A DNA stretch of 64,000 nt, taken from NCBI GenBank assembly GCA_964525295.1, contig CAZGEO010000001.1, positions 9,671-73,670 of the forward strand, written 5' to 3'. Below the pieces are notes generated by a model. The model was not told the origin of the DNA, searched no databases, and was given only the letters and a program-made list of their open reading frames with translations. Source of the DNA: an uncultured Candidatus Saccharibacteria bacterium. Lineage in GTDB: Bacteria > Patescibacteriota > Dojkabacteria > GCA-002793355. Made by a program: the position numbers and the translations under genes. Shown here piece after piece: positions 1-64,000 of this stretch (the stretch's first letter is position 1; each line of letters begins with the position of its first letter).

Positions 1-17
1 AAACTATAGTAATTATC

Positions 18-758
18 ATGCAAACTCTGCTACTTTCACTACTCGGAGTAATACTCATTAGTGCCGTTCCTCTCATTGCTTTAATTGCAATAAAAATTAA
101 ACAACCTCTGTTGGAAAAAATTACCCATTTATTAGTAAGCTTCTCTGTTGGAGCCCTGCTTGGTAATGCACTTCTGCATTTAGTTCCCGAAGCTTTCGAA
201 GAAATTGGTGACGCAAAAATTGCAGCATTATTCGTAATTATTGGCATACTTATCTTCTATACAATCGAGCAATTTTTGCGTTGGAGGCATTGCCACGAGG
301 CAACTAATGAACAACATCAACATCCAGTTGCAGTAATAAATGTAATCGGTGATACGGTTCATAATTTCCTCGATGGCATTTTAATATTCTCAAGTTTTGC
401 GATTTCTCCAGAAATTGGTTGGGCAACTGTTTTTGCTGTTTTCTTACATGAAGTGCCTCAAGAGATTGCAGATTTTGGTGTACTTTTACATGCGAAATGG
501 AGCATAAAGAAAATTCTGCTAGCTAACTTACTCTCAGCTAGCGCAGCAGTAATTGGTGTGATTTTTGGAAATGTGCTAGCTGAAGTATTCACCTCATTTG
601 AAGCTTATGCCGTAGCAATTACCGCTGGGGGGTTCCTATACATAGCCTGTACTGATCTTCTTCCTGATTTACACGAAAAGGGGGCAGTAGTCACAAAAGA
701 AAGATTGATTCAATTGCTATTGATAATAATTGGAGCAGCAATTTTTTGGTATCTATAA
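18..758 (+). CDS. ZIP-family divalent metal transporter (ZupT-like)
   Basis: Multi-TM protein with the His-rich motifs HNFLDGI and HEVPQEIADFGVL that are typical of the ZIP family. Confidence 0.8.
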   Translation: MQTLLLSLLGVILISAVPLIALIAIKIKQPLLEKITHLLVSFSVGALLGNALLHLVPEAFEEIGDAKIAALFVIIGILIFYTIEQFLRWRHCHEATNEQHQHPVAVINVIGDTVHNFLDGILIFSSFAISPEIGWATVFAVFLHEVPQEIADFGVLLHAKWSIKKILLANLLSASAAVIGVIFGNVLAEVFTSFEAYAVAITAGGFLYIACTDLLPDLHEKGAVVTKERLIQLLLIIIGAAIFWYL

Positions 759-1241
759 ATGTTTACCTTTTATCAAACACTACTCTTAACGCTTAATGTA
801 ATATTTCTTGCCTTTTTTGCATATCAGGATTATCGAACGCGAAGTATCCCTGCTTGGTCATTACTAGCATGGGGAGTTGTCACCATTATTGTGACGATTT
901 TAGTTGGGTTTACTAACTCGTCGGCTCTTTTTGTTCAGCAATTTCGTCATATAGCTATTCTCTTTCTTGCTCTTATATCAATAGGCTTACTTGTTGAGAT
1001 TTACACACAGGCAAAGTACTTCACCAAAGTTGACGCAATCATTTTTTCGGTTATTTGCGCATCATTAGGACTTGCAGGTACAGTACTTGTTGGAGCGTAT
1101 CTTTTATTTATTGGGATTGCACTTAAAAGCATGAAGATTTCAGAAATTACGAAACTTCCATTTGCTACAATTCTTATCGTAGCTTATATACCAGCCATTT
1201 TAACGTTAGAATTTATACTAAAAGCAATCGGACTCAATTAG
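759..1241 (+). CDS. Short A24-family prepilin peptidase-like membrane protein
   Basis: 160-aa polytopic membrane protein with a QDYRTRSIP motif resembling the catalytic Asp region of TadV/CpaA-type prepilin peptidases. It lies next to a pilus operon. Confidence 0.5.
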   Translation: MFTFYQTLLLTLNVIFLAFFAYQDYRTRSIPAWSLLAWGVVTIIVTILVGFTNSSALFVQQFRHIAILFLALISIGLLVEIYTQAKYFTKVDAIIFSVICASLGLAGTVLVGAYLLFIGIALKSMKISEITKLPFATILIVAYIPAILTLEFILKAIGLN

Positions 1242-1641
1242 TTAATGTTAGTGGCGAAGTGGAGATATCGACTCTCTTGCTACGTCTGACCGTATATTCA
1301 CCAGATACTGCAGTAATTTGTAAACTTCGAAGATTCGGTTGTCCATCAATATTCGTAATAACCGCGGTGCATGATCCTTCATCAAAAGTAAGTGTAAAAT
1401 TACCCAAGAATGATGAATTTTTAACAAGGCGATTCATTGATTCTTCAACGCACGAAGCGATTTTCAATTCAGCAAACTGCCTAGACACAAAATTCTTTGA
1501 TACGATAGTCACATCAATTGCATTGTAGAGAATAGCTATACCGGTAACCACCAAAACTGCGCCAGCAAGTAAAACTGATGTCAATGCGATATTGGCCTTC
1601 AATCGAATTTTCAGGAGTTTTCGTATCTTATCTAAATGCAT
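1234..1641 (-). CDS. Pilus-associated membrane protein (hypothetical)
   Basis: N-terminal TM helix. Overlaps the downstream pseudopilin gene, and is the last gene of the minus-strand pilus operon. Confidence 0.4.
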   Translation of the reverse strand: MHLDKIRKLLKIRLKANIALTSVLLAGAVLVVTGIAILYNAIDVTIVSKNFVSRQFAELKIASCVEESMNRLVKNSSFLGNFTLTFDEGSCTAVITNIDGQPNLRSLQITAVSGEYTVRRSKRVDISTSPLTLTN

Positions 1642-2113
1642 AATATGATTGAATTGTCTTACTTATTGTATCTGGATATTTCTCAGCGACCAAAGTCATC
1701 GTTATGCGTGCGCCTACAGCGACATTATTTGCGTCATATACAGGTTCCACCAAGAACATGGTTACATCCACGAGCGAATCTGTTAAGTTATGCGACGTCG
1801 TTCCATTCTGAACGAGAAATGTTCCTGAAGTAACGGAATAATCACGATAACCACCAGCAGTTGTGATACGCACCTTGCCATTATTATTACCAAAAGTTGA
1901 TGAAGCTTCATCAATTGTAATTCCCTGATTAAATGTATCTTTGAGATGCTCTATTACGAAGATTGCGTTTTTCTCTACAGCATTTTTGTATTCTGCAGAT
2001 CTATTGTTTTGTGTTAACGTAATAGTAAAAGTAATTACTGAAAAAAAGACAATGTTGAAAAGTGCCAGATACAGAATTGCTTCTACCAAGGTAAATGCCG
2101 ATAGCCTTTTCAT
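1628..2113 (-). CDS. Minor pilin/pseudopilin (type IV prepilin-like)
   Basis: N-terminus SAFTLVEAILYLALF is a class III signal with Glu at +5 and a hydrophobic helix. The start ATGA overlaps the stop of the upstream gene. Confidence 0.65.
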   Translation of the reverse strand: MKRLSAFTLVEAILYLALFNIVFFSVITFTITLTQNNRSAEYKNAVEKNAIFVIEHLKDTFNQGITIDEASSTFGNNNGKVRITTAGGYRDYSVTSGTFLVQNGTTSHNLTDSLVDVTMFLVEPVYDANNVAVGARITMTLVAEKYPDTISKTIQSYYAFR

Positions 2114-4035
2114 TTTTGATAGGTTAGTTCAAAATTAGCGAATTCCGGCGTTGATAACGTATCCGACGTAAATAAGACGCGATATTGGAAGTAGCGATTA
2201 TTATTGAGCTGTGCAGGTAATGTCATTATCTGCTGGGAAGTAAAATAGGTGTTTGACGTACCATCAGCCCCAATCCAACTTGCTCCATTCAATGTTGCCG
2301 TATTACTTGCTCTTACTTGAATTCTGACTGTAGCAGAAGCAGGAATTGTTCCACCCCAATCGAGTGAATAATACTGTGTCGTTGCTGAATTTGTATCAAA
2401 TATTCTTGAAATATATTCTCCTTCATTGGCATACCCTTGCCCTTGTGAATTGCCCCCACCCGGCCCACCCCTAATAATTCTCAATTCAGTTGATGCTTCA
2501 CTTGTAACAATGTATGAATAAGCATTTCCGTTAGTTTCTATCATCGAAAATACCGCATTCGGTGGTTGAGGTAAAGCTAAACCGCCACAATATACTGGCT
2601 TTGTTTCATTGTCGAGCGAAACAACTTGATATTGCTCAGAACCACCCGAACCAACTACGATTACTCGATTAGCGCCTTCTGGTGCAGTTATATCAATAGG
2701 CGCCATACCTTTGGTATCATAGCTACTGAAGGGATATTTTGTACCTGTTTTACTTGTCACATCAACAATAAAAAGCTCTGGTTGAGTTACAGAAACGGTA
2801 GTTCCCACATAAGCACGCGTTTCAGCTTCATTTACGTAAACAGTTTTTGCAGATTGCGTGTTAAGATCAATTTTACCAATGCTTCGCATCGATGAAGGGT
2901 TCGACAAATCAATGATTTCAAGTTCGGTTACCGAGTTACTTAATGCGATGTAAGCATAATTACCTCGAGCGAACATGTCTACAACTGTTCCTTGAAGGTT
3001 AATATACGATATGACAGGCCTTGCGCCAGTTTTCGCTGAAAGATTAAATGAATATAATCGAGTATCAGTAGCAACAAAACCTGTTGAGCCGTTGACGTAA
3101 ATACCTCTCCCTTGCGAATTTACCGATGGATTGAAATAGCCAATTTCAGTGTAAGGTGATGTTGCCATATTAACAATAACGACTTCTTTACTGTTCGTTT
3201 GTGTAGCTAAATAGCCATAATTGCTTTCAGCAAAAATGGCATTCGTTTTATATCCATCAAAAGTTCCCAACGATGATACAACAGGCGGTTCAACGGGTGT
3301 GAATGATAAGCGCGCAAAAGAAACACCAGAAGCGTTTGAGCCTGTTCCCATATATATATTCCCTTGAGTAACATATAGTGATTTCGCAATACCTTGACCA
3401 GGCAGATCATGAGTAGTTTGCGTTAACCCAGGTTTACACCAATCTGCAAAGAGTACTGGCGCCAAAACTACTTCTCCGCCGGCATTATTTCTTACCAGTG
3501 TTGAATTGTTAGTACCTGTTTCAAAATCAGCTACAGAAGTTTGAGACAAACGCAAAGTTGCCCAGTCACTCACGTAGGTAACCGTAGAGATTTCATTTGG
3601 AAGTCCTAAAAAGTCAATCCAGCTAGCAAGAAGTAAGACACTTCGAGTATGAGTATCTAAAGTACCGCCTGAAGTTACAATATTACCGTTAGTATCACGA
3701 TAAACATCCGTAATTGTTGTTGAAAGTGTCACACCATTTTTTGTTATTGATCCAGGGGTAAATTGATACTTACCTTCGTTATACGTTAAGTGGATTGGTC
3801 CAATTCCAGTATTAGAAATAATTGCACCCCACAAATTATCTTTGTTTTGAATGAGTGCATTGCTCATCTCTTGCAAATATTGGCTTGCTACAATCCGTTC
3901 TGATGAATTCTTTGTTGCACGAACAGCATCATTAGCAAGTACTCCAACTGAAGTAATGAGCATCGTAAATAAAGCCATACTGAGAAGAATTTCTGCAAGA
4001 CTAAAACCTTTAAATCGTAAACGAGTATTTTTCAT
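2110..4035 (-). CDS. Large minor pilin with prepilin N-terminus (641 aa), possible tip adhesin
   Basis: N-terminus KGFSLAEILLSMALF is a canonical G^F..E prepilin motif. It is followed by a ~600-aa Ser/Thr/Gly-rich extracellular domain. Confidence 0.7.
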   Translation of the reverse strand: MKNTRLRFKGFSLAEILLSMALFTMLITSVGVLANDAVRATKNSSERIVASQYLQEMSNALIQNKDNLWGAIISNTGIGPIHLTYNEGKYQFTPGSITKNGVTLSTTITDVYRDTNGNIVTSGGTLDTHTRSVLLLASWIDFLGLPNEISTVTYVSDWATLRLSQTSVADFETGTNNSTLVRNNAGGEVVLAPVLFADWCKPGLTQTTHDLPGQGIAKSLYVTQGNIYMGTGSNASGVSFARLSFTPVEPPVVSSLGTFDGYKTNAIFAESNYGYLATQTNSKEVVIVNMATSPYTEIGYFNPSVNSQGRGIYVNGSTGFVATDTRLYSFNLSAKTGARPVISYINLQGTVVDMFARGNYAYIALSNSVTELEIIDLSNPSSMRSIGKIDLNTQSAKTVYVNEAETRAYVGTTVSVTQPELFIVDVTSKTGTKYPFSSYDTKGMAPIDITAPEGANRVIVVGSGGSEQYQVVSLDNETKPVYCGGLALPQPPNAVFSMIETNGNAYSYIVTSEASTELRIIRGGPGGGNSQGQGYANEGEYISRIFDTNSATTQYYSLDWGGTIPASATVRIQVRASNTATLNGASWIGADGTSNTYFTSQQIMTLPAQLNNNRYFQYRVLFTSDTLSTPEFANFELTYQK

Positions 4036-4475
4036 TGCGGGTAATAAGAAATCATCCCTTCTGAATTAATTTCTACACGATATGTTTTTTGTGAATCGGT
4101 TACCGACACATAGCCGAAGGCATTGGGTCGAAACGCACCAGCAGAAAAAACCACTTCATTGCCAGAACTTAGTGCGATATTACTGATCCTAATTGGCTGA
4201 CTCACCGGAATTGTATCTGAAGCTTCAGCTTGTGCTAAACTAGCACCTCGGAAGGCAACTATTCTATCTGAAAAGAAAGCGACTCCATATGGTTTATCTA
4301 AATTCCCTGAGTATGCTTCTTGTTGTTGCCTGAATATTTCATAAGAAATCTCTTTTGCCTCTGCATCGGCGCGTTTCTGATTTATCAATCGAAGAGAATA
4401 TGGAAACATCAGCATTACTAAAAGAGAAAAAATTCCAAGAACGATTAATGTTTCAAAAAGGCTTGCTGCTTTCAT
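4032..4475 (-). CDS. Pseudopilin-like protein
   Basis: N-terminus SLFETLIVLGIFSLL is prepilin-like (Glu plus hydrophobic helix). Overlapping starts and stops place it in the operon. Confidence 0.55.
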   Translation of the reverse strand: MKAASLFETLIVLGIFSLLVMLMFPYSLRLINQKRADAEAKEISYEIFRQQQEAYSGNLDKPYGVAFFSDRIVAFRGASLAQAEASDTIPVSQPIRISNIALSSGNEVVFSAGAFRPNAFGYVSVTDSQKTYRVEINSEGMISYYPQ

Positions 4476-5549
4476 TTAATCATTAATCGCAGAAGTTAAT
4501 GAATAAATTGGTCCGACAATAATAACAGCCAAAAGACCAATCATTAGCCCAATAAATATCAAAAGAATAGGTTCAATTAATGCAGCCATGTTGTTGGTTA
4601 ATTCTTGCAATTCCTCTGAATAGAAGCCATGCAGATAGCGTAAGTTTTCTTCAAGTGACCCACTAGACTCACCAAGCTCAACTAATTGAATAAATGTTGC
4701 AGGGAAATATTTTTTATAATCACGCAAACAAGCAGCAAAACTCTTGCCACCTTCAACTTCAGTTGCAATCTTTTTCATCATTTCGTTATAGATAACATTG
4801 GACGTCGTGTCGGCAGTAATTTTAATTGCTCTCACCAACGGAATACCATTCGACATCAGTATACCTATTGTTCTCGCAATCGAAGTCAAAATATTTAAGC
4901 GAACAACATTCTTAATGACAGGAAAGTGCAGTGAGATAACACTCACCGTTCGTTTTCCATGTTTCGTCTTAACGTATATTGCAATAAGAATCCCTAATAG
5001 AATGACCCCTAACAACAACCAATACCAATTTGTGCGAACGAAAGTAGTAATATTCATGATTAAGATCACATAGGCCGGAATATTTTTAAAGGTCAAAAAG
5101 AGCTTTTCCATCTTAGGTAAGATAAAGAAAATAACTCCAGACATTTCGACTGCTGTCAGAAAGAAAACAATCATTGGATAGAGTAGTGCTCCATTAATTT
5201 TTTTCTGAAGGTCGTTTTTCTTCTTCAAATAATCAGCCAAAAAGAGTAAATTCTGATCTAATCCACCACCTTGCTCACCAACCTCAATAATTGAAACGAC
5301 AATAGGGGAGAAAACCTTAGGGAATTTCCTCATCGATTCAGCGAGACTCACACCTTTTTGAATACTTTCATGAATGACCCCGAAAACTTTACGAAGAAGT
5401 GGATCTTCTGACTGTTCTGTCATAATTTTGATTGTATTATCGAGGCTAATTCCTGAGCGAAGCATGACAGAAATATGGCGAATCGCCATTGCAACACTTA
5501 TCTCAGAAATCGATTCGCCAAACCCCAACTTAAACTCCTTTTTTTCCAT
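4476..5549 (-). CDS. pilC: Type IV pilus / type II secretion platform protein (PilC/GspF/ComGB family)
   Basis: Two GspF-type repeats and three TM segments. It sits directly after the ATPase gene. Confidence 0.85.
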   Translation of the reverse strand: MEKKEFKLGFGESISEISVAMAIRHISVMLRSGISLDNTIKIMTEQSEDPLLRKVFGVIHESIQKGVSLAESMRKFPKVFSPIVVSIIEVGEQGGGLDQNLLFLADYLKKKNDLQKKINGALLYPMIVFFLTAVEMSGVIFFILPKMEKLFLTFKNIPAYVILIMNITTFVRTNWYWLLLGVILLGILIAIYVKTKHGKRTVSVISLHFPVIKNVVRLNILTSIARTIGILMSNGIPLVRAIKITADTTSNVIYNEMMKKIATEVEGGKSFAACLRDYKKYFPATFIQLVELGESSGSLEENLRYLHGFYSEELQELTNNMAALIEPILLIFIGLMIGLLAVIIVGPIYSLTSAIND

Positions 5550-5551
5550 AG

Positions 5552-6799
5552 TTATTCCCTCATTGTAGTAACTCTCATTAATTCTGGAAAATCAATTAAT
5601 CCAGCCTTCAACTTATCAACCCCTGCTTCTACAATTAATCGTAGCCCTTGCTTACGAGCCTTCGCGAAGATATCATCAACAGTTGATTTTTCAGAAATCA
5701 TCCTGCGCAAGTCTTCATTAATTTCAAGAATTTCATACAAACCGACTCTACCTTTGTATCCAGTATTGCTACACGCCTCACACCCATTCTTCTGGAATAA
5801 AGCTTCTCCTGCGGTAAATGTATCTGAAATATCAGGTCTAGTCTTAGCAATATGACTAAGTTCTGCTGTCGTTAACTTGTACTTTTGTTTGCATTTCTCA
5901 CATAGACGACGACACAATCTTTGCGCAATAATGACATTTACCGTTGAAGCAACGAGATAAGGCTCAACCTCCATGTCAATTAATCGAGGAATAGTTGTTA
6001 CCGAATCATTGGTATGTAACGTAGATAACACTAAGTGTCCCGTCATTGCAGCGTTAACAGCAATTTTGGCAGTTTCAGTATCTCGAATTTCACCTACCAT
6101 AACAATGTCAGGGTCTTGGCGCAAAATTGCTCTTAATCCAGTTGCAAAGGTCATGTTTGCCTTTGTGTTGACCTGTATGTGATTAACGCCATCAATATCA
6201 TATTCTACGGGATCTTCAATGGTAGTTATGTTACGTTCTCTGGAATTTAGAATCTTCAAAATAGTATAAAGTGTTGTCGTTTTCCCCGAACCAGTTGGCC
6301 CAACCGCCAAAATCATACCATATGGTTTATTGTAACTTTTATTAACTTTTTCGAGATCTTCACCAACGATACCAAGTTCTTCAAGCGTTAAACTCTTGCC
6401 TTGCTGCGCAAGTAATCGAATAACTACTTTCTCACCTTTAGTTGTTGGAATAATAGAAATACGAGCGTCTATGACGCCATTATCGTTCGTAAAGCGGATC
6501 TTCCCGTCTTGTGGGGCAAAATGCTCATCTGTTCTGATTTGCGCTTCAACTTTAATTTTGAAAAGTAATGCTTCTTCAACAATTTTGTCGAACAAATAAA
6601 CTTCGCGCAGTAATCCATCGACACGGTATCTAACAACCAAACGGTGTTCGGTCGGCTCTATATGAATATCAGAAGCTTTTGCCTCATAAGCTTTGAAAAT
6701 AAGTGTTTCCAGTAGATTGCCAACATCTTGCGTATTAATACTTGCTGCGATTGTTTCATCAAGATTCTGATTTTGTGGAGCTTCAGTAGATATATTCAT
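5552..6799 (-). CDS. pilB: Type IV pilus assembly ATPase (PilB/GspE/ComGA family, short form)
   Basis: Walker A GPTGSGKTTTL, Asp box, His box and a tetracysteine motif CxxC...CxxC. At 415 aa it lacks a long N-terminal domain. Confidence 0.9.
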   Translation of the reverse strand: MNISTEAPQNQNLDETIAASINTQDVGNLLETLIFKAYEAKASDIHIEPTEHRLVVRYRVDGLLREVYLFDKIVEEALLFKIKVEAQIRTDEHFAPQDGKIRFTNDNGVIDARISIIPTTKGEKVVIRLLAQQGKSLTLEELGIVGEDLEKVNKSYNKPYGMILAVGPTGSGKTTTLYTILKILNSRERNITTIEDPVEYDIDGVNHIQVNTKANMTFATGLRAILRQDPDIVMVGEIRDTETAKIAVNAAMTGHLVLSTLHTNDSVTTIPRLIDMEVEPYLVASTVNVIIAQRLCRRLCEKCKQKYKLTTAELSHIAKTRPDISDTFTAGEALFQKNGCEACSNTGYKGRVGLYEILEINEDLRRMISEKSTVDDIFAKARKQGLRLIVEAGVDKLKAGLIDFPELMRVTTMRE

Positions 6800-6853
6800 A
6801 AGATAGAGCAGTCAATTTTTATCATTGTAGCAGATTAGCAAATTCAGTACAGC

Positions 6854-6880
6854 AAAAAAAAAGGGGGCCAAAGCCCCCTT
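6854..6880 (-). terminator. Rho-independent terminator between the pilin and pilB genes
   Basis: On the minus strand this reads GGGGGCTTTGGCCCCC followed by T9. It lies immediately 3' of the pilin gene. Confidence 0.75.
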
Positions 6881-6901
6881 TCGAATTAACCGCAACGCAG
6901 G

Positions 6902-7381
6902 TTATTTTCTAACTACAATGCTTTTGTTATCTTCTGCATTTGGCGCGCTAACTTCGACGCGGTTACCTGCAGTTTTGCAGATATCGTAGCCTGTATCAGC
7001 TGCTGTTCCTGCTGCAACAGTTCCACCTGGGTCACGAGGAATATCTGCGATATAAGTGTCAACCAACAAGGTGTAAAGGTTAATAGCTCCAGCTGCTGGG
7101 GTTGGGGTTCCTGAACCTGTGTAGCCAGCAATAGGTGCTGTGGTTGGGCAGATTGGAATTGAACCAAAATCAGCTAATGACTTTCCTGGTTCTGAGGCAT
7201 ATTGCCAAATTGCATTAAGAATTTGCTGCACGTCAGCGCTTCGCTGTGTATTTCGTGTAGCCATGAAGTTTCGTGCTGGGTTAATAGCGACGATAGTAAT
7301 CGCGGCTAAAATTGCGATCAAGCCGACGACAACAAGGATTTCGATTAAGGTGAAACCCTTAAGTGATGCCCGTTTCTGCAT
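6902..7381 (-). CDS. Major type IV pilin
   Basis: N-terminus KGFTLIEILVVVGLIAILAAI is the canonical prepilin methylation motif (G^FTLIE). The protein is 159 aa. Confidence 0.9.
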   Translation of the reverse strand: MQKRASLKGFTLIEILVVVGLIAILAAITIVAINPARNFMATRNTQRSADVQQILNAIWQYASEPGKSLADFGSIPICPTTAPIAGYTGSGTPTPAAGAINLYTLLVDTYIADIPRDPGGTVAAGTAADTGYDICKTAGNRVEVSAPNAEDNKSIVVRK

Positions 7382-7415
7382 GGGACAGATTATTTTTAAT
7401 TTATACTTTCGGTAC

Positions 7416-7444
7416 TAGTATATGGTAGGTAATTAGAAATGTCA
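7416..7444 (-). promoter_or_regulatory. Predicted sigma70-type promoter of the pilin gene
   Basis: On the minus strand: TTGACA, 17-nt spacer, TATACT. It lies about 35 nt upstream of the pilin ATG. Confidence 0.45.
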
Positions 7445-7517
7445 ACTAAATAATTTGCAATTCTCAATTCCCAATTTTCAATTAATGCGAAATTGCAAAT
7501 CTTGGAGCACATTCACG

Positions 7518-7620
7518 CTTTAGTACTTTAATCCTTTAGTGCTTTAGCGCTTTACTGCTTTAGTTCTTTAGCGCTTTCGTGCTTTACTGCTTTAGTACTT
7601 TAGTGCTTTACTGCTTTACG
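7518..7620. repeat. Tandem array of 13 copies of an 8-bp unit CTTTANNN (consensus CTTTAGTG)
   Basis: Direct reading gives ctttagta ctttaatc ctttagtg ctttagcg ctttactg ... ctttacg. The array ends 12 bp before the exonuclease ATG. Confidence 0.9.
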
Positions 7621-7632
7621 TTATACTACCCA

Positions 7633-8412
7633 ATGTCTCGCATTATTGTCGATGGTCACAATCTTTTATTCAAATCCTTTGCTGTGCCTTTCAAATTCAC
7701 TTCTTCAAAAGGAACACCCCTACACGTTGTCAGTACATATCTAAAATATTTACGGCTACTCAGTACAAATTATTCGCCAGATGAGTTTTTCGTCGTCTTC
7801 GATACTGAAACCTCAAATACCAATAAAGAGTTATCAAGTACCTATAAAGCAAACAGGGTCAATAACTATCCAGACCAAGAGTCTCCCTTTATTCACCTTC
7901 CAATAATCAAGCGAGTGCTCGAGTTCTGCAACATTGCAACAATTGATGCAATAAATTACGAGGCTGACGATGTGATTGCGACACTTACTGAACGAGCAAA
8001 TACTCAAACTTACATCTGCTCAACCGACACAGACTTCTTCCAACTTCTTTCGCAAAGAGTAAGTATTTTAAAGTTTAAACCTCGAATGATTATCGAAGAG
8101 ATAACGCCCGAAAAACTGTCAACTAATCTTGGCATTTCACCGCAAGATTATGTATTCTTCAAATCACTAACCGGTGATACTGCAGACAATATCAAGGGCA
8201 TCCCAGGAGTAGGGAAAGTCAGGGCAAAATCGATACTTGAAGGAAAATTGTCAATCAATCTTGACGAATATCGTGATCTCATTGAACTAAACAAACAACT
8301 CATCACGCTAGACCGAAATGTGCCCTTACCAGAGGCTGCATTTCAGTCAACGTTTTCTGACACAAAATTGCATTTATCGAACCGAGAAATCTGGACAGCA
8401 TTAGAGTTCTAA
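7633..8412 (+). CDS. Stand-alone 5'-3' exonuclease (FEN/Pol I N-terminal-like, PIN plus H3TH)
   Basis: N-terminal IVDGHNLLFKSF and H3TH motif LTGDTADNIKGIPGVGKVRAKSIL. The ORF-track start at 7579 lies inside the repeat array, so the ATG at 7633 is preferred. Confidence 0.8.
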   Translation: MSRIIVDGHNLLFKSFAVPFKFTSSKGTPLHVVSTYLKYLRLLSTNYSPDEFFVVFDTETSNTNKELSSTYKANRVNNYPDQESPFIHLPIIKRVLEFCNIATIDAINYEADDVIATLTERANTQTYICSTDTDFFQLLSQRVSILKFKPRMIIEEITPEKLSTNLGISPQDYVFFKSLTGDTADNIKGIPGVGKVRAKSILEGKLSINLDEYRDLIELNKQLITLDRNVPLPEAAFQSTFSDTKLHLSNREIWTALEF

Positions 8413-8478
8413 ATCAAGAAACACCACACTCGATTTTATACAATTGCTAATTGATCATTTTTAATTGATAATTGATCT

Positions 8479-9150
8479 ATGCGATTAGCACTCTACAGCA
8501 GCGGTTTACATCATGCCGATAAAACTATCGATGAGGCAGTTTGGCAACTTCTTCATAAGCCCACCCACCCACGCCTTTTATTACTCGTAGCTTCGCCAGA
8601 CGCCTTCAATTTCGTTTCCCCAGCTTTTACAAACTATTTACACGACTTCTGTTCACCAGAATATCAAGTCATTTTACCTACTTCTGAAAATCGAGACGCA
8701 ACGATTAACGCAATAGAGCAGAGTGACCTCATTTTTCTTTCAGGCGGAAATACCTACAATTTTCTAAACAATTTGAGAAACCTGCAACTAATTGATGCAG
8801 TAAAGAAGGCAGCACACACAAAAGTTATTGCTGGCTCAAGCGCCGGTGCGATACTTATGACGCCTAGCATAGAAATTGCCGGATATCCCGTTGAAGATGC
8901 AGATTCAAATGATTGCGGTGTGACCGATTTTTCTGCACTTAGTTTGGTTAAATTTGAGATTACTCCCCACTACGTGGCTTCTGAAGCTATAGATAAGCAA
9001 TTTCGCGAATATTCTATGAAGAGTGGCAGGCCTTTGTATGCACTCGCCGATGGAACAGGCATTATTGTTGAGGGCAATAAGGATCAATTATTCGGAAACA
9101 TTTTGATGTTCGACCACGGTGAAAAAATTAAAGTACAATGTTCATTATGA
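8479..9150 (+). CDS. Peptidase S51 family (dipeptidase E / cyanophycinase-like)
   Basis: FLSGGNTYNFL motif and catalytic Ser motif IAGSSAGAIL. Confidence 0.7.
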   Translation: MRLALYSSGLHHADKTIDEAVWQLLHKPTHPRLLLLVASPDAFNFVSPAFTNYLHDFCSPEYQVILPTSENRDATINAIEQSDLIFLSGGNTYNFLNNLRNLQLIDAVKKAAHTKVIAGSSAGAILMTPSIEIAGYPVEDADSNDCGVTDFSALSLVKFEITPHYVASEAIDKQFREYSMKSGRPLYALADGTGIIVEGNKDQLFGNILMFDHGEKIKVQCSL

Positions 9151-9548
9151 GAAGATTCACGACGCCAGACAATAATGACCAGACACCTTCACGCAAAGAG
9201 TTAGGCGAACCGCTTGATATAGTGATTGAACCAGAAAATTTCACTGCATCAATAACAGAACTCGTCCTACAAAATATGAAAAAAGAAGTAAAACAAGATC
9301 AAGAACTGCCAGATTTTAAAATTGACTACATTACTGCAGTAACTGAAGCGTATGAAAATTCTCCGGAAGTGTTACTAAATTTCGACATTTTTGTACCAAC
9401 AGCAAATTTGAGGCAACCTGCTCTTTGTTGGGGGAATGTATTTTCACATGAAGTTCATGATCTAGAACTCGAAGGTGAAGCATATACGGTCCCCGATACA
9501 CTCGACAACCTCATCCGGAATATCGCACGATCTGCAAATCGCAAATAA
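9138..9548 (+). CDS. Hypothetical protein
   Basis: 136-aa ORF overlapping the stop of the S51 peptidase gene. No recognisable motifs. Confidence 0.35.
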   Translation: MFIMRRFTTPDNNDQTPSRKELGEPLDIVIEPENFTASITELVLQNMKKEVKQDQELPDFKIDYITAVTEAYENSPEVLLNFDIFVPTANLRQPALCWGNVFSHEVHDLELEGEAYTVPDTLDNLIRNIARSANRK

Positions 9549-9634
9549 TTACTCAAAAAGATTCGTGACCATCTTCTTACTGTGAGACAACAAAAAATAT
9601 AGTATTAACGACTACAATCAGATATACTGTATGC

Positions 9635-11296
9635 ATGGAAGTAGACATTCTTTTAAAGGAAACACTTGGCCTTTCTGATTTTCAAATACTCGTCTATACG
9701 ACATTATTAGAAAGACAATCAACAGCTGGGCAACTAATAAAGAGATTAAATATTAATCGTGCCACTTTGTATCGAGTACTTGATGAGTTGGTAGAGTTGA
9801 ATCTTCTCATAAAAAAGCAAAGTGGCACCAGAATGATTTTTGAAGCAATGCACCCAGATGCGCTACTCGAAATGTTCAAGAGAAAACGCATTGCATTTGA
9901 AGAGAAATCTTTTGCACTTGAAAGGGTCGTGCATGAATTGATAAACAAAGCAAAAACTCAGCCTACTGATGCCTCTATCAGCATTGAAAAGGGTGTTATG
10001 GCACATTATCGCTCAATGAAATTGCAACTAACCTGCAAAGAAAAGATTATTCGTCAGAAGATAAGTAATGACAGTTCAATTTATTCTTATAAGAACTATC
10101 CAGAAACTGGAGATTACTTGAAATTCATGCATAAATACATGGCAGAGTGCGTTAGACTTGGTATTCACACGCATATCCTTGTTTCACTGAAGATTCCCGC
10201 AAGTATCAGTTCTTATAACGTCACCGATCCGACCTACAACCATATCTCAAAAGCTTTGCCAGAAGAAATATTTCCCAATATTAGTTTCAGAATATTCGAT
10301 GAGTACGTAATTTTCAGTATCAGAGATAAAAATCCAGAAGATAATACAATCATAACGATTCGTAACAGAACTACGGCTGATTTTTTGAAGTCGATGTTTG
10401 ATTTTATTTTTGACAGATCAATCTTGATTTACAAAGAAAAACCCATTGAAACGATAAAAACGAAGGAGCATGAAGTACTTTCAAAGATTGGCATGGGCAC
10501 AGCAGGCGTAGGTGGGTTTTGGAATGCAAGGCACCCTTTTAGTAATGATATTAGTGACCTTGATCAAATGCGTTTTTCACTGAGCAAAGGTATCAATTAT
10601 ATTGATAACTGCCTTATGTACGCCGAAGGCCACGCTACAGAACTTGTTGGTAGGGCAATCAAGAATTTTCCCAGAAAATCTCTCTTTATCAATGGCAAAT
10701 TAACCAGAGTAGGCGGCAAACTGGTTTCGAATGCGAAAGAGATTGAAACACAGTGTAATCAGTATTTAAAAAGCCTCGGAACAGATTATCTCGACGTCAT
10801 GCAGATTCACAGTCCAGGGTCACTCGCAATACCAGAAGAAGAAGTCGTGCAAAAATTCGAAGATCTCATCAGCGCAGGTAAAATACGTTATTGGGGCGTC
10901 AGCAACTATAATAAATCGCAATTAGTAAAAATTCAAAACTACACTAAGTATCCAATTTTCTGCAATGAAGTTCCGTTTGGCGTTTACGCAAGAGAATACG
11001 AAAAAGACGGGACTCTTGATTACATGAGAGCGCAAAATATTCTTACAATCTCATATTTCAGTATACTCAAAGGTGTATTAGGAATTAATCAATTTCTTGA
11101 TACAGAACACCCATTGGTAAGAATTGCAACTAAATACCGAAAAACACCCGCTCAAGTTGCAATAAATTGGGTTCTTTCACATCCATTTACTATTGCCATA
11201 ATTAAGGCAACGAACGGGACGCACATAAATGAAAATATCGGAGCACTTGGGTGGGAATTGGAGAAAGAAGATTTAGAAATGATTACTGGACTTTGA
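9635..11296 (+). CDS. Fusion protein: TrmB-like wHTH transcriptional regulator domain plus aldo/keto reductase domain
   Basis: The N-terminus DFQILVYTTLLERQSTAGQLIKRLNINRATLYRVLDELVELNLL is TrmB-type. The C-terminal ~270 aa carry the AKR catalytic tetrad context IDNCLMYAEG, INGK, MQIHSP and YWGVSNY. Confidence 0.7.
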   Translation: MEVDILLKETLGLSDFQILVYTTLLERQSTAGQLIKRLNINRATLYRVLDELVELNLLIKKQSGTRMIFEAMHPDALLEMFKRKRIAFEEKSFALERVVHELINKAKTQPTDASISIEKGVMAHYRSMKLQLTCKEKIIRQKISNDSSIYSYKNYPETGDYLKFMHKYMAECVRLGIHTHILVSLKIPASISSYNVTDPTYNHISKALPEEIFPNISFRIFDEYVIFSIRDKNPEDNTIITIRNRTTADFLKSMFDFIFDRSILIYKEKPIETIKTKEHEVLSKIGMGTAGVGGFWNARHPFSNDISDLDQMRFSLSKGINYIDNCLMYAEGHATELVGRAIKNFPRKSLFINGKLTRVGGKLVSNAKEIETQCNQYLKSLGTDYLDVMQIHSPGSLAIPEEEVVQKFEDLISAGKIRYWGVSNYNKSQLVKIQNYTKYPIFCNEVPFGVYAREYEKDGTLDYMRAQNILTISYFSILKGVLGINQFLDTEHPLVRIATKYRKTPAQVAINWVLSHPFTIAIIKATNGTHINENIGALGWELEKEDLEMITGL

Positions 11297-11307
11297 TTAT
11301 TAACGTA

Positions 11308-12087
11308 TTAATCTTGCCTTAGACCGATTTCGTTTTTATTACAAACAACGACATTAGGATTAACAAATAGCAAAATTGGAACATCCAACCTATTGCTATG
11401 CGCAAATGTATAACTGGCAGTGCTATTATATCTTGTCTCCAATGTTCTTAAGTCCTCAACACTTATTGCCTTACTAAAACTAGGAAGTGAAAATGGTGGT
11501 CTGCCACCATATTTATGATACCAAGAGAAAGGTTCCTCAGAATTTAGTGCACTAACTACAATTACCGGAATTTTTTTATTAAATTTTTTTATTTCAACAT
11601 GAAAAGAGATATTACCGTCTAACTGATCTTCCAAAGTTGGCAAAGAAATTTTAATGTTCTTGTTATTTGCTAAGCCCGCGATAATACCTGCGAGTAAACG
11701 ATAACGTGGCAGCTTTCCTGAAAATGGACGGTCGCTCCACTCTTCATGCAAAAACTTAAACCTAATCAATGAATTAAGCGTTGTACGTGTTGTACCTGAC
11801 ACGAGTAGTAATCTTACTAAATCTTGCTCCATCTCTGTAAACTTTTTTTGCAAATGACGGAGCTTTGCTTCCAAATTTCCAATGGAATTGGCAGATTTAA
11901 TCCTCATTTTGAAATTTGAAATATCACTATACGACTTTTGCATTCGTTCAATGAAAGTGAAAGTTCCACCGAAATTTCCATTGATTCTATTCTCAATGGC
12001 AGATGTCTTTGCATCAATAATTCGACGTTCTGAAACATATGAACGTATCTGAGCATTTTGCTTTGCAGTATCACGTATATCTGCCAT
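11308..12087 (-). CDS. Hypothetical protein
   Basis: 259-aa ORF with no recognisable motifs. Confidence 0.4.
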   Translation of the reverse strand: MADIRDTAKQNAQIRSYVSERRIIDAKTSAIENRINGNFGGTFTFIERMQKSYSDISNFKMRIKSANSIGNLEAKLRHLQKKFTEMEQDLVRLLLVSGTTRTTLNSLIRFKFLHEEWSDRPFSGKLPRYRLLAGIIAGLANNKNIKISLPTLEDQLDGNISFHVEIKKFNKKIPVIVVSALNSEEPFSWYHKYGGRPPFSLPSFSKAISVEDLRTLETRYNSTASYTFAHSNRLDVPILLFVNPNVVVCNKNEIGLRQD

Positions 12088-12135
12088 ATCCCATATTATA
12101 TCAACAATCTCTCAAAATTTTTAGTATACTTCAGT

Positions 12136-12657
12136 ATGAAAGTCATTTTATACAATGCAATATCAATTGACGGCTTTATTGCCACACCTGACGGAAATTC
12201 CGACTGGGTTTCAGAAAACGATTTACCACACTTTAAATCTGAAATTGAAAAGGCAGGCGCAATCATAGTTGGTCGAACAAGTTATGAACAATTTAAAGGC
12301 GACCTATTCCCCATTACTGGCGTTCTCAATGTTGTTATGACTCACGATAAAGGCTTTGCAGCAACAGAGTCAGCTGGCGATACACTCGTAACAACGCTAG
12401 ATCCACATGGCATATTATCAATGCTTGAAGCAAAGGGGTTTACTTCAGTTGTTATCGTTGGTGGTGGCAAAGTCAGTGCTTCTTTTCTGGCAGCAAATTT
12501 GATTGACGAGATAATTGTTGACATTCATCCACTAGTTATCGGAAAAGGAATAAAAATTTTCGAATCAGACAAGCCTTTATTAATGAATTTCACTCTAGAA
12601 GGTGTCGAAACCATTTCTGAAGGGCTCATAAAGTTACGTTATTTGCGAGCGTCTTGA
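12136..12657 (+). CDS. Dihydrofolate reductase-like protein (RibD C-terminal domain family)
   Basis: MKVILYNAISIDGFIATPDGNSDW is typical of RibD_C/YwjB-like reductases. The start was moved to the internal ATG at 12136. Confidence 0.7.
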   Translation: MKVILYNAISIDGFIATPDGNSDWVSENDLPHFKSEIEKAGAIIVGRTSYEQFKGDLFPITGVLNVVMTHDKGFAATESAGDTLVTTLDPHGILSMLEAKGFTSVVIVGGGKVSASFLAANLIDEIIVDIHPLVIGKGIKIFESDKPLLMNFTLEGVETISEGLIKLRYLRAS

Positions 12658-13361
12658 TTTCCTACGAGCCCTAGTTTACCGTTGTCCCTTGCAATCAAGC
12701 TGAACGGGACACCAATAAATATTGGTGAATCCCAACCACATTTCTCACTTTGTTCTTGTGCAATTCGGTATTTATCTAGGTACTTTTGCTCAAGTGTCAA
12801 TGCTTTATATGGTGAAGCAGGGTAGTTCAATATTTTTTGATCACCTGGAAATACAAAATACCCTTCTTGCACAGATTTATGAAACAATATTGGAATTACT
12901 TGATCGTCTTTAACCAAAAGAAAGCTAATTTTTCTTTCCCGCCTTGTACAAATATTTGGTAGTTTGACCGAAAAACCCGGGTTCATTTGCAGTAAAGCTA
13001 CAATAGTTGCTGCTTCTAATAAGAGTTTTGCACCTAATCCATTCAATCGCGAGAAATATTGTTTGACCTCGCAGGAGAATTTCATTCTGAAAACTTCGTT
13101 TTGTAATAGAGTTTGCAAAAGAGCGATTTCATGTTTTGCAATTTTCTCGCCCAAACGTTTCTGCTTCTGTAATATCCCTCTATCTGTTGGAGCATTGGCA
13201 AGAGCATTCTCCACATTTTGCTTGTCAAGCGATAATCGTGACAAATCCTTCAAACACTCAGATAATTCATTCGCAGGCGTTGGTTTTGGTGCATCTTTTT
13301 GTGTTTTAATTCTTGAGCTGTCGAGTGCTCCAACAATGTATGCTTCAAAATAATTACGCAT
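12639..13361 (-). CDS. Hypothetical protein
   Basis: 240-aa ORF with no recognisable motifs. Confidence 0.4.
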   Translation of the reverse strand: MRNYFEAYIVGALDSSRIKTQKDAPKPTPANELSECLKDLSRLSLDKQNVENALANAPTDRGILQKQKRLGEKIAKHEIALLQTLLQNEVFRMKFSCEVKQYFSRLNGLGAKLLLEAATIVALLQMNPGFSVKLPNICTRRERKISFLLVKDDQVIPILFHKSVQEGYFVFPGDQKILNYPASPYKALTLEQKYLDKYRIAQEQSEKCGWDSPIFIGVPFSLIARDNGKLGLVGNQDARK

Positions 13362-13468
13362 AGCCTATATTATATGATAGATACGCGTATTATGCAACTA
13401 ATACACCATATTGACTAAACAGCAGAAGAAACGTATACTTTACGTATATAACCTAACTGCCAGGTTTC

Positions 13469-14956
13469 ATGCAAGAACAATATCTCTATCTTGGTGACAC
13501 AGAAGTTTTTAATGGTCATTATTTGCTCGCCGTTTTCAAATTAGTTCCCTATGGCGACATCACAATCGAAGATGCTGCCTCAGAAGTTGCCGCTGAATCA
13601 TCAACAGGTTCCAATCTAAAAGTCGGCACACGTACCAATTACTCAATGGGTATCGATGCACGAGTCTACAAAATTGATAAAGAAAATCAACTTGCATACA
13701 TCGCGTACCCTTGGTCTATGTTTGATAGGGGAGGAAATGTACAAAATATTTTGACTTTCATTGCCGGTAACGTATTCGGCATGTCAGAATTGAAAGAATG
13801 TAAACTTCTTGATGTTTGGTTTCCATCGCAAATGCTCGATCAATACGACGGCCCAAGCGTAACACTCGATGATATGCGAGAATATCTAAACAATTATGAT
13901 CGTCCTGTATTAGGAACCATTATTAAACCAAAAATTGGCTTAACTTCAACAGAATATGCTGAAGTATGTTACGATTTCTGGGTAGGAGGTGGCGACTTTG
14001 TTAAAAATGACGAACCACAAGCTGACCAAGTTTTCTCTCCTTTTGAAAAAATGGTTGATTCCGTTCGAGAAGCAATGGATAGGGCCGAAGAAGTAACCGG
14101 CCACACGAAAATACACTCGTTTAATGTTTCGGCTGCTGATTTTGACACTATGCTTAAACGAGGTGATTACATTTCATCTGTTATGAAACCTGGAAGTTAC
14201 GCATTCCTTGTTGACGGCATTACCGCTGGCTGGAGTGCTGTACAAACAATTAGACGCCATTTTCCTCATGTATTCTTACATTACCACCGAGCTGGACACG
14301 GAGCATTTACTCGAGCCGAAAATCCAATTGGATACTCGGTACTTGTTCTCTCAAAGTTCGCGCGCTTAGCTGGCGCTTCAGGAATTCATACTGGTACAGC
14401 AGGTATCGGTAAAATGGCAGGAGACGCAAAAGATGACATTACGGCAGCGCACGCAATATTGAAGCTCAAGTCAAAAGGTCATTACTTTGATCAGGTTTGG
14501 TCTGAAATTCCAGAAAACGATTTTGATATTGTTGCTGCAATTGAAAAAGAAGCAGCATTATGGGGTAAAGGTGCCCATGGTATCGCTATGTCACGATTAC
14601 GCGGTCTAGATATGACTATGCAGCGAAAAATGTCTTGGAGAACAATAAATAAAACCGCACCAATTATTTCTGGTGGGTTGAATCCTGTACTTTTGCCAGA
14701 GTTCCTTGATACTATCGGTACAATCGACTTCATAACGACTATGGGTGGTGGTGTACACTCACATCCAAGTGGAACAAAAGCTGGAGCTACCGCTGTCTGC
14801 CAAGCATATGATGCCTGGAAACAGGAAGTAAAACTTGAAGAATATGCAAAAGAACATAAGGAACTTGATGAAGCAATCAAATTCTTCAATAAGCACGGTA
14901 CACAGGCCCACAGAGTAGACAATTCAGAAGTCTATAAGGTTGACAAGCCTGCATAA
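13469..14956 (+). CDS. rbcL: Ribulose-1,5-bisphosphate carboxylase/oxygenase large-subunit homologue (form II/III or III-like)
   Basis: Motifs KPKIGLT, GGGDFVKNDE (Lys/Asp/Glu active site), HYHRAGHGA and SGGLN...GGGVHSHP match the RuBisCO catalytic signature. No small-subunit gene is present. Confidence 0.8.
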   Translation: MQEQYLYLGDTEVFNGHYLLAVFKLVPYGDITIEDAASEVAAESSTGSNLKVGTRTNYSMGIDARVYKIDKENQLAYIAYPWSMFDRGGNVQNILTFIAGNVFGMSELKECKLLDVWFPSQMLDQYDGPSVTLDDMREYLNNYDRPVLGTIIKPKIGLTSTEYAEVCYDFWVGGGDFVKNDEPQADQVFSPFEKMVDSVREAMDRAEEVTGHTKIHSFNVSAADFDTMLKRGDYISSVMKPGSYAFLVDGITAGWSAVQTIRRHFPHVFLHYHRAGHGAFTRAENPIGYSVLVLSKFARLAGASGIHTGTAGIGKMAGDAKDDITAAHAILKLKSKGHYFDQVWSEIPENDFDIVAAIEKEAALWGKGAHGIAMSRLRGLDMTMQRKMSWRTINKTAPIISGGLNPVLLPEFLDTIGTIDFITTMGGGVHSHPSGTKAGATAVCQAYDAWKQEVKLEEYAKEHKELDEAIKFFNKHGTQAHRVDNSEVYKVDKPA

Positions 14957-15046
14957 GTATACAACTTGCCCATACAGCTATATACAGAACATAGGCTTCT
15001 GTGCTAGTATCAACTAGTACAAGTTAAGCTGAGTGATTTTATAGCA

Positions 15047-16225
15047 ATGCAGCCATTAGCATTTAGAATGCGTCCTACAAAGCTGGAAGATTTTGTTGGT
15101 CAAGCAAACATTGTCGGTGAAACTGGGCCATTACGATCAATGATTGAAGCTAATTCAATCCCAAGTATGATTTTTTGGGGGCCTCCAGGAACTGGCAAAA
15201 CAACACTTGCAGAAATAATTGCTACAACTGTTGATGCAGAATTCTATAGACTTTCAGCAGTAACTGACGGCAAGGAGGCTCTTAAAAAAGTCGTACAAAT
15301 TGCAGAAAAGAATGAACAGTATCACAAAAAAACTATTCTCTTTATTGATGAGATTCACCGCTGGAATAAAGCACAACAAGACGCACTACTTCCATACGTT
15401 GAATCTGGCAGCATTACGCTAATCGGAGCGACAACTGAGAATCCAAGTTTTACGGTTATCTCTCCACTTTTATCGCGTTCACGAGTATTTATTTTTTCGT
15501 CTCATTCAGTCGAAGACATTGCAAATCGATTACAAAAAGCAGCAAAAGAATTAGAGATTGAACTTTCTAACGATTTAGCAATTTACATCGCCAATCTTGC
15601 AAATGGTGATATGCGATTTGCAATCAATTCTCTCGAATTAGCAGTTGAATTATCCCAAAAGAAACCCTTAACAAAGGAAATTGTCGAAGCTGCAATGCAA
15701 AAATTCCTTAGGTACGATAAATCAGGTGAAGAACATTACAATATTATCTCTGCAGTTCACAAAAGTTTGAGAAGTAGTAACGCTTCTGCTGCTGTTTATT
15801 GGATTGTTCGTATGCTTGAAGCAGGCGAAGACCCCTTGTATATAGCTCGACGATTAGTTCGCTTTGCCAGCGAAGATATTGGCAATTCACAACCAAATGC
15901 TTTGCTGCTTGCCAATCTAGTATTTGATACATGCAAAAATCTTGGTATGCCAGAGTGTGGCGTAGCCCTTGTGCAACTTGCAGAGTATTTAGCAAAAGCA
16001 CCAAAAAATAATTCTGCATATGTGGCCTATACCGAAGCAGTTAAAGACGTGCAGAAATTAGGCAACTTACCAGTACCACTCCACATTAGAAATGCTCCAA
16101 CGAAATTAATGAAAGACGTTGGCTATGGCAAAGGGTATCAATATGATCACGATTTACCAGGCAAGAAATCAAATCAAGAATGTTTTCCAGACGAACTTAA
16201 AGGTCGAAATTACTTCAATGAGTAA
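15047..16225 (+). CDS. rarA: Replication-associated recombination protein A (AAA+ ATPase RarA/MgsA)
   Basis: Walker A WGPPGTGKTT, Walker B IDEIHRWNK, and a conserved RarA C-terminal domain. Confidence 0.9.
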   Translation: MQPLAFRMRPTKLEDFVGQANIVGETGPLRSMIEANSIPSMIFWGPPGTGKTTLAEIIATTVDAEFYRLSAVTDGKEALKKVVQIAEKNEQYHKKTILFIDEIHRWNKAQQDALLPYVESGSITLIGATTENPSFTVISPLLSRSRVFIFSSHSVEDIANRLQKAAKELEIELSNDLAIYIANLANGDMRFAINSLELAVELSQKKPLTKEIVEAAMQKFLRYDKSGEEHYNIISAVHKSLRSSNASAAVYWIVRMLEAGEDPLYIARRLVRFASEDIGNSQPNALLLANLVFDTCKNLGMPECGVALVQLAEYLAKAPKNNSAYVAYTEAVKDVQKLGNLPVPLHIRNAPTKLMKDVGYGKGYQYDHDLPGKKSNQECFPDELKGRNYFNE

Positions 16226-16231
16226 TTGGCG

Positions 16232-17128
16232 TTATTGCACTTCAGTTGGTGTAGCAGATGGTATCTGCGAATTTTTCAAGAAAAAATCGATTATATCGGC
16301 TGTATACTCAGTATCAATTTGAAAGTGAGTCTTACCATCAAGCGTTACCAATTCAATTGGTAATTCTTTCTTCGTGAAGTATGTTAGCAACTCTTTGCCA
16401 ACCCAATACGGAACATTTTTATCTGCCGTGCCATGCCACACTTTAAGTGGCACGTTGCGATATTTTTCAAAATCGTCTGCCTTGTATAACTCAACCTGAG
16501 TGGCTGGGGCAAGAAGCGCGATCTTCTTTATAGTTGTGTGATGTAATAAGACATGTTTCATCGCTGGCATTCCTCCCATACTAAAGCCTAAAATCACAAT
16601 CTTTTCCTCTATTGGATATTGCGTCTTTACCCAATCAATTAAGGCAATCGAATCTTGTACTGCAGCAACACTACCATAATTATCACCATGCTGATTTGAT
16701 GCCAGAAACACGAAATTCTTTTTTGTAAATTCTGAAGCCATGTAGCGAACATTTTTCATGACTTCATCAGAAAAATTGGTTGTGATGCGCTGCGAAGAGC
16801 CGTGATAGTACATCACAATAGTTGGTGGTAAAGCAGGATCAATAATACTCGGATACGCAACATATCCTTGCTGGCCACCGATTGACGGAGTCTTTTCGAA
16901 GAAACCCGAGAAACCTTCTGGAGCTGTTTCAGAATAAACAATTGGCGTTGGAGTAGGTACCGGAGTTGCGGTGGTGGCGACTGGGGTGGGGGTGGGGTTT
17001 GTTTGCACCATTTCTGGAGGAGATGATTTCTTGAAAATTACAATAAACACCGTAATGGCGACAATCATCACAATAATTCCAAAGAGAGCAAATGTTTTTC
17101 GCTTTTTCACCGCATTAAATCTATTCAT
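16232..17128 (-). CDS. Membrane-anchored alpha/beta-hydrolase (esterase/peptidase-like)
   Basis: N-terminal TM, a Pro/Thr-rich linker TPTPVATTATPVPTPTP, and the GFSMGG nucleophile elbow. The ORF-track start is at 17227. The internal start MNRF (17128) is preferred because it avoids overlap with the next gene. Confidence 0.65.
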   Translation of the reverse strand: MNRFNAVKKRKTFALFGIIVMIVAITVFIVIFKKSSPPEMVQTNPTPTPVATTATPVPTPTPIVYSETAPEGFSGFFEKTPSIGGQQGYVAYPSIIDPALPPTIVMYYHGSSQRITTNFSDEVMKNVRYMASEFTKKNFVFLASNQHGDNYGSVAAVQDSIALIDWVKTQYPIEEKIVILGFSMGGMPAMKHVLLHHTTIKKIALLAPATQVELYKADDFEKYRNVPLKVWHGTADKNVPYWVGKELLTYFTKKELPIELVTLDGKTHFQIDTEYTADIIDFFLKNSQIPSATPTEVQ

Positions 17129-17163
17129 TTCGCTCATTATAGCAAAAGTGCTAAAATGAAATA

Positions 17164-17916
17164 ATGAAGTTGATTGATATATTTTTGCAAAGGTATAAAA
17201 ATACCAGAATTTCCATAAATATCTCAATCAAAACAGCTACAAAAGTTGCTGAAAACAATAGTTATTCACTAATTCTGCAAGATATTATCAAAACAGATAA
17301 TATACCAACAGCTATACAGCTAACCAATGGCGAAAATATGGCTGCAGAATCAACCATGACGATGAAATTACCTCAAGATGCACTCATAACTGAAGCGCCT
17401 CAAGGTTTAGTGATTTCATACGAAACAGCGGAGCGCAAGATATCCATTACCTTAACTGGCACGCCAATAGCAAATACAAAAACAGAGCAGCCACATCCAG
17501 TGCACCAGAAAGATGCAGCAAATGACCTCCCAAAGATCCGTGAAGTAAAAGATTCTCATGATCAGATCAGTAAAATCACAATTCAGACTCCAGCAACTTA
17601 CCAAGACCAGTCCTTTTTCGAACAGTTGAAACAACTTATTGAATCGTTTTTGCGCGACTGGCGAACGCTTTCACTTGCCAAAAAACGTACTGGAACGGCG
17701 ACTTGGCTTCACAAGAATGTTCGATTTGATCAAATAGCAACAGTATTCATTCCAGGAGATACTTTCTTTCAAATTTCAGCCTTCGAAGGAAAGGAATTAA
17801 TTACTATTGATATTCCCACCTCAATGACAATCTCCGTGCAAAATAAGAATATTTTGTTCGATTTTGACGATATCTCGTATGAATTAGTACAAGGCGACAA
17901 GCCTACAATGCGATGA
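17164..17916 (+). CDS. Hypothetical protein
   Basis: 250-aa ORF whose stop overlaps the start of the downstream EEP gene (ATGA). Confidence 0.4.
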   Translation: MKLIDIFLQRYKNTRISINISIKTATKVAENNSYSLILQDIIKTDNIPTAIQLTNGENMAAESTMTMKLPQDALITEAPQGLVISYETAERKISITLTGTPIANTKTEQPHPVHQKDAANDLPKIREVKDSHDQISKITIQTPATYQDQSFFEQLKQLIESFLRDWRTLSLAKKRTGTATWLHKNVRFDQIATVFIPGDTFFQISAFEGKELITIDIPTSMTISVQNKNILFDFDDISYELVQGDKPTMR

Positions 17917-18965
17917 GTGTTACTTCCTTCAAAGAGTCTCGTTTTGGAGTTATGATCGAACCTATCATTTCAATCTTTCTGGTATTGTGCACAGTAGCAT
18001 ACTTTACCTTCCCCGAAAAATGGGGCGTCTTCTACTTCTTCATTAATACTCCGCCTCTTTTTGTTTTTGCACCAATTGCGATTTTCGCTGCATACGCTTT
18101 CCTCTTCAAACGTAAAATTGCGAAAATCGCACTACTCAATGCGGTCATTTTTGTCATTCTTTCAATTGCTGCGGTGAGACCGCACCTTTTAGGACCTCAA
18201 CTGTTATCGCAAGATATAAAAAGAGAACAACCTATTCAATATCGCATCTGCTCGTGGAATACCGCCTATTTCTTTGAATTCAATAGAACTGAATCTTTTA
18301 ACTACCTTGCACAAAAGAATTGTGACATCATACTATTACAAGAAGTATGGCGAAGCGATTTACTAACTATTGAGTTAGAACAATACAAGACAAGTCATTT
18401 TCCTGAACATGAACTGATTGCGAACGAAGAATTCGTCATTATTTATCCCAAAACACTAAAATTACTCAAACAATATGAATCTGAGTACAAAGGCCATTTT
18501 GCCGTAGGTTTGTCATTGCCTGGAGAAAAATCAGTTATTATTATCAATGCTCACATTTGGAATCCTATTGTTCCAAGACCGTTTTATACAGAAATTGATA
18601 CGGTAGCTTATCTTGATGGACGAAAAACACGTGAACTTGAACAAACTGAATTAATCAACTTCGTTAATTCGCGAATATCAGAAAATCAACGTATAGTATT
18701 AATGGGTGATTTCAACACAACACAAAATAATGAATTCTTTGCAAAGTTAACTGCTCCCGGCACGAGATTACAGCATACTTCGCCTCTAATTGCGATTGCA
18801 GAGCCTATTTGGTCAAAACAATCTACGTATCCAGCTTCATCGCCATTTCTCCGACTCGATTATGCATTCGTCAGCAAACCACAAGCGAATAGAGCAGAGC
18901 TTAAAAAAGAATGTCGCCCAGAGTTTGCCGATCACTGCTTGATGATTTTAGAAGTTCTGTTATAA
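17913..18965 (+). CDS. Membrane-anchored endonuclease/exonuclease/phosphatase (EEP) family protein
   Basis: Three or four N-terminal TM helices followed by an EEP domain (ILLQEVW, INAHIW, MGDFNT). Confidence 0.7.
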   Translation: MSVTSFKESRFGVMIEPIISIFLVLCTVAYFTFPEKWGVFYFFINTPPLFVFAPIAIFAAYAFLFKRKIAKIALLNAVIFVILSIAAVRPHLLGPQLLSQDIKREQPIQYRICSWNTAYFFEFNRTESFNYLAQKNCDIILLQEVWRSDLLTIELEQYKTSHFPEHELIANEEFVIIYPKTLKLLKQYESEYKGHFAVGLSLPGEKSVIIINAHIWNPIVPRPFYTEIDTVAYLDGRKTRELEQTELINFVNSRISENQRIVLMGDFNTTQNNEFFAKLTAPGTRLQHTSPLIAIAEPIWSKQSTYPASSPFLRLDYAFVSKPQANRAELKKECRPEFADHCLMILEVLL

Positions 18966-18974
18966 TTCATCTAC

Positions 18975-19047
18975 GGGCAGTTAGCTCAGCTGGTAGAGCA
19001 CGTCATTGACATTGACGTGGTCATAGGTTCGAGTCCTATACTGCCCA
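18975..19047 (+). tRNA. tRNA-Val (anticodon GAC)
   Basis: Cloverleaf by hand: acceptor GGGCAGT/ACTGCCC, D-arm GCTCAGCTGGTAGAGC, anticodon stem CGTCA/TGACG with loop TTGACAT, T-arm ATAGGTTCGAGTCCTAT, discriminator A. CCA is not encoded. Confidence 0.9.
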
Positions 19048-19048
19048 T

Positions 19049-19095
19049 GGGTGTTTGGCAATCTCGCAGAGGTTGGCAGACACCCATTTTGTTAC
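19049..19095 (+). terminator. Hairpin plus U-tract after tRNA-Val
   Basis: GGGTGT...ACACCC stem followed by ATTTTGTT. Confidence 0.4.
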
Positions 19096-19128
19096 ATAGG
19101 CGATGAACCCAATATTACGAAGTAAGAT

Positions 19129-19182
19129 TGAAGGTTCGAGTCCTATTCCGAGTTTACGAGGAATATGGAATATACTGCCCCT
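19129..19182 (+). repeat. Interrupted duplicate of the tRNA-Val 3' end (pseudo-att remnant)
   Basis: aggttcgagtcctat matches the tRNA T-arm exactly (15/15). After a ~25-bp insertion comes atatactgccc, repeating the acceptor 3' strand. A third copy tatactgccca lies at 19282-19292. Confidence 0.7.
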
Positions 19183-19446
19183 ATTTTTATAACGAAGTGG
19201 CAACAGTACTTTTGAATACACTTATAATGTCGAGAACCTATGCTGCGAAGCAGTAATAGGTAAGAGGCCTAAAGCATAGCTTTACAAAGTATACTGCCCA
19301 TTCAATATCAGTCTCATAGCTTCCCTGAATTATGACATCAATACCCTAAACCAATAACTTTTAGTACTTCAGCACATTAATAATTTATCGCTCTACTGCT
19401 TTAATGCTTTATTTTTCCCGAGTTCCTGTAGTTGATTTCAATACTA

Positions 19447-19475
19447 TTGACATTGACACTGTCATAATTTATAAT
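19447..19475 (+). promoter_or_regulatory. Predicted sigma70 promoter for the small secreted protein gene and glycan cluster
   Basis: TTGACA, 17-nt spacer, TATAAT, about 28 nt upstream of the ATG at 19504. Confidence 0.5.
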
Positions 19476-19503
19476 ACGAGTAAATTAGCTATAGAAAATA
19501 ACT

Positions 19504-19767
19504 ATGAAAACTCTAACAAAATTAGCAGTTGCAGTAATGAGCGTATTCTCATTTGCAAACATCAAATCAGTTGCAGCACAAACTGACACTGGTTCAGTAT
19601 CAGGAGTTGTTACGACATTAAACGTAACACCATCAGCAACAATCACCGCAACTGGTGAAGTTCTTGGTGCAACTCAAAACGCAGGGCTCTTAAGCTACTG
19701 GTGGGTTATCTTACTGATCGTTGTTGTATTGGGTGTTGTTCTCTTCTTCGCAACTAAGAAGAGCTAA
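19504..19767 (+). CDS. Small Ser/Thr-rich secreted protein with C-terminal TM anchor
   Basis: Signal peptide MKTLTKLAVAVMSVFSFA, a Thr/Ser-rich middle region, and a C-terminal hydrophobic helix followed by KKS. Confidence 0.6.
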   Translation: MKTLTKLAVAVMSVFSFANIKSVAAQTDTGSVSGVVTTLNVTPSATITATGEVLGATQNAGLLSYWWVILLIVVVLGVVLFFATKKS

Positions 19768-19807
19768 TCAGTACTTGAACGAATCTATAGCACTTAAGAA
19801 GAAAGTC

Positions 19808-21157
19808 ATGGTTGTATCCTTAGGGATACTGACTATGGCTTTCTTTTTTTTATTACGCAGTCATTTTCTTACACCGTGGAAACTTTATTCAGATTCCTAC
19901 AAGTTTTTGCTAATCGCTGAGTCTTTTGGCAAAATTCGCTCTCCTCTTGAAATGTTTCCTCAAGTTAATTGGCCTTTTGAAACGTTATTATGGCCATATA
20001 AATGGTTATACCCAATCATAATTGCAATTTTTCACAAATTCTCCTCACTTATTTCGCTCGCGACAACAACAGAGAGTCTTGCTCACTCGGTAAATCTAAT
20101 TTCATCAAGCGTAATTCCGCTACTCATTGGGGCAATAATTCACAAAAAGACCAGAAACTCACTTCTTACAATCATCTCAATTCTATTGATTGGAATTTCT
20201 GGCTCACAATTAATTTGGAGTGGCTTTATTGTAACTGAGCCTTTAGCATTAAGTCTAATACTTGCGTATTTCCTATCAGAGAAAACTGGCTTCAAATTTT
20301 TATTTGCAGTTCTTATGTTTCTTGCGCGACCCGAATTAATAATCATTCCGATTATCACAATTCTATTGAGTAAAATTACAAAAACTCAAGTTGCCAAGTA
20401 TGCAGCGATAACCCAATTACTCACAGTAGGAATAATTACACTATTATTCGCAATGACCACCTACTTTACAACCTATTGGCAATTAGATTTACTCATTTTT
20501 GCTGCTGTCATCACAGCACTTGCATTCATCATATTCAACAAAATTAAGACTATTGATCTCGAATTAACCACTACTTTTATAACACTTTCGATTATCTACC
20601 TTCTCTTCAATCCAAACATCGAACGATATGGCGTTATTCTCATTCCACTAATGCTTATTGCGATATTTGCATCGTTTGAAAAGTTTGAATTAACAAAACA
20701 ATTAAACTCACTTTCAACGAAGATTGCAATTTCAGTAGCGATAGTAGTTCTAGCAAGTATTCAATTCTCCGCAGTGATTAATTACCCCATTCGAACAAGC
20801 CAAGACTATCATAGTGAGATTGCCGAGAAAGCATTGCGTTATGCGATTCAAAATGATTACACAAAGATTGTCACTTATCAGGTTGATCCGCTACTTTACA
20901 CGGCTTACAAGTACAATTCGCCTGTTTCCGTTTATGCAATTGAAAAGTTAGCCGATATAGATGAAGTTTATAGCGAAAAATGGTATAATACGCTATTTCT
21001 AATTGATGAATCAGCTGAATACTATGATACAAAACTAGATTTCACCAGATTGAAACTAGAAACATCCTTTTATTCACAAGAACCCTTCAAAACTAACAAC
21101 GAAACTATACCCAACGCAAAAGTAGAATTATGGCGAACAAAATTGGATTTGGAATAA
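19808..21157 (+). CDS. Polytopic membrane glycosyltransferase, GT-C fold (GT39/ArnT/PMT-like), putative
   Basis: About 11 predicted TM helices in the N-terminal two-thirds and a soluble C-terminal domain, matching the architecture of GT39/GT83 proteins. The start was moved to the ATG at 19808. Confidence 0.5.
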   Translation: MVVSLGILTMAFFFLLRSHFLTPWKLYSDSYKFLLIAESFGKIRSPLEMFPQVNWPFETLLWPYKWLYPIIIAIFHKFSSLISLATTTESLAHSVNLISSSVIPLLIGAIIHKKTRNSLLTIISILLIGISGSQLIWSGFIVTEPLALSLILAYFLSEKTGFKFLFAVLMFLARPELIIIPIITILLSKITKTQVAKYAAITQLLTVGIITLLFAMTTYFTTYWQLDLLIFAAVITALAFIIFNKIKTIDLELTTTFITLSIIYLLFNPNIERYGVILIPLMLIAIFASFEKFELTKQLNSLSTKIAISVAIVVLASIQFSAVINYPIRTSQDYHSEIAEKALRYAIQNDYTKIVTYQVDPLLYTAYKYNSPVSVYAIEKLADIDEVYSEKWYNTLFLIDESAEYYDTKLDFTRLKLETSFYSQEPFKTNNETIPNAKVELWRTKLDLE

Positions 21158-22731
21158 CAATACTGGCGATAATTGCATTGTCTGTTTTTTACTTAGTTAC
21201 TCGTACCAATACAGTTGCAACAATCAGCCCAATATCAGCTGAATTAGCAAAACAATTATTTGTAGAAAGTGATAAAGCGGTTAAATCTCTCAAGTTGCCA
21301 GCATTAATTTCCAACGGAATGGTTCTCCAGCGAGAGACGCCAATTTTACTTTGGGGTACTGCTGTTCCTAACTCTCTCATCGAAGTTACCATCCAAAATC
21401 GTACGGTAAAAACTCTGTCAAATAATGACGGCTTATGGGCAGTCAATTTACCAAAATTAAAAACTTCAGCCAGCGAAACACTCTCGATAAATGCAGCAAA
21501 TGAAACAAGAATTTTTACAAATATCGCAATTGGTGACGTTTGGCTTTGTAGCGGACAAAGTAACATGGCATGGCCAATTTCAAAAACAACCGATGATGCA
21601 ATAGATGAATTGCAATCAATTGAAATTGCAAACTTAAGATTCTTCTCAGTCAAGAAAATTTATGATTTGAATACCTATTCTTCATTCGCAAGTGAAGAAA
21701 GACCAATAGGCAATTGGTTTACGGCTGAATCGAAAAAAGAATTTGAAAATTTTTCTGCCGTATGCGGACTTTCAGCAAAAGAAATTTACGAAAAAACGCA
21801 AATACCTCAAGGTTTTATTTTGAGCGCACATGCAACAACATACATTGAAGCATGGTTAAATCTCACACAACTTGACGAATTCCCAGAATATCGCCCAATA
21901 ATATCTACTATGTATACTGACGCTAATATTGAAAACTCGTACTCATACATTAAAGCTTGTGATAAAAGGCTTATACCTGCGAGCCATTATAATACTATGA
22001 TCTTTCCAATAATAAATTTTACCTACAAAGGAATCATTTGGTATCAGGGAGAAAATAATATCAAGCATACAGAGAATTACGCAGGCTTATTAACTTCTCT
22101 GCTAGGACATTGGAAAATAAACCCCGCAAAAGGTGCTAATGTACGAGATATTTATGTAATTGAACTTGTTAGTTTTGATGAACCAGGTGACAAACATTCA
22201 TGGGCTGCAATTAGACAATCACAATCGATTGCGGTATCGAACCAAACACGAACATTCCTTATACCTGCAAGTGATCTTGGGGATCCAGAAAATGTTCATC
22301 CTGTAGATAAGATGCCCCTTGTATCTAGACTAAATACTAGAATTTTGGCAAATTCATACGGCCTTGCAACAGATATTGTTGCACCAAAAGTACATACAAT
22401 CACAATTCGTGAAAATAGTATTGAATTAATTGTTAACATCACGAACGATACCTTAGAAGAAGACAAAACCTCAGAGATTTCAGGTTTTGAACTTGCTTCA
22501 ACAGACGGCCAATATTTTTCAGCGCGTGCAGTATTATCGAAGGGAAACATCATTTCAGTTACTTCAGATAAGGTGCCAAGTCCACGATATATTCGCTACC
22601 GATGGAGTAATGTGCCACAAAACGGCATATTCATCACAAAAAGTTCTAGACTGCCAATTCTAGGATTTTCAAATAATCCAGCTGATTTTAGTAATAAATC
22701 ATCGCTAAATTCACTTACTTCATGCAATTAG
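21130..22731 (+). CDS. Sialate O-acetylesterase-like carbohydrate esterase (DUF303/SIAE family)
   Basis: Signal anchor plus the CSGQSNMAWP motif (GQSN block) typical of 9-O-acetylesterases. Confidence 0.65.
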   Translation: MANKIGFGITILAIIALSVFYLVTRTNTVATISPISAELAKQLFVESDKAVKSLKLPALISNGMVLQRETPILLWGTAVPNSLIEVTIQNRTVKTLSNNDGLWAVNLPKLKTSASETLSINAANETRIFTNIAIGDVWLCSGQSNMAWPISKTTDDAIDELQSIEIANLRFFSVKKIYDLNTYSSFASEERPIGNWFTAESKKEFENFSAVCGLSAKEIYEKTQIPQGFILSAHATTYIEAWLNLTQLDEFPEYRPIISTMYTDANIENSYSYIKACDKRLIPASHYNTMIFPIINFTYKGIIWYQGENNIKHTENYAGLLTSLLGHWKINPAKGANVRDIYVIELVSFDEPGDKHSWAAIRQSQSIAVSNQTRTFLIPASDLGDPENVHPVDKMPLVSRLNTRILANSYGLATDIVAPKVHTITIRENSIELIVNITNDTLEEDKTSEISGFELASTDGQYFSARAVLSKGNIISVTSDKVPSPRYIRYRWSNVPQNGIFITKSSRLPILGFSNNPADFSNKSSLNSLTSCN

Positions 22732-22734
22732 CAT

Positions 22735-23727
22735 ATGGAGAGCAAACAGCAAAAATATCTTCCTGTACTTGATTGGCTCCGTGCGATCGCAATATCTCTG
22801 GTTCCATTGACGCACGCTAGCTACAATGAATTATTTAACGTCAATAAAATTGTTGCCTACGCAGACGTTTTTGCACACTTAAGCGTGCCAATCTTTGTAT
22901 TTATTTCTGGGTTTCTTTCTCTTGGTGCAACACCACAGAAAATTAAAGAACGTCTACCAAGAATTTTATTACCATATCTTCTCATGAGTATCTTTTGTCA
23001 GGTAGTCAAATTTAGAGATGATTTAATTGGTAATTTCTGGACGATTATTTACAATATTCTTACTGCAGATTCATTCGGTATTTACTATTTCGTTTTTGTA
23101 ATTGTCTATTTGTATTTATTTGCTATCATTCTTTCAAAATATCAAAAACATTTGGGCAAATTTTTACTAATAACATTATTCATAAGTATTCCTTTCTTCA
23201 TTTATAGTGCGATTCCTTCACAAAATCTTTATCAAATTTCAAGAGAATTGTATTATCGCTTCCCACTTAATTGGCTTATCTTCTTTATCGCAGGCATGTG
23301 GTTCAAGGCAAATGATATATTCTTGAAACTACAGCAATTCAAAATACATTTTGCACTAGCTTTTCTTGCTTCACTCACATTGCTCGTAATTGCTGGGGAA
23401 CTCGGTTTCTGGGTCGTTTACGGCTCAATTTTCTGGTTCATTTTTAGTTCATTAGGCATCGTTGCAATATACTTACTTTTTGAAAATGTAAAAGTATATC
23501 CGATTATTAAATATCTTTCGGAAACATCTTATTCTATTTACCTGTTACATATCATTCCATTGGCATTTTTGTATTATTTCATTTCAATACCAGATTCAGC
23601 GATTGTCGCATACTCATTACCAATAACTTTAGTACTCGCAGTAGCAGTTACCATATTCTCAATAATTGGCAGGGAAGTTACGAAATATATCTTTAAGGAT
23701 AAATCACCATATATCATCGGCAGTTAA
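22735..23727 (+). CDS. Acyltransferase family 3 membrane O-acyltransferase
   Basis: Ten-TM protein with the N-terminal LDWLRAIAI motif typical of acyltransferase_3. Confidence 0.7.
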   Translation: MESKQQKYLPVLDWLRAIAISLVPLTHASYNELFNVNKIVAYADVFAHLSVPIFVFISGFLSLGATPQKIKERLPRILLPYLLMSIFCQVVKFRDDLIGNFWTIIYNILTADSFGIYYFVFVIVYLYLFAIILSKYQKHLGKFLLITLFISIPFFIYSAIPSQNLYQISRELYYRFPLNWLIFFIAGMWFKANDIFLKLQQFKIHFALAFLASLTLLVIAGELGFWVVYGSIFWFIFSSLGIVAIYLLFENVKVYPIIKYLSETSYSIYLLHIIPLAFLYYFISIPDSAIVAYSLPITLVLAVAVTIFSIIGREVTKYIFKDKSPYIIGS

Positions 23728-23728
23728 T

Positions 23729-24826
23729 ATGAAAAAAATACTTTTTCTCAACTCAGAATTTCCGCCAATTGGAGGAGGTGCAAGCCCTGTCAGTTATGAA
23801 ATTGCACTAAAACTTTCTGAAAATGGTTATGACATCGATGTAGTTACGGCTGGTTATAAAAAGCTACCAAAATTCGAAGAAATCAATGAGCATTTAAGAA
23901 TTCATCGGGTGAAATGTCTGCGCTCCAAAAAAGAGATTTCTACACCAATTGAGCAACTTAGCTATCTAGTCAGTGCATTTTTCAAAGCTTTTTCGTTACA
24001 TAAAAAGAAGCAATTTGATTTTAGCTATGCACATTTCATTATTCCAACAGGAGCATTAGCGCTAGCGCTAAAGTTGATCACCGGACTCAAATATTTGATT
24101 TCTGCTCACGGTAGCGACGTTATTGGACATAACTCAAGATTCAAAGTTCTGTACAAGGTACTTGTTGCACCATGGAAATTGATTTTGAATAACGCTGAAA
24201 AAATTACCGTTCCTTCACAACATTTATTTGAAAAACTAACTACAACACATTCCCACTTGAGCGCTGACAAAGTAATCATTCTACCGAACATTGTAAAAAG
24301 TGACATATATAAACCAATGAATAAAGAAAAATATATTCTTACCGTTTCTAGAATCAATCCACAAAAAGGTATCCAAGACTTATTAACGGCCTTTGCGAAC
24401 ACGAAAAATTTCGATTGGAAAATAAAAATAGTAGGCGAGGGACCATATAAAGAGAATTTACAAAAAATTGCAGTCGATCTTGATATATCAAAGCAAGTTG
24501 AATTTGTTGGTTGGGCTAGCACACTAGAGAAGAAACAAGATTTATATGGTCATGCAGCAATTTATGTTAATCCAAGTTACGCAGAAAGTTTCGGTATTAC
24601 CACAATCGAAGCAATGCAAGCAGGTTGCCATTGCATCATTTCAGAAACTGGTATCGCAAAACAACTACAGAATGTTAAAACATTTCGACCTGGTGATATA
24701 AAAACACTGCAAGAACATCTAAACGAAGCATTTACAAGTGATAAACTAACCTTGTCGAGTGATCACGAACTCTTTACAGAAGAAAAAGTTGTACCTTTAC
24801 TGCTTAACATATTACAATCAATGTAA
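23729..24826 (+). CDS. Glycosyltransferase family 4 (GT-B, retaining)
   Basis: N-terminal FPPIGGGAS, and the C-terminal EGFGLPVLEAM-like motif ESFGITTIEAMQAGCHCI. Confidence 0.8.
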   Translation: MKKILFLNSEFPPIGGGASPVSYEIALKLSENGYDIDVVTAGYKKLPKFEEINEHLRIHRVKCLRSKKEISTPIEQLSYLVSAFFKAFSLHKKKQFDFSYAHFIIPTGALALALKLITGLKYLISAHGSDVIGHNSRFKVLYKVLVAPWKLILNNAEKITVPSQHLFEKLTTTHSHLSADKVIILPNIVKSDIYKPMNKEKYILTVSRINPQKGIQDLLTAFANTKNFDWKIKIVGEGPYKENLQKIAVDLDISKQVEFVGWASTLEKKQDLYGHAAIYVNPSYAESFGITTIEAMQAGCHCIISETGIAKQLQNVKTFRPGDIKTLQEHLNEAFTSDKLTLSSDHELFTEEKVVPLLLNILQSM

Positions 24827-25845
24827 TGAATCAAAATTCACAGAAATTTCCAATTACACTCATTAGTGTCGTAGTTGTTGCGATTCTCGCTGCAGTCATA
24901 TACTACGTGAACTTTCTTCCATTCGGACTAAACACTCATAATGAGCTAATTTTTGGTAAAGAAAATGACACGTTAGGAGTATTCAAATTATTACCTTCAA
25001 GCGCATGGGGAAGCAGAGATGTAGAACAATCGGGCACTACCTACAGAACGATAGAAGGGTCGGCTCAAATAACGTACCAACCAAAATATGTTCTTACCAA
25101 AAGTAAAATTTCGTTAACTATTGAAGGAGATGATGTTGCTGCCTATACCGATACTGTTCCTTTTAATCCCGAACTTTTCAATAAATGGCAGCACAATTGG
25201 GACCTTAGCACTAGAATTCCAACGGAATTTAAAGGTAATACCTATTTATTTGATGGTTGTACATATTTCGATGGTAAATCAATAATGTATTACGAGAATA
25301 CAAAAGATTTATTTGAAAGTGGAACTTTTTCTCTCTACGTTGAATGGCAACCAAATGAAGTGCTAGATTATCAGCAAATAGTAGGGCATTTCAACTGGGA
25401 ACTGTTTCAATCAAAGAACTTCGTAATTTTCCAGGTCGGCAAGATGGCTGGAACAACCTCAACGACTTTCTACTCAATTCGAGCTCCAATTGATCAAACC
25501 TTCTTCAATAAAAAGCATAAAATTCTCATCCAATATAAACCTGATTCAACCAATGGCTACATCGAGATGTTCCTTGATGACAAATTTGTAGAAAGAAGAA
25601 ATATCGGTTCTGCAAGAATCGACCCACAATATGGTGACAATAACCTAACATTTGGCTGGTCTTCACACAATTATCAGCAAAATCCACGGTTTAAAGGGTG
25701 TTTGTATAGAGTAGCTTACTCACAAGATTTGGCAATTACGCCGACAAAAGAATTGTCCTATACCTCAAATACCCCAGAAGCCTTATTCAATATTGTTGGA
25801 AAAGGAAAAATCTACAAAGCTAGTATTACCGTAGAAAAGCAATGA
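24826..25845 (+). CDS. Membrane-anchored concanavalin/LamG-like domain protein
   Basis: N-terminal TM followed by a beta-rich domain with a jelly-roll-like pattern (FSLYVEW, IVGH, FQVGK, YIEMFLDDK). Confidence 0.45.
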   Translation: MNQNSQKFPITLISVVVVAILAAVIYYVNFLPFGLNTHNELIFGKENDTLGVFKLLPSSAWGSRDVEQSGTTYRTIEGSAQITYQPKYVLTKSKISLTIEGDDVAAYTDTVPFNPELFNKWQHNWDLSTRIPTEFKGNTYLFDGCTYFDGKSIMYYENTKDLFESGTFSLYVEWQPNEVLDYQQIVGHFNWELFQSKNFVIFQVGKMAGTTSTTFYSIRAPIDQTFFNKKHKILIQYKPDSTNGYIEMFLDDKFVERRNIGSARIDPQYGDNNLTFGWSSHNYQQNPRFKGCLYRVAYSQDLAITPTKELSYTSNTPEALFNIVGKGKIYKASITVEKQ

Positions 25846-27716
25846 ATCGAAAAGATCTTATTTTTGCCCTAGGTTTTGTTTGTGTAGTACTACTTACCCT
25901 CATAGGGGGTGATATTTGGGGACTTTTTAGAATTCGCATGCTTATCGACATTCCGACACTAATCATCGTTACTTTTTTAACCTTTGTGTTGCTTATTAAC
26001 CTTGTCGCAACTCGATTTCTCTTCCCTTTACAAGATACATTACAGAAAATTTTTATTTATTCTACAGTATTCTTTGCGCTAGGAACTTCAATCATTGCAA
26101 TACTTTTCGGGCATTCATTACTTACCTGGTTTGGCATAGCAGTCGTATTTCTTGTAAGTTCGTTACTCATAAACGATTTCGCCCATCGTGCGGATATCGA
26201 AACCGAATCATTTGAAATACCAAAAAATTTCTTTTTACCAATTTATGCAATTATTGGAATTCTATTTCTAGCGACGAGACTGTACATACTTATAACTTAT
26301 CAAGGCTCATACCTAGACGAGTATTTACACATATTCACAGGTGTTTCTTGGGTGAATCAAGCTTTCGGTGAAATCTACAAAGGAATTGAGTATTACCGCG
26401 GAATATACTTAACCGCATTAAGTGCAGTATCATTTCTCATTTTCGATTTCTCATTTTACGCACAAAAGGGTATTCCATTGCTCTTTAGCATCATCAATTT
26501 CATACTTTTTATTTCGTTCTCGAAGAAATATATCACAAATAAATGGATGCACATTTTGTCTATTTGTGCATACGCTATCACCCCAATTTTGATATTTAAT
26601 GCAACATATATGAGAACTTATATCTTTTTTGAAACGTTCGCATATATTTCGTTTTTCTTGGTAAACAGAACAATTCGTTATTATGAAGAGAAGAATTGGC
26701 AAATGCTTTCAGCATTTGCCGTATCAACAGTTATTTTCATTGCATTCATCTTCTTTACTAGAGATGTAGAATCTATGTTATTCCTCTTAATAATTGCTTT
26801 TGGCGGATTATTCTACATCTTATTTACTGCAGCGACACAAATAAAGTTCGATTTTCTTGCAAAATTACCTCTTAAGCATTGGCATATTCTGGCAATAATC
26901 CTACTTGCTTTACCATTTTTAAATGTAACAAAATATCTCGATTTATTCTTAAATGGACAATTAACTCACGGGGATGGTGGCGTACAAAAATTCCTACAAT
27001 TCTTTTTTGTAGACAATCTTTTAATTACCGTTTACTTCTTAGTCTTGTGGATTGTGACACTCTTCGAAAAGAACATTGAGAGAAAGATCTTCTTTGCTGT
27101 TATCGCATCATTATTTATCTTTCACAACATAATCACACCTGATTATCGAACATTACGTGGTATTTTTTACTTCTTTCCCTTCTTTATTATTGGTGCATTT
27201 ACAGTTATTGAGAAACTCTATTCTTCACGATTTATTCTTATGGTTTGCATAGGTATAGTTCTTGCAGTCTCCCCATTATTCTCAGCTAGGCAATACTTTA
27301 TTAATGGCCCTGGTATACCAAAAGAAATTGATTACTATCCATTCAAAAAATATTACGAAACCGTAAAATTTGAATGCAAAGATCGAAAAATTCTCTCAAT
27401 GATGCATTCAAACTATATTTCGAATTTTCATGGTGTTAAACCATATGCCATAATTTATCTTCGCCAAGAACAACTAGCAATTGACGAACGGTATTATAAA
27501 GGTGATACCGGCAATTATTTTCAGTCAGTTGATAATGTTCCTGTATTAAGTAGCTATATTGATGTCGAAAATCTGCTCAAAAATGAAAAAGTTTGTCTTC
27601 TGCTAACTACAGATTTTCGCCATACAGGGCTCTACATTACGGGGAATGACTATTCAGCACTATTTGGCAATTTAACAACGACTCCCGTTCAATCACTGAG
27701 AATCCTCAAAAATTAG
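25842..27716 (+). CDS. Polytopic membrane glycosyltransferase, GT-C fold (GT39/ArnT-like)
   Basis: At least 12 TM helices, and an acidic DE motif in an early loop (YLDEYLHIF) typical of the PMT/ArnT GT-C families. Confidence 0.55.
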   Translation: MNRKDLIFALGFVCVVLLTLIGGDIWGLFRIRMLIDIPTLIIVTFLTFVLLINLVATRFLFPLQDTLQKIFIYSTVFFALGTSIIAILFGHSLLTWFGIAVVFLVSSLLINDFAHRADIETESFEIPKNFFLPIYAIIGILFLATRLYILITYQGSYLDEYLHIFTGVSWVNQAFGEIYKGIEYYRGIYLTALSAVSFLIFDFSFYAQKGIPLLFSIINFILFISFSKKYITNKWMHILSICAYAITPILIFNATYMRTYIFFETFAYISFFLVNRTIRYYEEKNWQMLSAFAVSTVIFIAFIFFTRDVESMLFLLIIAFGGLFYILFTAATQIKFDFLAKLPLKHWHILAIILLALPFLNVTKYLDLFLNGQLTHGDGGVQKFLQFFFVDNLLITVYFLVLWIVTLFEKNIERKIFFAVIASLFIFHNIITPDYRTLRGIFYFFPFFIIGAFTVIEKLYSSRFILMVCIGIVLAVSPLFSARQYFINGPGIPKEIDYYPFKKYYETVKFECKDRKILSMMHSNYISNFHGVKPYAIIYLRQEQLAIDERYYKGDTGNYFQSVDNVPVLSSYIDVENLLKNEKVCLLLTTDFRHTGLYITGNDYSALFGNLTTTPVQSLRILKN

Positions 27717-27718
27717 AA

Positions 27719-28951
27719 TTATTTTGAGGCGCGTAATAACAAATACACCCAAATTCTAACACTTAGTGCCATGATTAATTGCAGGACTACTACTGCAACA
27801 AAAATTGCAGAAACTCCGCCATATGCGTAAGCAAGAGGAAGCGCAAACAAACTGATTAACCCTAGTGGAACATAAGAATAACTTAAAATTTTTGCATACC
27901 CGGCTGGCACAATAATGCCTGTATCGACCAAATTCGTCCAAATATATATTGCCAATTGCGCAAGCATTGAATAAACTACTGTTTTATTAGCCAATAATTC
28001 ATTATACTGTGGAAAAACTACGGGTAGTACAAGAATTAAACCATAAAAAAGCCCAACGCAGATAATTGCAACCGGTAACAACCATATAGAAAATTTCCCT
28101 AATTCATTCCTCAAAAAAGATTTATTTTTTACAATCTCTTCTTTTGCGTATCTAGGTGCTAAAATTTGGCCAACGATTGAAAAAGGAAACGCAAATAAAA
28201 GCATCACTCTCGATAGTAACTCGAAGGTTGCGAGCTCATTAGTCGCACCAACATTTCCCAAAACAATTAAGACATATCTTGAAAACAAGAAATAACTAAT
28301 GGCAGCAATACCAAATTGAACTGAGAACTTAAGCAACGGCTTCACATATTTGAGCGTTACAGCAAAGTTTGGTCGAATTTTTCCTAAGTAAAATAATCCA
28401 ACTGTCATAAATACCCAGTAGAAGGTTTGAGCGAGTAATCCTCCTAAAATTCCATATTGTTTCAAAAGAAAATAGGTGACAAAAATTGCGATAAGCGAAC
28501 TAACTACAGTTACGACTGCGCTTTCATTATATTTCTCAAGACCCCTTAAAACACCCTCAAAAAGTGTTGCAATGACCGAAAAAGCAACCATTACGAGTAA
28601 AGCCACTAAATGTAATGGATTGACTATACTTAGCAACCCCAAAAACAGTAATATACTAATAACAAGAACGCCAAGAATTACACTAACCAGAGCAATAATC
28701 AAGCCAGCACCGGTAATTCTTTCGGTATTCTCTTTCGTTGGATTATTCGCAACAAATCTTGTTGCTGCTGTTGAGATACCAAAATCAGCCAACATATACG
28801 CAATAGAATATACCGCCAACAGATAACTAAACTGAGCATATTCTGGAATTGGTAAAATGAGTGCTGCAATAAAACTAGTAAGCAATATTACCGCCTGTTT
28901 GAATCCTACCGTAATAAATCTCAATACAAAACTTTTTTTTAATGAATGCAT
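27719..28951 (-). CDS. Oligosaccharide flippase (Wzx/MOP superfamily polysaccharide biosynthesis protein)
   Basis: 410-aa protein with 12 TM helices, and a Wzx-type N-terminal region. Confidence 0.7.
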   Translation of the reverse strand: MHSLKKSFVLRFITVGFKQAVILLTSFIAALILPIPEYAQFSYLLAVYSIAYMLADFGISTAATRFVANNPTKENTERITGAGLIIALVSVILGVLVISILLFLGLLSIVNPLHLVALLVMVAFSVIATLFEGVLRGLEKYNESAVVTVVSSLIAIFVTYFLLKQYGILGGLLAQTFYWVFMTVGLFYLGKIRPNFAVTLKYVKPLLKFSVQFGIAAISYFLFSRYVLIVLGNVGATNELATFELLSRVMLLFAFPFSIVGQILAPRYAKEEIVKNKSFLRNELGKFSIWLLPVAIICVGLFYGLILVLPVVFPQYNELLANKTVVYSMLAQLAIYIWTNLVDTGIIVPAGYAKILSYSYVPLGLISLFALPLAYAYGGVSAIFVAVVVLQLIMALSVRIWVYLLLRASK

Positions 28952-29916
28952 TAAAATGGCTCTTTTATATAAAGAAACGATGCATCTTTTTTCTTATTCA
29001 TCGATTGAATAATCTTACGTTGTTTCAGCATGTGTGGCAAATTTTTCAAGAAGATTCCAATCGATTTAAAATATGCGACAATAATACCGAAATTTCTTTT
29101 TTTAACAGCAACGCTCAGGTAAATAAAAGGGTAGACTAATGCAGCAAAAAAGATACGGAACAATTCTTTCAATGGAAAATTTTTTACCATGACTGTTAGA
29201 ATTCCCGATAAATAGTAGGTAAACTTCCAAGAAAAGTATTTCTTATCATCATGATTCCCCATACCAATATGCTCGAGCAATTCGGCATTATATAAATAAA
29301 CTTTATATCCTGCAGCGTATGCTCTTGCAGAAACATCTGTATCATCTAGCATGAAAGGTTGAATTGTGTCGTAACCACCAAGTTTCTCCCAAATCTCTTT
29401 TTTAAAGAATACACCTCCACCATGATACGACGGTACTACAATTGGCCCCGAATGCGTAGTCATTTTTTCAAGCTTTACTGCATTCTTATGAATTTTTGTT
29501 CCATACAATGAATAATAGATACCGTAATACTTTGTTTTCTTTGCTCCAGCATCGTATAAACCGACGCCCAATAATGCTGCATCCTCTAACTTGAGAAAGG
29601 CTTCAAATAAGTTGGTGATGTAACTTCTAGATTCTGGCAAAATATCATTATCTAGTAATAATACGTACTCACCACTAGCTAATGAAACCGCTGTATTTTT
29701 ATTTACCCCATACCCATGACGTTCGTCACCTAAGCGTTTATATCGAATTTGAGGGAAATTCTTTTTAATATATTCCTCTGTACCATCATGCGAAAAATCA
29801 TCAGAAACTACAATTTCGAGGTTTGGATAATCTTGCTGTAACCAGACTGGCAATGTTTTTTCTAACATTGCACGCTCATTTACTGAGGTGAAGGCAATGG
29901 TAATTTTTGGGTTCAT
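28951..29916 (-). CDS. Glycosyltransferase family 2
   Basis: N-terminal Rossmann-like GT-A fold with the DxD-type motif VSDDFSHDGTEE. The start overlaps the upstream gene. Confidence 0.75.
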   Translation of the reverse strand: MNPKITIAFTSVNERAMLEKTLPVWLQQDYPNLEIVVSDDFSHDGTEEYIKKNFPQIRYKRLGDERHGYGVNKNTAVSLASGEYVLLLDNDILPESRSYITNLFEAFLKLEDAALLGVGLYDAGAKKTKYYGIYYSLYGTKIHKNAVKLEKMTTHSGPIVVPSYHGGGVFFKKEIWEKLGGYDTIQPFMLDDTDVSARAYAAGYKVYLYNAELLEHIGMGNHDDKKYFSWKFTYYLSGILTVMVKNFPLKELFRIFFAALVYPFIYLSVAVKKRNFGIIVAYFKSIGIFLKNLPHMLKQRKIIQSMNKKKDASFLYIKEPF

Positions 29917-30872
29917 TTACTTGATTCTCTAATCAGATAGCTCTTTTTATCACCGCTTTCGTAATAGGCACGAAGCATAATTTCTCCTAGAAAACCGAAA
30001 AAGAGGAATTGCATACCAATAAAGAAAGTCATGATACTTATAATGAAAAATGGGTTACCGGTAATGTCTGACATTCCCAAAATTTTCATTAAAATTGTTG
30101 CTACAAAAGAGAGGCCTGAAAGCCCCAAAGAAGCTAAAGTTAATGGAGCAATCATCTGTGTAGGAGTAGTTTTTCGCATCATCAACATTTTAAGATTGAC
30201 GATATCAACAATTACCTTAAACATTCTTCCGAGCCCATATTTTGATTCACCATATTTTCTTGGTGCATACTTCACAACAAGCTCACCAATGTTTGCACCC
30301 AAATCATGGGCGATGTATGCAATAAATCTATGTAACTCACCATATAATTTGATGTTTTTGAACAATCTTGCGGTAGCAAGCTTTACGGAACATCCAGCAT
30401 CGTGCAAATGATGTGCCCTAAATGCTTTTCTAATAACCCAGTTCGCAATGAGTGATGGCATTCGTCGAGATTTTGATTCTTGCCAACGTTCTTTTCGCCA
30501 TCCAACCATCATGTCGTATTTACCGGTCTTTACAATCTCATACATTTTTACGAGATCTTCTGGAAAGTTTTGCAAGTCTCCATCTAATGTTGCAATATAA
30601 TTGCCAGTAGCTAGGTCTAAACCTGCTGCGAGAGCAGTACTTCGACCACTAGTTCTCATGAGAGAGATAAATTTTTGCGCTGGATTTTTCGCATTGACTT
30701 CTCGCAAAACCTGTCTTGAATTATCTTTTGAATTATCATCAACCCAAATAACTTCGTACGGAATACCTGCGAATGCAGTATCAATTAAACTCGCTAATTC
30801 GGGAATACTTTCACTTTCGTTCAAAACGGGGATCACTATCGACACTTCAACTTTGCTAATAGTTTTTTTCAT
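29913..30872 (-). CDS. Polyprenol-phosphate glycosyltransferase (GT2, GtrB/ArnC/Dpm1-like)
   Basis: VSIVIPVLNE, WVDDNSKDNS and ATLDGDLQN motifs plus two C-terminal TM helices, which is the GtrB architecture. Confidence 0.8.
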   Translation of the reverse strand: MKKTISKVEVSIVIPVLNESESIPELASLIDTAFAGIPYEVIWVDDNSKDNSRQVLREVNAKNPAQKFISLMRTSGRSTALAAGLDLATGNYIATLDGDLQNFPEDLVKMYEIVKTGKYDMMVGWRKERWQESKSRRMPSLIANWVIRKAFRAHHLHDAGCSVKLATARLFKNIKLYGELHRFIAYIAHDLGANIGELVVKYAPRKYGESKYGLGRMFKVIVDIVNLKMLMMRKTTPTQMIAPLTLASLGLSGLSFVATILMKILGMSDITGNPFFIISIMTFFIGMQFLFFGFLGEIMLRAYYESGDKKSYLIRESSK

Positions 30873-30924
30873 GGATTATTATAACACTATCTTATAGTAT
30901 TTTCAACTTCACTTGTGTCTAGTT

Positions 30925-31620
30925 TTACGTGGCAAACTTAGCAATTAACCTCTTTACCGCACCAACAGCACTCTCTAAGCCACTTTTTCCTTTTTCTACC
31001 GTTTTTGAAGGGTTTTTAACAATAAAATGTGCATCTTGAGGTGCTCGAATAATTTTCTCACGAGATTCTTGTAAACGCTTTGTTGGATTATCACGATCGC
31101 CAGATAAAATTCGCTTTTCCATTTCTTCTAGGGAATCTGGCACTATCATAATAGTTAGTACATTACACAAGCTCTCCAATGCTTTCTCCATAAATCTTGC
31201 GCCATTATTTTCTGCGCAATAAAGTGGAATCTTACGAGAAATTATTGCTCGTTTTACTGATTCATAAGGAGTTCCATACAAATTTCCATAGTGAAAATTA
31301 TGCTCCAGCAAATTGTATTGTCGAATAGCAGACCTAATATAAGAGTTTGTTGGTTCACCGGTTTTTTGCTGTCGCATCCATAAGTAATCTTTGTCTGATT
31401 CACCTTTACGGGGATTACGACTTGTTGCAGTTCTTACGTAGTGAAATTTTCCTGTTCTTAATAAAATATCTTTAATTGTATCTTTGCCGGCACCAGATGG
31501 CCCAATAATATTCACCCACAAAAGTTTACCTGGATTAACAACGAATTGCTTACCTTGAAACACTAATGGTGAAATATCAGTTTGTCTTGAAGACGAAAAA
31601 ATTTGGGGCAGTATTTCCAT
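30925..31620 (-). CDS. gmk: Guanylate kinase-like protein with N-terminal extension
   Basis: P-loop GPSGAGKDT and TSRNPRKGE resemble the guanylate-kinase GPSGVGK / TTRxPRxGE motifs. There is an extra N-terminal extension of about 35 aa. Confidence 0.6.
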   Translation of the reverse strand: MEILPQIFSSSRQTDISPLVFQGKQFVVNPGKLLWVNIIGPSGAGKDTIKDILLRTGKFHYVRTATSRNPRKGESDKDYLWMRQQKTGEPTNSYIRSAIRQYNLLEHNFHYGNLYGTPYESVKRAIISRKIPLYCAENNGARFMEKALESLCNVLTIMIVPDSLEEMEKRILSGDRDNPTKRLQESREKIIRAPQDAHFIVKNPSKTVEKGKSGLESAVGAVKRLIAKFAT

Positions 31621-31823
31621 AGGTAATCTTATCAGATTAATTACAAATTTTTAATTATCAATACTCAATTCTAAACCAAACTTTTTCCTACAAATTACAC
31701 TATTTTCCCGAATTGATAATTGAACATTACCAATTGACAATTGCCTTAGACTACAGCTTACCAACGTAAAATTGGGCAATACTTGCATTTTCTTCATTTA
31801 CTATATACAATCAAATCGTAACT

Positions 31824-32627
31824 ATGGCAAACCTTGATGAGTTTCTAACAGATTTAACACAAACAACAATCCCTACGCTTGATACTGAAGCAAAATCTCA
31901 ATTTGGCCCTTTCAAAACTTCAATTTTACCTATTCCTCATAGCATACCACTTTCTTTTAACACTCAAATTTCTATTGAAGAACCTACACAAACAACTAGA
32001 ATGCTCCTCGGTTTAATGAAGAGAAGAAATGAATTCCTATATCTGCAGGCGATAGATCATGCTGCTCATACGGTGAATTTTGCAACAATGATTGGTCTTT
32101 CAATCCGTGAAATTAATCTATTGTATACTCAAGCACTTCTTCAGGGAATTGGAAAAGCATTTTTCTTGAATCTTGCAATGGCACCAAGATCATTAACAGC
32201 AGATGAAAATAAAGATTTGCAAAAACATTCAATACTCTCGTTCTTAATTCTGCGAAAATTCGATTATCCTGAAATTCTTGCTTATGGAGCTCTATACCAC
32301 CACGTTTCTTACAGTAAAGCACTTGGATATCCTGATCCTGAAGGTGACATTCAAGATGCAGTAGAGAAAGTCGCACAAGAATATGGCTTTTCAAAATTCG
32401 TTCCCAACGTTGTATTACCAACAGCAATTCCACATAAACATTGGCAACTGTACAGTATTGTTTACCTAACCAACGCACTTTCTGCTGCTATTGATTTTAC
32501 TAAATCGTATAAAAAGCCTCTAGAATTATCAGAAGTAGCGCATGACTTTGAAAGCTACTGGACTGAGTGGTACAACCCAGATTTACGAGAAAAGTTTCAT
32601 CAATACGTTGATTGGCTGAGGAAATAA
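31824..32627 (+). CDS. HD-GYP-like domain protein with degenerate HD motif
   Basis: HAAHTVNFATMIGL matches the first His motif. LLQGIGK sits where LHDIGK is expected (HD replaced by QG). YHHVSYSKALGYPD matches HHE..DG.GYP. Confidence 0.45.
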   Translation: MANLDEFLTDLTQTTIPTLDTEAKSQFGPFKTSILPIPHSIPLSFNTQISIEEPTQTTRMLLGLMKRRNEFLYLQAIDHAAHTVNFATMIGLSIREINLLYTQALLQGIGKAFFLNLAMAPRSLTADENKDLQKHSILSFLILRKFDYPEILAYGALYHHVSYSKALGYPDPEGDIQDAVEKVAQEYGFSKFVPNVVLPTAIPHKHWQLYSIVYLTNALSAAIDFTKSYKKPLELSEVAHDFESYWTEWYNPDLREKFHQYVDWLRK

Positions 32628-32637
32628 ATATTAATTT

Positions 32638-32847
32638 TCAATTATCAATATTCAATTTCTTCGATGCCGTTTTAATTGATGATTGGAGTATTTTGATAAT
32701 CTGTTTTAAAACGCAATAAAAGTCAACGTATTCTTCGTTTGTTATTAGTTGCAAATCTCGAATTAAACTCAACCATGTTTCTGATTCGTAGGCTTCTTTT
32801 CTAGCTATCGCCAATTCATAAAGTCTTGAGTCACTATGCTTCATCAA
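32638..32847 (-). CDS. Small hypothetical protein
   Basis: 69-aa ORF in a gap. Coding status is uncertain. Confidence 0.25.
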   Translation of the reverse strand: MMKHSDSRLYELAIARKEAYESETWLSLIRDLQLITNEEYVDFYCVLKQIIKILQSSIKTASKKLNIDN

Positions 32848-32929
32848 TCAGAATAGCAGCACAATTATGATTAACAAAACTCAATCATTCAATTATTCAT
32901 TGAAAATTGATAATTAGTAATTAGTAATG

Positions 32930-34819
32930 CTATGCATTATTATGTGCTGCATCTGCCTCAATATTTCGCTCTTTTCGCCTTTGCACGTCACGTTGAGTCT
33001 TACCCAAAAGAATCTTTCTCAAACGCAAATTCTTTGGCGTAACTTCTAACATTTCGTCTTTTGCTAAGAATGCTAAGGCAAATTCAATTGACAATTGTAC
33101 GGGTGGTTTCAACTTGATACCTGCATCAGCTGTAGCTGAGCGGATGTTTGTTGCGTGCTTCGCTCGTACTGCGTTAACTTCGATATCATCTTGGAATTTG
33201 TTAATGCCAACGATCATACCTTCATACACCTTATCTGCTGGTTTGATGAATAAATCTCCACGTTCTTGCACCATATCTAGGGCGTAACTGGTTGCCTCAC
33301 CAGTTTCTGTAGCGATTAAAACACCTTTTCTAAACAATTCTGCCTGTTTTGTAAAAGGAACATACTCTGCGAGATAGTTAGCAAGAATTACATTACCTTT
33401 TGTGGCTGTTAAGAGTGCCGTTCGCAAACCTAACAGGTTTCTAGTTAGAATTCTATACACAAACTTTGTTTGACCGTTTTCAGTATCCATCGAAATCAAT
33501 TCAGCTTTTCGCTTGCTCACGATTTGCGTAACTTCACCTGCGTATTCTTCTGGAACGTCAACATACAAATCTTCAAGTGGCTCACTCATTACACCATCGA
33601 TTTCTTGCAAAACAACCTCTGGTCGGCGAACTTGGAATTCATATCCTTCTCGACGAAGAGTTTCAATTAAAATTGAAAGTTGCAATTCTCCTCGACCTGC
33701 AACTGAACAACGACCTTCATCGATTTTTTTAATAGTTAAACCAACATTAGTTTCTTTTTCGTAATCAAGTCTTTGCTGTAAAAGTTTCATTGTAACGAAT
33801 TTTCCTTCTTTTCCAGCGTATGGTGAAGTGTTAGCTTCAAAAGTAATCTGAACTGATGGGTTAGAAATACGAATGCCTGGCAACTTTTCTTCGAGTTTTG
33901 GCGAACAAATGGTTCCACCCATTGCACTCACGTCAATTCCTGACATTGAGACAATTTCACCGGCACCTGCTGAATCAATATCCTTGAATTCAAGACCGAT
34001 ACGGGTTTGTAACTTTTCAACTTTGCCAGTATATCTTTCTGTTTCTCCTTTATTATTCTCTAATAAGAGAACGATTGGATCACCTTTTTTTACCGTTCCT
34101 CTACGAATTTTTCCAATTAATGAACGACCTACATGCAAATCGTAATCCATTGCACCAACTTGCATCAAAAATGGTTCATTAATATCACCTTTTGGTGCTG
34201 GAATAATCTCAACTATCTTCTCTAATAATGGTTGAATATCACCAGGAAGTTTTGCCCAAGTTGTTGGATCACCTTCAGGAATTTCATTCCAAATTTTACC
34301 TTCACGGCCAATTGCATAGAGAGTAGGGAAGTCTAATTGCTCTTCGTTTGTTGCAAGCATGAGGAATAAATCTGTCGCTTTATCAAGTGCGTAAGCTGGA
34401 TCAGCATGAGCTTTATCAATTTTGTTAATAATAAGAATTGGCTTCAAATTCAATTCAAAAGCTTTTTTCAAGACGAATCGAGTTTGTGGCATTGGGCCTT
34501 CTTGTGCGTCAATAAGCAAAATGACACCATCTGCCATCGTTAAAGTTCTTTCTACTTCACCACCAAAATCTGCGTGCCCTGGGGTATCAATAATATTGAT
34601 TTTGTAATCTTGAAATGGAATTGAGATATTTTTTGCAAGAATGGTAATTCCTTTTTCACGCTCAAGTTCATTAAAGTCGAGTATCAAATTTTCAGACATC
34701 TCTTTTTGATTATCTCTAAAAAGATGTGATTGTTTCATTAATGCGTCAACAAGAGAAGTCTTCCCGTGGTCAACGTGCGCAATAATTGCGACATTTCGAA
34801 TTTTTTGCTGGTCAGTCAT
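32930..34819 (-). CDS. typA: Translational GTPase TypA/BipA
   Basis: G-domain motifs AHVDHGKTS and DTPGHADF, with the full TypA domain architecture (629 aa). Confidence 0.92.
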   Translation of the reverse strand: MTDQQKIRNVAIIAHVDHGKTSLVDALMKQSHLFRDNQKEMSENLILDFNELEREKGITILAKNISIPFQDYKINIIDTPGHADFGGEVERTLTMADGVILLIDAQEGPMPQTRFVLKKAFELNLKPILIINKIDKAHADPAYALDKATDLFLMLATNEEQLDFPTLYAIGREGKIWNEIPEGDPTTWAKLPGDIQPLLEKIVEIIPAPKGDINEPFLMQVGAMDYDLHVGRSLIGKIRRGTVKKGDPIVLLLENNKGETERYTGKVEKLQTRIGLEFKDIDSAGAGEIVSMSGIDVSAMGGTICSPKLEEKLPGIRISNPSVQITFEANTSPYAGKEGKFVTMKLLQQRLDYEKETNVGLTIKKIDEGRCSVAGRGELQLSILIETLRREGYEFQVRRPEVVLQEIDGVMSEPLEDLYVDVPEEYAGEVTQIVSKRKAELISMDTENGQTKFVYRILTRNLLGLRTALLTATKGNVILANYLAEYVPFTKQAELFRKGVLIATETGEATSYALDMVQERGDLFIKPADKVYEGMIVGINKFQDDIEVNAVRAKHATNIRSATADAGIKLKPPVQLSIEFALAFLAKDEMLEVTPKNLRLRKILLGKTQRDVQRRKERNIEADAAHNNA

Positions 34820-34865
34820 AGCAAGCGAATTATAACATAAGTAGAGATTGATTTCACGTTAAGAG

Positions 34866-35906
34866 CTACAATTTCAGCATGTATCCAAGTTTACGACGGG
34901 AAACTAACTGAATCGAGTCATCATTAAGTTTTTTCAATTTTGTTTTGATCGTTGACAGAAGCTTGGGTATATATGTGAATGAATATTTGCTATCAAAGTC
35001 ATTGCCCCAGATTTTCTTACCAATTTCATGAGAAGAAACAAATAAATTACGCCTCACTATCAGTAGTTGCATAACCAACTCTTCCTGAGGAGAAAATTGA
35101 TAGCAAAGTTCTTCTTTGTAATGTATCCGTCCTCCAATTAAATTCAAAACAGGTTTTAACACCACTCCTAGCGAATCGAGATACATTTGTGAATCATTCA
35201 AATCTTTATCGTTTTTTTGCGGTCGTGGAGATAATTCGTCATCAAGTTTCAATTCATGCACGCCAAAATTCAATAGAAAATCTGCTATTGAAAGAACCTT
35301 ATCCCACCCTCCCGAAACTGCGAAAGTTTCTTCGTTTGATATTCCTTGCGGATACAACAATTGCCTGAGGTATATCTGAAATATCATTTTTGCAATTGTA
35401 GATACAGGCGCATCAACTCGATAAATGAGTGAAATACTACCATCGGTACTGAAATAGTAACTACCATCAGTACCAAAATTAGTCAGCATTAATGTAACTT
35501 TTGAAAAGATATTTCTAGGAATACTAAACCGACTCTCTAGATAACCATATGTCATCTGAATATATTTCTGCAATTTACTTTCTAAAGCCACCTGTGTTGA
35601 TAGTGGTAACAATGAATTTGTAATAAAATTTTTATCTTTTACTGTAAAATACTTCGAGAATTGCATAAACTTACTTTCAGAAATTAACGCATCAAATTCT
35701 GAGATTTTTATTTTCTGCCAAAACTCGTGAGAAGCAAACGCATCCATATATGGAAGATATGTATAATTTTCAAACGCCTTGACCTCACGAAAAAGTGGAA
35801 ACTTTTGGAGCACAGATGGAGAGACTGCTATCGTGTTTGCCGTGTAAATAATACGCCACAATTCCGACTCTAGGTTATTTAGCGATTTTATATCGACGGT
35901 AATCAT
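34866..35906 (-). CDS. One-component regulator: unrecognised N-terminal domain plus OmpR/PhoB-type winged-helix DNA-binding domain
   Basis: C-terminal FSPQEELVMQLLIVRRNLFVSSHEIGKKIWGNDFDSKYSFTYIPKLLSTIKTKL...RRKLGYML matches trans_reg_C. No receiver-domain residues are present at the N-terminus. Confidence 0.55.
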   Translation of the reverse strand: MITVDIKSLNNLESELWRIIYTANTIAVSPSVLQKFPLFREVKAFENYTYLPYMDAFASHEFWQKIKISEFDALISESKFMQFSKYFTVKDKNFITNSLLPLSTQVALESKLQKYIQMTYGYLESRFSIPRNIFSKVTLMLTNFGTDGSYYFSTDGSISLIYRVDAPVSTIAKMIFQIYLRQLLYPQGISNEETFAVSGGWDKVLSIADFLLNFGVHELKLDDELSPRPQKNDKDLNDSQMYLDSLGVVLKPVLNLIGGRIHYKEELCYQFSPQEELVMQLLIVRRNLFVSSHEIGKKIWGNDFDSKYSFTYIPKLLSTIKTKLKKLNDDSIQLVSRRKLGYMLKL

Positions 35907-35967
35907 TTGGTAACGCTTACGTTTCTATTATAGGGTATTGTAACAAATCTAATATTAATAAAACAAC

Positions 35968-36762
35968 ATGAGTCTTAATTCAAATGATATTTTCGCTGCA
36001 AGTACCCCTCAGAATATCCGCAATACTGAAATATCCGAAAATACAGTTGCACTGATATCTGCTACCTGGAGTTTAATGCTCGAAGCAATATTGACTATCG
36101 AAGAATATCAAACAATGCTTAAACAAAAAGTACAGGAAGAAGGAATTGGAATATCACCTACAGAAGACAACAGCTTTAGTATGGGCAAAAAAATAACTCT
36201 CAATAATGAAACAAACATCATAGCAAAAGTAACAACTAGCAGCACCCAACGTGTACCGGAATTTGAAGTTGCAGTTAACAAAACAATCCCTGGTCAAGGA
36301 AAGCGACCAAACACTATTTCGTTAATTAGTAAATTTGGAGCCCCCAATGAATCATATACTCCAATAAGCCCACTCCTCCTTCCGAACGATAATTCAGCAA
36401 AGATTTTGATTAATAATGGATCTAAAGCTTTTTCCCGTGACGAAATATCTTTGCCAAATGGCGAAACTACTCTTTTTTGGAAAGAAAGTGATAAACGCAA
36501 TCGTCTATCGCAATACATTTCCATACAAATTAATGATTGCGAGGAGGGCACGACATTATGCATTCGTCTTACGCCCGAAAAGGTCGGAACTTCGGAATTT
36601 ATTACGGCTGAACTCGATGGTCAACCTGCTGATATCAATCTATTGCATAAGTATTTGCCAATGGCGTTCAATGTAAAACTTCGCGGCAACAATTCGGAAA
36701 TCGAACATACATCTATCTACGAGCGGTTACGCCACATTATCTCAACCGGAGAATCACTTTAA
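35968..36762 (+). CDS. Hypothetical protein
   Basis: 264-aa ORF transcribed divergently from the wHTH regulator gene. Confidence 0.4.
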   Translation: MSLNSNDIFAASTPQNIRNTEISENTVALISATWSLMLEAILTIEEYQTMLKQKVQEEGIGISPTEDNSFSMGKKITLNNETNIIAKVTTSSTQRVPEFEVAVNKTIPGQGKRPNTISLISKFGAPNESYTPISPLLLPNDNSAKILINNGSKAFSRDEISLPNGETTLFWKESDKRNRLSQYISIQINDCEEGTTLCIRLTPEKVGTSEFITAELDGQPADINLLHKYLPMAFNVKLRGNNSEIEHTSIYERLRHIISTGESL

Positions 36763-36830
36763 TATCTATCGCTAAAGCACTAACTACATAGGAAGTTTGA
36801 CAATTTTCACAAAACTTACTACATTCTATA

Positions 36831-37868
36831 ATGAAGAATTTTCGCACAAAAGGTCAGGCATTAGCATTGGTACTCATTATCGTTGTAGTAGCGGTAATAA
36901 TTGGGTACGCAATTACAACGAGAGTCATTGAAGACGTCAGGCAACAAAGCGAAGAAAGAGCTTCAACTCGCGCAGAAACAATTGCAGAATCTGCAGTAGA
37001 AAACTTAACACAGAAATTACAGACAGGAGAACTTCGTCCCGGTGTTGAGGGAGCAGTTTCAGCATTTGGAATAAGTAACCAAGCACCAAGTGGTATTCAA
37101 ACGGTTTCAAATCTAGGTCTTTGCGATCCGCAATCAACCGATATCAGCAAACAATGTGATGCCAATAGTGTAGCAAAGGTTAGTTACTTCAACATGATCG
37201 TACAATTCAAACTATTTTCTAACGAAAATATCGAAGTGCAGTTAACTGATGCAGCCTCCACAGTACCAAAAACTGGCACAGAAGGAGCGATCATTATTCA
37301 TGCAAACAAAAGTGCAACTAACGATTCCTTTAAACTTGACCAAAGCTCAATAATGATTAAAGCGCTCAAGCGTGTAATGGTAGATGGCAAAGCTCAAGTA
37401 CAAGTTGTAGGTGAATGCGTCTGGAATCTTAATGCTGCAACAGCGCCAGCAGGAACCTGTATTCCAAACAACACGTTATCAATGGCATTGGTTACCTGTC
37501 CATCAGTAGCAGTTGATACCGATCAAAATGAAACAACACCTGCTTCTCAAAAAGTACTTGGAACAAACTGTCTTTCAATTCAACCTACAGCAGGGAATGG
37601 TGTATCTTTCTATAGAATCAAGCCACTTCTCCAAGGTGGCGCAGCAGGTCAAAATTCATATGTTGATATTAGCGCGACTGGATTAACTATTAGTAAACTT
37701 CCAGTTCCTCAAATGGCACTTATTAACGCAGGAGTTTATTCGGGTACAGTTGGTAGTTCTCAACAAGTTTTTCAGCAAAGCACTCGCTTAGTTCTATTGA
37801 ATAAATCTGTTCCAGAAATTGCCGACTACGCACTATACAATGGCGCGGAAGCACCAATTAGCAAGTAA
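36831..37868 (+). CDS. Hypothetical membrane-anchored extracellular protein
   Basis: N-terminal TM (ALALVLIIVVVAVIIGYAI) followed by a Ser/Thr/Ala-rich domain of about 310 aa. Confidence 0.45.
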   Translation: MKNFRTKGQALALVLIIVVVAVIIGYAITTRVIEDVRQQSEERASTRAETIAESAVENLTQKLQTGELRPGVEGAVSAFGISNQAPSGIQTVSNLGLCDPQSTDISKQCDANSVAKVSYFNMIVQFKLFSNENIEVQLTDAASTVPKTGTEGAIIIHANKSATNDSFKLDQSSIMIKALKRVMVDGKAQVQVVGECVWNLNAATAPAGTCIPNNTLSMALVTCPSVAVDTDQNETTPASQKVLGTNCLSIQPTAGNGVSFYRIKPLLQGGAAGQNSYVDISATGLTISKLPVPQMALINAGVYSGTVGSSQQVFQQSTRLVLLNKSVPEIADYALYNGAEAPISK

Positions 37869-38232
37869 AAAAGCATAAGGATTTGGAAACAGGCGACTAA
37901 ACAATGTGGCAGAAAACTGCAACATTCATAGTCATTCCCGACCTGTTTCAGCGGAGTTAGCTTCCAGAAATAATCCACACAACGATACAGACAGTAACGC
38001 ATCCCATTGTTGAGATAATGAATACTGTAGTAAAGGTGCGAATTTTTTTTGGAATTAGTTTCTCCAAAGGATTCATCTTTGAATCCTCCTTTCTGGCTTA
38101 TGCCAAAAGTTTTCAAGTTCTTTCGAACATTGACAAAGAATTATATCCTATAGTTAACTGTCCTGTCAAGATGAATTGCTTTGAGAACACTGATTTCACC
38201 GGACTATTTCAGAGTTAGAATACCACGCCCAC

Positions 38233-39117
38233 TCACCGAATATTATGCTTTACAATAAATGCAACAGCCATCCAAACCAATGCACTTAAGATTCCGATTG
38301 CGCCTCCAATAAATGGATGATAGCTCGTTAATATCAATATAAAAACTCCAGCAAACGCATTAAACATTCCATGTAGCGCACCTGCAAAAAGCACATTCTT
38401 TGTTTTATCGGCAATTACGCCAAAGGCAAACGAGAACCCGATGCAAAAAAGAATAAACGCAAAAACGCCTGGAATAGCTAGTGAAGTACCATAATTATAT
38501 CCCTGAATAATAATTGGCGCATGCCATATCCCCCAAATCGCACCAATAAGAAGATTTCGCTTAACAAACGGTAAATGCGCGAATTCCTGCATTAGATATC
38601 CTCTCCATGAAATCTCTTCACCTAACGCAAAGAGAAGATTTATAGTGAATCCTGCAATAATTGCTGAAACGAAAGACATTATGACTAGAAAAATTGGCCC
38701 AAATGGAACATTAGCGCTTCCTCCCGAGCTACCGTTCAACGACGAAATATGACGTGCCAGTGATTCTGTGTCTGTAATTAACGTACCAAAATATGAAGGA
38801 AATATTTTACCAAGCAAAAACGTTACTCCTAGAAGTAAAATTGCCCATGTAATGAACATTCCAATTGTAAGAAAGAAATTCTTAAGCGTTAAGCCTGATT
38901 TATCAAAAAATTTGTTAACTGCATATGATTCCTTCGACAATGATTGATTAATCATGTATGCATACAAAGGCGCAGGCATGTACATAAATGCCAAAATCAT
39001 TCCCATAATTCCACCTTTCATTGGATCGGCAGGTAAAGTACTTATGTAGTAATAAAAAGTGGCTGCAAGAATTGTAATAATTGCTAAAATTATGAAATAT
39101 CGTGTAATTTTCTTCAT
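38233..39117 (-). CDS. CPBP-family intramembrane glutamic endopeptidase (CAAX protease / Abi)
   Basis: Motifs EEISWRGYL (EExxxR), FALGEE and IWGIWH within a polytopic membrane protein. The start was moved to the internal MKKITRY. Confidence 0.75.
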   Translation of the reverse strand: MKKITRYFIILAIITILAATFYYYISTLPADPMKGGIMGMILAFMYMPAPLYAYMINQSLSKESYAVNKFFDKSGLTLKNFFLTIGMFITWAILLLGVTFLLGKIFPSYFGTLITDTESLARHISSLNGSSGGSANVPFGPIFLVIMSFVSAIIAGFTINLLFALGEEISWRGYLMQEFAHLPFVKRNLLIGAIWGIWHAPIIIQGYNYGTSLAIPGVFAFILFCIGFSFAFGVIADKTKNVLFAGALHGMFNAFAGVFILILTSYHPFIGGAIGILSALVWMAVAFIVKHNIR

Positions 39118-39190
39118 AGTAGAGAATAATGTTTTTTCGCATTTTTTGCAAGGAACTGCTATAATTACGTATAAAACGTGAGTCAATTAA

Positions 39191-39505
39191 ATGAATTCCG
39201 AAACGCCACAACCGAAAAAGCCTTTTCCATACCGTTGGTTACTCATATTTTTTGGATTTTCAATACTTTCTGATATTGCCAAACCTGTTTACAAACTTGT
39301 AAAGAATAGTGGGTTTATGTACACAGATCAATTGTTCTATGGCATTCTTATTGCAATTGTTGTCGTATTGCTGATTTTCAAAATTCGTAAGCGTATTCAG
39401 TTGGCGAAACAAGAAAAGCTCATAAATATGATTGATCAAGCGATTTACGAAGAATCAAAAGCTGGGCAAGAAGAAAAAGCAGCAAAAGGAAGGAGCGTGG
39501 AGTAA
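39191..39505 (+). CDS. Small membrane protein
   Basis: 104 aa with two TM helices. Confidence 0.4.
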   Translation: MNSETPQPKKPFPYRWLLIFFGFSILSDIAKPVYKLVKNSGFMYTDQLFYGILIAIVVVLLIFKIRKRIQLAKQEKLINMIDQAIYEESKAGQEEKAAKGRSVE

Positions 39506-39522
39506 GTTGTTCCCTATAGAAA

Positions 39523-39963
39523 ATGCAAGATACTGGTGGCCTTCAAAATACAATAAAAATTAGTGTTGGAATCCTTGTATTCAAGGATGAATCTATACTT
39601 TTTGGCAGATCACGAGACTCAACTGGAGTAATCAAATATTGTCTTCCAGTTGGACATCTAGAATTTCTTGAATCATTTACTGACTGTGCCAAGAGAGAAA
39701 TTCTCGAAGAATGTGGAATAGAGATAGAGAATATTAGATTTCAATTCCTCTCAAATACCAAACATTATAAGCCAAAACACTACGTCCATATCGGATTAAT
39801 AGCGAATTGGAAATCAGGCGAACCGCAAGTCTTAGAGAAGGGAAGTATCGAAGCTTGGGAATGGCGAACTAGAAATGACCTGCCTGAATCTCTTACAACA
39901 GGTGCAAAACTTACACTCAACGCGCTAGATGAGAAACGATTGATGTACGAAGACTTAAGCTGA
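39523..39963 (+). CDS. NUDIX hydrolase
   Basis: Nudix box GHLEFLESFTDCAKREILEECGIE. Confidence 0.75.
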   Translation: MQDTGGLQNTIKISVGILVFKDESILFGRSRDSTGVIKYCLPVGHLEFLESFTDCAKREILEECGIEIENIRFQFLSNTKHYKPKHYVHIGLIANWKSGEPQVLEKGSIEAWEWRTRNDLPESLTTGAKLTLNALDEKRLMYEDLS

Positions 39964-39988
39964 AATCACCCAAAAATCAATTGAAGAA

Positions 39989-42781
39989 TTACGATCGACT
40001 ATTCATCCTGTACTTATTTCCAACATACAAGGAAATTATACATATAATTATCACAATAAACCATAACCACATATAATTAATCCTTTCACTGTTCGTTTCA
40101 TTTCGGATATCATTAATAATAATTTCATTCACTTTAAGGTTTCTATCAAATTCAAATTCTCCTGTAATGTTGTTGATTATATAGCTAAACTTACCCGAGC
40201 CCCAATGCTGGACAAAAATATATCCCTCTCCATTGGTAGTATAGTACATGTTATTAATTTGAATCTTTGCATCTACAATAGGATTGCCATCGCTATTCTT
40301 AATTAAAATGGCAAAAACTTCTTCCTCGCGATATTCATTATTTCTAATTTCTTCTGTAACTTGTTCTTGCTTGTTATTCTGGTCGAGATCTTGAATACTC
40401 TGACCTTCATCTACAACGAGCTTATAGAGCCACTCTGGAAAATATTCTTCACCAACAATTAATGTTAGTGTTCGTATCGCAGATTGGTTACCAGCTGCAT
40501 CGGTACTAGAATAGGTAATAATATTTTTACCCCTAGCAAGTTTTGGGTTGTTTAAAAGAATTCTAAAGAATCCTGCATTATCAGAGTTCGTAACGTATAG
40601 AACTTCCCCAACTACAAATTTCACTACCGCATTTGCTTCAGTTATCCCCTCAATCATCGGAGTTTGAGAGGTGAAATAGTAAGATAAATTTGCACTATCT
40701 GGCAAATTAGATATTAATCCTAATTTGGTGAGTTTAATTCCAGGTACAGTTTTATCTAAAACTATACTAGCAGAAGAAACTTCCGAGAAATTCGTATATA
40801 AATCTTCATACTTAATATACACAGTCTTTGTTCCATTGCCATCCGAGAGGATAAATTCAGTTGTTTGACTGTATGGTTGCCATGTCGCTCCAGAAAAGCT
40901 TGGGTTTTCTGAAATCATCATTTGTTTGACTGAAGAGAGCGCATCTGACGCCGCAGTTGAAAGCGTAACATTTGAATTGTTTGTGACGATAGCTCCTGAA
41001 TTAATAGCTATGCTTCCAACAGGAATTTCTCGATCATGACGATAAACACGAATACGATCTGCATAACGATCTAAAATATAAATACTACCATCGCTAGCAA
41101 TAGCAAGTGAACTTGGAATGTGAAACTCTGCTATCGAACCCCACACATACAGAAAGTTACCATACTTATCAAACACCTGTATTCTTGAGTTATTAGTATC
41201 TGCTACCCAAATATTATCATCAGCATCACTTGCAACAGAATTTGGCGTATTGAATTGACCAAGCTCTGTTCCTCGTGTACCAAATTTAAATAAGAATTCT
41301 CCAAACTCAGTAAATACCTGAACTCTATGATTAAGTTCATCCGCGACTATAACTCTATTTTGGTTATCAACATCTATACCCCAAGGTCGATTAAATTGTC
41401 CATCGGCAGAACCACTACTTCCAAACTTATATAAAAAATTCCCTTCGAGATCAAACACTTGAACCCGATAGTTTTGATCTTCGATTAAAAATATTTTATT
41501 GTTTTTGATTGCTAGATCTGCTGGATTTTTGAACTGACCATTTTCACTTCCATAAGCACCGAATTTTGATATGAAAGCACCATTTTTATTAAATCTTTGA
41601 ATTCGACTATTTCCAAGATCAATCACATAGATATCACCATTGGCGGGATTAGTTGCAACCCCTACAGGTGTATTCAACTGACCATCACCTGATCCATACC
41701 CACCCAAGACAAGTACCGGGCTATCATTACTATTGTAAATTAATATTCTATGATTGTCGGTATCGACCGCATATACTGTGTTATTTTCATCTACATGAAC
41801 TCTAAGAGCGCCATTAAGCGAATTATCTCTAATAACTGGAATGTTGTTACCGATAAGTAAAATTTGGACATTTGAAGGATTAAATTTATGAATTTGTGCA
41901 TATCTTGATGCGGCAACGTATAAATTACCAGCTGAATCAATCGATGAGCTTAATGGCCCGGCAACACCAGTAACTTTACTTATATAACTTCCAGTTATCG
42001 TAAGTTTCTGGACTCTATTATTACTAATTTCAGATACATAAATATTCCCTAACGAATCAATATTTAGGTCAACCGGTCCGTTGAATTGGCCATCTCCACT
42101 CCCAGTCGAACCGAACTTGGAAAGAAAATTTCCAGCTAAATCAAAAACTTGTACTCTATTATTCGTTCTGTCGGCTACATAGATTTTACTATCAAACACT
42201 TTTATCCCTGTAGGGTAGATAAATTGACCGTCTCCACTCCCAGACTCACCAAAACTCAGTATATATTCACCATTCAAATCTCGAACAAATATTGATGTAT
42301 TCGCGTAATCTGAAATATACATCTTTCCGTCGGAGATCGAAAACCTTATTGGATCTCCTGGGGCTCCATTTATTTTTGTATGATATACAGTTGAAATATA
42401 CTTACCCTGTGTATCGTATTTATAAATTGCTGAATTATGCTTATCAAGTACATAATAATGATCATTGTAATATGAAATGCCACGAATATCACACAGAAAA
42501 TCTATGCTTTGTTGATCAGGAGTATCAAAGACAAATAAAAAATTACCATTACTGTCAAATTTTTGTACATTCCATTGAGCGATATCTGCTGTAACAAAAT
42601 TATCATTTTCAACAACAGTAATACTAGATAAGTATGCAAATATTCCATTACCTCTATTAGATACAATCGTTTTTTGGTAAAGAGGAATATCATTTTGAGT
42701 CCAAGCATCTACTTTATTTGATAAACTAAAGTAACAAATTACTCCTAGAAACAAACTAAAGATTAGAAGCCGTCTGCGCAA
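39989..42781 (-). CDS. Large NHL-repeat beta-propeller surface protein (930 aa) with C-terminal TM anchor
   Basis: Signal peptide, then at least 12 NHL-type repeats (NNRVQVFD, NHRVQVF, NSRIQVFD, SGDGQF...), and a C-terminal hydrophobic helix YMWLWFIVIIICIISLYV. Confidence 0.8.
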   Translation of the reverse strand: MRRRLLIFSLFLGVICYFSLSNKVDAWTQNDIPLYQKTIVSNRGNGIFAYLSSITVVENDNFVTADIAQWNVQKFDSNGNFLFVFDTPDQQSIDFLCDIRGISYYNDHYYVLDKHNSAIYKYDTQGKYISTVYHTKINGAPGDPIRFSISDGKMYISDYANTSIFVRDLNGEYILSFGESGSGDGQFIYPTGIKVFDSKIYVADRTNNRVQVFDLAGNFLSKFGSTGSGDGQFNGPVDLNIDSLGNIYVSEISNNRVQKLTITGSYISKVTGVAGPLSSSIDSAGNLYVAASRYAQIHKFNPSNVQILLIGNNIPVIRDNSLNGALRVHVDENNTVYAVDTDNHRILIYNSNDSPVLVLGGYGSGDGQLNTPVGVATNPANGDIYVIDLGNSRIQRFNKNGAFISKFGAYGSENGQFKNPADLAIKNNKIFLIEDQNYRVQVFDLEGNFLYKFGSSGSADGQFNRPWGIDVDNQNRVIVADELNHRVQVFTEFGEFLFKFGTRGTELGQFNTPNSVASDADDNIWVADTNNSRIQVFDKYGNFLYVWGSIAEFHIPSSLAIASDGSIYILDRYADRIRVYRHDREIPVGSIAINSGAIVTNNSNVTLSTAASDALSSVKQMMISENPSFSGATWQPYSQTTEFILSDGNGTKTVYIKYEDLYTNFSEVSSASIVLDKTVPGIKLTKLGLISNLPDSANLSYYFTSQTPMIEGITEANAVVKFVVGEVLYVTNSDNAGFFRILLNNPKLARGKNIITYSSTDAAGNQSAIRTLTLIVGEEYFPEWLYKLVVDEGQSIQDLDQNNKQEQVTEEIRNNEYREEEVFAILIKNSDGNPIVDAKIQINNMYYTTNGEGYIFVQHWGSGKFSYIINNITGEFEFDRNLKVNEIIINDIRNETNSERINYMWLWFIVIIICIISLYVGNKYRMNSRS

Positions 42782-42953
42782 GATCTGATTTCATTCAAAT
42801 AATTCAAATATATACTAGCATGGGGGAATATCGATGTCCAATTATTCACTCAATATTAGTTGCTTAGGTATAATTCCTGGCGATATTTCCAAATATTGAA
42901 AATCAGGTTCTTTTTTGATTTTGCTTTGTACCTACACTAAAGAGTAAACGCAA

Positions 42954-43083
42954 GAGCGGGTGACGAGATTTGTATTCGAACTTCGTCTTCAGTATCAATT
43001 CGATCTACAACTCACCCTCACATTCATTCCACTCATTGGATCTCATTGTCGAACTTTCGTTCTCATCTCGTACATAGCAAAAG
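42954..43083. repeat. R1 repeat copy A: degenerate tRNA-Gly 3'-end fragment plus conserved 33-bp core
   Basis: gcgggtgacgagattt matches the 3' end of the tRNA-Gly at 52227. The core cattgtcgaactttcgttctcatctcgtacata (43044-43076) is identical to 51272-51304. Confidence 0.7.
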
Positions 43084-43149
43084 TGGAATGATAATGAGAT
43101 AGTCTCTCATTACATGTATAATAATTCAGGTTACTAAATATTAAAAACG

Positions 43150-43572
43150 ATGATAGATTTGAGTACTGCTCGAAAAAAAATGGATTTAGCATTAAAAGTC
43201 ATTACAGTACAGTTGTTACGCGATTCTGGTTTTAAAGGTAAATATCCACACTTTTATAGAATAAAAAAGGAAAGTATTGAATTGTTAAGTTTTCAATTTA
43301 ATAAATGGGGAGGGAGCTTTGTTGTTGAAATATCATATACTGACAACCAACATAAAAACTTATACTCTTACACTAATAAACTACCTTCAGAGCTACGCGT
43401 TTCTCAAACTATTGAACGACTAAGACTCGGTCCAAAAGTAAAAGGGGATTATTGGTTTAGGTTCGACAACATAAACTTGCTATTTTGGAATAACAAATAT
43501 AATGCGATTGCTGAAAAAGTTAATTATTATATTACAACAGAGGCAGAGACTTGGTGGGAGAATAAATCTTAA
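43150..43572 (+). CDS. Hypothetical protein
   Basis: 140-aa ORF between repeat copies A and B. Confidence 0.4.
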   Translation: MIDLSTARKKMDLALKVITVQLLRDSGFKGKYPHFYRIKKESIELLSFQFNKWGGSFVVEISYTDNQHKNLYSYTNKLPSELRVSQTIERLRLGPKVKGDYWFRFDNINLLFWNNKYNAIAEKVNYYITTEAETWWENKS

Positions 43573-43680
43573 CTTACTTGTATTGTCCGAACCACAATAA
43601 TTTTGTCTCTCAATTCCTGATGTGCTCGTTTTATTGTTATTTCTAAGACTATCAAGTGTTTTTGTACATCGTTTGCGATA

Positions 43681-43737
43681 TATCGTCTAAGATGTATATG
43701 AGCGGGGCACTAGATGAAGTCCGAACCGCACTTAGTA
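43681..43737. repeat. Repeat copy B: duplicate of the tRNA-Gly downstream flank (R3) plus R2 module
   Basis: tatcgtctaagatgtatatgagcggg matches tatcgtctacgatgtatataagcggg at 52207. agcggggcactagatgaagtccgaaccgcacttagta matches 51351-51387. Confidence 0.7.
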
Positions 43738-44005
43738 CAGGTGCCTCACTTTTCATCGATAATTTTAATACTCTTAACTAATTTTGATTATAATATAAAC
43801 ATGAAATTTACGCATGGGAAAAGTGGAATGATTACGAGATCATCTTCATTTAACTGGATTAGTTGGTTGGTCTCTTTTGCCTTTTTACCAATTAATTTTT
43901 TACTTATACTATTGGGTATTTGCCTACACTTAAAAAAGTAATTATTCTAAAAAACACATAAATAGTGGGTAGTACGTATTATGGCTACCCACTATGCTTT
44001 TAACG

Positions 44006-44563
44006 CTACTTAAATAACGAAGTTACACTTTCTAATTCGCTTACACCTATGACAACATTGCTCCCATTAACCTTTTCGTTTGCATTAATTGGGTATGGGT
44101 TGCAGTCTGGTTTTTCAATAGCAAAATCTTCAACAGAATAACTCTTTTCACAAACTGTACAAATAAGTTTGTTTCCTTCTTGCACATAACCTTTCCCATA
44201 CTTTGCACACTGTTTATTTCCATTAGCTGCAACTCTAAATTTACCTTCAGCATCTTTTAAGACCATAAAATAGACTGTTGTTCCATCAGGTAAAGTTGCA
44301 TTAAAGAACTTTACTTTGTTCACCTCAAATCCAACAGTAGGGATCGAAACATTTCCATCAACCACTTGAAGCGTCTCACCCTTATTTCCTGTAAATACAT
44401 ACGCTTCAGTTTCTTCTGCTGTATTTGTTGGCGTTGCATTTGATGTTGGCTGAGCTTGGATTGTTAAATTGTCAGACTTTGGCTTATTATTCAATGAATA
44501 GAAAACTAAACCACCAACAACAATTGCTACAATGATCAAACCTCCTAATACTTCTTTTTTCAT
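44006..44563 (-). CDS. Membrane-anchored Cys-motif protein, possible metal-binding
   Basis: N-terminal TM, a Thr/Pro-rich linker, and the C-terminal Cys pattern CAKYGKGY...CTVCEKSY...C. It is the last gene of the copper operon. Confidence 0.45.
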   Translation of the reverse strand: MKKEVLGGLIIVAIVVGGLVFYSLNNKPKSDNLTIQAQPTSNATPTNTAEETEAYVFTGNKGETLQVVDGNVSIPTVGFEVNKVKFFNATLPDGTTVYFMVLKDAEGKFRVAANGNKQCAKYGKGYVQEGNKLICTVCEKSYSVEDFAIEKPDCNPYPINANEKVNGSNVVIGVSELESVTSLFK

Positions 44564-44582
44564 ACATTAATTATTTAAGAAA

Positions 44583-46895
44583 TTAAATCTTTACAAACTT
44601 CAATCTTAGTGAATTTGTAACAACTGAAACACTACTAAATGCCATTGCTAAACCTGCAAATACTGGATTTAATAGAATTCCCCAAATTGGAAAGAGTAAT
44701 CCAGCCGCTAACGGAATACCAACAACATTGTAGATAAATGCCCAAAAGAGATTCTGTTTGATTGTAGCCATTGTTTTCTTTGACAACTTGATAGCTTGTG
44801 GAATCTTTGAAATATCTCCTGCAAGTAATGTTATATCTGCGGATTCAATTGCAACATCCGTACCTGTTCCCATCGCAATTCCTACGTCAGATTGAGCAAG
44901 TGCAGGTGCATCATTTACACCGTCTCCTGCCATTGCAACTACTAAACCTTCTGCTTGTAATTCACGAACCTTGTCTGCTTTTTCACTTGGCAATACTTCT
45001 GCAAAGACTTTATCAATGCCAACCAAATCTGCTATGTATTTAGCCGTATTTCGATTATCACCTGTAAGCATTACGACTTTAACACCAAGCTTATGTAATC
45101 TTGCAACTGCATCGGCACTTGATTCTTTAATTGTGTCTGAAATTGCAATTGTTGCTAAAACCTCTTTGTCATCAGTGAAGAGTACTGGCGTTTTGCCTTG
45201 TTTCGACAATTTATCAATTAGATCCTTATCGTAATCAAGCTTTAAATCGTCCATAAGTTTCAGATTTCCTGCAAAGTACATCTTTCCATCAATAGTACCT
45301 TTCAATCCTTTACCTTCAATGATCTCGAAATCATCAACTTTTACAAGTTGAACATCCATAGATTTTGCCTTTTCCTTGATTGCCTCAGCTAATGGATGCT
45401 CCGAGTTCTTTTCTAAAGAAGCTATTAATTTTAGTATTTCAACTCCATCAATAGACTCATTTGCATATGAAGGAAGGATATCTGTAACTTCAGGCTTACC
45501 TTTTGTAATTGTTCCTGTTTTGTCAACAACAATGGTATTAACTTTGTGTAACTTTTCTAAGCTTTCAGCATTTTTAATGAGAATACCGTTTTGAGCTCCT
45601 TTACCAACACCAACAATGATTGCTGTAGGAGTAGCAAGTCCTAAAGCACATGGACAAGCAATCACCAAAATCCCAACAAAGCAGAGTAATCCGTAAGTAA
45701 GTGCTTCATTAAATGGCATAAATTGACTTCCAACTGCCAACCATATTATCAACGTTAAAACAGCAATGACAAGCACAACCGGAACAAATACTCCTGAAAT
45801 TTGATCTGCTAACTTTTGTATTGGTGCTCGTGATCCTTGTGCTTCTTCTACCATTTTAATAATACTTGCTAAAAGAGTATCTGAACCAACTTTCGTAGCA
45901 TTAAACTTGAATGTACCTTGCTTATTTATTGTTCCTCCAATAACTTTGTCTTCAACTGTTTTATCAACTGGAATTGGCTCGCCAGTTACCATAGATTCAT
46001 CAATTGAAGATTTACCTTCGATAATAACACCATCTACAGGAATTTTACCTCCTGGTTTAACAATGACAACATCGTCAAGTTGCACCATATCAATTGCTAT
46101 TTCAATTTCTTCTCCATTTCTTTCAACTAATGCTGTCTTTGCTTGAAGATTCATTAACTTTTCTATTGCTTCTCCTGTTTTGAGCTTTGATCGTGCTTCT
46201 AGATATTTACCGAAGACAATAAAGCCAATAACAACGATTGCGACATCAAAGTAATTTGTTTCAGGAAGTCCTGCTGAATGTGCAATATTAGGGAATAAAA
46301 CAACAAATGAACTATAGAGATATGCCGTTAATGTACCAATTCCAATCAAAGTGTCCATATTGGCAACTTTATATTGAATAAAGTTTACTATGCCCTTTAA
46401 AAAAGGTTGTCCAATCCAAAACAGCACTACGGAAGAAATAATCATCATCATTGTAGAGTACAGTTGCATTGGGAGAAAGAATGCTGGAACGACATTTGGG
46501 AATGATTTTGCACTAATTTCCCACATCATTAATACAAAGATCATCAATGCAATCGGGAGGACAAATTCAACTTCAGATTTTTGTTTATCCAACTCCTTAA
46601 GTTTTTCTTGCTTGCTTTTATCAAGTCCTAAGTGTTCTGCATGTTCATTTGCTGACATATTTCCATGACTCATTGGCATTGCAACTTCATTTTGCAATTC
46701 ATAGCCAAATGGTTTTATTCTTTCGCTCATTTGGTCTATTGATGTTGCAGTTTTATCAAACTCAATAGTAGCTTTCTCTGTGCCATAATTCACTTTAATT
46801 GAGTCAACTCCATTTACTTTGGAAATTGCTTTCTCAATGGTTAATGCACAACTTGCACAGTGCATTCCCTTAATAGGTATTGTTATTTTTTCCAT
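44583..46895 (-). CDS. copA: Copper-translocating P1B-type ATPase
   Basis: N-terminal [17 protein letters not shown], the CPC motif in [18 protein letters not shown] and [10 protein letters not shown]. Confidence 0.92.
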
Positions 46896-46919
46896 TGTTT
46901 TTATATGATAGTAGGTTAA

Positions 46920-47480
46920 TTATTTGACTTCGTACCAATCAGTTCTCATTTGACTTAATTTGATCTTACCTTTGTGTAAGAAGTCTTCGACTGCGTTTGC
47001 ATTGTTCAAGATTTCATTTCTTGTTGATTTTTTTTGAATCTCCATAGTCATTTCAATTCCTGATTCGTGATGGGTAATGAGTGCATTTAAAAATCTCCAA
47101 TCCAACTTTTCATCATACGTACCTAAATTTGGAACTTCCATTGAAGCGACTTCTTTTGTATCGTTATACCAATCCTTCTTCCATTGATATAATTCAGCAA
47201 TTGCTTTTGGTTCATCTGTTAAGATCATATTTGCAAGATCTTTAATATCCTGTCTCCGAGATTCATTTTTAACCTGTTCTGCTAGTTTCATTGCACCTTT
47301 ATGATGTGCAATCATGGCATTTATGTATCGTAAATCAACATATTTATCTGCTTTACCTAAATCTACCATTTGTTTGCTTTCGTATTGATCCATTGAATAC
47401 TGGGGTGACACGACATAGCCGAGACCAGTTCCAAGTACAAAGAAAATAATGACGAGCGAAATTGTTATATATTTTGACAT
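46920..47480 (-). CDS. DUF305-family protein (copper-resistance associated)
   Basis: N-terminal TM and two repeats carrying HH motifs (MIAHHKGAM and LITHHESGI). Confidence 0.7.
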   Translation of the reverse strand: MSKYITISLVIIFFVLGTGLGYVVSPQYSMDQYESKQMVDLGKADKYVDLRYINAMIAHHKGAMKLAEQVKNESRRQDIKDLANMILTDEPKAIAELYQWKKDWYNDTKEVASMEVPNLGTYDEKLDWRFLNALITHHESGIEMTMEIQKKSTRNEILNNANAVEDFLHKGKIKLSQMRTDWYEVK

Positions 47481-47498
47481 AGTTATTTGAAGTAAAAA

Positions 47499-47723
47499 TT
47501 AAGCAATAATGTTAAGATTAGAGTATTTATAGTCTGTTAACTCTTTAAATACTTCTTGAAGATCTTTTTCAACTTCCTCAGTATTTTTAGAAGTCACAAA
47601 GGTAGCAACATTTTTTTCAGAATCAACAGAAACTTCTTCTAGCCCAATATCTTCTAATGACATGGTTATTAAGTTTTTGCATCCTGAACAGTGCATTCCT
47701 GAAATATCTATTTGGTATTTCAT
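47499..47723 (-). CDS. copZ: Copper chaperone (HMA domain, CopZ-like)
   Basis: 74 aa with GMHCSGC. Confidence 0.85.
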   Translation of the reverse strand: MKYQIDISGMHCSGCKNLITMSLEDIGLEEVSVDSEKNVATFVTSKNTEEVEKDLQEVFKELTDYKYSNLNIIA

Positions 47724-47732
47724 ATTTAAATA

Positions 47733-48155
47733 TTAATTAAAATTAATTACAAAACTATACATTCCCATACTACAAGAACCTCTTAAGCTGGTACCTGCAT
47801 TTTGAGAAGTAATTTCAATATCAGTATTACCACTTGCAGGTAATGTCTTTGAAATTCCTAAACTTAGGATTCTAAATGCTCTTTCGCAACCGTAAACACC
47901 ATCTGATTTCATACGAATAATTGTTGGAACACCTGCTTTGGCGTTAATTGTACGAGGTGAATAGCCACCACTAACTGTAACTTCAATAATTTGTTTATCT
48001 CCTGAAGTGCTGACGACATTTGAACTTGCACCTTTTACATCAGCTGAACGATTATTCCCAGAACCAACGAGAAAGACAAATCCAATCATAACAATTACGG
48101 CAATTCCAATCAATAAACCTTTACCGTCAACAGTTATAGTTCTAACTTCTTGCAT
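47733..48155 (-). CDS. Membrane-anchored His-less cupredoxin-like domain protein
   Basis: N-terminal TM followed by SGGYSPRTI...GC...SCSMGMY, paralogous to the C-terminal domain of the upstream HMA-permease (SGYSPNTI...GC...SCWMGMV). It resembles the cupredoxin_1 YyC..pgH..GMkG pattern with the His segment deleted. Confidence 0.5.
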   Translation of the reverse strand: MQEVRTITVDGKGLLIGIAVIVMIGFVFLVGSGNNRSADVKGASSNVVSTSGDKQIIEVTVSGGYSPRTINAKAGVPTIIRMKSDGVYGCERAFRILSLGISKTLPASGNTDIEITSQNAGTSLRGSCSMGMYSFVINFN

Positions 48156-48193
48156 ATACGTGGTTTGTTTTAATATTATATATTTCCAAAACT

Positions 48194-49660
48194 TTATTCC
48201 ACAACCTCAATAATTCCAGTTACCATTCCCATCCAACAGCTAAATCTATATTTCCCGACTTTTGTTGGAGTAAACTCTTTAACTGCTACTTTTCCAGTTT
48301 CAAGATCTATCTGACCATCAAAAAGACCTTTTGAGATAATGGCATTTGTACAGCCTGAAGTCCCAGTATCATTAATTTCCCATCGAACAGGGACATTCAC
48401 TCTTACTTTGATAGTATTAGGTGAGTAACCTGAAGCACTTGCCTCCATTTTTACAATTTGTTTTCCATTAACAATTTCGGGAAGAGTGCTATTTGAAGAT
48501 CCAGTGTTATTACTCTGGTTTACGCTGCTTTGTCCAAAACTAATGTCATTTAAATTTGGTAGTCCGAGTGCAATAAGTTGCATGTTGACTGTTGATAGTC
48601 CAAAGAGTATGACGAGAATACCAACTAACTTCATGAAATTTTCAGCAACATGTGCTTTTTCATACATCTTTGTGCTAGACATTCCAATGAATAAAAGCAT
48701 GGGAGAAGTTCCTAATGCAAACAATGACATTATTAAAGCTCCACGAATAGGATCTCCTGATACCATGGCTAACCCCTGAGCTGTAATGGTGAATCCACAA
48801 GGAAGAAAGAATGTAAGTGCCCCCATAATCATAGGCATGTATTTGCCTGCAAAATTTGATTCATCAGCAATATACCTTGAAAATACTTTTGGCATTCTAA
48901 ATTGAAATCTTTGAAAAGCCTTAATACCAAGCATTTGTAAACCTAACAACACCATCATAATTGAAACGAGAATTGCGACAAGAGCCGTAAATAATGGAGA
49001 AATGGTAAATATACTTCCAATTGCACCTAAAACACCTCCAAGTATTGCGAATGAAACAATTCTTCCGATGTTAAACAATAGATGTGGTTGTAATTTCTCT
49101 GAAAAAGAATTACTTGTTGAATGTAACTCATACCACTGCTTTGACATTGACAAAACAATTCCCCCAACAAGAGCCGCACAACTCGAAAACCCTGCTACAA
49201 TGCCAAAAAAGAAAAACGCAGGTAAGGCAGAGGTTGCATTAACAGAGACAGCAGAAGCTAAACCAAATCGTTCAAATAGTTTATAGATTAAGAAAATACC
49301 TGCAACTCCAATTATAATAAAAAGGATTGAGTTGATTTTGCGTGTGCTAAAAGTTAACTTACCATTTTCAATTTGAAACAATTTTTCAACATCCTCTTGA
49401 ACTTGGTCTTCAGTGCCAGTTTCGTCAAAGCTATATCCTTCAGTTTTAAACAATTTATTCAATAGTTCTAAAGTGGGCTTCTCTCCTTTATATTCTATTT
49501 TTACCTTGTTGTCTGAAGTAGAAGCATCTACACCTTCAATGTTATTTTGTTTTATAAGTTTTTTTTCAATGAGGACTTCACAACTTGCACAATGCATTCC
49601 CTTTACTGAGTAACTGCATTCTTTTAGTTGAGGCTCTGATTTTTTCGATTTACTTTTCAT
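48194..49660 (-). CDS. HMA-domain::polytopic permease (TauE/SafE- or CcdA-like, paired Cys)::cupredoxin-like domain fusion protein
   Basis: N-terminal GMHCASCEVLIEKKL, a membrane core with AGFSSCAALVGG and FFLPCGFT, and a C-terminal FSCWMGMVTGIIEVVE module. Confidence 0.6.
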   Translation of the reverse strand: MKSKSKKSEPQLKECSYSVKGMHCASCEVLIEKKLIKQNNIEGVDASTSDNKVKIEYKGEKPTLELLNKLFKTEGYSFDETGTEDQVQEDVEKLFQIENGKLTFSTRKINSILFIIIGVAGIFLIYKLFERFGLASAVSVNATSALPAFFFFGIVAGFSSCAALVGGIVLSMSKQWYELHSTSNSFSEKLQPHLLFNIGRIVSFAILGGVLGAIGSIFTISPLFTALVAILVSIMMVLLGLQMLGIKAFQRFQFRMPKVFSRYIADESNFAGKYMPMIMGALTFFLPCGFTITAQGLAMVSGDPIRGALIMSLFALGTSPMLLFIGMSSTKMYEKAHVAENFMKLVGILVILFGLSTVNMQLIALGLPNLNDISFGQSSVNQSNNTGSSNSTLPEIVNGKQIVKMEASASGYSPNTIKVRVNVPVRWEINDTGTSGCTNAIISKGLFDGQIDLETGKVAVKEFTPTKVGKYRFSCWMGMVTGIIEVVE

Positions 49661-49680
49661 TCATAGTTCATAACAAATTA

Positions 49681-49702
49681 GGCTACTACAAGTGTAGTAG
49701 CC
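49681..49702. promoter_or_regulatory. Cop box operator: perfect 22-bp palindrome containing TACAAGTGTA
   Basis: GGCTACTACAAGTGTAGTAGCC overlaps a predicted minus-strand promoter (-35 TTGACA at 49714-49719, -10 TACACT at 49691-49696). It lies about 21 bp upstream of the HMA-permease start. Confidence 0.7.
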
Positions 49703-49731
49703 TAACGATTAAATGTCAAGTATTTTTGGAA

Positions 49732-50685
49732 TTAATTTGATGGACAAGAAGTTGGAGTGTCCATAGAATGCACAGAGCACAGATTTTCTGAAGAATTACT
49801 TTGGAGATTATTAACAAATATTTGAATACAATCTTCGATATGTTCACAGTTATAAAATTTCACCGTATATACGAAAACAGGTAAGCTGACCAAGGCAAAC
49901 AAAAAGAATGATGATAAAGTAGTAACTAGTTTAAAGTTAAATTTCTTTGCTCCAACTAATACAGGTATTCTTTCGGGCATATTACTAAAATGTGCTAAAT
50001 TTGGTTGCATGGTCATGGAAAAGTCATTACTCAGAATCGAGTATAAGGCTTCAATAATAGGTCTTTTCTTTCCTAATATGTTTTCTGAGTGTTCATCACT
50101 TTTTAATTCAACAGATGTGAAGTAAATATCTTTCAGCTTGTTCTTAAAAGGAAACTGAGGAAGTATATTATTAATGAGTTGTACAATAAATCCTCTCAAA
50201 GGATCATGATCTTTGCAATGCGAAAATTCATGATGCAAAACCGCCTTCAACTGTTCAGAAGTTAATGAACTCTTTAGTTTTGAGGAAATATATACTTTCG
50301 GTGTAAAGAATCCTGCTGTAAAGACAGAAGTTTCCTTCGAATCTAAAGTGATAACAGCTTTATTAGACTTACTGTTTAAAGAATTCAAAAACTTTTGGGA
50401 GAAAAATAATTGTTTAAGTGAGACTAAAATTCCCTTTAATGCAATAAATAATAGACTCAATGAAAGTAATCCAAATAGGACAGATTGAATAAAAGCTTCA
50501 CTAAAAATAATTGAAGTAATTTCAGAACGATTTTTTATAACTCCGTCTATAAGAAAGAGTGTTTGCATAAAAAATCCTGGTAAAGCTCGTACAGAGAGAA
50601 GGGTTAATAGAGTAACGTAGGCAAAACTAGAAATAACATAAATTGCAAAAAGACGATTTGTTTGGCTACTATAAATTTTATTCAT
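49732..50685 (-). CDS. M56-family (BlaR1-like) membrane metalloprotease lacking a penicillin-sensor domain
   Basis: Four N-terminal TM helices and HEFSHCKDHD (HExxH). It is 317 aa, whereas BlaR1 is about 585 aa. It overlaps the upstream repressor gene by 8 bp. Confidence 0.7.
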   Translation of the reverse strand: MNKIYSSQTNRLFAIYVISSFAYVTLLTLLSVRALPGFFMQTLFLIDGVIKNRSEITSIIFSEAFIQSVLFGLLSLSLLFIALKGILVSLKQLFFSQKFLNSLNSKSNKAVITLDSKETSVFTAGFFTPKVYISSKLKSSLTSEQLKAVLHHEFSHCKDHDPLRGFIVQLINNILPQFPFKNKLKDIYFTSVELKSDEHSENILGKKRPIIEALYSILSNDFSMTMQPNLAHFSNMPERIPVLVGAKKFNFKLVTTLSSFFLFALVSLPVFVYTVKFYNCEHIEDCIQIFVNNLQSNSSENLCSVHSMDTPTSCPSN

Positions 50686-51043
50686 TTTTATTTAAAAAGT
50701 CTTTGAGAAGTTTAGCATTTTTGCTATCACTTTTCACAGAGTCAATAAACTGCGAAATTGCTAACTCTCCATATGTATCTACCAACGAATTAAAAATTCC
50801 ACCTAAATGTTTACCAGCAAATTCTTCCTTACACTCAGTATATGTATATACATACGAATTACCGTCTGGAATTCTTTTAAGAATACCTTTTTTCTCCATT
50901 CTAGTCATTACAGTCATTACGGTGGTGTATGCTGACTTTTCTTTTAACTGTTCGAGTACAGACCTAACATTCATGGGCTCTTTTGAAGCCCAAATGATTG
51001 ATAATATTTCTTGTTCGAGGTCACCAAGCACTAAAGATTTCAT
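50678..51043 (-). CDS. copY: BlaI/MecI/CopY-family winged-helix transcriptional repressor
   Basis: LGDLEQEILSIIWASKEPMNVRSVLEQL...YTTVMTVMTRMEKKGIL matches the penicillinase-repressor family. The start was moved to MKSLV because the operator lies inside the longer ORF. It has no C-terminal CxCxxxxCxC. Confidence 0.75.
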   Translation of the reverse strand: MKSLVLGDLEQEILSIIWASKEPMNVRSVLEQLKEKSAYTTVMTVMTRMEKKGILKRIPDGNSYVYTYTECKEEFAGKHLGGIFNSLVDTYGELAISQFIDSVKSDSKNAKLLKDFLNKNE

Positions 51044-51068
51044 ATTTTTAATCACTATAAAACAACTA

Positions 51069-51080
51069 CTACAAGTGTAG
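51069..51080. promoter_or_regulatory. Cop box operator (CTACAAGTGTAG palindrome) upstream of the repressor gene
   Basis: Shares the TACAAGTGTA core with the 49681 palindrome. It lies about 26 bp upstream of the repressor ATG. Confidence 0.65.
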
Positions 51081-51190
51081 CACAAAATTGGAGCTATGCC
51101 AATTATTGACACAATAAAAATATGGGAAGATATATATCAGGCGATTTATAAAGATAATTCGAATACTTCATTATCGTAAACGATATATAT

Positions 51191-51387
51191 GAGCGGGCGA
51201 CGAGATTTACCCACAGGGCATCAATTCAGTTTACGAATCACTTCCTCAATACTTCGTCGTTCTTCGGACTTCATTGTCGAACTTTCGTTCTCATCTCGTA
51301 CATAACAAAAGAGGGCTGCTATCCACCTTTCAGGTGAACACCAGCCCTCAAGCGGGGCACTGGAGGAAGTCCGAACCGCACTTAGTA
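51191..51387. repeat. Repeat copy C: 15-nt copy of the tRNA-Gly 3' end, then R1 with 33-bp core, then R2 module
   Basis: gagcgggcgacgagatt matches tRNA-Gly 3' end plus flank. Core at 51272-51304, and R2 agcggggcactggaggaagtccgaaccgcacttagta at 51351-51387. Confidence 0.7.
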
Positions 51388-51445
51388 ATGGTACACTTAT
51401 TTATACAAAAGATCGGTACTTTCCACAATTTAATTTAAAGTAAAG

Positions 51446-52054
51446 TTAATCTATCCAATTTGGGTTCGATGTTATGTAGTTTGAAAAAATGTGTGAATAC
51501 GTCTCTGAGTCGTATTCTTTTCTAAACTTGTCAATTATAGTAGTTAATTCTTGTTTAAAAAATGCGGGACTTATTAGCACCTGCCAATCCCCTTGTTCAA
51601 GCAATGTATTTAGGATTTCTTTATAAGTACCGGAAATATTACTTTCTTTATGAGTTTCTAATTTACCTGAGTCAATAGACCAAAACTGGTAGTGGTTAAT
51701 AAATCTTGCTTCATAGGAAGTAAGAAACCAATTTTTTGACTTCTGATTATCAGAAAATGAGGTTGTAAATTCTCTATACGTCCATAGAAAACCATATTTG
51801 AAGTCTTCTGCAGTTAATATACTTTCCTTAAATGAAGGTATTCCCCAAGATTCACAATTTTCTATAAAAATATCATTTCCATCCTTACCATTACACTGAT
51901 CTTCGATAAACTGAGCTCTTTTTTTTGCTGAATCATAAGGTAAAGACCTTAAATATTCAGTAATCTTGAGATATTTTGCAAGAGTATCAGTATGCTTAAC
52001 GGTTCTCGATTCCAATAAATCTTCAATTTCGGGGATTGTACTTAAATCTAACAT
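51446..52054 (-). CDS. Hypothetical protein
   Basis: 202-aa ORF between repeat copy C and tRNA-Gly. Confidence 0.4.
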   Translation of the reverse strand: MLDLSTIPEIEDLLESRTVKHTDTLAKYLKITEYLRSLPYDSAKKRAQFIEDQCNGKDGNDIFIENCESWGIPSFKESILTAEDFKYGFLWTYREFTTSFSDNQKSKNWFLTSYEARFINHYQFWSIDSGKLETHKESNISGTYKEILNTLLEQGDWQVLISPAFFKQELTTIIDKFRKEYDSETYSHIFSNYITSNPNWID

Positions 52055-52226
52055 TCATATTTCAGTTTAAATTGATATTCTATTTTACACTTTACAAAGA
52101 TATTTGGGAAATTGAATGAAAAACAATAGAGAAATAGTTGTCAAGTATTAAAAAGAGAACTATTGTTAATTGTGACTTTTTAAAAGAAATTTATTGTCTG
52201 AGATATATCGTCTACGATGTATATAA

Positions 52227-52299
52227 GCGGGCGACGAGATTCGAACTCGCGATCTTCTGTTTGGAAAACAGACATTCTAGCCGCTGAACTACGCCCGCA
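52227..52299 (-). tRNA. tRNA-Gly (anticodon UCC)
   Basis: Minus-strand cloverleaf: acceptor GCGGGCG/CGCCCGC, anticodon stem TCTGT/ACAGA with loop TTTCCAA, T-arm GCGAGTTCGAATCTCGT, discriminator U. Confidence 0.88.
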
Positions 52300-52352
52300 C
52301 GGTACTAATTATTAATTGATAATTTTTAATTAATAATTAATCTTACTGCATT

Positions 52353-53147
52353 TTACTGAGAAACTCGACTTTTTTCAAGATAGCTACTCATTTGATTCAT
52401 ATGTTGCACAACTGCACGTGCCCAATTATGACCACTTGCTGCGCAAGGAGGGCAATATGCTGGCTCTATATCATACGGTGTAAGCTTTGTTCCGTAACCT
52501 AACGACAATCGAGCAGTCAACACTTTTATACCAACTTCATAGGTTTCAAAAATCTGCCATGTTCCCCCAGGACCACCTTTCCACCCCCAACAGTTATTTG
52601 TGTTTGCTGGTGTAATACGACAAAAACGTGATTCGATACCTGAAATTGCGACTACTAAACGCCAGTCAAGCCCAAAACCATCGGCCTCTTTAACAATCAT
52701 TTCAGCATATGGCATCAACGGGGAATTTACATCACGCAAGTATTTTTTTAATGCTGCAGCACGACCGTCCATAACGGCTACATCTGAGCCAATATCATAT
52801 TCCTGAATTGAAGCTGCATAACTATAATCTGTTGAAGATTTCAACAGAAATTGCTCCTTGTCGATTTTTGATAATTCATATGTCTTACCAGATACAGCGA
52901 CTGGATGTAAGCTTTCAACGATTTTTTCATTAACAAATGTCGAGATTGGTGCAAAAAAGACGGCAACTAATGCTACCCAGATTAAGATAATCAACATAAA
53001 AGAAACTTGTGCAAAGCTCAAGTTTTTAAGTGTATTCCCCAACGAAAACCGCTGAGTGCCGTAATAATTTACTGCAGTATTCGCTTTTTTTGGTAATAAG
53101 TTTTTTAAACGCTCAATAACATTCATAGACAAATAATAGTAGCGCAT
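52353..53147 (-). CDS. Membrane-anchored glucosaminidase-domain protein (peptidoglycan hydrolase, Bax/FlgJ-like)
   Basis: N-terminal TM and LDWRLVVAISGIESRF...NNCWGWKGG, resembling the mannosyl-glycoprotein endo-beta-N-acetylglucosaminidase domain. Confidence 0.55.
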   Translation of the reverse strand: MRYYYLSMNVIERLKNLLPKKANTAVNYYGTQRFSLGNTLKNLSFAQVSFMLIILIWVALVAVFFAPISTFVNEKIVESLHPVAVSGKTYELSKIDKEQFLLKSSTDYSYAASIQEYDIGSDVAVMDGRAAALKKYLRDVNSPLMPYAEMIVKEADGFGLDWRLVVAISGIESRFCRITPANTNNCWGWKGGPGGTWQIFETYEVGIKVLTARLSLGYGTKLTPYDIEPAYCPPCAASGHNWARAVVQHMNQMSSYLEKSRVSQ

Positions 53148-53182
53148 TTTTCAACTAAATACCACCCATTACTGAATTCAGA

Positions 53183-54355
53183 TTAATCGTTCGAATGATC
53201 TACCTCGGGATACGTATTCATTTCTTCAAAAGTCATCTCTCCCGAAGTGAGAGTGAATGCAATTTGATTAATTGACTGAGCTAAGGCGTCAAATGACTGT
53301 ACCTGTTCATCAGTAAAATTACCTGATTTCATATTATCGAGCGATTGTTCCGTTATTAACTGCTTAAACATTCGCTTAACGTCTTGAAATAGCGAACCCT
53401 GAAAAGTAACCTCATATGCATCGAGATCACTATTTAGATGTAGATTCCCTTGTGCAAAACTGCAAGCAAGTTTGTCATCACCAATTTCTAGGCTTTTCAA
53501 AACAAACACAGCCTTGACTCCCGATGCATCTGGAAAATTAACGTGACGTTTTCCAACTGCAATTGGCAATTCTCGCCACACCATACTCGCAGATTGATAA
53601 TTCACTATTGCTTTTTCTTTATTAGTGCAAAACAACGTAGCCTGATCTGCTTCGCGACGTGCATTTGAGATAGTCCCACCCAGTAAAACGCTAATATTAA
53701 GTAATGTTCCTGATCGTGAGTATTCAGCAGCCGTTTTTAACTGTTTATCGTAAAGTAATGATTTGCCAGTTGCTGCATCAAAAGTGAAAATTCTTGAAAC
53801 AGATAATCCAAACTCAGTTTGCTGAAATGTCTCAATTTTTACGTTATAACCAAACTTTTCTCGATGATAATCAATTGTCATTCGATATGGTGCAGTTGCA
53901 ATTTCTCCTGATTCCAAAATTTCATAAGAATTTGATTGTGGAATTCTTAACAGTTGCAGCCTCGAGTCATCAGAGCTGACATTAGCAAATGGTAATTTAT
54001 GTTCAATTGCATTCAGACAGGCGTTTGCAGTTCGTACTCTTTCAATATTAAGTGAAGCTGTGCCTCGTTCAATCCAATCTAGAAATTTTTTTGAAAAAGA
54101 AACTCCAAATTTTTCACCATGTTGCTTAAATGGGACTGCATCTGCTGGCAAATTTGGACTTGTTCCCGCCATGAGTAATTTTACTCTTTTATATCCTATA
54201 AGTAAATATACTTCAATGAAGTGGTCGTTATACAACATTTCATATAACCGTTGAGTTTCATTGCTGCATAGTCTATAATATCGGAGCTCGAGAGTATTGT
54301 GCACGAGCGCCAGGTAGTTTACTAACTGGAATATTTTTTGCGCAATACAAAACAT
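53183..54355 (-). CDS. Hypothetical protein
   Basis: 390-aa ORF. The true start is probably internal (for example MAGTSP near 54172), because the annotated start lies 19 bp from the divergent rpmG start. Confidence 0.4.
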   Translation of the reverse strand: MFCIAQKIFQLVNYLALVHNTLELRYYRLCSNETQRLYEMLYNDHFIEVYLLIGYKRVKLLMAGTSPNLPADAVPFKQHGEKFGVSFSKKFLDWIERGTASLNIERVRTANACLNAIEHKLPFANVSSDDSRLQLLRIPQSNSYEILESGEIATAPYRMTIDYHREKFGYNVKIETFQQTEFGLSVSRIFTFDAATGKSLLYDKQLKTAAEYSRSGTLLNISVLLGGTISNARREADQATLFCTNKEKAIVNYQSASMVWRELPIAVGKRHVNFPDASGVKAVFVLKSLEIGDDKLACSFAQGNLHLNSDLDAYEVTFQGSLFQDVKRMFKQLITEQSLDNMKSGNFTDEQVQSFDALAQSINQIAFTLTSGEMTFEEMNTYPEVDHSND

Positions 54356-54373
54356 AACATAGGTCGTAAAACG

Positions 54374-54547
54374 ATGGCAAAGTCAAAGGGAAAGACACAA
54401 TACGTCAGATTGAAATGTAGCGTGTGTGCCAACATCAACTACACCACAGTTCGTGGAACAGCAGCAGGAGCAGAGAAGCTTGCATTAAGCAAATTCTGCA
54501 AAAACTGTAAGAAGCACACCGATCATACTGAAACTAAGATTAAATAG
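54374..54547 (+). CDS. rpmG: 50S ribosomal protein L33 (zinc-ribbon form)
   Basis: MAKSKGK...CSVC...CKNC pattern, and its position before tRNA-Trp/secE/nusG. Confidence 0.8.
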   Translation: MAKSKGKTQYVRLKCSVCANINYTTVRGTAAGAEKLALSKFCKNCKKHTDHTETKIK

Positions 54548-54554
54548 GAGGTCT

Positions 54555-54624
54555 GGGGGTATAGTTTAGCGGTAAAATGACGGTCTCCAAAACCGTTGTC
54601 CTCCGTTCGAGTCGGAGTACCCCT
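54555..54624 (+). tRNA. tRNA-Trp (anticodon CCA)
   Basis: Acceptor GGGGGTA/TACCCCT, anticodon stem ACGGT/ACCGT with loop CTCCAAA, T-arm CTCCGTTCGAGTCGGAG. The rpmG/tRNA-Trp/secE arrangement is conserved. Confidence 0.85.
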
Positions 54625-54632
54625 GTTCTCAT

Positions 54633-54842
54633 ATGAGAAAGATTAGTATTAAAACAAAATTTACGCTACCAAAGGTGTTTCAAGACATTGCAAGCACTTT
54701 TGTAAGCATCCAATGGCCAACAGTAAAAGAAATAGCGATCAGTTTGTTTGCTGTTTTTGTATTTTCTGTTATAATTGGCGCGTATCTCTGGCTACTCGAT
54801 ACAAGTTTCGGGCAGCTCAGGAATGTAATATTATTTAACTAA
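54633..54842 (+). CDS. secE: Preprotein translocase subunit SecE
   Basis: 69 aa with a single C-terminal TM, upstream of nusG. Confidence 0.85.
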   Translation: MRKISIKTKFTLPKVFQDIASTFVSIQWPTVKEIAISLFAVFVFSVIIGAYLWLLDTSFGQLRNVILFN

Positions 54843-54850
54843 AGCGGCAA

Positions 54851-55384
54851 ATGGATCATAAGTGGTATGTCCTCAATGTTCACTCTGGTAAAGAGGATTT
54901 CGTCGCGGAAAAAATCAGAACAATGATTGCCGCCCAGAACGCAAAGGATTTAATTTCCGATATCTACATTCCCAAACAGTCAAAAATCGTTGTCAAAGAC
55001 GGTAAAAAAACCGTTAAAAAAGAACGATTACTCAAGGGATATCTTTTGGTTAAGATGAAATACAACAACGCAACTGCGCCAATGTTAACAAACATTGATG
55101 AAGTTCGTGGATTCGTACGAATCGGAACCGAAGTTTATCCATTGACTGATGAAGAAGTTGCTCGCATGATGGAGCAGAAGCCAGAAGAAACCAAGAAAAC
55201 CAAGACCTATTCAGCAACTGTACGCATCAATGATGCGGTAAAGATCGTTGAAGGTCCATTCAAGGAATTCATCGGAAAGGTTTCTGAAGTTGATGATACT
55301 AAAGGAAAAGTCAAAGTTCTCATTACCATGTTCGGTCGTGAGACTCCGTTTGACCTCGATTTAACTCAAATCGAAAAGCTTTAA
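54851..55384 (+). CDS. nusG: Transcription termination/antitermination factor NusG
   Basis: NGN domain WYVLNVHSGKE plus a C-terminal KOW domain. Confidence 0.9.
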   Translation: MDHKWYVLNVHSGKEDFVAEKIRTMIAAQNAKDLISDIYIPKQSKIVVKDGKKTVKKERLLKGYLLVKMKYNNATAPMLTNIDEVRGFVRIGTEVYPLTDEEVARMMEQKPEETKKTKTYSATVRINDAVKIVEGPFKEFIGKVSEVDDTKGKVKVLITMFGRETPFDLDLTQIEKL

Positions 55385-55406
55385 GTTTTAAGAGGGAGGA
55401 GTAATT

Positions 55407-55832
55407 ATGGCTAAAAAAGTCAAGAAAATACTCAAACTGATTATCCCCGCAGGGAAAGCAGTTCCGGCACCACCACTTGGTCCAATTTTGTCTTCTGCAC
55501 AGGTTCAAATTAAAGAATTCTGTGACAAGTTCAACGAGGCGACACGTTCACTCGGTGAAACTAAAGTTCCAGTTATCGTAACTGTTTATGATGACCGAAC
55601 TTTCTCACTAGAGTATCGTACAGCCCCAATGTCAGAACTCATCAAGAAGAAACTCGGCGTTAAGGTAGGTTCAGCTCGACCAAACTTGCAGACCGTTGGT
55701 ACATTAACCAAAGCTCAAGTTCGTGAAATTGCTGAAGAGAAATTGAAAGATCTCAACACTACCGATGTCGAAAGTGCAATGAATACCGTTATGGGTACTG
55801 CACGTCAGATGGGAGTTAAGATTGTAGACTAA
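55407..55832 (+). CDS. rplK: 50S ribosomal protein L11
   Basis: IPAGKAVPAPPLGPIL... is the conserved L11 sequence. Confidence 0.95.
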   Translation: MAKKVKKILKLIIPAGKAVPAPPLGPILSSAQVQIKEFCDKFNEATRSLGETKVPVIVTVYDDRTFSLEYRTAPMSELIKKKLGVKVGSARPNLQTVGTLTKAQVREIAEEKLKDLNTTDVESAMNTVMGTARQMGVKIVD

Positions 55833-55837
55833 GAAAC

Positions 55838-56527
55838 ATGCCAACACGAGGAAAAAAATACGAAAAGGTTGCAGAGAAGAAACTCGATAAGGTTGTTTCT
55901 CTAGCAGTCGCTGTTGAATCAGTAAAGAAAATGTCTTACAGCAAGTTTGATGGAACTGTAGAATTACACGTCACCACAATTTTGTCGAAAGATAAAGATC
56001 CAAAATCAATAAAAGGTAGCGTTTCGTTACCATTCATGGAAAGTAAAGCATCACGAATTGCTGTGGCAGTTCCAGCCCACCTAGAAAAAGCAGCAGCAGA
56101 TGCTGGTGCAGATCTATATGGTGCTGCATTGATGGAAGAGATTAAAGCAGGAAAAATCAACTTTGATATTTTGCTCGCAACTCCAGATATGATGCCTGCA
56201 CTTGCAGTTAGTGGTAAGGTTCTTGGTCCAAAAGGATTAATGCCTAACCCTAAGAATGGTACAGTCGTTACCCCAGAAAAGATTGCCGACACAATCGGTG
56301 AATTCAAGCGCGGTAAATTGGTCTTCAAGGCCGATGCTGCAGGTGGAATTCACGTAGCAGTTGGTAAAGTATCTTTTGCAAATGAAAAGATTGTTGCAAA
56401 CGTTAGAGAAATGATCAACGCAATTGCAGTTCTTCTTGGAAAGAGCAAAGAATACGTAATTAAGAAAGCTTGCTTGGCACCAACCATGGGGCCATCAGTC
56501 ACATTTGATATTAAGTTGATGGAGTAG
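55838..56527 (+). CDS. rplA: 50S ribosomal protein L1
   Basis: Conserved L1 family sequence (229 aa). Confidence 0.93.
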   Translation: MPTRGKKYEKVAEKKLDKVVSLAVAVESVKKMSYSKFDGTVELHVTTILSKDKDPKSIKGSVSLPFMESKASRIAVAVPAHLEKAAADAGADLYGAALMEEIKAGKINFDILLATPDMMPALAVSGKVLGPKGLMPNPKNGTVVTPEKIADTIGEFKRGKLVFKADAAGGIHVAVGKVSFANEKIVANVREMINAIAVLLGKSKEYVIKKACLAPTMGPSVTFDIKLME

Positions 56528-56531
56528 ACCT

Positions 56532-56792
56532 ATGGCACTTAAATGCGATATCTGTGACAAGAAAACCGTACACGGAAATACACAAATCCACAGACACTCA
56601 AGGTGGCGCTTCCGAGCACCAAAAACCAAGAGAACTTGGGTTCCAAATATCAGAGACGTCAAAGTAACCGCAAAGGAAGGCGTCAAAGAAATTTCTATGT
56701 GTATGTCTTGTTACAAGAGGTACACCAAAGATGGTGCAGCTTTCTTAAACAGAAAGCGAGTTAAAGAACTTAAGGGCGTAACATTGCAATAA
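56532..56792 (+). CDS. rpmB: 50S ribosomal protein L28
   Basis: MALKCDICDKKTVHGNTQIHRHSRWRFRAPKTKRTWVPNI matches the L28 family. Confidence 0.75.
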   Translation: MALKCDICDKKTVHGNTQIHRHSRWRFRAPKTKRTWVPNIRDVKVTAKEGVKEISMCMSCYKRYTKDGAAFLNRKRVKELKGVTLQ

Positions 56793-56820
56793 TATTGCAA
56801 TTACGTGTTCTGAAACATAA

Positions 56821-56850
56821 AAGGGGGCTAACGCCCCCTTTTTTTTTATA
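56821..56850 (+). terminator. Rho-independent terminator after rpmB
   Basis: GGGGGCTAACGCCCCC followed by T9. Confidence 0.8.
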
Positions 56851-56910
56851 AAGTATTACCTGCACAACATAACGCATGCTATACTCAAACAATAAATTCT
56901 CTCACTACAT

Positions 56911-57669
56911 ATGTTTCTTAACTCCCTGTTAGATTTATTCAAAAAGCCCAAACAATCAGATACAACCAACAACCCAGCTTCGAGCACTGCGTCAACAATA
57001 ATTTATCATTCAGAGCAGAATACTGATCGTGCTTTTGTCGGACTTTCCGCTGAAGAAATGCAAGAAATTGAAGAGCATATAAAAAAATATATCGGACCAT
57101 TTGAAAAAGTACTCCACGAAATTGTTTCAGATGGTATGCACCTAGATGTCATTCATGTTCCTGCTCGCAAAGAATTCCCATTTCACACGCTAGTTACTCT
57201 AGGGGCAAGTGAAAAACCAATGACCATGCCAGACGGCGTCAAAATGTCACCATATGCCGAATATTTGATATTTCTTCCTGAAAATTGGCCAATGGATGCT
57301 GAGAGCTGGAAGAATGAAGCCAATTACTGGCCTGTTAGGATGCTCAAAACAATTGCACGAATACCTTATGAATATAAAACATGGTTAAGTTACGGCCACA
57401 CTATTCCTAATGGCAATCCGCCAGAAGCATTTGATTCTTCAACAGAGTTAAAGGGTAGTTTAATTACGTTTCCCTATTTAATTCAGAATTCAGCCGTGGC
57501 TCAATTGAAAGGTAAAAATAAGGACATTTTCTTTTGGTGCATAGCGCCAATACACGAAAAAGAATGGGAATTCAAACTTAATGAAGGAATTGAGAAATTA
57601 GAAGACATTGCGAATGAAAAGGAAATTCCTATGGTACTTGTTCACCCGAATCGACCTAGCGTAGTATAA
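56911..57669 (+). CDS. Hypothetical protein
   Basis: 252-aa ORF. Confidence 0.4.
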   Translation: MFLNSLLDLFKKPKQSDTTNNPASSTASTIIYHSEQNTDRAFVGLSAEEMQEIEEHIKKYIGPFEKVLHEIVSDGMHLDVIHVPARKEFPFHTLVTLGASEKPMTMPDGVKMSPYAEYLIFLPENWPMDAESWKNEANYWPVRMLKTIARIPYEYKTWLSYGHTIPNGNPPEAFDSSTELKGSLITFPYLIQNSAVAQLKGKNKDIFFWCIAPIHEKEWEFKLNEGIEKLEDIANEKEIPMVLVHPNRPSVV

Positions 57670-57676
57670 TCAAACT

Positions 57677-58726
57677 ATGTTCGATTCACTCTTTCAACTT
57701 TTCACTTTTGATATAGGTATTGATTTGGGTACGGCAAATACTCGAGTAGGCATAAAAGGCAAGGGAGTTGTTATGAATGAACCATCTGTTGTTGCAATTA
57801 ACAAGAATACAAAAGAAGTACTAGCTGTCGGAAAAGAGGCTAAAGAGATGCTTGGGCGAACTCCTGCCTCGGTTGTTGCGTTACGTCCATTGAAAGACGG
57901 TATCATTGTTGATTTCGACACAACCCTTGCCATGTTGAAGTATTTTATTCAGAAAGTACATCAAGAAAATGCAACTTATTCCACAGTACCAAGACCTCGA
58001 GTGATAATTGGGGTACCTTCATCGATCACAGAAGTTGAGAAACAAGCAGTACTCGATGCAGCAGAAGCCGCAGGTGCGAGAGAAGCGTACGTTATTGAAG
58101 AACCTATGGCAGCTGCAATTGGTGTCGGCATTCCAGTCAATGAACCACTCGGAAATCTTGTTGTCGATATTGGCGGTGGAACAACTGATATTGCAATTAT
58201 TTCGCTCGGTGGAATAGTCGTTGATAAAACGATTCCGATAGCTGGCGATGAAATGGACGAGCAAATCGTTGATTTCATGCGTGAGCGCTACAACTTACTC
58301 ATAGGCAAACGTACTGCCGAGAAATTAAAGATGGAAGTTGGCGCAGCAATCCCGCTAAAAAAAGAAAAAAGTACTATGATCCAAGGTCGTGATCTACTGA
58401 AAGGCCTGCCTCGCTCGATGGAAGTAGTAAGTAGCGATATAAGAGAAGCAGTAATGCCCTCAATAATCGCAATGACTGAAGCGATTCAAGAAGCAATAGA
58501 AGATGCTCCGCCTGAATTGGTTTCAGATATTTACACGCAAGGAATTCTATTAACAGGAGGTGGTGGAAAACTCGAAGGGCTTGATAAATTCTGGGAGCAA
58601 GAACTCAAGGTAAAAGTAAAAAAAGCACCAGAACCATCACTCAGCGTTGTATTAGGTACACTTGAAGCCCTAAATCACGTCGATATACTCAAGAAGCTCA
58701 AAGAAGCAGAACGCACCCTGCTATAA
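57677..58726 (+). CDS. mreB: Rod shape-determining protein MreB (actin-like ATPase)
   Basis: IGIDLGTANTRV, DIGGGTTD, and the full MreB fold. Confidence 0.95.
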   Translation: MFDSLFQLFTFDIGIDLGTANTRVGIKGKGVVMNEPSVVAINKNTKEVLAVGKEAKEMLGRTPASVVALRPLKDGIIVDFDTTLAMLKYFIQKVHQENATYSTVPRPRVIIGVPSSITEVEKQAVLDAAEAAGAREAYVIEEPMAAAIGVGIPVNEPLGNLVVDIGGGTTDIAIISLGGIVVDKTIPIAGDEMDEQIVDFMRERYNLLIGKRTAEKLKMEVGAAIPLKKEKSTMIQGRDLLKGLPRSMEVVSSDIREAVMPSIIAMTEAIQEAIEDAPPELVSDIYTQGILLTGGGGKLEGLDKFWEQELKVKVKKAPEPSLSVVLGTLEALNHVDILKKLKEAERTLL

Positions 58727-58732
58727 TCAACA

Positions 58733-59524
58733 ATGGAGCAATATAAAGATTCTTCAATCCACTTTTTATGGATTTCTTTATTCGCATTGCTCATTTTTCT
58801 TTTTGATCAAATTGGATTATTGCTTTGGTATAAGAATATACATTCTTTCATAAGTGTACCAATAGAATATTCCCTCAGTGCCTTCAAGCAGAATCTGTCG
58901 AATTCTTTCATTTCATTGCAATATGCAGCGACACTCAAAAAAGAAAATGATGAATTAAAAATGAAAATATTGGAGCTCGAGAAGATCAGTTCCGATCAAG
59001 CTCAATTACTCGAAGCTAAAAACGAAATTGATTCAATAAAACAGGTACTTTCGCAACTTTCGTACAAAAAAGTTTTGGTTGCTACTATCCTCGACGCAAC
59101 GGTTAATGACATAGCAGGGTATCTCCAAATCAACAAAGGCTCTAACGATGGCATAACATTAGGTTCTCCAGTAGTTGTAAAGGATTATTACTTAGGTTAC
59201 GTCGACACTCTAACAAGTCACTCAGCGACAGTAAAATCAATAGAAGTATCAGGTCAAGCATTTATTGGTTATGTAGAAAATAGGAAAATCAGCGCAACGG
59301 TTAAAACTGAAATTGGAAAAATTATTCTCGATGATATTCTCGCAAATGAAACTATTCAATTACACGACTTAGTCGCAATAAAAAGGGAAAATTTACCCTA
59401 TCTCTTTTCAGTAGGGACAATAACAACAACTCCAAAAGATACAGGTACCGCCGAAAGAGTAGGAATCATTACCCCATTTGCACGTACGTCTGATATTTCA
59501 TTTGTCACAGTTATTTTAGAATGA
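58733..59524 (+). CDS. mreC: Rod shape-determining protein MreC
   Basis: N-terminal TM, a coiled coil, and the beta-rich MreC domain. It lies between mreB and mreD. Confidence 0.8.
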   Translation: MEQYKDSSIHFLWISLFALLIFLFDQIGLLLWYKNIHSFISVPIEYSLSAFKQNLSNSFISLQYAATLKKENDELKMKILELEKISSDQAQLLEAKNEIDSIKQVLSQLSYKKVLVATILDATVNDIAGYLQINKGSNDGITLGSPVVVKDYYLGYVDTLTSHSATVKSIEVSGQAFIGYVENRKISATVKTEIGKIILDDILANETIQLHDLVAIKRENLPYLFSVGTITTTPKDTGTAERVGIITPFARTSDISFVTVILE

Positions 59525-59967
59525 TTCCACCAGCATTACTTTACTCAATAATTATAGGCAGTCTGCTTCGGAATTTTATTCCTGGAATTGATCTTTTTTG
59601 GTTGCTCTTCCTCGTCACAATGTTTTCAAATCCCGATAAGAAGATTGAAACCTTGAGGATTTTTGCTCTCGGAACGATACTCGCCTCGTTATTCGGAGGT
59701 CGTTTTATTGGATTACTACCGCTCATTACTGGCGTTATCTTTTTCCTTCTTTCAAAATTCACCGCAAAGCAATTACCAAAAGGGTTGCCTACGATTTTTT
59801 CACTTATTGTCTCTGTTGGGGCAATCATTTTTCTCGAAAATCTTGTAATACATTTTCTTACTTCTGGTATATTAATCTTTTCAACTGGTATATTGGTTAA
59901 ATTCGTTATTACAGTTCTACTTGCATCGCTTATAAGTTTTTTCATGACTAAACGCTCGCATTTATGA
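59521..59967 (+). CDS. mreD: Rod shape-determining protein MreD (putative)
   Basis: 148-aa polytopic membrane protein overlapping mreC, with pbp2 downstream. Confidence 0.6.
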   Translation: MIPPALLYSIIIGSLLRNFIPGIDLFWLLFLVTMFSNPDKKIETLRIFALGTILASLFGGRFIGLLPLITGVIFFLLSKFTAKQLPKGLPTIFSLIVSVGAIIFLENLVIHFLTSGILIFSTGILVKFVITVLLASLISFFMTKRSHL

Positions 59968-61820
59968 AAAAGCTGACAATACAAAAATCGAAAATTGCGC
60001 TCCGCAAGGGGCCAATTGGAGTAAGCGAAATATCTTCGCTAAGAAAAAGCGAAGATATTTCGCCCAAACAGCAACAGTTATTCATTATCTTTGTATTTGT
60101 TGCATTACTAGTCTCTTTCTCTTTTTTGTTAATTTCCGGATTTTCACTCACTATTGCGAACGGTAAAAGATATGCAGAACTCTCGGCAAACAACTCACTC
60201 CGTCAAGAGCCAATATTTGGAGAGAGAGGACTAATTCTCGATAGAAATGGAAATTCGCTGGTTATAAACAAAAAAAGTTATGACATTTTTATTGATCCAA
60301 CAAAAATAATCAAGGAAGATGCGCTAAAAATCATTCCATCTGAAGCTGAAAAGATTGAAAAAATGTATTCATCAAAATTTCTTTCTATTACCAGAGTTGT
60401 TCATGATGCAAAGAAAGAAGATGTTTTCAAATTACGTGAAAACCCACAAAAAGGTATTTCTGTTCGAGAAAGTATAAGTCGTGAATATCCAAGTGCTTAT
60501 CAATTTGCTCATCTACTTGGCTATACGGGAGTTGCAAGTGAAAGTGATTTGCAAAATCCGAGTTACATACAGAACCAAATAGTTGGAAAATCAGGGATCG
60601 AATATGAGTATGATGCTGATTTACAAGGGAAAATCGTTTATGACACAGTCGAAGTTGATTCGATGGGAAATCCAGTAGATCATTTCGTTGCCGAAAAGCC
60701 AGCCGGAGGGAATTCACTGATTTTATCGGTTGATAAAGCATACCAAGAGAAGATGTATGAGTTGCTAAAAAAAACTGTTGATAACAACAAAGCTCGCGGA
60801 GGTTCAGCCGTCCTTATGAATGTAAATACAGGTGAGATAGTCGCGCTTGCCAGCTATCCAGCATTTGATCCTAATGAATTTGTTAAAGGAATTAGCCAGA
60901 AATCATATGAGAAACTCATTAATAGCCCCCAAACACCGTTACTAAACCGTCCCATCGCAGCGCAAGAACCTCCAGGTTCAACATTCAAGACTATTGTAGC
61001 AGTTGCTGCACTAGAATCTGGCGCAATTACACCACAAACGACGCATTATGCTTCTGGCGTGATAACACTGGCTGGTGGACAACCGTTTCAAGATTATCGC
61101 AAGCGGGTATATGGCACTCTCAACGTACGTGATGCGTTAATGGTTTCGAGTAACATCTTCTTTTGTCGAACAATCATGGAATTGAGTATTGAAAAATTAC
61201 TTCCTTATGCCGATGCCTTCGGCATCGGCAAGAAAACTGGTATAGATTTACCAGGTGAAATGAGTGGCAGAATTCCATCTCCCGAAAATAAAATTGCTCT
61301 TTCTAAAGCTGGCGCTTACTGGCTTGATCCTGTTTGGTACCCAGAAGGGGATTCTTGCAATTCAGCAATTGGACAGGGCATTGCACTTGCGACACCACTT
61401 CAGATTACCGTAGTAGCGAGTGCAATCGCGAATAATGGCACAATTTACAAGCCAACACTTGTAAAAAAAATCATCGCCCCAGATGGCAATGAAAATATTA
61501 AAACACCAACTGCACTTGTCACAAATATTGCTTCACAGCAAACACTACAGATAGTTCGAGAAGGAATGAGAATGGGAGTTAACGGACCACGTGCGATTAT
61601 TACTTCACTAAATAATCTACCAGTGTCAGTTGCTGCCAAAACTGGTACTGCAGAGTTCGGTATCAAAGATAAAAACGGTTACCTTACGACTCACGCCTGG
61701 GTTATGGGTTTTTATCCATATGAAGAGCCACAATATGCCTTTACCATTATGATCGAAGGAGGTGGAACAAGTACTGTAGCTTCAACAATGATGAGAGAAT
61801 TCCTTCAATCTGTACAGTAA
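59964..61820 (+). CDS. mrdA: Penicillin-binding protein 2 (peptidoglycan D,D-transpeptidase)
   Basis: N-terminal TM, a dimerisation domain, and the transpeptidase motifs STFK (SxxK), SSN and KTGT. Confidence 0.9.
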   Translation: MKKLTIQKSKIALRKGPIGVSEISSLRKSEDISPKQQQLFIIFVFVALLVSFSFLLISGFSLTIANGKRYAELSANNSLRQEPIFGERGLILDRNGNSLVINKKSYDIFIDPTKIIKEDALKIIPSEAEKIEKMYSSKFLSITRVVHDAKKEDVFKLRENPQKGISVRESISREYPSAYQFAHLLGYTGVASESDLQNPSYIQNQIVGKSGIEYEYDADLQGKIVYDTVEVDSMGNPVDHFVAEKPAGGNSLILSVDKAYQEKMYELLKKTVDNNKARGGSAVLMNVNTGEIVALASYPAFDPNEFVKGISQKSYEKLINSPQTPLLNRPIAAQEPPGSTFKTIVAVAALESGAITPQTTHYASGVITLAGGQPFQDYRKRVYGTLNVRDALMVSSNIFFCRTIMELSIEKLLPYADAFGIGKKTGIDLPGEMSGRIPSPENKIALSKAGAYWLDPVWYPEGDSCNSAIGQGIALATPLQITVVASAIANNGTIYKPTLVKKIIAPDGNENIKTPTALVTNIASQQTLQIVREGMRMGVNGPRAIITSLNNLPVSVAAKTGTAEFGIKDKNGYLTTHAWVMGFYPYEEPQYAFTIMIEGGGTSTVASTMMREFLQSVQ

Positions 61821-61840
61821 AAAGTTCAAACAAAGTAATT

Positions 61841-62734
61841 TCAATAATCTGACGTAAATTTTTTCACTACATTCACAAGCTCTGCAGGTATGCGAATTGG
61901 AGCCAAATGATTCAGGTTTTTCATAATAATCATTTGCGAATTCGGTAAAATTTCACCAAGCTCTTGCGTAACATTAACTGGGTGGATAACATCTTTTTCC
62001 CCCCCGATTACCAGTATTGGAACATTCAGCTGCTCAACAATATCTCGAGCATCAAATGAAAAAACTTCAGAATAACCAAGTAAGAAATATTTGAGTGTTG
62101 TTGCTCGAATATCTGCGTACAATCGAAAAAGATTGATATCATTAGTATCTTTATATTTATTATAATCATCAATAACTTTTGGCGTTCCTTGCGGAATAAG
62201 TGATGCAATCGTTCTTGTCATCTTGATCATAAACTTTGGAGCAGGGGAGATTTTACCAAACAACGAAGATTTTAAACTAGAAGAAACTAACACCAATTTA
62301 TCAACAAGAAGTTGTTTTCGAGCAATCAACTTCATTGCAACCATACCACCAAAGCAGTGTCCTACGAAAATAAAATTTTGGAGCTTCAGTGACTTAATAA
62401 TACCAACAATATCATCGCAAATTTGATCGATTGTGAAACTTGAAATATCTTCTGGTCGAGATGATTTTCCGTGACCTCGTAGATCTATAGCTAAAGAATT
62501 AAATCCTTCATGTACAGCTAGTTTTTGAAATTCCTTCCATGCTGAAGCTGAACCACTCTGACCATGAAGCAAAATTAACCATTTGGAGTTCTCTCCTTTA
62601 GTACTCACACATTGGCAATAATGAATTTTTTCATTATCTGCAGTATCCCAAAAGTGCGAAGTCAACAAGTATGTTTCTAACACCAGACATTCTATCATGA
62701 GTTGACTATAGAGCGTGAGTATAGTAACATTCAA
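61841..62734 (-). CDS. Alpha/beta-hydrolase fold protein
   Basis: LLHGQSGSASAW and nucleophile elbow GHCFGGMVA. The 5' end is uncertain because the annotated start abuts the divergent rpmF start. Confidence 0.6.
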   Translation of the reverse strand: MNVTILTLYSQLMIECLVLETYLLTSHFWDTADNEKIHYCQCVSTKGENSKWLILLHGQSGSASAWKEFQKLAVHEGFNSLAIDLRGHGKSSRPEDISSFTIDQICDDIVGIIKSLKLQNFIFVGHCFGGMVAMKLIARKQLLVDKLVLVSSSLKSSLFGKISPAPKFMIKMTRTIASLIPQGTPKVIDDYNKYKDTNDINLFRLYADIRATTLKYFLLGYSEVFSFDARDIVEQLNVPILVIGGEKDVIHPVNVTQELGEILPNSQMIIMKNLNHLAPIRIPAELVNVVKKFTSDY

Positions 62735-62737
62735 ACT

Positions 62738-62893
62738 ATGCCAGCAGTACCAAAGAAAAGAGCATCACATGCACATACAGCACGACGAAATAAGGCGAAT
62801 AGCCGAGTCGAATTAACAGGCGTTACAAAGTGCGCAAAATGCGGTCACTTGAAGCGCAACCATGCGAAATGTGTTCATTGTAATGCAAAATAG
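62738..62893 (+). CDS. rpmF: 50S ribosomal protein L32
   Basis: [21 protein letters not shown]...[18 protein letters not shown]. The start was moved to the internal ATG at 62738. Confidence 0.75.
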
Positions 62894-62898
62894 AAACC

Positions 62899-63333
62899 AT
62901 GGATTTGTATAATTCAGGTGATAAACGCAGAAATGCCCGTGTCCTGATCATTCAGGAGTTTTATGCAACCTCACAAATCGATACTGCTTCACTCGATGGT
63001 ATTTTTCCAAAGAAATTCTCCTACGATGAAGAAAAATATAACGCAATTAAGCGTTCATTATCTGACCATGCTTCAGATATTGATGCAATGATTAAGCGTT
63101 ACGCAAAAGAACGTCCACTAGAAGAAATTAATCCCGTAGACTACAGCATTTTGCGAGTTGTTATCGCCGAAGGTATTGTCTCTGATATCACCCCCCCAAA
63201 GGTAGCAATAAATGAAGGTATCGAATTAGCAAAACTTTTTGGTTCAGCAGCCAGTTTTAAATTTGTCAATGGCGTATTAGGCGCAATTTATGACGAATAC
63301 AAAAAATCCCACGAAACAAAAGACGACAAATAG
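62899..63333 (+). CDS. nusB: Transcription antitermination factor NusB
   Basis: [13 protein letters not shown] ... [28 protein letters not shown] matches the NusB family. Confidence 0.75.
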
Positions 63334-63364
63334 TTTTAAAACCAATGTCGCCGAGATCGAGAAA

Positions 63365-64000
63365 TTGATTGGTTATACATTCAAGAAAAAACAAACACTT
63401 GTTACCGCATTAACTCATCGATCTTATGCAAACGAACTGAAGCGCCAGGGGTTTCTTTACAATAACGAAAGGTTAGAATTCTTAGGTGATGCAGTGTTAG
63501 AAGTAGTTATCTCTGATTACTTGTATCGAACATACCCAGATCTTCCAGAAGGAATCATGACGCTTGTACGCGCTACTGTGGTTAAAACCACCTCACTTGC
63601 AGAAGTAATTGTTCAATTAGGTGCAGGAAATTACTTGATTTTAGGTCATGGTGAAGAGAAAACCGGCGGACGAACTAAAGAATACCTTTTAGCCAATCTT
63701 TTCGAATCAATCGTTGGAGCGATTTATATTGATGCTGGAATGAAAAAGGCCTCAGAATTCATTAAAAAGTCATTATTTGAGAAAACTGATAGGGTAGTTG
63801 CCACTCAAGCATATACTGATCCAAAGACCAGATTGCAAGAGATTGCGCAACAACACTACAAAATTACGCCAACATATACTATAATTACAGAGAGCGGTCC
63901 CGCTCACGAACGAACTTATGTTGCAGCAGTGCACATAGGTGAGAAGCAGCTTGCTGACGGTAGTGGATCTTCTAAGCAAAAAGCGGAAGAAGCTGCAGCA
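63365..64000 (+). CDS. rnc: Ribonuclease III (5' partial call; continues past the window end)
   Basis: ERLEFLGDAVLEVVISDYLY signature motif. The frame is open from the TAA at 63338 with no in-frame ATG, so a TTG or other non-ATG start is likely, and the exact start is uncertain. Confidence 0.7.
   Translation, partial: MIGYTFKKKQTLVTALTHRSYANELKRQGFLYNNERLEFLGDAVLEVVISDYLYRTYPDLPEGIMTLVRATVVKTTSLAEVIVQLGAGNYLILGHGEEKTGGRTKEYLLANLFESIVGAIYIDAGMKKASEFIKKSLFEKTDRVVATQAYTDPKTRLQEIAQQHYKITPTYTIITESGPAHERTYVAAVHIGEKQLADGSGSSKQKAEEAAA

Follow-up and report, generated by a model that had tools for sequence, protein, structure and literature searches.

Behind the 3' end of a tRNA-Gly(UCC) gene in a Candidatus Dojkabacteria (CPR) genome of ~659 kb lies a stack of discrete gene cassettes, in which we see, with a probability of roughly 55%, recombinase-free units that are anchored at the tRNA-Gly 3' end and that, once mobilised in trans, insert in a site-specific manner 3' of ...YCGCT. 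On our best reading they are not decayed integrase islands. The analysis started from the window, a stretch of 64 kb of that genome. The cassettes have defined boundaries and conserved ends, the sites that they occupy differ between genomes, some of these sites are empty, and no recognisable recombinases lie nearby. Because the same cassettes and ends occur at other glycine-tRNA-like sites, and never with a recombinase, they suggest an integron-like gene-capture system. CPR bacteria (Patescibacteria) have very small genomes in which recognised mobile elements are scarce, and the route by which they gain adaptive genes, for example for metal resistance, is largely open. The locus provides a concrete system whose ends are defined to the base pair, namely the ...YCGCT target of tRNA-Gly, a left end F and a right end X with a 29-nt core, and whose cargo takes in copper resistance, a cupin, hydrolases, an aaRS-like gene and orphan ORFs. 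It is searchable in any metagenome and directly testable.

Layout of the tRNA-Gly array

The repeats of the array are real and non-random. The intact tRNA-Gly(UCC) gene lies on the minus strand at 52226-52298 (ARAGORN; Rfam tRNA, 69.2 bits); the original prediction had the gene and strand right and the position, 52227-52299, one base off. Its last 16 nt (site T, 52226-52241, minus strand; AATCTCGTCGCCCGCT) anchor the array. The same 16-mer recurs at 51192-51207 (T', 16/16) and at 42955-42970 (T'', 15/16), giving three matches where 0.02 are expected, and the second of these copies includes the remainder of the T arm to 42985 with a 5-nt insertion. Both had been proposed, as a tRNA 3'-end copy at 51191-51207 and a degenerate one at 42954-42985, and both are borne out. 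The flank downstream of the tRNA, ATATACATCGTAGACGATATATC, is repeated at 43677-43699 (0 expected). Of the four copies to be compared, T is the end of the tRNA itself and T' and T'' are true copies of it; the fourth, at 43681-43706, is instead flank F3 together with the final 6 nt of X2, which is another repeat. The further repeats are X1/X2 (51351-51392 and 43701-43742; 42 nt, 90% identical), Y1/Y2 (51271-51303 and 43043-43075; an identical core of 33 nt) and Z1/Z2 (43813-43845 and 43073-43105), with no additional copies of X, Y or Z in the rest of the 64-kb window. Rfam, at gathering thresholds and at E<=10, matched nothing in the array except the tRNA, and the repeats represent no known RNA family.

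Read in tRNA orientation (minus strand), tRNA-Gly(UCC) is followed by F1-ORF202-X1 and by a unit, U1, that runs from a hairpin to T'; then come F2-copper operon-Z1-X2, F3 with a reversed ORF140 joined to a second unit, U2, ending in T'', and the flank. The ORF202 cassette measures 875 nt (51351-52225, minus strand), with F1 at 52193-52225, the ORF at 51446-52054 and X1 at 51351-51395 (conserved core, 51351-51379); its limits come from the junctions and from its recurrence in two other genomes, L093 and L091. A segment of ~1 kb ending at T' had been proposed here. The true bounds are the tRNA end and X1 (52225-51351), and the 159 nt between X1 and T', which constitute U1, do not belong to the insertion; the end of U1 matches the unit that follows the tRNA in the genome L088. 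Family searches with the 202-aa product returned no match, and its AlphaFold model (pLDDT 42) was unusable.

The copper cassette covers 7491 nt (43701-51191, minus strand; Pfam and recurrence in the genome L097). F2 lies at 51159-51191, a cop box (TACAAGTGTA) at about 51070-51090, and Z1 at 43813-43845 is followed by a 70-nt spacer and X2 (43701-43745). Pfam assigns it eight genes, encoding a CopY/BlaI-like repressor, an M56/M48 peptidase, a DsbD_2+HMA+cupredoxin protein, a cupredoxin, an HMA protein, a DUF305 protein, a CopA P-type ATPase and an FtrD-like protein. The predicted ~7.5 kb copper island is indeed a separate insertion, with its bounds corrected to T' and X2. The ORF140 cassette (43126-43700, minus strand; Pfam and recurrence in L095) begins with F3 (43668-43700) and carries a DUF4304 protein gene at 43150-43572 on the plus strand, so that the gene runs against the direction of the cassette. 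In the window this cassette lacks a spacer-X right end of its own.

The left end F has the form (CCA/yATA)TACATCGTAGACGAT-AT-ATCGCAAACGAT, with two tandem 12-bp palindromic boxes, each containing ATCGnnnnCGAT, followed by a promoter-like region. The right end X has a near-invariant 29-nt core, GCGGTTCGGACTTCCTCCAGTGCCCCGCT, and in some cassettes a Z hairpin and a spacer rich in A and T come before it; as a profile, X can be written GCGGTTCGRACTTCCTCCARTGCCCCGCT. In the window, the ORF202 and copper cassettes both terminate in X. The X core closes with CCCGCT, as the tRNA acceptor strand does, and these last 6 nt are all that X2 has in common with the tRNA; in X1, which is nearly identical to X2, any further resemblance to the tRNA falls short of significance. 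We considered X as a decayed tRNA-Gly 3' half and rejected it, with alignment scores not clearly above those of shuffles (p = 0.02-0.11); CCCGCT is the only sequence securely common to X and tRNA-Gly. Junctions were tabulated for the window and for L030, L091, L093, L095, L096 and L097, with the left junction alone for L089, whose contig ends. All left junctions read ...YCGCT followed directly by F, and all X-type right ends read ...CAGTGCCCCGCT, after which the sequences are unrelated. In every case the cassette has inserted 3' of CGCT and in the same orientation, X-type cassettes show no target-site duplication, and cassette size ranges from 0.9 to 7.7 kb. The cassettes appear to carry their own promoter, judging from conserved TTGACA-type sequences in the left ends; a promoter and terminator scan gave nothing above shuffled expectation.

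Recurrence of the cassettes in other genomes

Related genomes include the empty site that was to be looked for. In L001 the tRNA-Gly gene runs straight into the flank, the site in L002 contains a 152-bp unit only, and in the closest relative, L088, all three cargo segments are absent and the tRNA is followed by U and T' alone. This comparison bears out the proposal that each segment was inserted separately and that the insertions form a stack at tRNA-Gly-type sites. At least four different tRNA-Gly genes have a first insertion directly behind them, namely UCC type A, the UCC gene of L030 and the GCC genes of L096 and L097.

The cassettes of the window recur at other tRNA-Gly-like sites elsewhere, ORF202 and ORF140 at 98-99% identity and copper at ~80-84%. 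The ORF202 cassette is 99.4% identical in L093 and 98.3% identical in L091, with differing flanks; it follows tRNA-Gly(UCC) in the window, the X of a copper cassette in L091 and ...GTCCCGTCTCTCGCT in L093, and an 84% homologue sits behind another tRNA-Gly in L089. The ORF140 cassette is 97.8% identical in L095, where the order is X, F*-ORF140(rev)-Z-spacer-X, so that X lies on both sides. The whole copper cassette, with the same ends, is found directly behind tRNA-Gly(GCC) in L097, and its homology to the window ends exactly at 43700. Other cargo occurs between the same ends: L096 carries a cupin and a 180-aa protein, and a distant Dojkabacterium, L030, has a two-cassette array behind tRNA-Gly with the same F and X, encoding HD and HAD hydrolases and a class-I aaRS-like gene. 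The core of the second X of L030 is identical to the window X core at 29/29 positions. As in integrons, these are discrete cassettes with unrelated cargo, and the same cassette takes differing positions in different arrays. The small-ORF segments had been suspected of being remnants and turn out to be intact, discrete cassettes with conserved ends that recur in other genomes.

The copper operon DNA is 86.5% identical to that of L004/L008, where core genes are 69-73% identical, and CopA shares 95-96% identity with its counterparts in L097 and L099. These values exceed those of the ribosomal operon (77-84% for proteins, against L005/L008, and 69-73% for DNA), which argues for horizontal transfer of the copper operon. 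The operon also occurs without F/Z/X ends in L099/L100, and likewise on its left side in L004/L008, a point against the reading that we prefer.

Scans of viral contigs for Y, X and F and of metagenomes for the U1 end found nothing, and the metagenome scan for X found one contig, L096. Chimaeric assembly of the Logan contigs was considered and rejected: the k-mers of the X/F1 junctions of L091 and L093 are absent from the window genome. The contigs of L030, L095, L096 and L097 were drawn from different collections (a GTDB genome, ENA and JGI records) and are named differently, a hint that other assemblers produced them.

Possible routes of mobilisation

Pfam searches of the array ORFs gave no Phage_integrase, Resolvase or Recombinase match, in agreement with the prediction that the array lacks an integrase. 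In the window beyond the array, no recombinase was among the 25 families listed of 44 (33 ORFs >=130 aa), nor was one among the best 25 families listed for 85 ORFs near tRNAs in relatives; this search of the source genome spans 64 kb of ~659 kb. Pfam on selected ORFs and precomputed Pfam annotations of the relatives' loci likewise gave no recombinase, all-vs-all blastp found no unknown family shared across loci, and none of ~12 cassette instances has an integrase fragment. Searches of viral, metagenome and genome collections turned up no integrase-bearing relative. No intI gene adjoins the array anchor. Upstream of tRNA-Gly lie genes for a 264-aa protein with a weak lytic-transglycosylase-like match and a 390-aa orphan; the latter was rejected as a recombinase (no Pfam, PHROG, NCBIfam or PDB match and no obvious recombinase motifs). 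No excised or circular product was seen, and a 21-nt terminal repeat in L093 is ambiguous in this respect.

We infer that the cassettes move by site-specific recombination through a circular intermediate, with a recombinase acting in trans. Such an enzyme, from the genome or a helper element, would act on the X/F junction of an excised circular cassette; for the ORF202 cassette this junction would join the X end to the cassette's own F start, ...CCAGTGCCCCGCT to CATATACATCGTAGACG. Its partner could be anything ending in ...YCGCT(CCA), that is, the tRNA-Gly 3' end, the displaced copies T' and T'' or the X end of a resident cassette. Crossover would fall at or beside CGCT, which would keep the tRNA intact and let cassettes pile up. 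X and tRNA ends have only CGCT/CCCGCT in common, which is short for a classical tyrosine-recombinase overlap region. An attC-like mechanism is without support because the X/F junction lacks a significant single-strand fold: the folds of X/F and of Z-spacer-X do not surpass those of shuffled sequences (z -0.1 to -1.7), so that attC-like or hairpin ends are not supported, and the tabulated junctions contain no GTTRRRY box.

The lack of target-site duplications, the fixed orientation 3' of CGCT and a right end that itself terminates in CGCT would also suit single-strand "peel and paste" of the IS200/IS605 type, or another trans-acting transposase. We regard this as very improbable, as no Y1_Tnp or Y1 HUH transposase matched in the window or in any compared locus, the cassette ends have no significant subterminal hairpins, and the targets are limited to tRNA-Gly-like ends, beyond what a 4-nt motif explains.

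The conserved ends, which span 35 to at least 130 nt at the left and 45-145 nt at the right, would suit homologous recombination between F and X/Z linkers after DNA uptake, with no dedicated recombinase, in the manner of the "minimal mobile elements" known from bacteria with natural competence. Genes of type IV pilus or competence type are present in the window (T2SSE and T2SSF matches), the sequence common to L091 and the window extends 58 nt beyond X, and the two left ends of L030 are identical over at least 130 nt. Such shared stretches mean that homologous recombination could contribute to cassette shuffling. However, the left flanks at the tRNA-Gly genes, at least four of them, have no more than ...CGCT in common with X, which is insufficient for RecA-type exchange, and the junctions are exact to the base, which makes this route quite unlikely as the general explanation.

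Site-specific insertion in trans, the reading that we prefer, invites comparison with integron arrays. Common to both are compact, recombinase-free cassettes with unrelated cargo, each closed by a conserved recombination site, single-orientation stacking at a fixed chromosomal anchor and the presence of the same cassette at different positions in different arrays. In contrast to integrons, whose attI lies beside intI, the anchor here is a tRNA-Gly 3' end with no integrase nearby; X/F is no attC, lacking the R''/L''-L'/R' hairpin, the GTTRRRY box and a significant fold; and the cassettes, which reach 7.7 kb, appear to have promoters of their own.

CIMEs (cis-mobilizable elements) are att-flanked elements without recombination genes that depend on the recombinase of another element and form tandem arrays at a tRNA/att site; as a rule each arose singly, by deletion from a particular ICE. 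The cassettes resemble them in having no recombination or transfer genes and in their conserved end sites, which are candidate att sites, but form a family of small units with diverse cargo and the same two ends across distantly related genomes. Xer-dependent dif modules (IMEX) are also recombinase-free, with short conserved sites, and are moved by a host-encoded tyrosine recombinase. Their sites lie at dif or on plasmids, whereas those described here lie at a tRNA end and do not resemble the general 28-bp architecture of dif (11-6-11 nt). The ssrA islands of Dehalococcoides reportedly carry their own site-specific recombinase, unlike our cassettes, and form tandem arrays with ssrA 3'-end repeats. 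Adaptive cargo at a small-RNA gene is common to both, the Dehalococcoides islands being described as integrating site-specifically at single-copy ssrA (tmRNA) by a mechanism that the title of the report calls common in Dehalococcoides (PMC3146451).

Tentatively, and with rather less than even confidence, we suggest that the arrays constitute a previously undescribed, tRNA-Gly-anchored, integron-like gene-capture platform in Dojkabacteria and perhaps other CPR. A trans-acting recombinase, possibly of an unusual type, would read the 29-nt X and the double-palindrome F and shuttle promoter-bearing cassettes of 0.9-7.7 kb among tRNA-Gly 3' ends and cassette ends, within and between genomes, as a main route of gene gain. 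The discovery of a dedicated recombinase would establish a new cassette-capture system and might yield a tool for site-specific integration. Even if a helper element is the answer, the data show bacteria with small genomes to keep integron-like flexible arrays at tRNA genes.

The ORF-less units and possible serial accretion

Two units without ORFs accompany the cassettes. U1 (51192-51350, minus strand, 159 nt) contains a hairpin of terminator type at 51311-51350, the Y1 core at 51271-51303 and T', which begins in the T loop, and over its final 61 nt it matches the end of the unit behind the tRNA in L088 at 96.7% identity. U2 (42955-43125, minus strand) contains Z2, a hairpin with a T-run at 43073-43105, as well as the Y2 core at 43043-43075 and T'' with its T-arm remnant. 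Single-sequence folds of the units gave z -0.9 to -5.6; we rejected a structured RNA, the signal coming mostly from the terminator-like hairpin and the cross-genome alignment being too weak for covariation. Short U units that end in true tRNA 3'-end copies may represent an older layer that supplies additional landing sites.

The tRNA copies are what most resembles classical tandem accretion, in which integrase-bearing islands or prophages insert serially at tRNA-Gly, lose the integrase and most of their content and persist as inert remnants. T' and T'' are true 3'-end copies beginning mid T-loop, the usual place of crossover for tyrosine integrases that target tRNAs, and downstream same-strand copies of tRNA 3' ends are enriched (6 vs 0/0/0 in controls; 114 tRNAs). 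The partial-tRNA arrays of Prochlorococcus islands, which arise from serial integration, offer a precedent (10.1101/2020.12.28.424599). Here too a streamlined genome has a variable island beside a tRNA, with partial-tRNA repeats inside, adaptive cargo (metal resistance) and newer insertions that displace older ones further in. The putatively active elements of Prochlorococcus, the tycheposons, are nevertheless delimited as integrase-carrying, many with replication genes (10.1101/2020.12.28.424599), whereas the cassettes have neither. Flanking tRNA 3' repeats, a trait of tRNA islands, are seen for T/T'/T'', but the right ends of the cassettes are X, with CCCGCT in place of a tRNA copy. Independent decay would not yield identical, sharply bounded units such as the ORF202 and copper cassettes, which recur with the same F and X, nor does it fit ~12 instances with not even an integrase fragment. 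For the cassettes we therefore consider accretion unlikely; for the older U layer it may be correct.

A U layer of the same kind is present at a second tRNA of the window. There, tRNA-Val(GAC) is followed by a hairpin and two short units (18975-19302 for the whole locus, plus strand) that end in copies of the tRNA's own acceptor 3' strand (19173-19182 and 19293-19302), with a copy of the T arm at 19133-19146.

Repeats and cargo behind the tRNA-Gly gene

By ARAGORN and Rfam, the minus strand carries an intact tRNA-Gly(UCC) at 52226-52298, one base off the position originally predicted. Copies of its last 16 nt (AATCTCGTCGCCCGCT) lie at 51192-51207 (T', 16/16 match) and at 42955-42970 (T'', 15/16); in all, the 64 kb contain three matches, where 0.02 would be expected. 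Motif F, the 23 nt 3' of the tRNA (ATATACATCGTAGACGATATATC), consists of two 12-bp palindromic boxes in tandem (ATCGnnnnCGAT) linked by AT; it has a second copy at 43677-43699, where 0 are expected, and a third, weaker one directly after T'. On these numbers the repeats ascribed to the tRNA end and its flank are real, but three further pairs had been overlooked: X1/X2 (51351-51392 and 43701-43742; 42 nt, 90% identical), Y1/Y2 (51271-51303 and 43043-43075; identical 33-nt core) and Z1/Z2 (43813-43845 and 43073-43105). X, Y and Z have no further copies anywhere in the 64-kb window, and the resemblance of X to the tRNA beyond CCCGCT is not significant. The two Y cores match at 100% within flanks that have drifted apart; each can be read as an ORF of 10 codons (MYEMRTKVRQ*) and includes a GAAC-GAAA-GTTC hairpin, and Y-related motifs (GATGAGAAC..GTTCG) occur in units of the relatives L011 and L088.

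Along the minus strand, from the tRNA onwards, the tRNA end ...CGCCCGCT is followed by F1-ORF202-X1 and then by hairpin-Y1-T', a short ORF-less unit (U1). Next come F2, an eight-gene copper operon, Z1, a 70-nt spacer and X2, followed by F3, ORF140 (reversed), Z2/Y2-T'' (U2) and the flank. By Pfam, the operon encodes a CopY/BlaI-like repressor with a cop box (TACAAGTGTA) upstream, an M56/M48 peptidase, a DsbD_2+HMA+cupredoxin protein, a cupredoxin, an HMA chaperone, a DUF305 protein, a CopA-type P-type ATPase and an FtrD-like protein. ORF140 is a DUF4304 protein; ORF202 has no relative in Pfam, PHROG, NCBIfam or PDB, and its AlphaFold model is unusable. Pfam finds no recombinase among the array ORFs, in agreement with the original prediction of an integrase-free array, and none among 25 of 44 Pfam families listed for 33 other window ORFs. 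A 390-aa ORF at 53183-54355 (-), between rpmG/tRNA-Trp and the 264-aa gene adjoining tRNA-Gly, has no Pfam, PHROG, NCBIfam or PDB match; it is missing from this position in L088, L001 and L004, so that one gene upstream of the array this genome has an insertion of its own. Outside the array, Pfam content at 1-28000 (a RuBisCO large-subunit homologue, type IV pilus/T2SS ATPase and platform proteins, a ZIP transporter) is typical of CPR and has no link to it.

The locus in relatives and the same cassettes elsewhere

We collected 87 related loci; the source genome is 659 kb, of which 64 kb was covered by reading. Homologues of the 264-aa neighbour gene come nearly all from Candidatus Dojkabacteria (WS6, Patescibacteria/CPR), and in close relatives (L001-L014) the gene is followed by tRNA-Gly(UCC) in conserved synteny. 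The empty site implied by the proposed insertions exists in L001, where the tRNA runs straight into flank (TTTATCCTTTAGC... directly 3'); relative to this locus the variable region reaches ~37870 (~14 kb), past the limit of 42954 first drawn. L002 and L003, which have the identical neighbour protein, carry an insert of 152 bp whose end is a 17-nt tRNA-end copy and which leads into L001's flank, a strain-level polymorphism; a unit much like it, of 151 bp, is present in L011. The neighbour protein is identical between L004 and L005, but the cargo behind the tRNA is wholly different. Pfam searches of selected ORFs found no integrase in the relatives' islands. In the closest relative, L088 (neighbour gene 78% identical in amino acids), the order is tRNA, hairpin, a ~235-nt unit and T', then a small ORF and NUDIX. 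Because this unit and U1 end in 61 nt of 96.7% identity, U1 is its counterpart; the three cargo segments, together ~8.3 kb, are insertions relative to L088. With respect to the tRNA, a 104-aa ORF-NUDIX-convergent NHL-repeat gene block (37870-42954) lies the other way round from its counterpart in L088 (1476-2765). Two clearly different tRNA-Gly(UCC) sequences occupy the same syntenic position in close relatives (L009, L010 and L013 versus the window and L001-L008), type A (...GCGAGTTCGAATCTCGTCGCCCGCT) and type B (...GCGGGTTCGAGTCCCGTTTCCCGCT), which suggests that the gene or its 3' part may have been replaced at this hotspot.

The cargo segments are discrete cassettes found at different sites in different genomes. 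An 875-nt F-ORF202-X unit in L093, 99.4% identical to the window copy, lies between another tRNA-Gly-like end (...GCGAGGTGACC GAGTCCCGTCTCTCGCT) and another hairpin unit. In L091 the ORF202 unit (98.3%) directly follows the copper cassette X, in place of the window's F3-ORF140, and leads into X, then a hairpin and then a U unit with end AATCTCGTCGCCCGCT. The homologue in L089 (84%) has an F-type left end and comes after a short unit that lies behind another tRNA-Gly, adjoining rplS. The ORF140 unit recurs in L095 (97.8%) with X on both sides, as X, then F*-ORF140 (reversed)-Z-spacer-X. In L097 the entire copper cassette, from F-type left end to Z-spacer-X, lies directly behind a tRNA-Gly(GCC) adjoining tRNA-Phe; since the BLAST match spans window 51107 to 43700, homology ends exactly at X. 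The distant genome L030 (neighbour protein only 45-47% identical) has rplS-tRNA-Gly(UCC), F-HD and HAD hydrolases-X, F-class-I aaRS-like gene-X and flank; its two left ends are identical over at least 130 nt, and one X core is 29/29 identical to the window's. Homologous exchange via the conserved ends may contribute to such shuffling of cassettes, but it cannot produce the first insertions behind unrelated tRNA-Gly flanks.

Another cassette, cupin plus a 180-aa gene, lies behind a further tRNA-Gly(GCC) in L096, with the same F and an X 36/36 identical. This pair, or the 180-aa gene alone, stands behind tRNA-Gly in three genomes (L005 3787-4695, L091 2200-2742, L096 186-1082). Only L096 has a clean F...X cassette, and L005 has no recognisable F or X, which suggests that cassette ends may decay after fixation. 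The 1076-nt L093 contig comprises the ORF202 cassette and one U unit, with the same 21 nt (AGCGAGGTGACCGAGTCCCGT) at 1-21 and 1056-1076, which would fit either a tandem array or an excised circle of the two.

Short units behind tRNA genes

The U units, taken as the older layer, are ORF-less, ~85-235 nt long, and run from a terminator-like hairpin to a true copy of the upstream tRNA 3' end that begins mid T-loop. They lie behind tRNA-Gly in the window, L002, L011, L088 and L089. The same phenomenon occurs at a second tRNA of the window, tRNA-Val(GAC), where a strong hairpin and two short units occupy 19048-19302 (18975-19302 with the tRNA) and end in acceptor 3'-strand copies (ATACTGCCCC, ATACTGCCCA). 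This region also holds a T-arm copy (GGTTCGAGTCCTAT); a 25-nt insert stands between it and the acceptor copy. In the complete Dojkabacteria genome L014 (CP129477), tRNA-Arg(GCG) is followed by two such units in tandem and tRNA-Val(GAC) by another (651-1021 and 16898-17178), each ending in a copy of the 3' end of its own tRNA. Ahead of tRNA-specific sequence, the Val unit and the second of the Arg units have the same end, ...GCGAGGTGACC, then GA (= ...AATGCGAGGTGACC, then GA), to which an L093 end (GAAGCGAGGTGACC) is near-identical. Across 114 tRNAs, six copies of the last 12 nt lie downstream on the same strand, within 1.5 kb; three control regions have none. Such units resemble the footprints of classical T-loop crossovers, or else miniature elements. 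Decay of integrase-bearing islands is consistent with this layer but inconsistent with the cassettes. The tRNA-end copies in turn serve as sites for further F...X cassettes: T' precedes F2 in the window and F* in L089, and T* precedes F in L093.

Junctions, proposed mode of capture and the copper operon

All tabulated left junctions read ...YCGCT, then (CCA / yATA)TACATCGTAGACGAT..., and X-type right ends read ...GCGGTTCGGACTTCCTCCAGTGCCCCGCT, then unrelated sequence, often CCA first. The units are discrete, with conserved ends, empty sites and junctions exactly 3' of ...YCGCT, and they occupy different tRNA-Gly genes and also cassette ends. Assembly chimaeras were rejected as an explanation because the contigs come from several collections (Logan, ENA, JGI, GTDB MAGs) and the window genome lacks the key junction k-mers. 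No recombinase lies in or near any cassette instance examined. We infer that an excised cassette would present an X-F junction, which a trans-acting recombinase would join to a tRNA-Gly-type 3' end by crossover at or beside CGCT; the tRNA would stay intact and cassettes would stack up. HUH-type single-strand transposition, as another route, finds little support.

The array resembles integron or CIME arrays in the way a cassette array works, but it shows neither intI nor attC and so does not qualify as an integron; nor does it qualify as an integrase-bearing tRNA island or tycheposon. Islands at tRNA genes with partial-tRNA repeats and integrase-less, trans-mobilised elements are already known in general; full-text searches turned up no account of arrays of this kind in either Patescibacteria or Dojkabacteria. 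We put the chance that they represent a distinct cassette-capture system at roughly one in three (0.35).

Identity levels are in line with horizontal transfer of the copper genes. The copper operon is 86.5% identical in DNA to that of L004/L008, and the flanking core genes are 69-73% identical. CopA is 95-96% identical in protein to that of L097/L099; ribosomal-operon proteins are 77-84% identical to those of L005/L008. Copies of the operon that lack recognisable cassette ends exist too (L099/L100, and on the left side in L004/L008), so the operon is older than, or separable from, its cassette packaging.

Follow-up and report, generated by a model that had tools for sequence, protein, structure and literature searches.

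Genes of the copper-export cluster

The window, by which we mean the whole 64,000 nt stretch of DNA that was analyzed, belongs to the genome of an uncultured, Dojkabacteria-like member of the Patescibacteria, and contains a copper-export cluster of eight same-direction genes on the minus strand, from 44006 to 51043, with small gaps between their open reading frames. All eight co-directional open reading frames of the original prediction were confirmed, and domain assignments bore out its description of a copper operon with a BlaI/CopY-family repressor in first place. From the repressor onward, the genes are:

50678..51043, minus strand: repressor of the BlaI/MecI/CopY family, winged-helix, 121 aa, without a Cys tail (PF03965 Penicillinase_R, 6.7e-23)
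49732..50685, minus strand: short M48/M56 (BlaR1-like) membrane zinc protease, 317 aa
48194..49660, minus strand: fusion of HMA, DsbD_2 (CcdA-like membrane domain) and Cupredoxin_1, 488 aa (domain search)
47733..48155, minus strand: membrane-anchored Cupredoxin_1-like protein, 140 aa (domain search)
47499..47723, minus strand: CopZ-like HMA metallochaperone with GMHCSGC, 74 aa (domain search)
46920..47480, minus strand: DUF305/CopM-like protein, 186 aa (Pfam PF03713, 5.8e-19)
44583..46895, minus strand: CopA, P1B-1 Cu(I)-exporting ATPase, 770 aa (TIGR01511, 609 bits versus a cutoff of 397)
44006..44563, minus strand: FtrD-like (PF10080) Cys-motif membrane protein, 185 aa, the final gene (domain search)

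CopA contains CPC, N-x6-YN-x4-P and M-x2-SS-x5-N, which we take to be the P1B-1 signatures that place it in the Cu(I) class. The match of the DUF305/CopM-like protein to the NCBIfam CopM domain (45 bits) lies under the cutoff of 90. The last gene had been described as encoding a Cys-motif protein, which it does, and is now assigned to the FtrD-like family. A tblastn search of the window detected neither a CsoR gene nor a further BlaI/M56 pair.

The protease, its tail and related gene pairs

The protease gene is intact and under purifying selection, and it overlaps the repressor gene by 8 nt, ATGAATAA. Two of its parts are central here:

50218..50232, minus strand: codons of the zinc-binding motif H152-E-F-S-H156, read from the sequence and invariant in alignment A2
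49735..49860, minus strand: codons of the Cys/His-rich tail, residues 276-317 (C280-E-H282-IED-C286 ... C304-x-H306 ... C314)

The scaffold is that of a multi-pass membrane protease with intact catalytic residues: the HExxH (HEFSH) originally predicted for an M56 protease that overlaps the repressor gene is present, together with a downstream ExxxD and a stabilizing Arg, and all three are invariant in the 117 diverse protease relatives (alignment A2) that underlie the conservation counts. In sequence it resembles BlaR1 only marginally (blaR1_generic, 18.9 bits); the Pfam M56 match (25.7 bits) lies under the gathering score, a PDB profile search with the protease returned no BlaR1 match at E <= 1, and the global superposition of the protease model on BlaR1 is poor (TM 0.34-0.46). 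Pfam and NCBIfam searches detected no transpeptidase-like penicillin-binding domain in the 317 aa protein, which continues for 42 residues past its last membrane helix. The protease had been called sensor-less, and this remains accurate for the penicillin-binding domain, but it overlooked the conserved, Cys/His-rich character of these 42 residues, which include a CxHxxxC motif in the window protease. In particular, C280 is kept in 114 of the 117 relatives and C286 in 111, and cysteines make up 7.7% of the tail residues versus 0.86% of the rest, a 9-fold enrichment; the tail is under purifying selection (dN/dS ~0.05). In the protease model, a helix at residues 251-278 is followed by a second helix at 283-295, with the tail itself modelled at low confidence (pLDDT 41-66). 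The conservation suggests that the tail may be a sensor, although its cysteines could form structural disulfides, or could sense redox rather than copper.

The repressor-protease pair belongs to a large family seen in Patescibacteria and in metagenome contigs. In every locus examined, the gene immediately after that of the repressor is the protease gene, and the two overlap in all loci except L012, where a 7 nt gap separates them. Across the 10 distinct homolog neighborhoods that were compared, a copper or thiol-redox context is recurrent: six neighborhoods have copper genes (CopA-type ATPase, multicopper oxidase, DsbD_2-cupredoxin, HMA, DUF305, YHS and CsoR), three further ones have other metal or thiol-redox genes, and one has neither. 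For example, L005 and L014 have the HMA-DsbD_2-Cupredoxin_1 fusion downstream of their homologous regulator pair, L016 has two such fusion genes, located upstream of its pair and on the other strand, and an FtrD-like gene has the same position in L005 and L006, while L012 has no metal genes nearby.

These neighborhoods bear on the signal to which the protease would respond. The same proteolytic switch could be triggered by extracytoplasmic thiol-disulfide or envelope stress, through oxidation of the tail cysteines, with copper genes as one cargo of several; we consider this rather unlikely. A DsbA-like thioredoxin-fold gene comes first after the protease gene, followed by unknown ORFs, in six distant loci (L001, L011, L014, L015, L016 and L018), thioredoxin, AhpC and DsbD genes are found near the pair in L013, L015 and L018, and BlaIR-like systems that have no sensor domain, CenIR among them, answer to unknown, non-beta-lactam cues, all of which speak for such a signal. 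Moreover, a separate CsoR gene lies beside copA in L014 and L017, where control by the pair may be limited to the DsbA-like module, and copper is therefore unproven as the signal of the family. However, the regulated genes in the window and its orthologs are all copper-handling (CopA, CopZ, cupredoxins and DUF305/CopM-like proteins), the downstream operon includes multicopper oxidases in L001 and L016, and no other copper regulator was found by tblastn in the window. Copper stress is mechanistically linked to thiol oxidation, so that the copper and thiol readings overlap; for the proteolytic switch in the window, copper is the signal that we infer.

Operators and promoter-like sites

There are two CTACAAGTGTAG operators, each overlapping the -10 hexamer of a promoter-like site:

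51069..51080, minus strand: operator O1, CTACACTTGTAG on the operon strand, overlapping the -10 of P1 (motif search)
51074..51102, minus strand: promoter-like site P1, with -35 TTGGCA at 51102-51097, a 17-nt spacer and a TG-extended -10 TACACT at 51079-51074
49678..49705, minus strand: operator O2, a palindrome with 13-bp arms, TTAGGCTACTACACTTGTAGTAGCCTAA (motif search)
49691..49719, minus strand: promoter-like site P2, with -35 TTGACA at 49719-49714, a 17-nt spacer and -10 TACACT at 49696-49691

The two predicted operators with TACAnnTGTA are present as the 10-mer TACAAGTGTA at 49687-49696 and 51070-51079, and the perfect 22-bp palindrome reported at 49681-49702 was confirmed and is part of a longer one with 13-bp arms (49678-49705). 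They had been placed exactly over the -10/-35 spacers; their position at promoters is upheld, but they overlap the -10 hexamer TACACT and not just the spacer, and the -10 of P2 falls inside the left half of O2. The 10-mer occurs three times in the window versus 1.19 expected, a count that is weak alone, as 9 of 100 shuffles reach three. Across 272 kb, comprising the window and 13 related loci, CTACA-N2-3-TGTAG has 22 exact sites, where 0.63 are expected and the highest count among 200 shuffles is 3; unlike the 10-mer count, this is decisive, at the level of sequence, for the reality of the operator. Nearly all of these sites occupy two places per locus, which in most loci are the last ~40 bp before the start codon of the repressor gene and the stretch that separates the stop codon of the protease gene from the gene after it, and an exact or one-mismatch copy is found in 10 of 10 gene contexts. 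Further, O1 is part of an invariant TGCTACACTTGTAGTAGTT footprint in four orthologous loci amid diverging DNA, and O2 has an invariant core and covarying outer arms among orthologs. P1 and P2 are consensus matches only, within a region whose count of promoter-like sites is not above that of shuffles; the -35 TTGACA of P2 is invariant in four orthologs, and the -35/-10 geometry is alike at P1, P2 and a site that lies past the protease gene in L001, a distant locus. The conservation and position of the operators point to DNA binding by the repressor at both sites. The identification of these sites with the 'cop box' of CopY was too narrow, as the same operator sequence is common to MecI/BlaI and CopY (PMC11672702) and is therefore non-discriminating.

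The RNA hairpin of O2 (-19.8 kcal/mol, z -5.3) has a 13-bp stem and a loop of 4 nt, with UUUGUUAU after it, and was flagged as terminator-like. On the strength of this structure and of compensatory changes in its outer arms among orthologs, O2 might be a mere intrinsic terminator that ends a self-contained repressor-protease unit, leaving the copper genes constitutive or under an unseen regulator. We judge this to be very unlikely: the same CTACA..TGTAG core occurs upstream of the repressor gene, where there is no transcript to terminate, an invariant TTGACA is located 17 nt upstream of the TACACT within O2, L005 has a further operator copy before its cupredoxin gene, after the insertion of two unrelated genes, and a third copy is present farther downstream in both L007 and L008. 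Nor does a hairpin role conflict with an operator role, and the operator O2 may double as a terminator for the P1 transcript.

The repressor, the proposed switch and known systems

The Penicillinase_R match of the repressor spans residues 6-118, and its nearest solved relative is M. tuberculosis Rv1846c BlaI (2G9W, 1.2e-10). The repressor starts at the ATG at 51043, and not at the GTG that had set the operon limit to 51112, because the upstream regions of orthologs contain indels whose lengths are not divisible by three, and because the family alignment opens with MKSLVLGDLE. It is under purifying selection (dN/dS 0.01-0.05) and ends in ...LLKDFLNKNE. CopY is defined by a C-terminal CxCx4CxC (or CxC) site for Cu(I)/Zn(II) (PMC11672702). 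The repressor has neither a CxCx4CxC nor a single CxC metal site, in agreement with the predicted absence of CxCxxxxCxC; its single Cys, in YTECKEEF, gives way to Asp in the orthologs of L005 and L008, and the aligned repressors have no conserved Cys or His (alignment A3). Its top NCBIfam match, TIGR02698 CopY_TcrY, reaches 42.6 bits, far under the cutoff of 121.95 (about 122). Direct sensing as in CopY, where the repressor would bind Cu(I), perhaps from CopZ, and leave the DNA while the protease is accessory or an unrelated housekeeping enzyme, could appeal to the CopY-type operator sequence, the copZ gene in the operon and that top match, but it is scarcely credible for a repressor with such a score and with none of these metal ligands, whose gene is followed in every locus examined by a protease gene under purifying selection. 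In alignment A3, the N-F scissile site of BlaI/MecI corresponds to Q-F in the window repressor and x-F in the family; of this cleavage motif, which had been proposed for checking, the Phe is kept in at least 90% of aligned repressors, and the Asn is not conserved and is Gln here.

Overall, we favor, with fair confidence, a BlaI/BlaR1-type (PetR/PetP-like) proteolytic derepression switch heading a copper-detoxification operon. BlaI/BlaR1-style derepression was already proposed in the original prediction, and it is still the best reading in light of the intact catalytic residues, the operators and the PetR/PetP precedent. According to this mechanism, a dimeric winged-helix repressor would bind the two CTACA-NN-TGTAG operators and, because each contains a promoter -10 hexamer TACACT, would block transcription both of its own gene and the protease gene from P1 and of the copper operon of six genes from P2. 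The zinc active site of the protease would be cytoplasmic, with the 42-residue tail on the outer face, where BlaR1 has its penicillin-binding domain. Once activated by extracytoplasmic Cu(I), or by copper-driven oxidation of the tail thiols, the protease would cut the repressor, probably within the helix where BlaI/MecI have their N|F site and the window repressor has Q|F, and both promoters would open; O2 would probably also fold into a terminator hairpin in the P1 transcript, and thereby split low regulator expression from high operon expression.

The architecture had been reported as matching no described system; however, PetR/PetP of Synechocystis already has it (bioRxiv 10.1101/2020.07.31.226407), and the window system is a variant of this protease-controlled copper switch known from cyanobacteria. 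Garcia-Canas et al. (2021) studied the pair in Synechocystis sp. PCC 6803, where PetR degradation needs PetP and copper; PetR is a BlaI/CopY-family protein without the Cys motif, and the overlapping PetP is an M48/M56 protease without a sensor domain (bioRxiv 10.1101/2020.07.31.226407). The window pair is alike in its BlaI/CopY-family regulator without the CopY Cys motif, in the overlap of the protease gene with the 3′ end of the regulator gene, in its ~300 aa M48/M56 membrane protease with no penicillin-binding domain, and in its copper-linked function. In contrast, PetRP controls petE/petJ (copper use), whereas the window pair heads genes for copper export and handling; the PetRP operator is GACN5GTC rather than CTACA-NN-TGTAG; and PetR also activates transcription. 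The proposed copper ligands of PetP are two conserved Met in the TM2-TM3 loop; the first extracytoplasmic loop of the window protease (~residues 34-62) has one Met, M40, which is kept in 53 of 117 relatives. With PetP itself compared by description, the Anthocerotibacter P0224 pair, presumably a cyanobacterial PetRP relative, differs in having no Cys-rich tail; the window protease and P0224 share 23% identity (E 2e-11), and P0224 matches the family profile at 8.8e-14.

BlaI/BlaR1 and MecI/MecR1 (Staphylococcus aureus, Bacillus licheniformis) resemble the window pair in repressor fold family, TACA/TGTA operator, autoregulation of the regulator pair, the HExxH + ExxxD zinc site and the scissile-site Phe, but the window protease has the Cys/His tail in place of a C-terminal penicillin-binding sensor domain, the repressor has Q-F instead of N-F, and copper genes are regulated rather than beta-lactamase or PBP2a. 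CopY, TcrY and CopR (Enterococcus, Streptococcus, Lactococcus) have the same repressor family, the TACAnnTGTA 'cop box' and control of a copA-copZ operon and their own gene; they differ in their C-terminal metal site and TIGR02698 membership, and do not have the paired protease. Rv1846c/Rv1845c (M. tuberculosis), CenIR (C. difficile) and PvmSR (P. aeruginosa) likewise pair a BlaI-like repressor, in Rv1846c the nearest solved relative, with an M56 protease without a transpeptidase domain, but their regulons are cell envelope, virulence or ATP synthase, with no metal link reported.

The known controllers of copper export are CueR, CsoR, CopY or two-component systems, and a protease-gated BlaI-type repressor before copA would add a further mechanism. 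It would also carry the PetRP paradigm beyond copper use in cyanobacteria, to the detoxification of copper by Patescibacteria. Sensing by BlaR-type proteases without a penicillin-binding domain (PetP, CenR, M. tuberculosis BlaR) is an open question in the field, for which this family supplies a small, strongly conserved, mutable candidate sensor, a pair of near-invariant cysteines that lie immediately beyond the last membrane helix. As a tentative proposal, the Cys/His tail (CxHxxxC and one or two more Cys) might be a minimal extracytoplasmic Cu(I) or copper/thiol sensor for BlaR-type proteases, and the pairs might be one-step transmembrane sensors of copper that are widespread in Patescibacteria, travel on mobile islands of metal resistance and act through a conserved CTACA-N2-3-TGTAG operator, forming a class distinct from CueR, CsoR, CopY and CusRS/CopRS. 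As the operator is clear and the promoters are compact, E. coli or B. subtilis could host a complete reconstruction of the circuit for testing. In uncultured bacteria of groundwater and wastewater, the family is also a marker of mobile islands for metal resistance. In the window, the copper operon sits on a small islet adjoining tRNA-Gly:

43668..43715, plus strand: degenerate copy of a repeat containing the tRNA-Gly 3′ end, left islet boundary
51159..51206, plus strand: copy of the repeat containing the tRNA-Gly 3′ end, right islet boundary
52226-52298, minus strand: tRNA-Gly

In the right-boundary repeat, AGCGGGCGACGAGATT matches the end of the tRNA-Gly identically.

The copper operon and its regulator pair

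Eight genes lie on the minus strand between 44006 and 51112, separated by intergenic gaps of 9-71 nt, with the first two overlapping by 8 nt; their ORFs and Pfam/NCBIfam domains confirm the co-directional copper cluster of the original prediction.

Genes of the copper operon, in transcriptional order
50678-51043, minus: Penicillinase_R repressor (Pfam, 6.7e-23)
49732-50685, minus: M48/M56-type protease with HEFSH (M48, 34 bits; M56, 25.7 bits, under the gathering score)
48194-49660, minus: HMA-DsbD_2-Cupredoxin_1 fusion (Pfam/NCBIfam)
47733-48155, minus: anchored Cupredoxin_1 protein (Pfam/NCBIfam)
47499-47723, minus: CopZ-like HMA protein (Pfam/NCBIfam)
46920-47480, minus: DUF305/CopM-like protein (Pfam/NCBIfam)
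44583-46895, minus: CopA (TIGR01511, 609 bits)
44006-44563, minus: FtrD-like Cys protein (PF10080)

The CopA sequence contains CPC, N-x6-YN-x4-P and M-x2-SS-x5-N, which we take to be P1B-1 Cu(I) signatures. A tblastn search of the window found no CsoR gene, DsbA-like gene, multicopper oxidase or second regulator pair. By protease identity, the nearest genomes in a contig scan are a Candidatus Dojkabacteria MAG (90%) and Patescibacteria BroJett019 (81%). Among four orthologous loci, the upstream region of the first promoter-like site (P1) has indels of lengths not divisible by three, all located 5′ of a common ATGAAATCT; these rule out the GTG at 51112 as the repressor's start codon and therefore place it at 51043.

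The repressor lacks the Cys tail of CopY, as had been predicted. In particular, it has neither a CxCx4CxC nor a CxC motif, its sole Cys is not conserved in the repressor alignment, and it scores 42.6 bits against the CopY_TcrY model (TIGR02698), whose cutoff is 122. Its closest solved structure is the M. tuberculosis BlaI Rv1846c (2G9W, 1.2e-10), and its dN/dS is 0.01-0.05. The scissile N101|F102 of BlaI/MecI aligns with Q|F; only half of the anticipated N-F motif was found, as at least 90% of the aligned repressors keep the Phe and the residue before it varies. Moreover, the 'cop box' that had been read as a mark of CopY is, according to a current review (PMC11672702), an operator common to MecI/BlaI and CopY, and is therefore no marker of a CopY.

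The protease is full length with respect to its orthologs and has a dN/dS of 0.06-0.17, which rules out a pseudogene, the check that the original prediction had called for. An exhaustive HMMER search found 106 representatives of 50%-identity clusters at E < 1e-30 and, at the looser E < 1e-10, 2061, with lengths mostly of 300-350 aa among the best 150 matches. The protease and its repressor partners form a broad family that had not been described before; its members here come from Patescibacteria and metagenome contigs. Six residues (H152, E153, H156, E193, D197 and R239) are invariant in all 117 diverse relatives, and match the HExxH, ExxxD and Arg elements reported in active sites of the BlaR1 type. 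Kinship with BlaR1 is based on these motifs and on fold searches; a sequence-profile search of the PDB did not retrieve BlaR1, and its only returns were fragments of selecase and HtpX, with E of about 1e-3. The AlphaFold2 model has a pLDDT of 82.6 and a pTM of 0.78, and its global Foldseek TM-scores against BlaR1 are low (0.34-0.46), so that the same overall helix arrangement is not claimed for the modelled protease.

Operators, promoter-like sites and the downstream hairpin

The sequence TACAAGTGTA occurs at 49687-49696 and 51070-51079, and CTACACTTGTAG is the operon-strand reading of both operators: O1, ahead of the repressor gene, and O2, ahead of the HMA-DsbD_2-Cupredoxin_1 gene, where the arms lengthen to 13 bp (49678-49705). 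Within the window alone, TACANNTGTA is found 3 times versus 1.19 expected, which is not significant; this count was superseded by the longer motif CTACA-N2-3-TGTAG, scored across loci. In the window and 13 related loci (272 kb), the longer motif has 22 sites versus 0.63 expected, and 200 shuffles peak at 3. Nearly all of these sites are found in one of two places: no more than about 40 bp ahead of the repressor's start codon, or in the interval from the protease stop codon to the next gene. Two CPR loci without an exact operator have one-mismatch copies at equivalent places, and the cyanobacterial locus has neither an exact nor a one-mismatch operator. Within the Dojkabacteria clade the operator has a 2-nt spacer; distant systems, with proteases of only about 20-30% identity, have one of 3 nt.

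The -35-like hexamers TTGGCA and TTGACA are each located 17 nt upstream of an operator, and the left half of each operator holds a -10-like TACACT; a bound dimer would therefore occlude both the -10 element and the transcription start. The DNA upstream of P1 is strongly divergent among the four orthologous loci, where TGCTACACTTGTAGTAGTT alone is invariant. Further, three orthologous loci have additional operators. Locus L005 has a third one (14399-14410) ahead of its cupredoxin gene and downstream of a two-gene insertion, and L007 and L008 have one third site apiece, further downstream. The insertion in L005 (12621-14386; 3138-4903 in L006) consists of bPH_2/AlbA_2 and DUF2085 genes, unrelated to the operon, and splits the HMA-DsbD_2-cupredoxin gene from the cupredoxin gene.

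As RNA, O2 folds into a strong hairpin of -19.8 kcal/mol (z of -5.3), after which comes UUUGUUAU. Around a fixed core, the outer arms of O2 change in a compensatory way from one ortholog to another (GGC/GCC, AGT/ACT, AGC/GCT and AAC/GTT).

Counterparts of the O2 palindrome
Window, 49678-49705
L007 and L008, 8980-9009
L005, about 10984-11007

The arm covariation, taken with the energy of the hairpin and its U-rich tail, suggests that O2 combines an operator and a terminator. We infer that its hairpin probably terminates transcripts from P1, while transcripts from the second promoter-like site (P2) would begin within the hairpin and escape termination.

The Cys-rich tail and the proposed switch

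The protease has a tail of 42 residues past its last membrane helix (251-278), with the pattern NCEHIEDC...LCSVH...SC. Cysteines make up 7.7% of tail residues versus 0.86% elsewhere, the tail's dN/dS is about 0.05, and 105 of the 117 relatives have at least three tail cysteines (C280 in 114; C286 in 111). As the catalytic domain must face a cytoplasmic repressor and one helix lies between this domain and the tail, the tail should be extracytoplasmic, where BlaR1 bears its sensor domain. The tail's H-x3-C spacing is, in our reading, reminiscent of the CsoR Cu(I) site, which is a lead rather than a test.

The analysis shows the parts of the switch, their conservation, their positions and their gene context. 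In the proposed mechanism, whose DNA binding, cleavage, signal and tail function we infer, a repressor dimer on O1 and O2 would block P1 and P2. The protease's tail would respond to copper outside the cytoplasm, or to thiol oxidation driven by copper, and the activated protease would cut the repressor near Q98-F99, opening both promoters.

The original prediction stands in its observations and is partly supported in its interpretation; its statement that the architecture matches no described system does not hold. In the PetR/PetP system of Synechocystis, a BlaI/CopY-family factor likewise lacks the Cys motif, and the overlapping gene after it encodes an M48/M56 protease that has no sensor domain; for this protease, the authors of that work proposed two loop methionines as ligands. 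P0224, a cyanobacterial M56 protein used as a presumed stand-in for PetP and taken as a PetRP relative, shares 23% identity over the protease domain (E of 2e-11) and has no Cys-rich tail. We read the copper switch as a proteolytic switch of BlaIR/PetRP type, set apart by its conserved tail and by a regulon for the export and handling of copper. It offers a clean, testable system for signal perception by BlaR-type proteases that lack a beta-lactam sensor domain. Further examples of BlaIR-like pairs are P. aeruginosa PvmSR and mycobacterial systems, and BlaR-type homologs with no known role were recorded in heterotrophs by a survey in 2023. A literature search of incomplete coverage found no paper on a BlaI/M56 pair ahead of a copper-export operon, on the protease's Cys-rich tail, or on the protease family in Patescibacteria. 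In Anthocerotibacter panamensis (CP062698.1; L019, 5576-6843), a BlaI-like/M56-like pair, presumably a PetRP relative, adjoins a divergent TonB-dependent receptor gene; its repressor ends in RCAEEPPCT, with two Cys, unlike the CPR repressors.

Genomic context and flanking repeats

A profile scan of genome contigs with the protease alignment A1 found only 4 close loci, and the diverse contexts come from contigs encoding homologs. A Penicillinase_R gene lies directly ahead of the protease gene in 10 of 10 distinct neighbourhoods, overlapping it in all except L012, where there are no metal genes nearby. CopA, DUF305, YHS or CsoR clusters adjoin several of the ten, and a mer operon adjoins one. 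In six neighbourhoods, in distant Patescibacteria-type loci, a conserved module of a DsbA-like thioredoxin-fold gene and unknown ORFs is found directly downstream of the pair; behind it, a multicopper oxidase follows in two cases, and DsbD_2-cupredoxin plus HMA genes in one.

Loci with the DsbA-like module
L001, 11070-14428
L011, 9064-12784
L014, 8882-12145
L015, 9083-10612
L016, 9092-12289
L018, 9006-11511

Pfam gives no match for the two ORFs that come after the DsbA-like gene of L001, or for an ORF of 554 aa further along in L011; such ORFs may encode new copper- or thiol-handling proteins. Genes for relaxase-like or coupling-protein-like proteins, T4SS pilins or resolvases occur in several loci, and several family members (in L001, L002, L003, L016 and L017, with Replic_Relax, DUF87/TrwB-like, pilin and resolvase genes) reside on apparently conjugative or integrative elements beside metal-resistance genes. 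This association points to a horizontal spread of the regulatory module among CPR bacteria.

In the window, a three-copy direct repeat (43668-43715, 51159-51206 and 52193-52240) includes the last ~15 nt of tRNA-Gly(TCC) (52226-52298, minus strand) and about 30 nt past it. The copies bracket both the copper operon and another segment, of one gene (51207-52225); the operon's position between tRNA-Gly 3′-end repeats suggests an inserted islet, and the arrangement looks like tandem islets inserted at the tRNA's 3′ end. No integrase gene is visible near them. Two exact two-copy repeats, of 33 nt (43044-43076 and 51272-51304) and 22 nt (43716-43737 and 51366-51387), also flank the operon and have no other copies in the window; their order differs between left and right, and a DUF4304 gene lies between them on the left. 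No Rfam family matches these repeated flanks, whether at gathering scores or with E <= 1, and a candidate small RNA there, for instance one resembling RNase P, was set aside. Just past the islet, a minus-strand gene (39989-42781) encodes a probable surface protein of 930 aa, an NHL-repeat beta-propeller that has Ig-like domains and is anchored in the membrane by its C-terminus.

Follow-up and report, generated by a model that had tools for sequence, protein, structure and literature searches.

The window, that is, the whole 64-kb stretch of DNA analysed, carries on its minus strand an eight-gene operon comprising, in order, a BlaI/CopY-like repressor, a BlaR1-like protease, a large fusion protein, an anchored CupA-like protein, CopZ, a DUF305/CopM-like protein, CopA and an FtrD-like protein. 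The genes, operators and domains are as follows.

51069..51080, minus strand: second cop-box operator, CTACACTTGTAG, with a TTGGCA-17-TACACT promoter
50678..51043, minus strand: BlaI/CopY-family repressor, 121 aa from ATG (PF03965, E = 1e-22)
49732..50685, minus strand: BlaR1-like M56/M48 membrane metalloprotease (HEFSH) with a short Cys/His-rich C-terminal tail
49681..49702, minus strand: operator, perfect 22-bp palindrome GGCTACTACACTTGTAGTAGCC with cop box (TACAnnTGTA)
48194..49660, minus strand: 488-aa fusion gene, HMA–DsbD_2–CupA protein (ORF, Pfam, AF2 model, identical protein on a public contig)
49451..49612, minus strand: HMA domain of the fusion, residues 17-70, GMHCASC (PF00403, E = 2e-7, 31.8 bits), predicted cytoplasmic
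48596..49219, minus strand: DsbD_2 membrane domain, residues 148-355 (PF13386, E = 1e-34; PF02683, E = 6e-9)
49178-49180, minus strand: codon of Cys161 (AGFSSCA) in TM1 of DsbD_2
48797-48799, minus strand: Cys codon of Pro287-Cys288 (FLPCGF) in TM4 of DsbD_2
48197..48469, minus strand: C-terminal CupA-type domain of the fusion, residues 398-488 (phmmer, Foldseek), predicted extracytoplasmic
48350-48352 and 48224-48238, minus strand: predicted ligands of the fused domain, C437 and C475-W-M477-G-M479
47733..48155, minus strand: 140-aa membrane-anchored CupA-type protein (ORF, PF13473, AF2, Foldseek)
48063-48116, minus strand: N-terminal TM helix of the 140-aa protein, residues ~14-31
47736-48002, minus strand: CupA-type domain of the 140-aa protein, residues 52-140
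47886-47888 and 47760-47774, minus strand: predicted ligands of the 140-aa protein, C90 and C128-S-M130-G-M132
47499..47723, minus strand: CopZ-like HMA chaperone, 74 aa (PF00403, E = 1e-8)
46920..47480, minus strand: membrane-anchored DUF305/CopM-like protein, 186 aa (PF03713, E = 6e-19)
44583..46895, minus strand: CopA, P1B-type Cu(I) ATPase (CPC, YN and MxxSS motifs in the sequence)
44006..44563, minus strand: membrane-anchored Cys-rich FtrD-like protein (PF10080, formerly DUF2318; E = 3e-16)

The repressor matched TIGR02698 (CopY_TcrY) at E = 1e-10 and 41.8 bits, below the cutoff of 122, and its 121-aa gene call was matched in locus L001. The CxC...CxC metal site of CopY-type C termini was missing from the repressor, which contains one Cys only and lacks CxC. 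The repressor pairs with the BlaR1-like protease. The DUF305 protein matched NF049983 (CopM) at E = 6e-12, again below cutoff. The N-terminus of the window CopA is an ordinary HMA domain (residues 5-66) and gave no Cupredoxin_1 match.

The cop-box consensus is TACAnnTGTA. Three such sites were present in the 64 kb, two of them within the repressor and fusion-gene promoters. The GGCTACTACACTTGTAGTAGCC operator lies 21 bp ahead of the fusion gene, where it overlaps the -10 element of a TTGACA-17-TACACT promoter; the CTACACTTGTAG operator likewise overlaps its promoter -10, just upstream of the repressor gene. The 12-mer of the latter recurred at equivalent places in loci L001-L003; L071, L072 and L080 contain it in one or two copies. 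A Rfam scan near the operon returned nothing relevant. No thioredoxin-fold gene was found in the operon or elsewhere in the 64 kb, and no cuproenzyme gene within the operon.

The fusion protein consists of the HMA domain, an extra helix (TM0, residues ~108-128), the DsbD_2 domain of six TM helices, a flexible linker and the CupA-type cupredoxin-like domain. Its AF2 model (pLDDT 76) contains seven long helices, and an identical protein is encoded on a public contig that carries this operon too. DsbD_2 (PF13386) was matched at 120.4 bits (cutoff 24.9), with the N-terminal HMA also present, and DsbD_TM (PF02683) at 35.9 bits (cutoff 27.1), colinearly over profile positions 4-208 of 219. The predicted membrane Cys motifs AGFSSCA (C161) and FLPCGF (C288) were present, and both cysteines were invariant in 58 close homologues, as were C24 and C27 of the HMA domain. 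Among 139 representatives of 50%-identity clusters, C161, P287 and C288 were 100% conserved; conservation was also seen at M236 (91%), Q295 (83%), M311 (78%), M243 (71%) and N359. Proteins of the DsbD/CcdA family carry a Pro-Cys signature at both membrane cysteines and take their electrons from cytoplasmic thioredoxin. Here TM4 has LPCG, with an invariant Pro, and TM1 has SSCA without Pro. A profile of the membrane domain gave no match to PDB sequences even at E = 10.

Two Cys/MGM modules had been predicted, and both were recovered as reading frames at their coordinates on the minus strand. The anchored and fused modules share 30% identity (E = 4e-9), with GC...SC(S/W)MGM in register, and both match Cupredoxin_1 (PF13473): residues 45-122 of the 140-aa protein at 35.4 bits (gathering threshold 27) and residues 398-481 of the fusion at 34.7 bits (cutoff 27). 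By phmmer, the fused domain alone matched CupA (2mry/4f2e) at E = 2.5e-7 and CopA-MBD (4f2f) at E = 5.7e-6, with ligands aligned in each case. The 140-aa single sequence matched CupA at E = 1e-3; a profile of 34 stand-alone homologues, searched against PDB, matched CupA at E = 1.8e-9 and CopA-MBD at E = 1e-3. CupA and CopA-MBD were the only PDB sequence matches with E ≤ 0.1. A Bacillus anthracis Cupredoxin_1 protein (4HCF/4HCG), compared by score and fold, shares the Pfam family and fold (TM 0.7-0.8) but is a much weaker sequence match (E = 0.3-1.3). Structure prediction, proposed as a check, yielded a cupredoxin-like fold for both modules, as had been expected, with 4f2e/4f2f closest. The top Foldseek match of the fused domain was 4f2e (TM 0.89, rmsd 1.1 Å), 4f2f also being matched, and those of the 140-aa protein (AF2 pLDDT 84.7; domain >92) were 4f2f and 4f2e (TM 0.86).

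In the CupA / CopA-MBD class the Cu(I) centre is binuclear, with a bis-thiolate site (S1) and a Cys/Met2 site (S2). Residue-for-residue HMMER alignments indicated that both modules keep every one of the four Cu(I) ligands of CupA (ligand motif from PMC5552934 and PMC5646241), and these residues are invariant in the families of both modules. The matching residues bind Cu(I) in the solved CupA and CopA-MBD, and the Cys/Met Cu(I)-type site originally proposed is accordingly predicted here as well. C90, C128, M130 and M132 were invariant in the 34 stand-alone homologues and the motif was retained in 116 of the 120 best homologues (CWMGM in 104), so its conservation is far beyond chance. Invariance of these residues over hundreds of homologues led to rejection of a motif arising by chance. 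Both type-1 His ligands are missing, as first noted, and a type-1 blue copper protein was rejected as a candidate. His is lacking from the whole 140-aa protein and from fusion residues 398-488; the first-ligand (N-terminal) site of the type-1 set is Cys (C437/C90), and the loop is C-x-M-x-M. A deletion of the His segment had been put forward as the origin of this site. Close homologues with CWMGH or CSAGH have the same length, so substitution is enough and deletion is needless within the clade.

Novelty of the module is not supported, because profile searching returned a known, described family, an outcome named beforehand as counting against the original prediction. Judged by sequence, the module is a member of the CupA / Cupredoxin_1 family, the description of which reportedly dates to 2013, and has no new family status. 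It is predicted with high confidence that both modules are CupA-type domains with a role in copper resistance; the copper role is supported by the cop-box sites in the two promoters and by the place of the fusion gene upstream of copA in related loci.

The likeness to S. pneumoniae CupA (4F2E/2MRY) and CopA-MBD (4F2F) extends beyond the shared cupredoxin-like fold (TM 0.86-0.89). CupA has a single N-terminal anchor, as in the 140-aa copy, and its gene lies between a BlaI/CopY-family repressor and copA, as here. Identity to CupA and CopA-MBD is ~21-29%, and the loop is CGMNM in CupA but C(S/W)MGM in the modules. The pneumococcal partner CopA has a cupredoxin-like N-terminal domain where the window CopA has HMA, and one module here is fused to HMA and DsbD_2, which is not so in S. 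pneumoniae. CupA faces the cytoplasm, whereas the window-type domains are predicted to lie outside. CupA is described as a peculiarity restricted to a few streptococci (PMC7558416, PMC5646241); the CupA-type modules described here occur in Patescibacteria and Actinomycetota. The predicted outward orientation, the fusion to HMA and DsbD_2 and the wide distribution are what set the modules apart from CupA.

Both CupA-type domains probably face the outside of the cytoplasmic membrane, unlike CupA. The HMA domain of the fusion has no signal peptide and shares its side with the K/R-rich loops (mean K+R over 58 homologues: 14.6 on the HMA side, 3.6 on the other), and the fused CupA-type domain comes after the seventh helix, on the low-K/R side. 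The HMA / membrane-Cys / extracytoplasmic layout first suggested is thus borne out by seven helices and by charge. Among stand-alone homologues of the anchored copy, the N-terminal flank of the helix was more basic than the C-terminal flank in 26/43, less basic in 7/43 and equal in 10/43, and five have a lipobox-like motif. The mean flank K/R difference was +0.8 for the window-type class and -3.9 for the CupA class, in which 77/77 proteins have more K/R after the helix, the opposite bias. The orientation of the 140-aa copy itself rests on these relatives because its own flanking charges are balanced (+2/+2).

The search for the fused architecture in other genomes, also suggested at the outset, identified the fusion in at least 549 species genomes, the majority of them Patescibacteria; the family was also seen in Actinomycetota. 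In 81 related loci, copA was present in 69, with the fusion gene directly upstream of copA in most, and an FtrD-like (PF10080) gene was present in 19. A DsbA-like CP[YF]C thioredoxin-fold gene adjoined the fusion gene in 15/81 loci and lay anywhere in the locus in 18/81. In 11 loci the DsbA-like protein is itself HMA + single TM + DsbA-like. Such a single-TM protein cannot conduct metal, and HMA alone is therefore no evidence for a copper path. HMA accompanied this DsbD_2 clade more constantly than any other partner (136/150 representatives), including forms without an outer Cys domain. Relatives carry the source names 'UreH domain-containing' or 'TauE/SafE' transporters. The literature searches gave no published description of the HMA–DsbD_2–CupA architecture; they yielded a mention of COG2836 only, and nothing relevant on copper genes in CPR.

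COG2836 proteins of gut Firmicutes (HMA + DsbD_2 + DUF2318/PF10080) are members of the CsoR copper meta-regulon (PMC4938975), and share with the fusion the HMA + DsbD_2 core and copper-responsive control. Their outer domain is PF10080, encoded by a separate gene in the window operon, in place of the CupA type seen here, and their regulator is CsoR rather than BlaI/CopY-type. ScsB/ScsC (with CueP) and DsbD/CcdA resemble the fusion in their DsbD-family membrane domain, of which TM1 and TM4 hold one Cys each. The likeness to ScsB/ScsC extends to the copper-stress context, to an extracytoplasmic Cys-based copper-binding client and, in the 15 loci with an adjoining DsbA-like gene, to an ScsC-like neighbour. 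The fusion differs from these systems in belonging to a separate Pfam family (DsbD_2) with Pro-Cys in TM4 only, in having no periplasmic thioredoxin-fold or Ig-fold domain on the protein, and in its cupredoxin as fused client with an added cytoplasmic HMA. The host here is probably a monoderm without a periplasm, unlike the setting of ScsB/ScsC. DsbD/ScsB services the Cu-binding protein ScsC, which the relay proposed below would parallel, and is reported to service CueP (Subedi et al. 2019).

Taken as a whole, the best explanation, which is held tentatively, is that of outer CupA-type domains acting in copper resistance and served by a reductant relay. Cu(I) would be exported by CopA and then caught and buffered at the cell surface by the tethered outer Cys/Met domains. 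The DsbD-family membrane domain (Cys161/Cys288) would move reducing equivalents outward from the cytoplasm, so that the outer bis-thiolate C437/C475 would be kept reduced or re-reduced through it, and C90/C128 of the anchored copy probably likewise. The cytoplasmic HMA would be a Cu(I) docking or regulatory module, not the first station of a metal path, and may serve as a tethered CopZ for CopA. As to the relay itself, an Scs/DsbD-like transfer of reductant to an external Cu(I) site may be somewhat short of probable, and is slightly preferred over passage of Cu(I). It is favoured because the membrane domain matches DsbD_TM colinearly with its TM1 Cys and TM4 Pro-Cys fully conserved, because a DsbA-like gene adjoins in 15/81 loci (HMA-fused, single-TM form in 11), because alternative outer partners (FtrD-like domain, Cys-rich tails) are also Cys-based, and because the Cys pair of CupA is redox-active in vitro, its re-reductant being an open question (PMC5646241). 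With ScsB/ScsC there is an earlier case of a DsbD-family reductase serving copper resistance (PMC10907172). Counting against the reductant relay are the lack of a thioredoxin-fold gene in operon and window, the Pro-Cys signature in TM4 only, the absence of a solved structure for the membrane domain, and the known DsbD/CcdA substrates, which are thioredoxin folds and not cupredoxins. The persistence of HMA without an outer Cys domain is in keeping with HMA passing metal to the cysteines of the membrane, and the conserved membrane Met, Gln and Asn are as expected of a Cu(I) path. DsbD_2 also falls within the LysE transporter clan, where metal-ion carriers make up most of the other members, and this again counts against the relay of reductant.

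These last points lead to the main rival, in which Cu(I) passes by ligand exchange from the HMA CxxC to intramembrane Cys161/Cys288, aided by Met, Gln and Asn, and on to the outer CupA-type site. The fusion would then export Cu(I) beside CopA as a LysE-superfamily protein, without ATP and possibly coupled to protons; both propositions are considered rather unlikely. Equally doubtful is the broader form, a Cu(I) translocator with three thiolate stations that represents a new DsbD/LysE-superfamily carrier class and is the standard CopA partner across CPR. The three stations are genuine soft-metal ligand sets with all six Cys invariant, M236, M311, M243, Q295 and N359 are conserved in the membrane, HMA is retained even where the outer Cys domain is missing, and the transporter names of relatives point the same way. 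The layout mirrors MerP/MerT and the HMA/CPC of P1B ATPases. MerP/MerT, in which an HMA CxxC and intramembrane Cys pass a soft metal by ligand exchange, is the model for this rival; however, the membrane parts are not homologous, MerP lies in the periplasm and the metal moves inward. A Mer-type transporter was itself rejected: NCBIfam MerTP scored 31.6 bits (cutoff 180) and MerP 19.7 (cutoff 92.6), and the MerTP, MerP and MerA models matched the HMA stretch only, far below cutoff. Firmicutes proteins with HMA + DsbD_2 + DUF2318 are annotated as heavy-metal transport and belong to the CsoR copper regulon (PMC4938975). Against passage of copper, the fusion would duplicate CopA of the same operon, energy coupling is not evident, the membrane domain is a homologue of DsbD, which transfers electrons and has its cysteines in TM1 and TM4, and the literature search yielded no Cu(I) carrier with such a fold that has been characterised. 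The HMA-TM-DsbA-like neighbours are HMA fusions without a metal path and point to thiol-redox chemistry. Of the copper relay originally proposed, the layout of stations is supported, whereas movement of copper, and not of reducing equivalents, through the membrane Cys pair is a candidate reading only, given the DsbA-like partners adjoining in 15/81 loci.

The remaining alternatives concern the outer domains. Plain CupA orthologues, with both domains cytoplasmic as membrane-tethered Cu(I) chaperones feeding CopA as in S. pneumoniae, would account for the like fold, ligands, N-terminal anchor and kind of operon (repressor, chaperone, copA), and the flanking charges of the window's 140-aa copy are ambiguous. 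This is improbable: the window CopA begins with HMA and not a cupredoxin, CopZ is present, the seven helices, together with a strong positive-inside bias, set the fused domain opposite HMA, and the stand-alone family has five lipobox-like members and a bias opposite to that of the 77/77 CupA-class proteins. A role in copper delivery rather than detoxification, in which the outer domains metallate or assemble extracytoplasmic cuproproteins and the fusion is an assembly factor downstream of CopA, is rated as more improbable still. Occurrence in Actinomycetota would suit it, and some P1B ATPases serve cuproprotein biogenesis (PMC8475189). Cop-box and repressor control is, however, typical of stress-induced efflux, the operon has no cuproenzyme gene, and the distribution is centred on Patescibacteria, with their small genomes. 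An electron-transferring blue-copper protein of type 1 can hardly be credited. It shares the cupredoxin fold, and CuA domains, AcoP and auracyanin were among the weaker fold matches, but both His ligands are absent, Cys replaces the N-terminal ligand, the closest relatives of solved structure are chaperone domains for Cu(I) and a respiratory context is absent.

The CupA fold and ligand set reach beyond the streptococci, into at least 549 species genomes in which the domain is mostly fused to a DsbD-like membrane domain and apparently lies on the opposite side of the membrane. The fusion family is large and compact, without paralogue clutter, and offers a good experimental entry to DsbD_2, an uncharacterised family. 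Should the outward orientation and coupling to the membrane cysteines be true, these proteins would be the main copper-efflux accessory in Patescibacteria, and would either bear on what re-reduces the CupA Cys pair or reveal a thiol-based Cu(I) conduit.

Both modules were encoded by neighbouring open reading frames on the minus strand. Their features were as follows.

48194-49660, minus strand: fusion gene, 488 aa
Fusion residues 17-70: HMA domain with GMHCASC (Pfam)
Fusion residues ~108-128: TM0, an extra helix
Fusion residues 148-355: DsbD_2 domain (E=1e-34; DsbD_TM also matches, E=6e-9)
Fusion residues 398-481: C-terminal Cupredoxin_1 domain (Pfam)
47733-48155, minus strand: anchored-protein gene, 140 aa, one N-terminal helix plus a Cupredoxin_1 domain

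The original prediction of paralogous modules with a common Cys/MGM motif was borne out beyond chance by the alignments. The modules shared 30% identity (E=4e-9) with GC...SC(S/W)MGM in register, and the membrane motifs AGFSSCA and FLPCGF were found in the fusion. C24, C27, C161, P287, C288, C437, C475, M477 and M479 were invariant among 58 aligned fusion homologues, and CxMxM was retained in 116 of the best 120. C90, C128, M130 and M132 were invariant in 34 stand-alone homologues of the anchored protein.

Sequences were searched against all PDB chains and AlphaFold models were compared with the PDB using Foldseek. The top sequence match for both modules was CupA, the Streptococcus pneumoniae Cu(I) chaperone (2MRY/4F2E); second came the metal-binding domain at the N-terminus of pneumococcal CopA (CopA-MBD; 4F2F). 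For the fused domain alone, E was 2.5e-7 with CupA and 5.7e-6 with CopA-MBD. The 140-aa protein gave E=1e-3 as a single sequence and E=1.8e-9 as a family profile, with which only CupA and CopA-MBD reached E<=0.1 among all PDB chains. Model pLDDT was 76 for the fusion and 84.7 for the 140-aa protein (>92 for its domain); 4F2E and 4F2F led the Foldseek results for both models (TM 0.86-0.89, rmsd 1.1-2.1 Å). In CupA, Cu(I) site 1 comprises C74 and C111, and site 2 C74, M113 and M115 (PMC5646241). In the alignments these ligands coincide exactly with C437/C475/M477/M479 and C90/C128/M130/M132. Ligand alignment and fold match thus support the proposal of a cupredoxin that lacks His and has a Cys/Met site for Cu(I), and on both grounds the modules are assigned to the CupA family, published in 2013. 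For the module, profile search thus gave the outcome that the original prediction had named as refuting it, a known described family, and the most eye-catching part of the finding is already explained. Loss of a His segment by deletion, as originally suggested, need not be invoked within the clade, since homologues with CWMGH or CSAGH have identical length.

Those outer-site variants, and GCMSTIM...CAMG(V/I)P, occurred in more distant fusion-family members from the membrane-domain cluster search (P0178, P0217, P0245, P0176, P0199, P0237, P0202, P0213). Some carried a Cys-free extra membrane segment in place of the cupredoxin and some had no outer domain; HMA and the membrane Cys pair were kept in all. 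Two papers confine CupA to a few streptococci (PMC7558416, PMC5646241). Even the cytoplasmic class seems to range more widely than that, because CupA-class proteins P0386-P0422 lie outside streptococci; these have CGMNM, a cytoplasm-facing charge pattern (WFFFGPKKAR) and a sequence composition resembling high-GC organisms.

CupA is described as a chaperone anchored in the membrane, where it captures copper on the cytoplasmic side and passes it to the cytoplasmic CopA domain (PMC7558416, PMC5646241, PMC5552934). The main difference is that CupA faces the cytoplasm whereas the CupA-type domain of the fusion is predicted outside. For the charge comparison 119 CupA-class proteins were retrieved, and the 77 full-length proteins with a clear helix were used. 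K/R was higher after the helix than before it in 77/77 (mean difference -3.9; for example, MLNSIVTIICIALIAFILFWFF then KKPEKSGQK), which predicts an N-out, C-in class. In the stand-alone window-type family the N-flank was more basic in 26/43, less in 7/43 and equal in 10/43. Five of these proteins had a lipobox-like LxxC at the helix end, a mark of exported lipoproteins. The fusion model had seven helices and its loops a mean K+R of 14.6 on the HMA side vs 3.6 on the other, which by prediction places the HMA domain in the cytoplasm and the cupredoxin domain on the outer side. The 140-aa copy in the window had balanced flanking charges; its probable outward orientation is taken from 90%-identical relatives. 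Pneumococcal CopA has a cupredoxin domain that pairs with a CupA-like donor, whereas the window CopA, with an ordinary HMA and its own CopZ, offers no such partner.

The two genes lie in a co-directional cluster running from 51043 down to 44006. The order was as follows.

49732-51043, minus strand: BlaI/CopY-family repressor, then BlaR1-like M56/M48 protease
48194-49660, minus strand: fusion
47733-48155, minus strand: anchored CupA-like protein
Next, minus strand: CopZ-like HMA protein
46920-47480, minus strand: DUF305/CopM-like protein, His/Met-rich
Next, minus strand: CopA (HMA N-terminus; CPC, YN and MxxSS motifs)
44006-44563, minus strand: FtrD-like PF10080 protein, four Cys

A public contig carries the identical arrangement. 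The TACAnnTGTA cop-box had only three matches in 64 kb. Two lay in promoter-like sequence immediately before the repressor and fusion genes, the latter within a perfect 22-bp palindrome overlapping the -10 element. These boxes mark the cluster as a predicted copper-responsive efflux operon.

The repressor, unlike CopY, has no CxC copper site. The protease (HExxH) has, where BlaR1 has its penicillin-sensor domain, a short tail containing 2-4 conserved Cys as well as His/Met. The pair, which may form a proteolytic BlaR1/BlaI-type copper switch, preceded the fusion gene in 11-12 of 81 related loci carrying fusion homologues (also L002, L003, L005, L009, L017, L023, L030, L052, L072, L080). The proteins flanking copA (DUF305/CopM-like and FtrD-like) are membrane-anchored and putatively metal-binding; PF10080 occurred in 19/81 loci, and in Firmicutes COG2836 it forms one protein with HMA+DsbD_2. 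The sequence immediately before the operon contains a strong GC-rich hairpin with a T-run after it (GAGGGCTGGTGTTCACCTGAAAGGTGGATAGCAGCCCTC TTTTGTT; 51305-51349, minus strand), which resembles a terminator of the unit ahead of it. Further upstream, ~1.1 kb from the operon, is a gene for tRNA-Gly(TCC) (52226-52298, minus strand).

The fused architecture was sought in other genomes and was common, with 3,431 matches among 8,000 candidates scored. All three domains were present in 115 of the best 120 matches, the exceptions being four without a precomputed Cupredoxin_1 match and one partial protein without HMA. Database names were generic, e.g. 'sulfite exporter TauE/SafE family protein'. Scanning one genome per species placed the fusion in at least 549 genomes. 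Among the matches listed, most were Patescibacteria and some Actinomycetota, the nearest (94-95%) being a Patescibacteria genome (BroJett019) and a Dojkabacteria MAG. copA was detected in 69/81 loci. In most of these it immediately followed the fusion gene, on the same strand; a few loci had intervening genes or an upstream copA. Most loci without detected copA had contig ends. The membrane domain alone gave 4,621 clusters at 50% identity (E<=1e-30 for 300). The separate anchored copy was rare, occurring only in the window's closest relatives and a few others. No description of the HMA-DsbD_2-cupredoxin fusion was found in the literature. The nearest mention was COG2836 (HMA+DsbD_2+DUF2318), a member of the CsoR copper meta-regulon in gut Firmicutes (PMC4938975).

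In the 94-95%-identical relatives (L002 7440-9416; L003) the fusion had an additional 41-aa Cys-rich tail (GCGCGGGGGNSCGG), and two extra genes (a bPH_2 + Schlafen/AlbA_2 protein and a DUF2085 membrane protein) preceded the anchored CupA-like gene, which in the closest relatives had its own cop-box promoter, giving them a third box. The window has neither tail nor extra genes at 48156-48196, just a 38-bp spacer. GCGCGG.. or GCPCCG tails end many more distant homologues.

A DsbA-like CP[YF]C thioredoxin-fold gene lay directly beside the fusion gene in 15/81 loci, and in 11 the protein was HMA + single TM helix + DsbA-like domain.

L017 7569-8567; L007 5378-6391; also L009, L011, L015, L019, L026, L030, L045, L079: HMA-TM-DsbA-like gene

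The gene for this ~330-aa protein (HMA with GIHCGSC) separated the fusion gene from copA. In L005, L016, L041 and L062 the gene immediately before the fusion gene encoded a DsbA-like protein without HMA; L013 had a split downstream copy. No description of HMA-TM-DsbA-like proteins was found in the literature, and no thioredoxin-fold gene in the 64-kb window. Where present, the neighbour would give the DsbD-like domain a conventional client.

The fusion holds three Cys pairs in a chain: HMA CxxC, C161/C288, and C437/C475 with Met. Its membrane domain is colinear with DsbD_TM and, like DsbD, has Cys in TM1 and TM4. By analogy with DsbD/CcdA/ScsB, electrons might pass along this chain, a reading held at somewhat below even chances, and they would maintain the outer thiolates or regenerate them. 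ScsB/ScsC are a precedent for DsbD-family reductases acting in copper resistance (PMC10907172).

The original prediction had Cu(I) itself moving along the three stations, a reading held slightly less likely. Each station is well suited to ligate Cu(I), conservation extends to several Met, Gln and Asn residues within the membrane, and most members of the wider LysE clan carry metal ions. HMA also accompanies this DsbD_2 clade more constantly than any other partner (136/150 representatives), even in forms without the outer Cys domain. However, in the DsbA-like neighbours a cytoplasmic HMA decorates single-TM proteins unable to conduct metal, so HMA in these operons is better read as a putative Cu(I) docking or regulatory module. 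With these neighbours as tie-breaker, electron transfer was ranked slightly above copper transfer.

The fusion architecture is unstudied despite its wide spread. What is new here is a widespread arrangement in which a CupA-type Cu(I) site, predicted to lie outside the membrane, is joined with a cytoplasmic HMA and a Cys pair of DsbD-like type. The fusion is the usual CopA companion in candidate-phyla-radiation bacteria.
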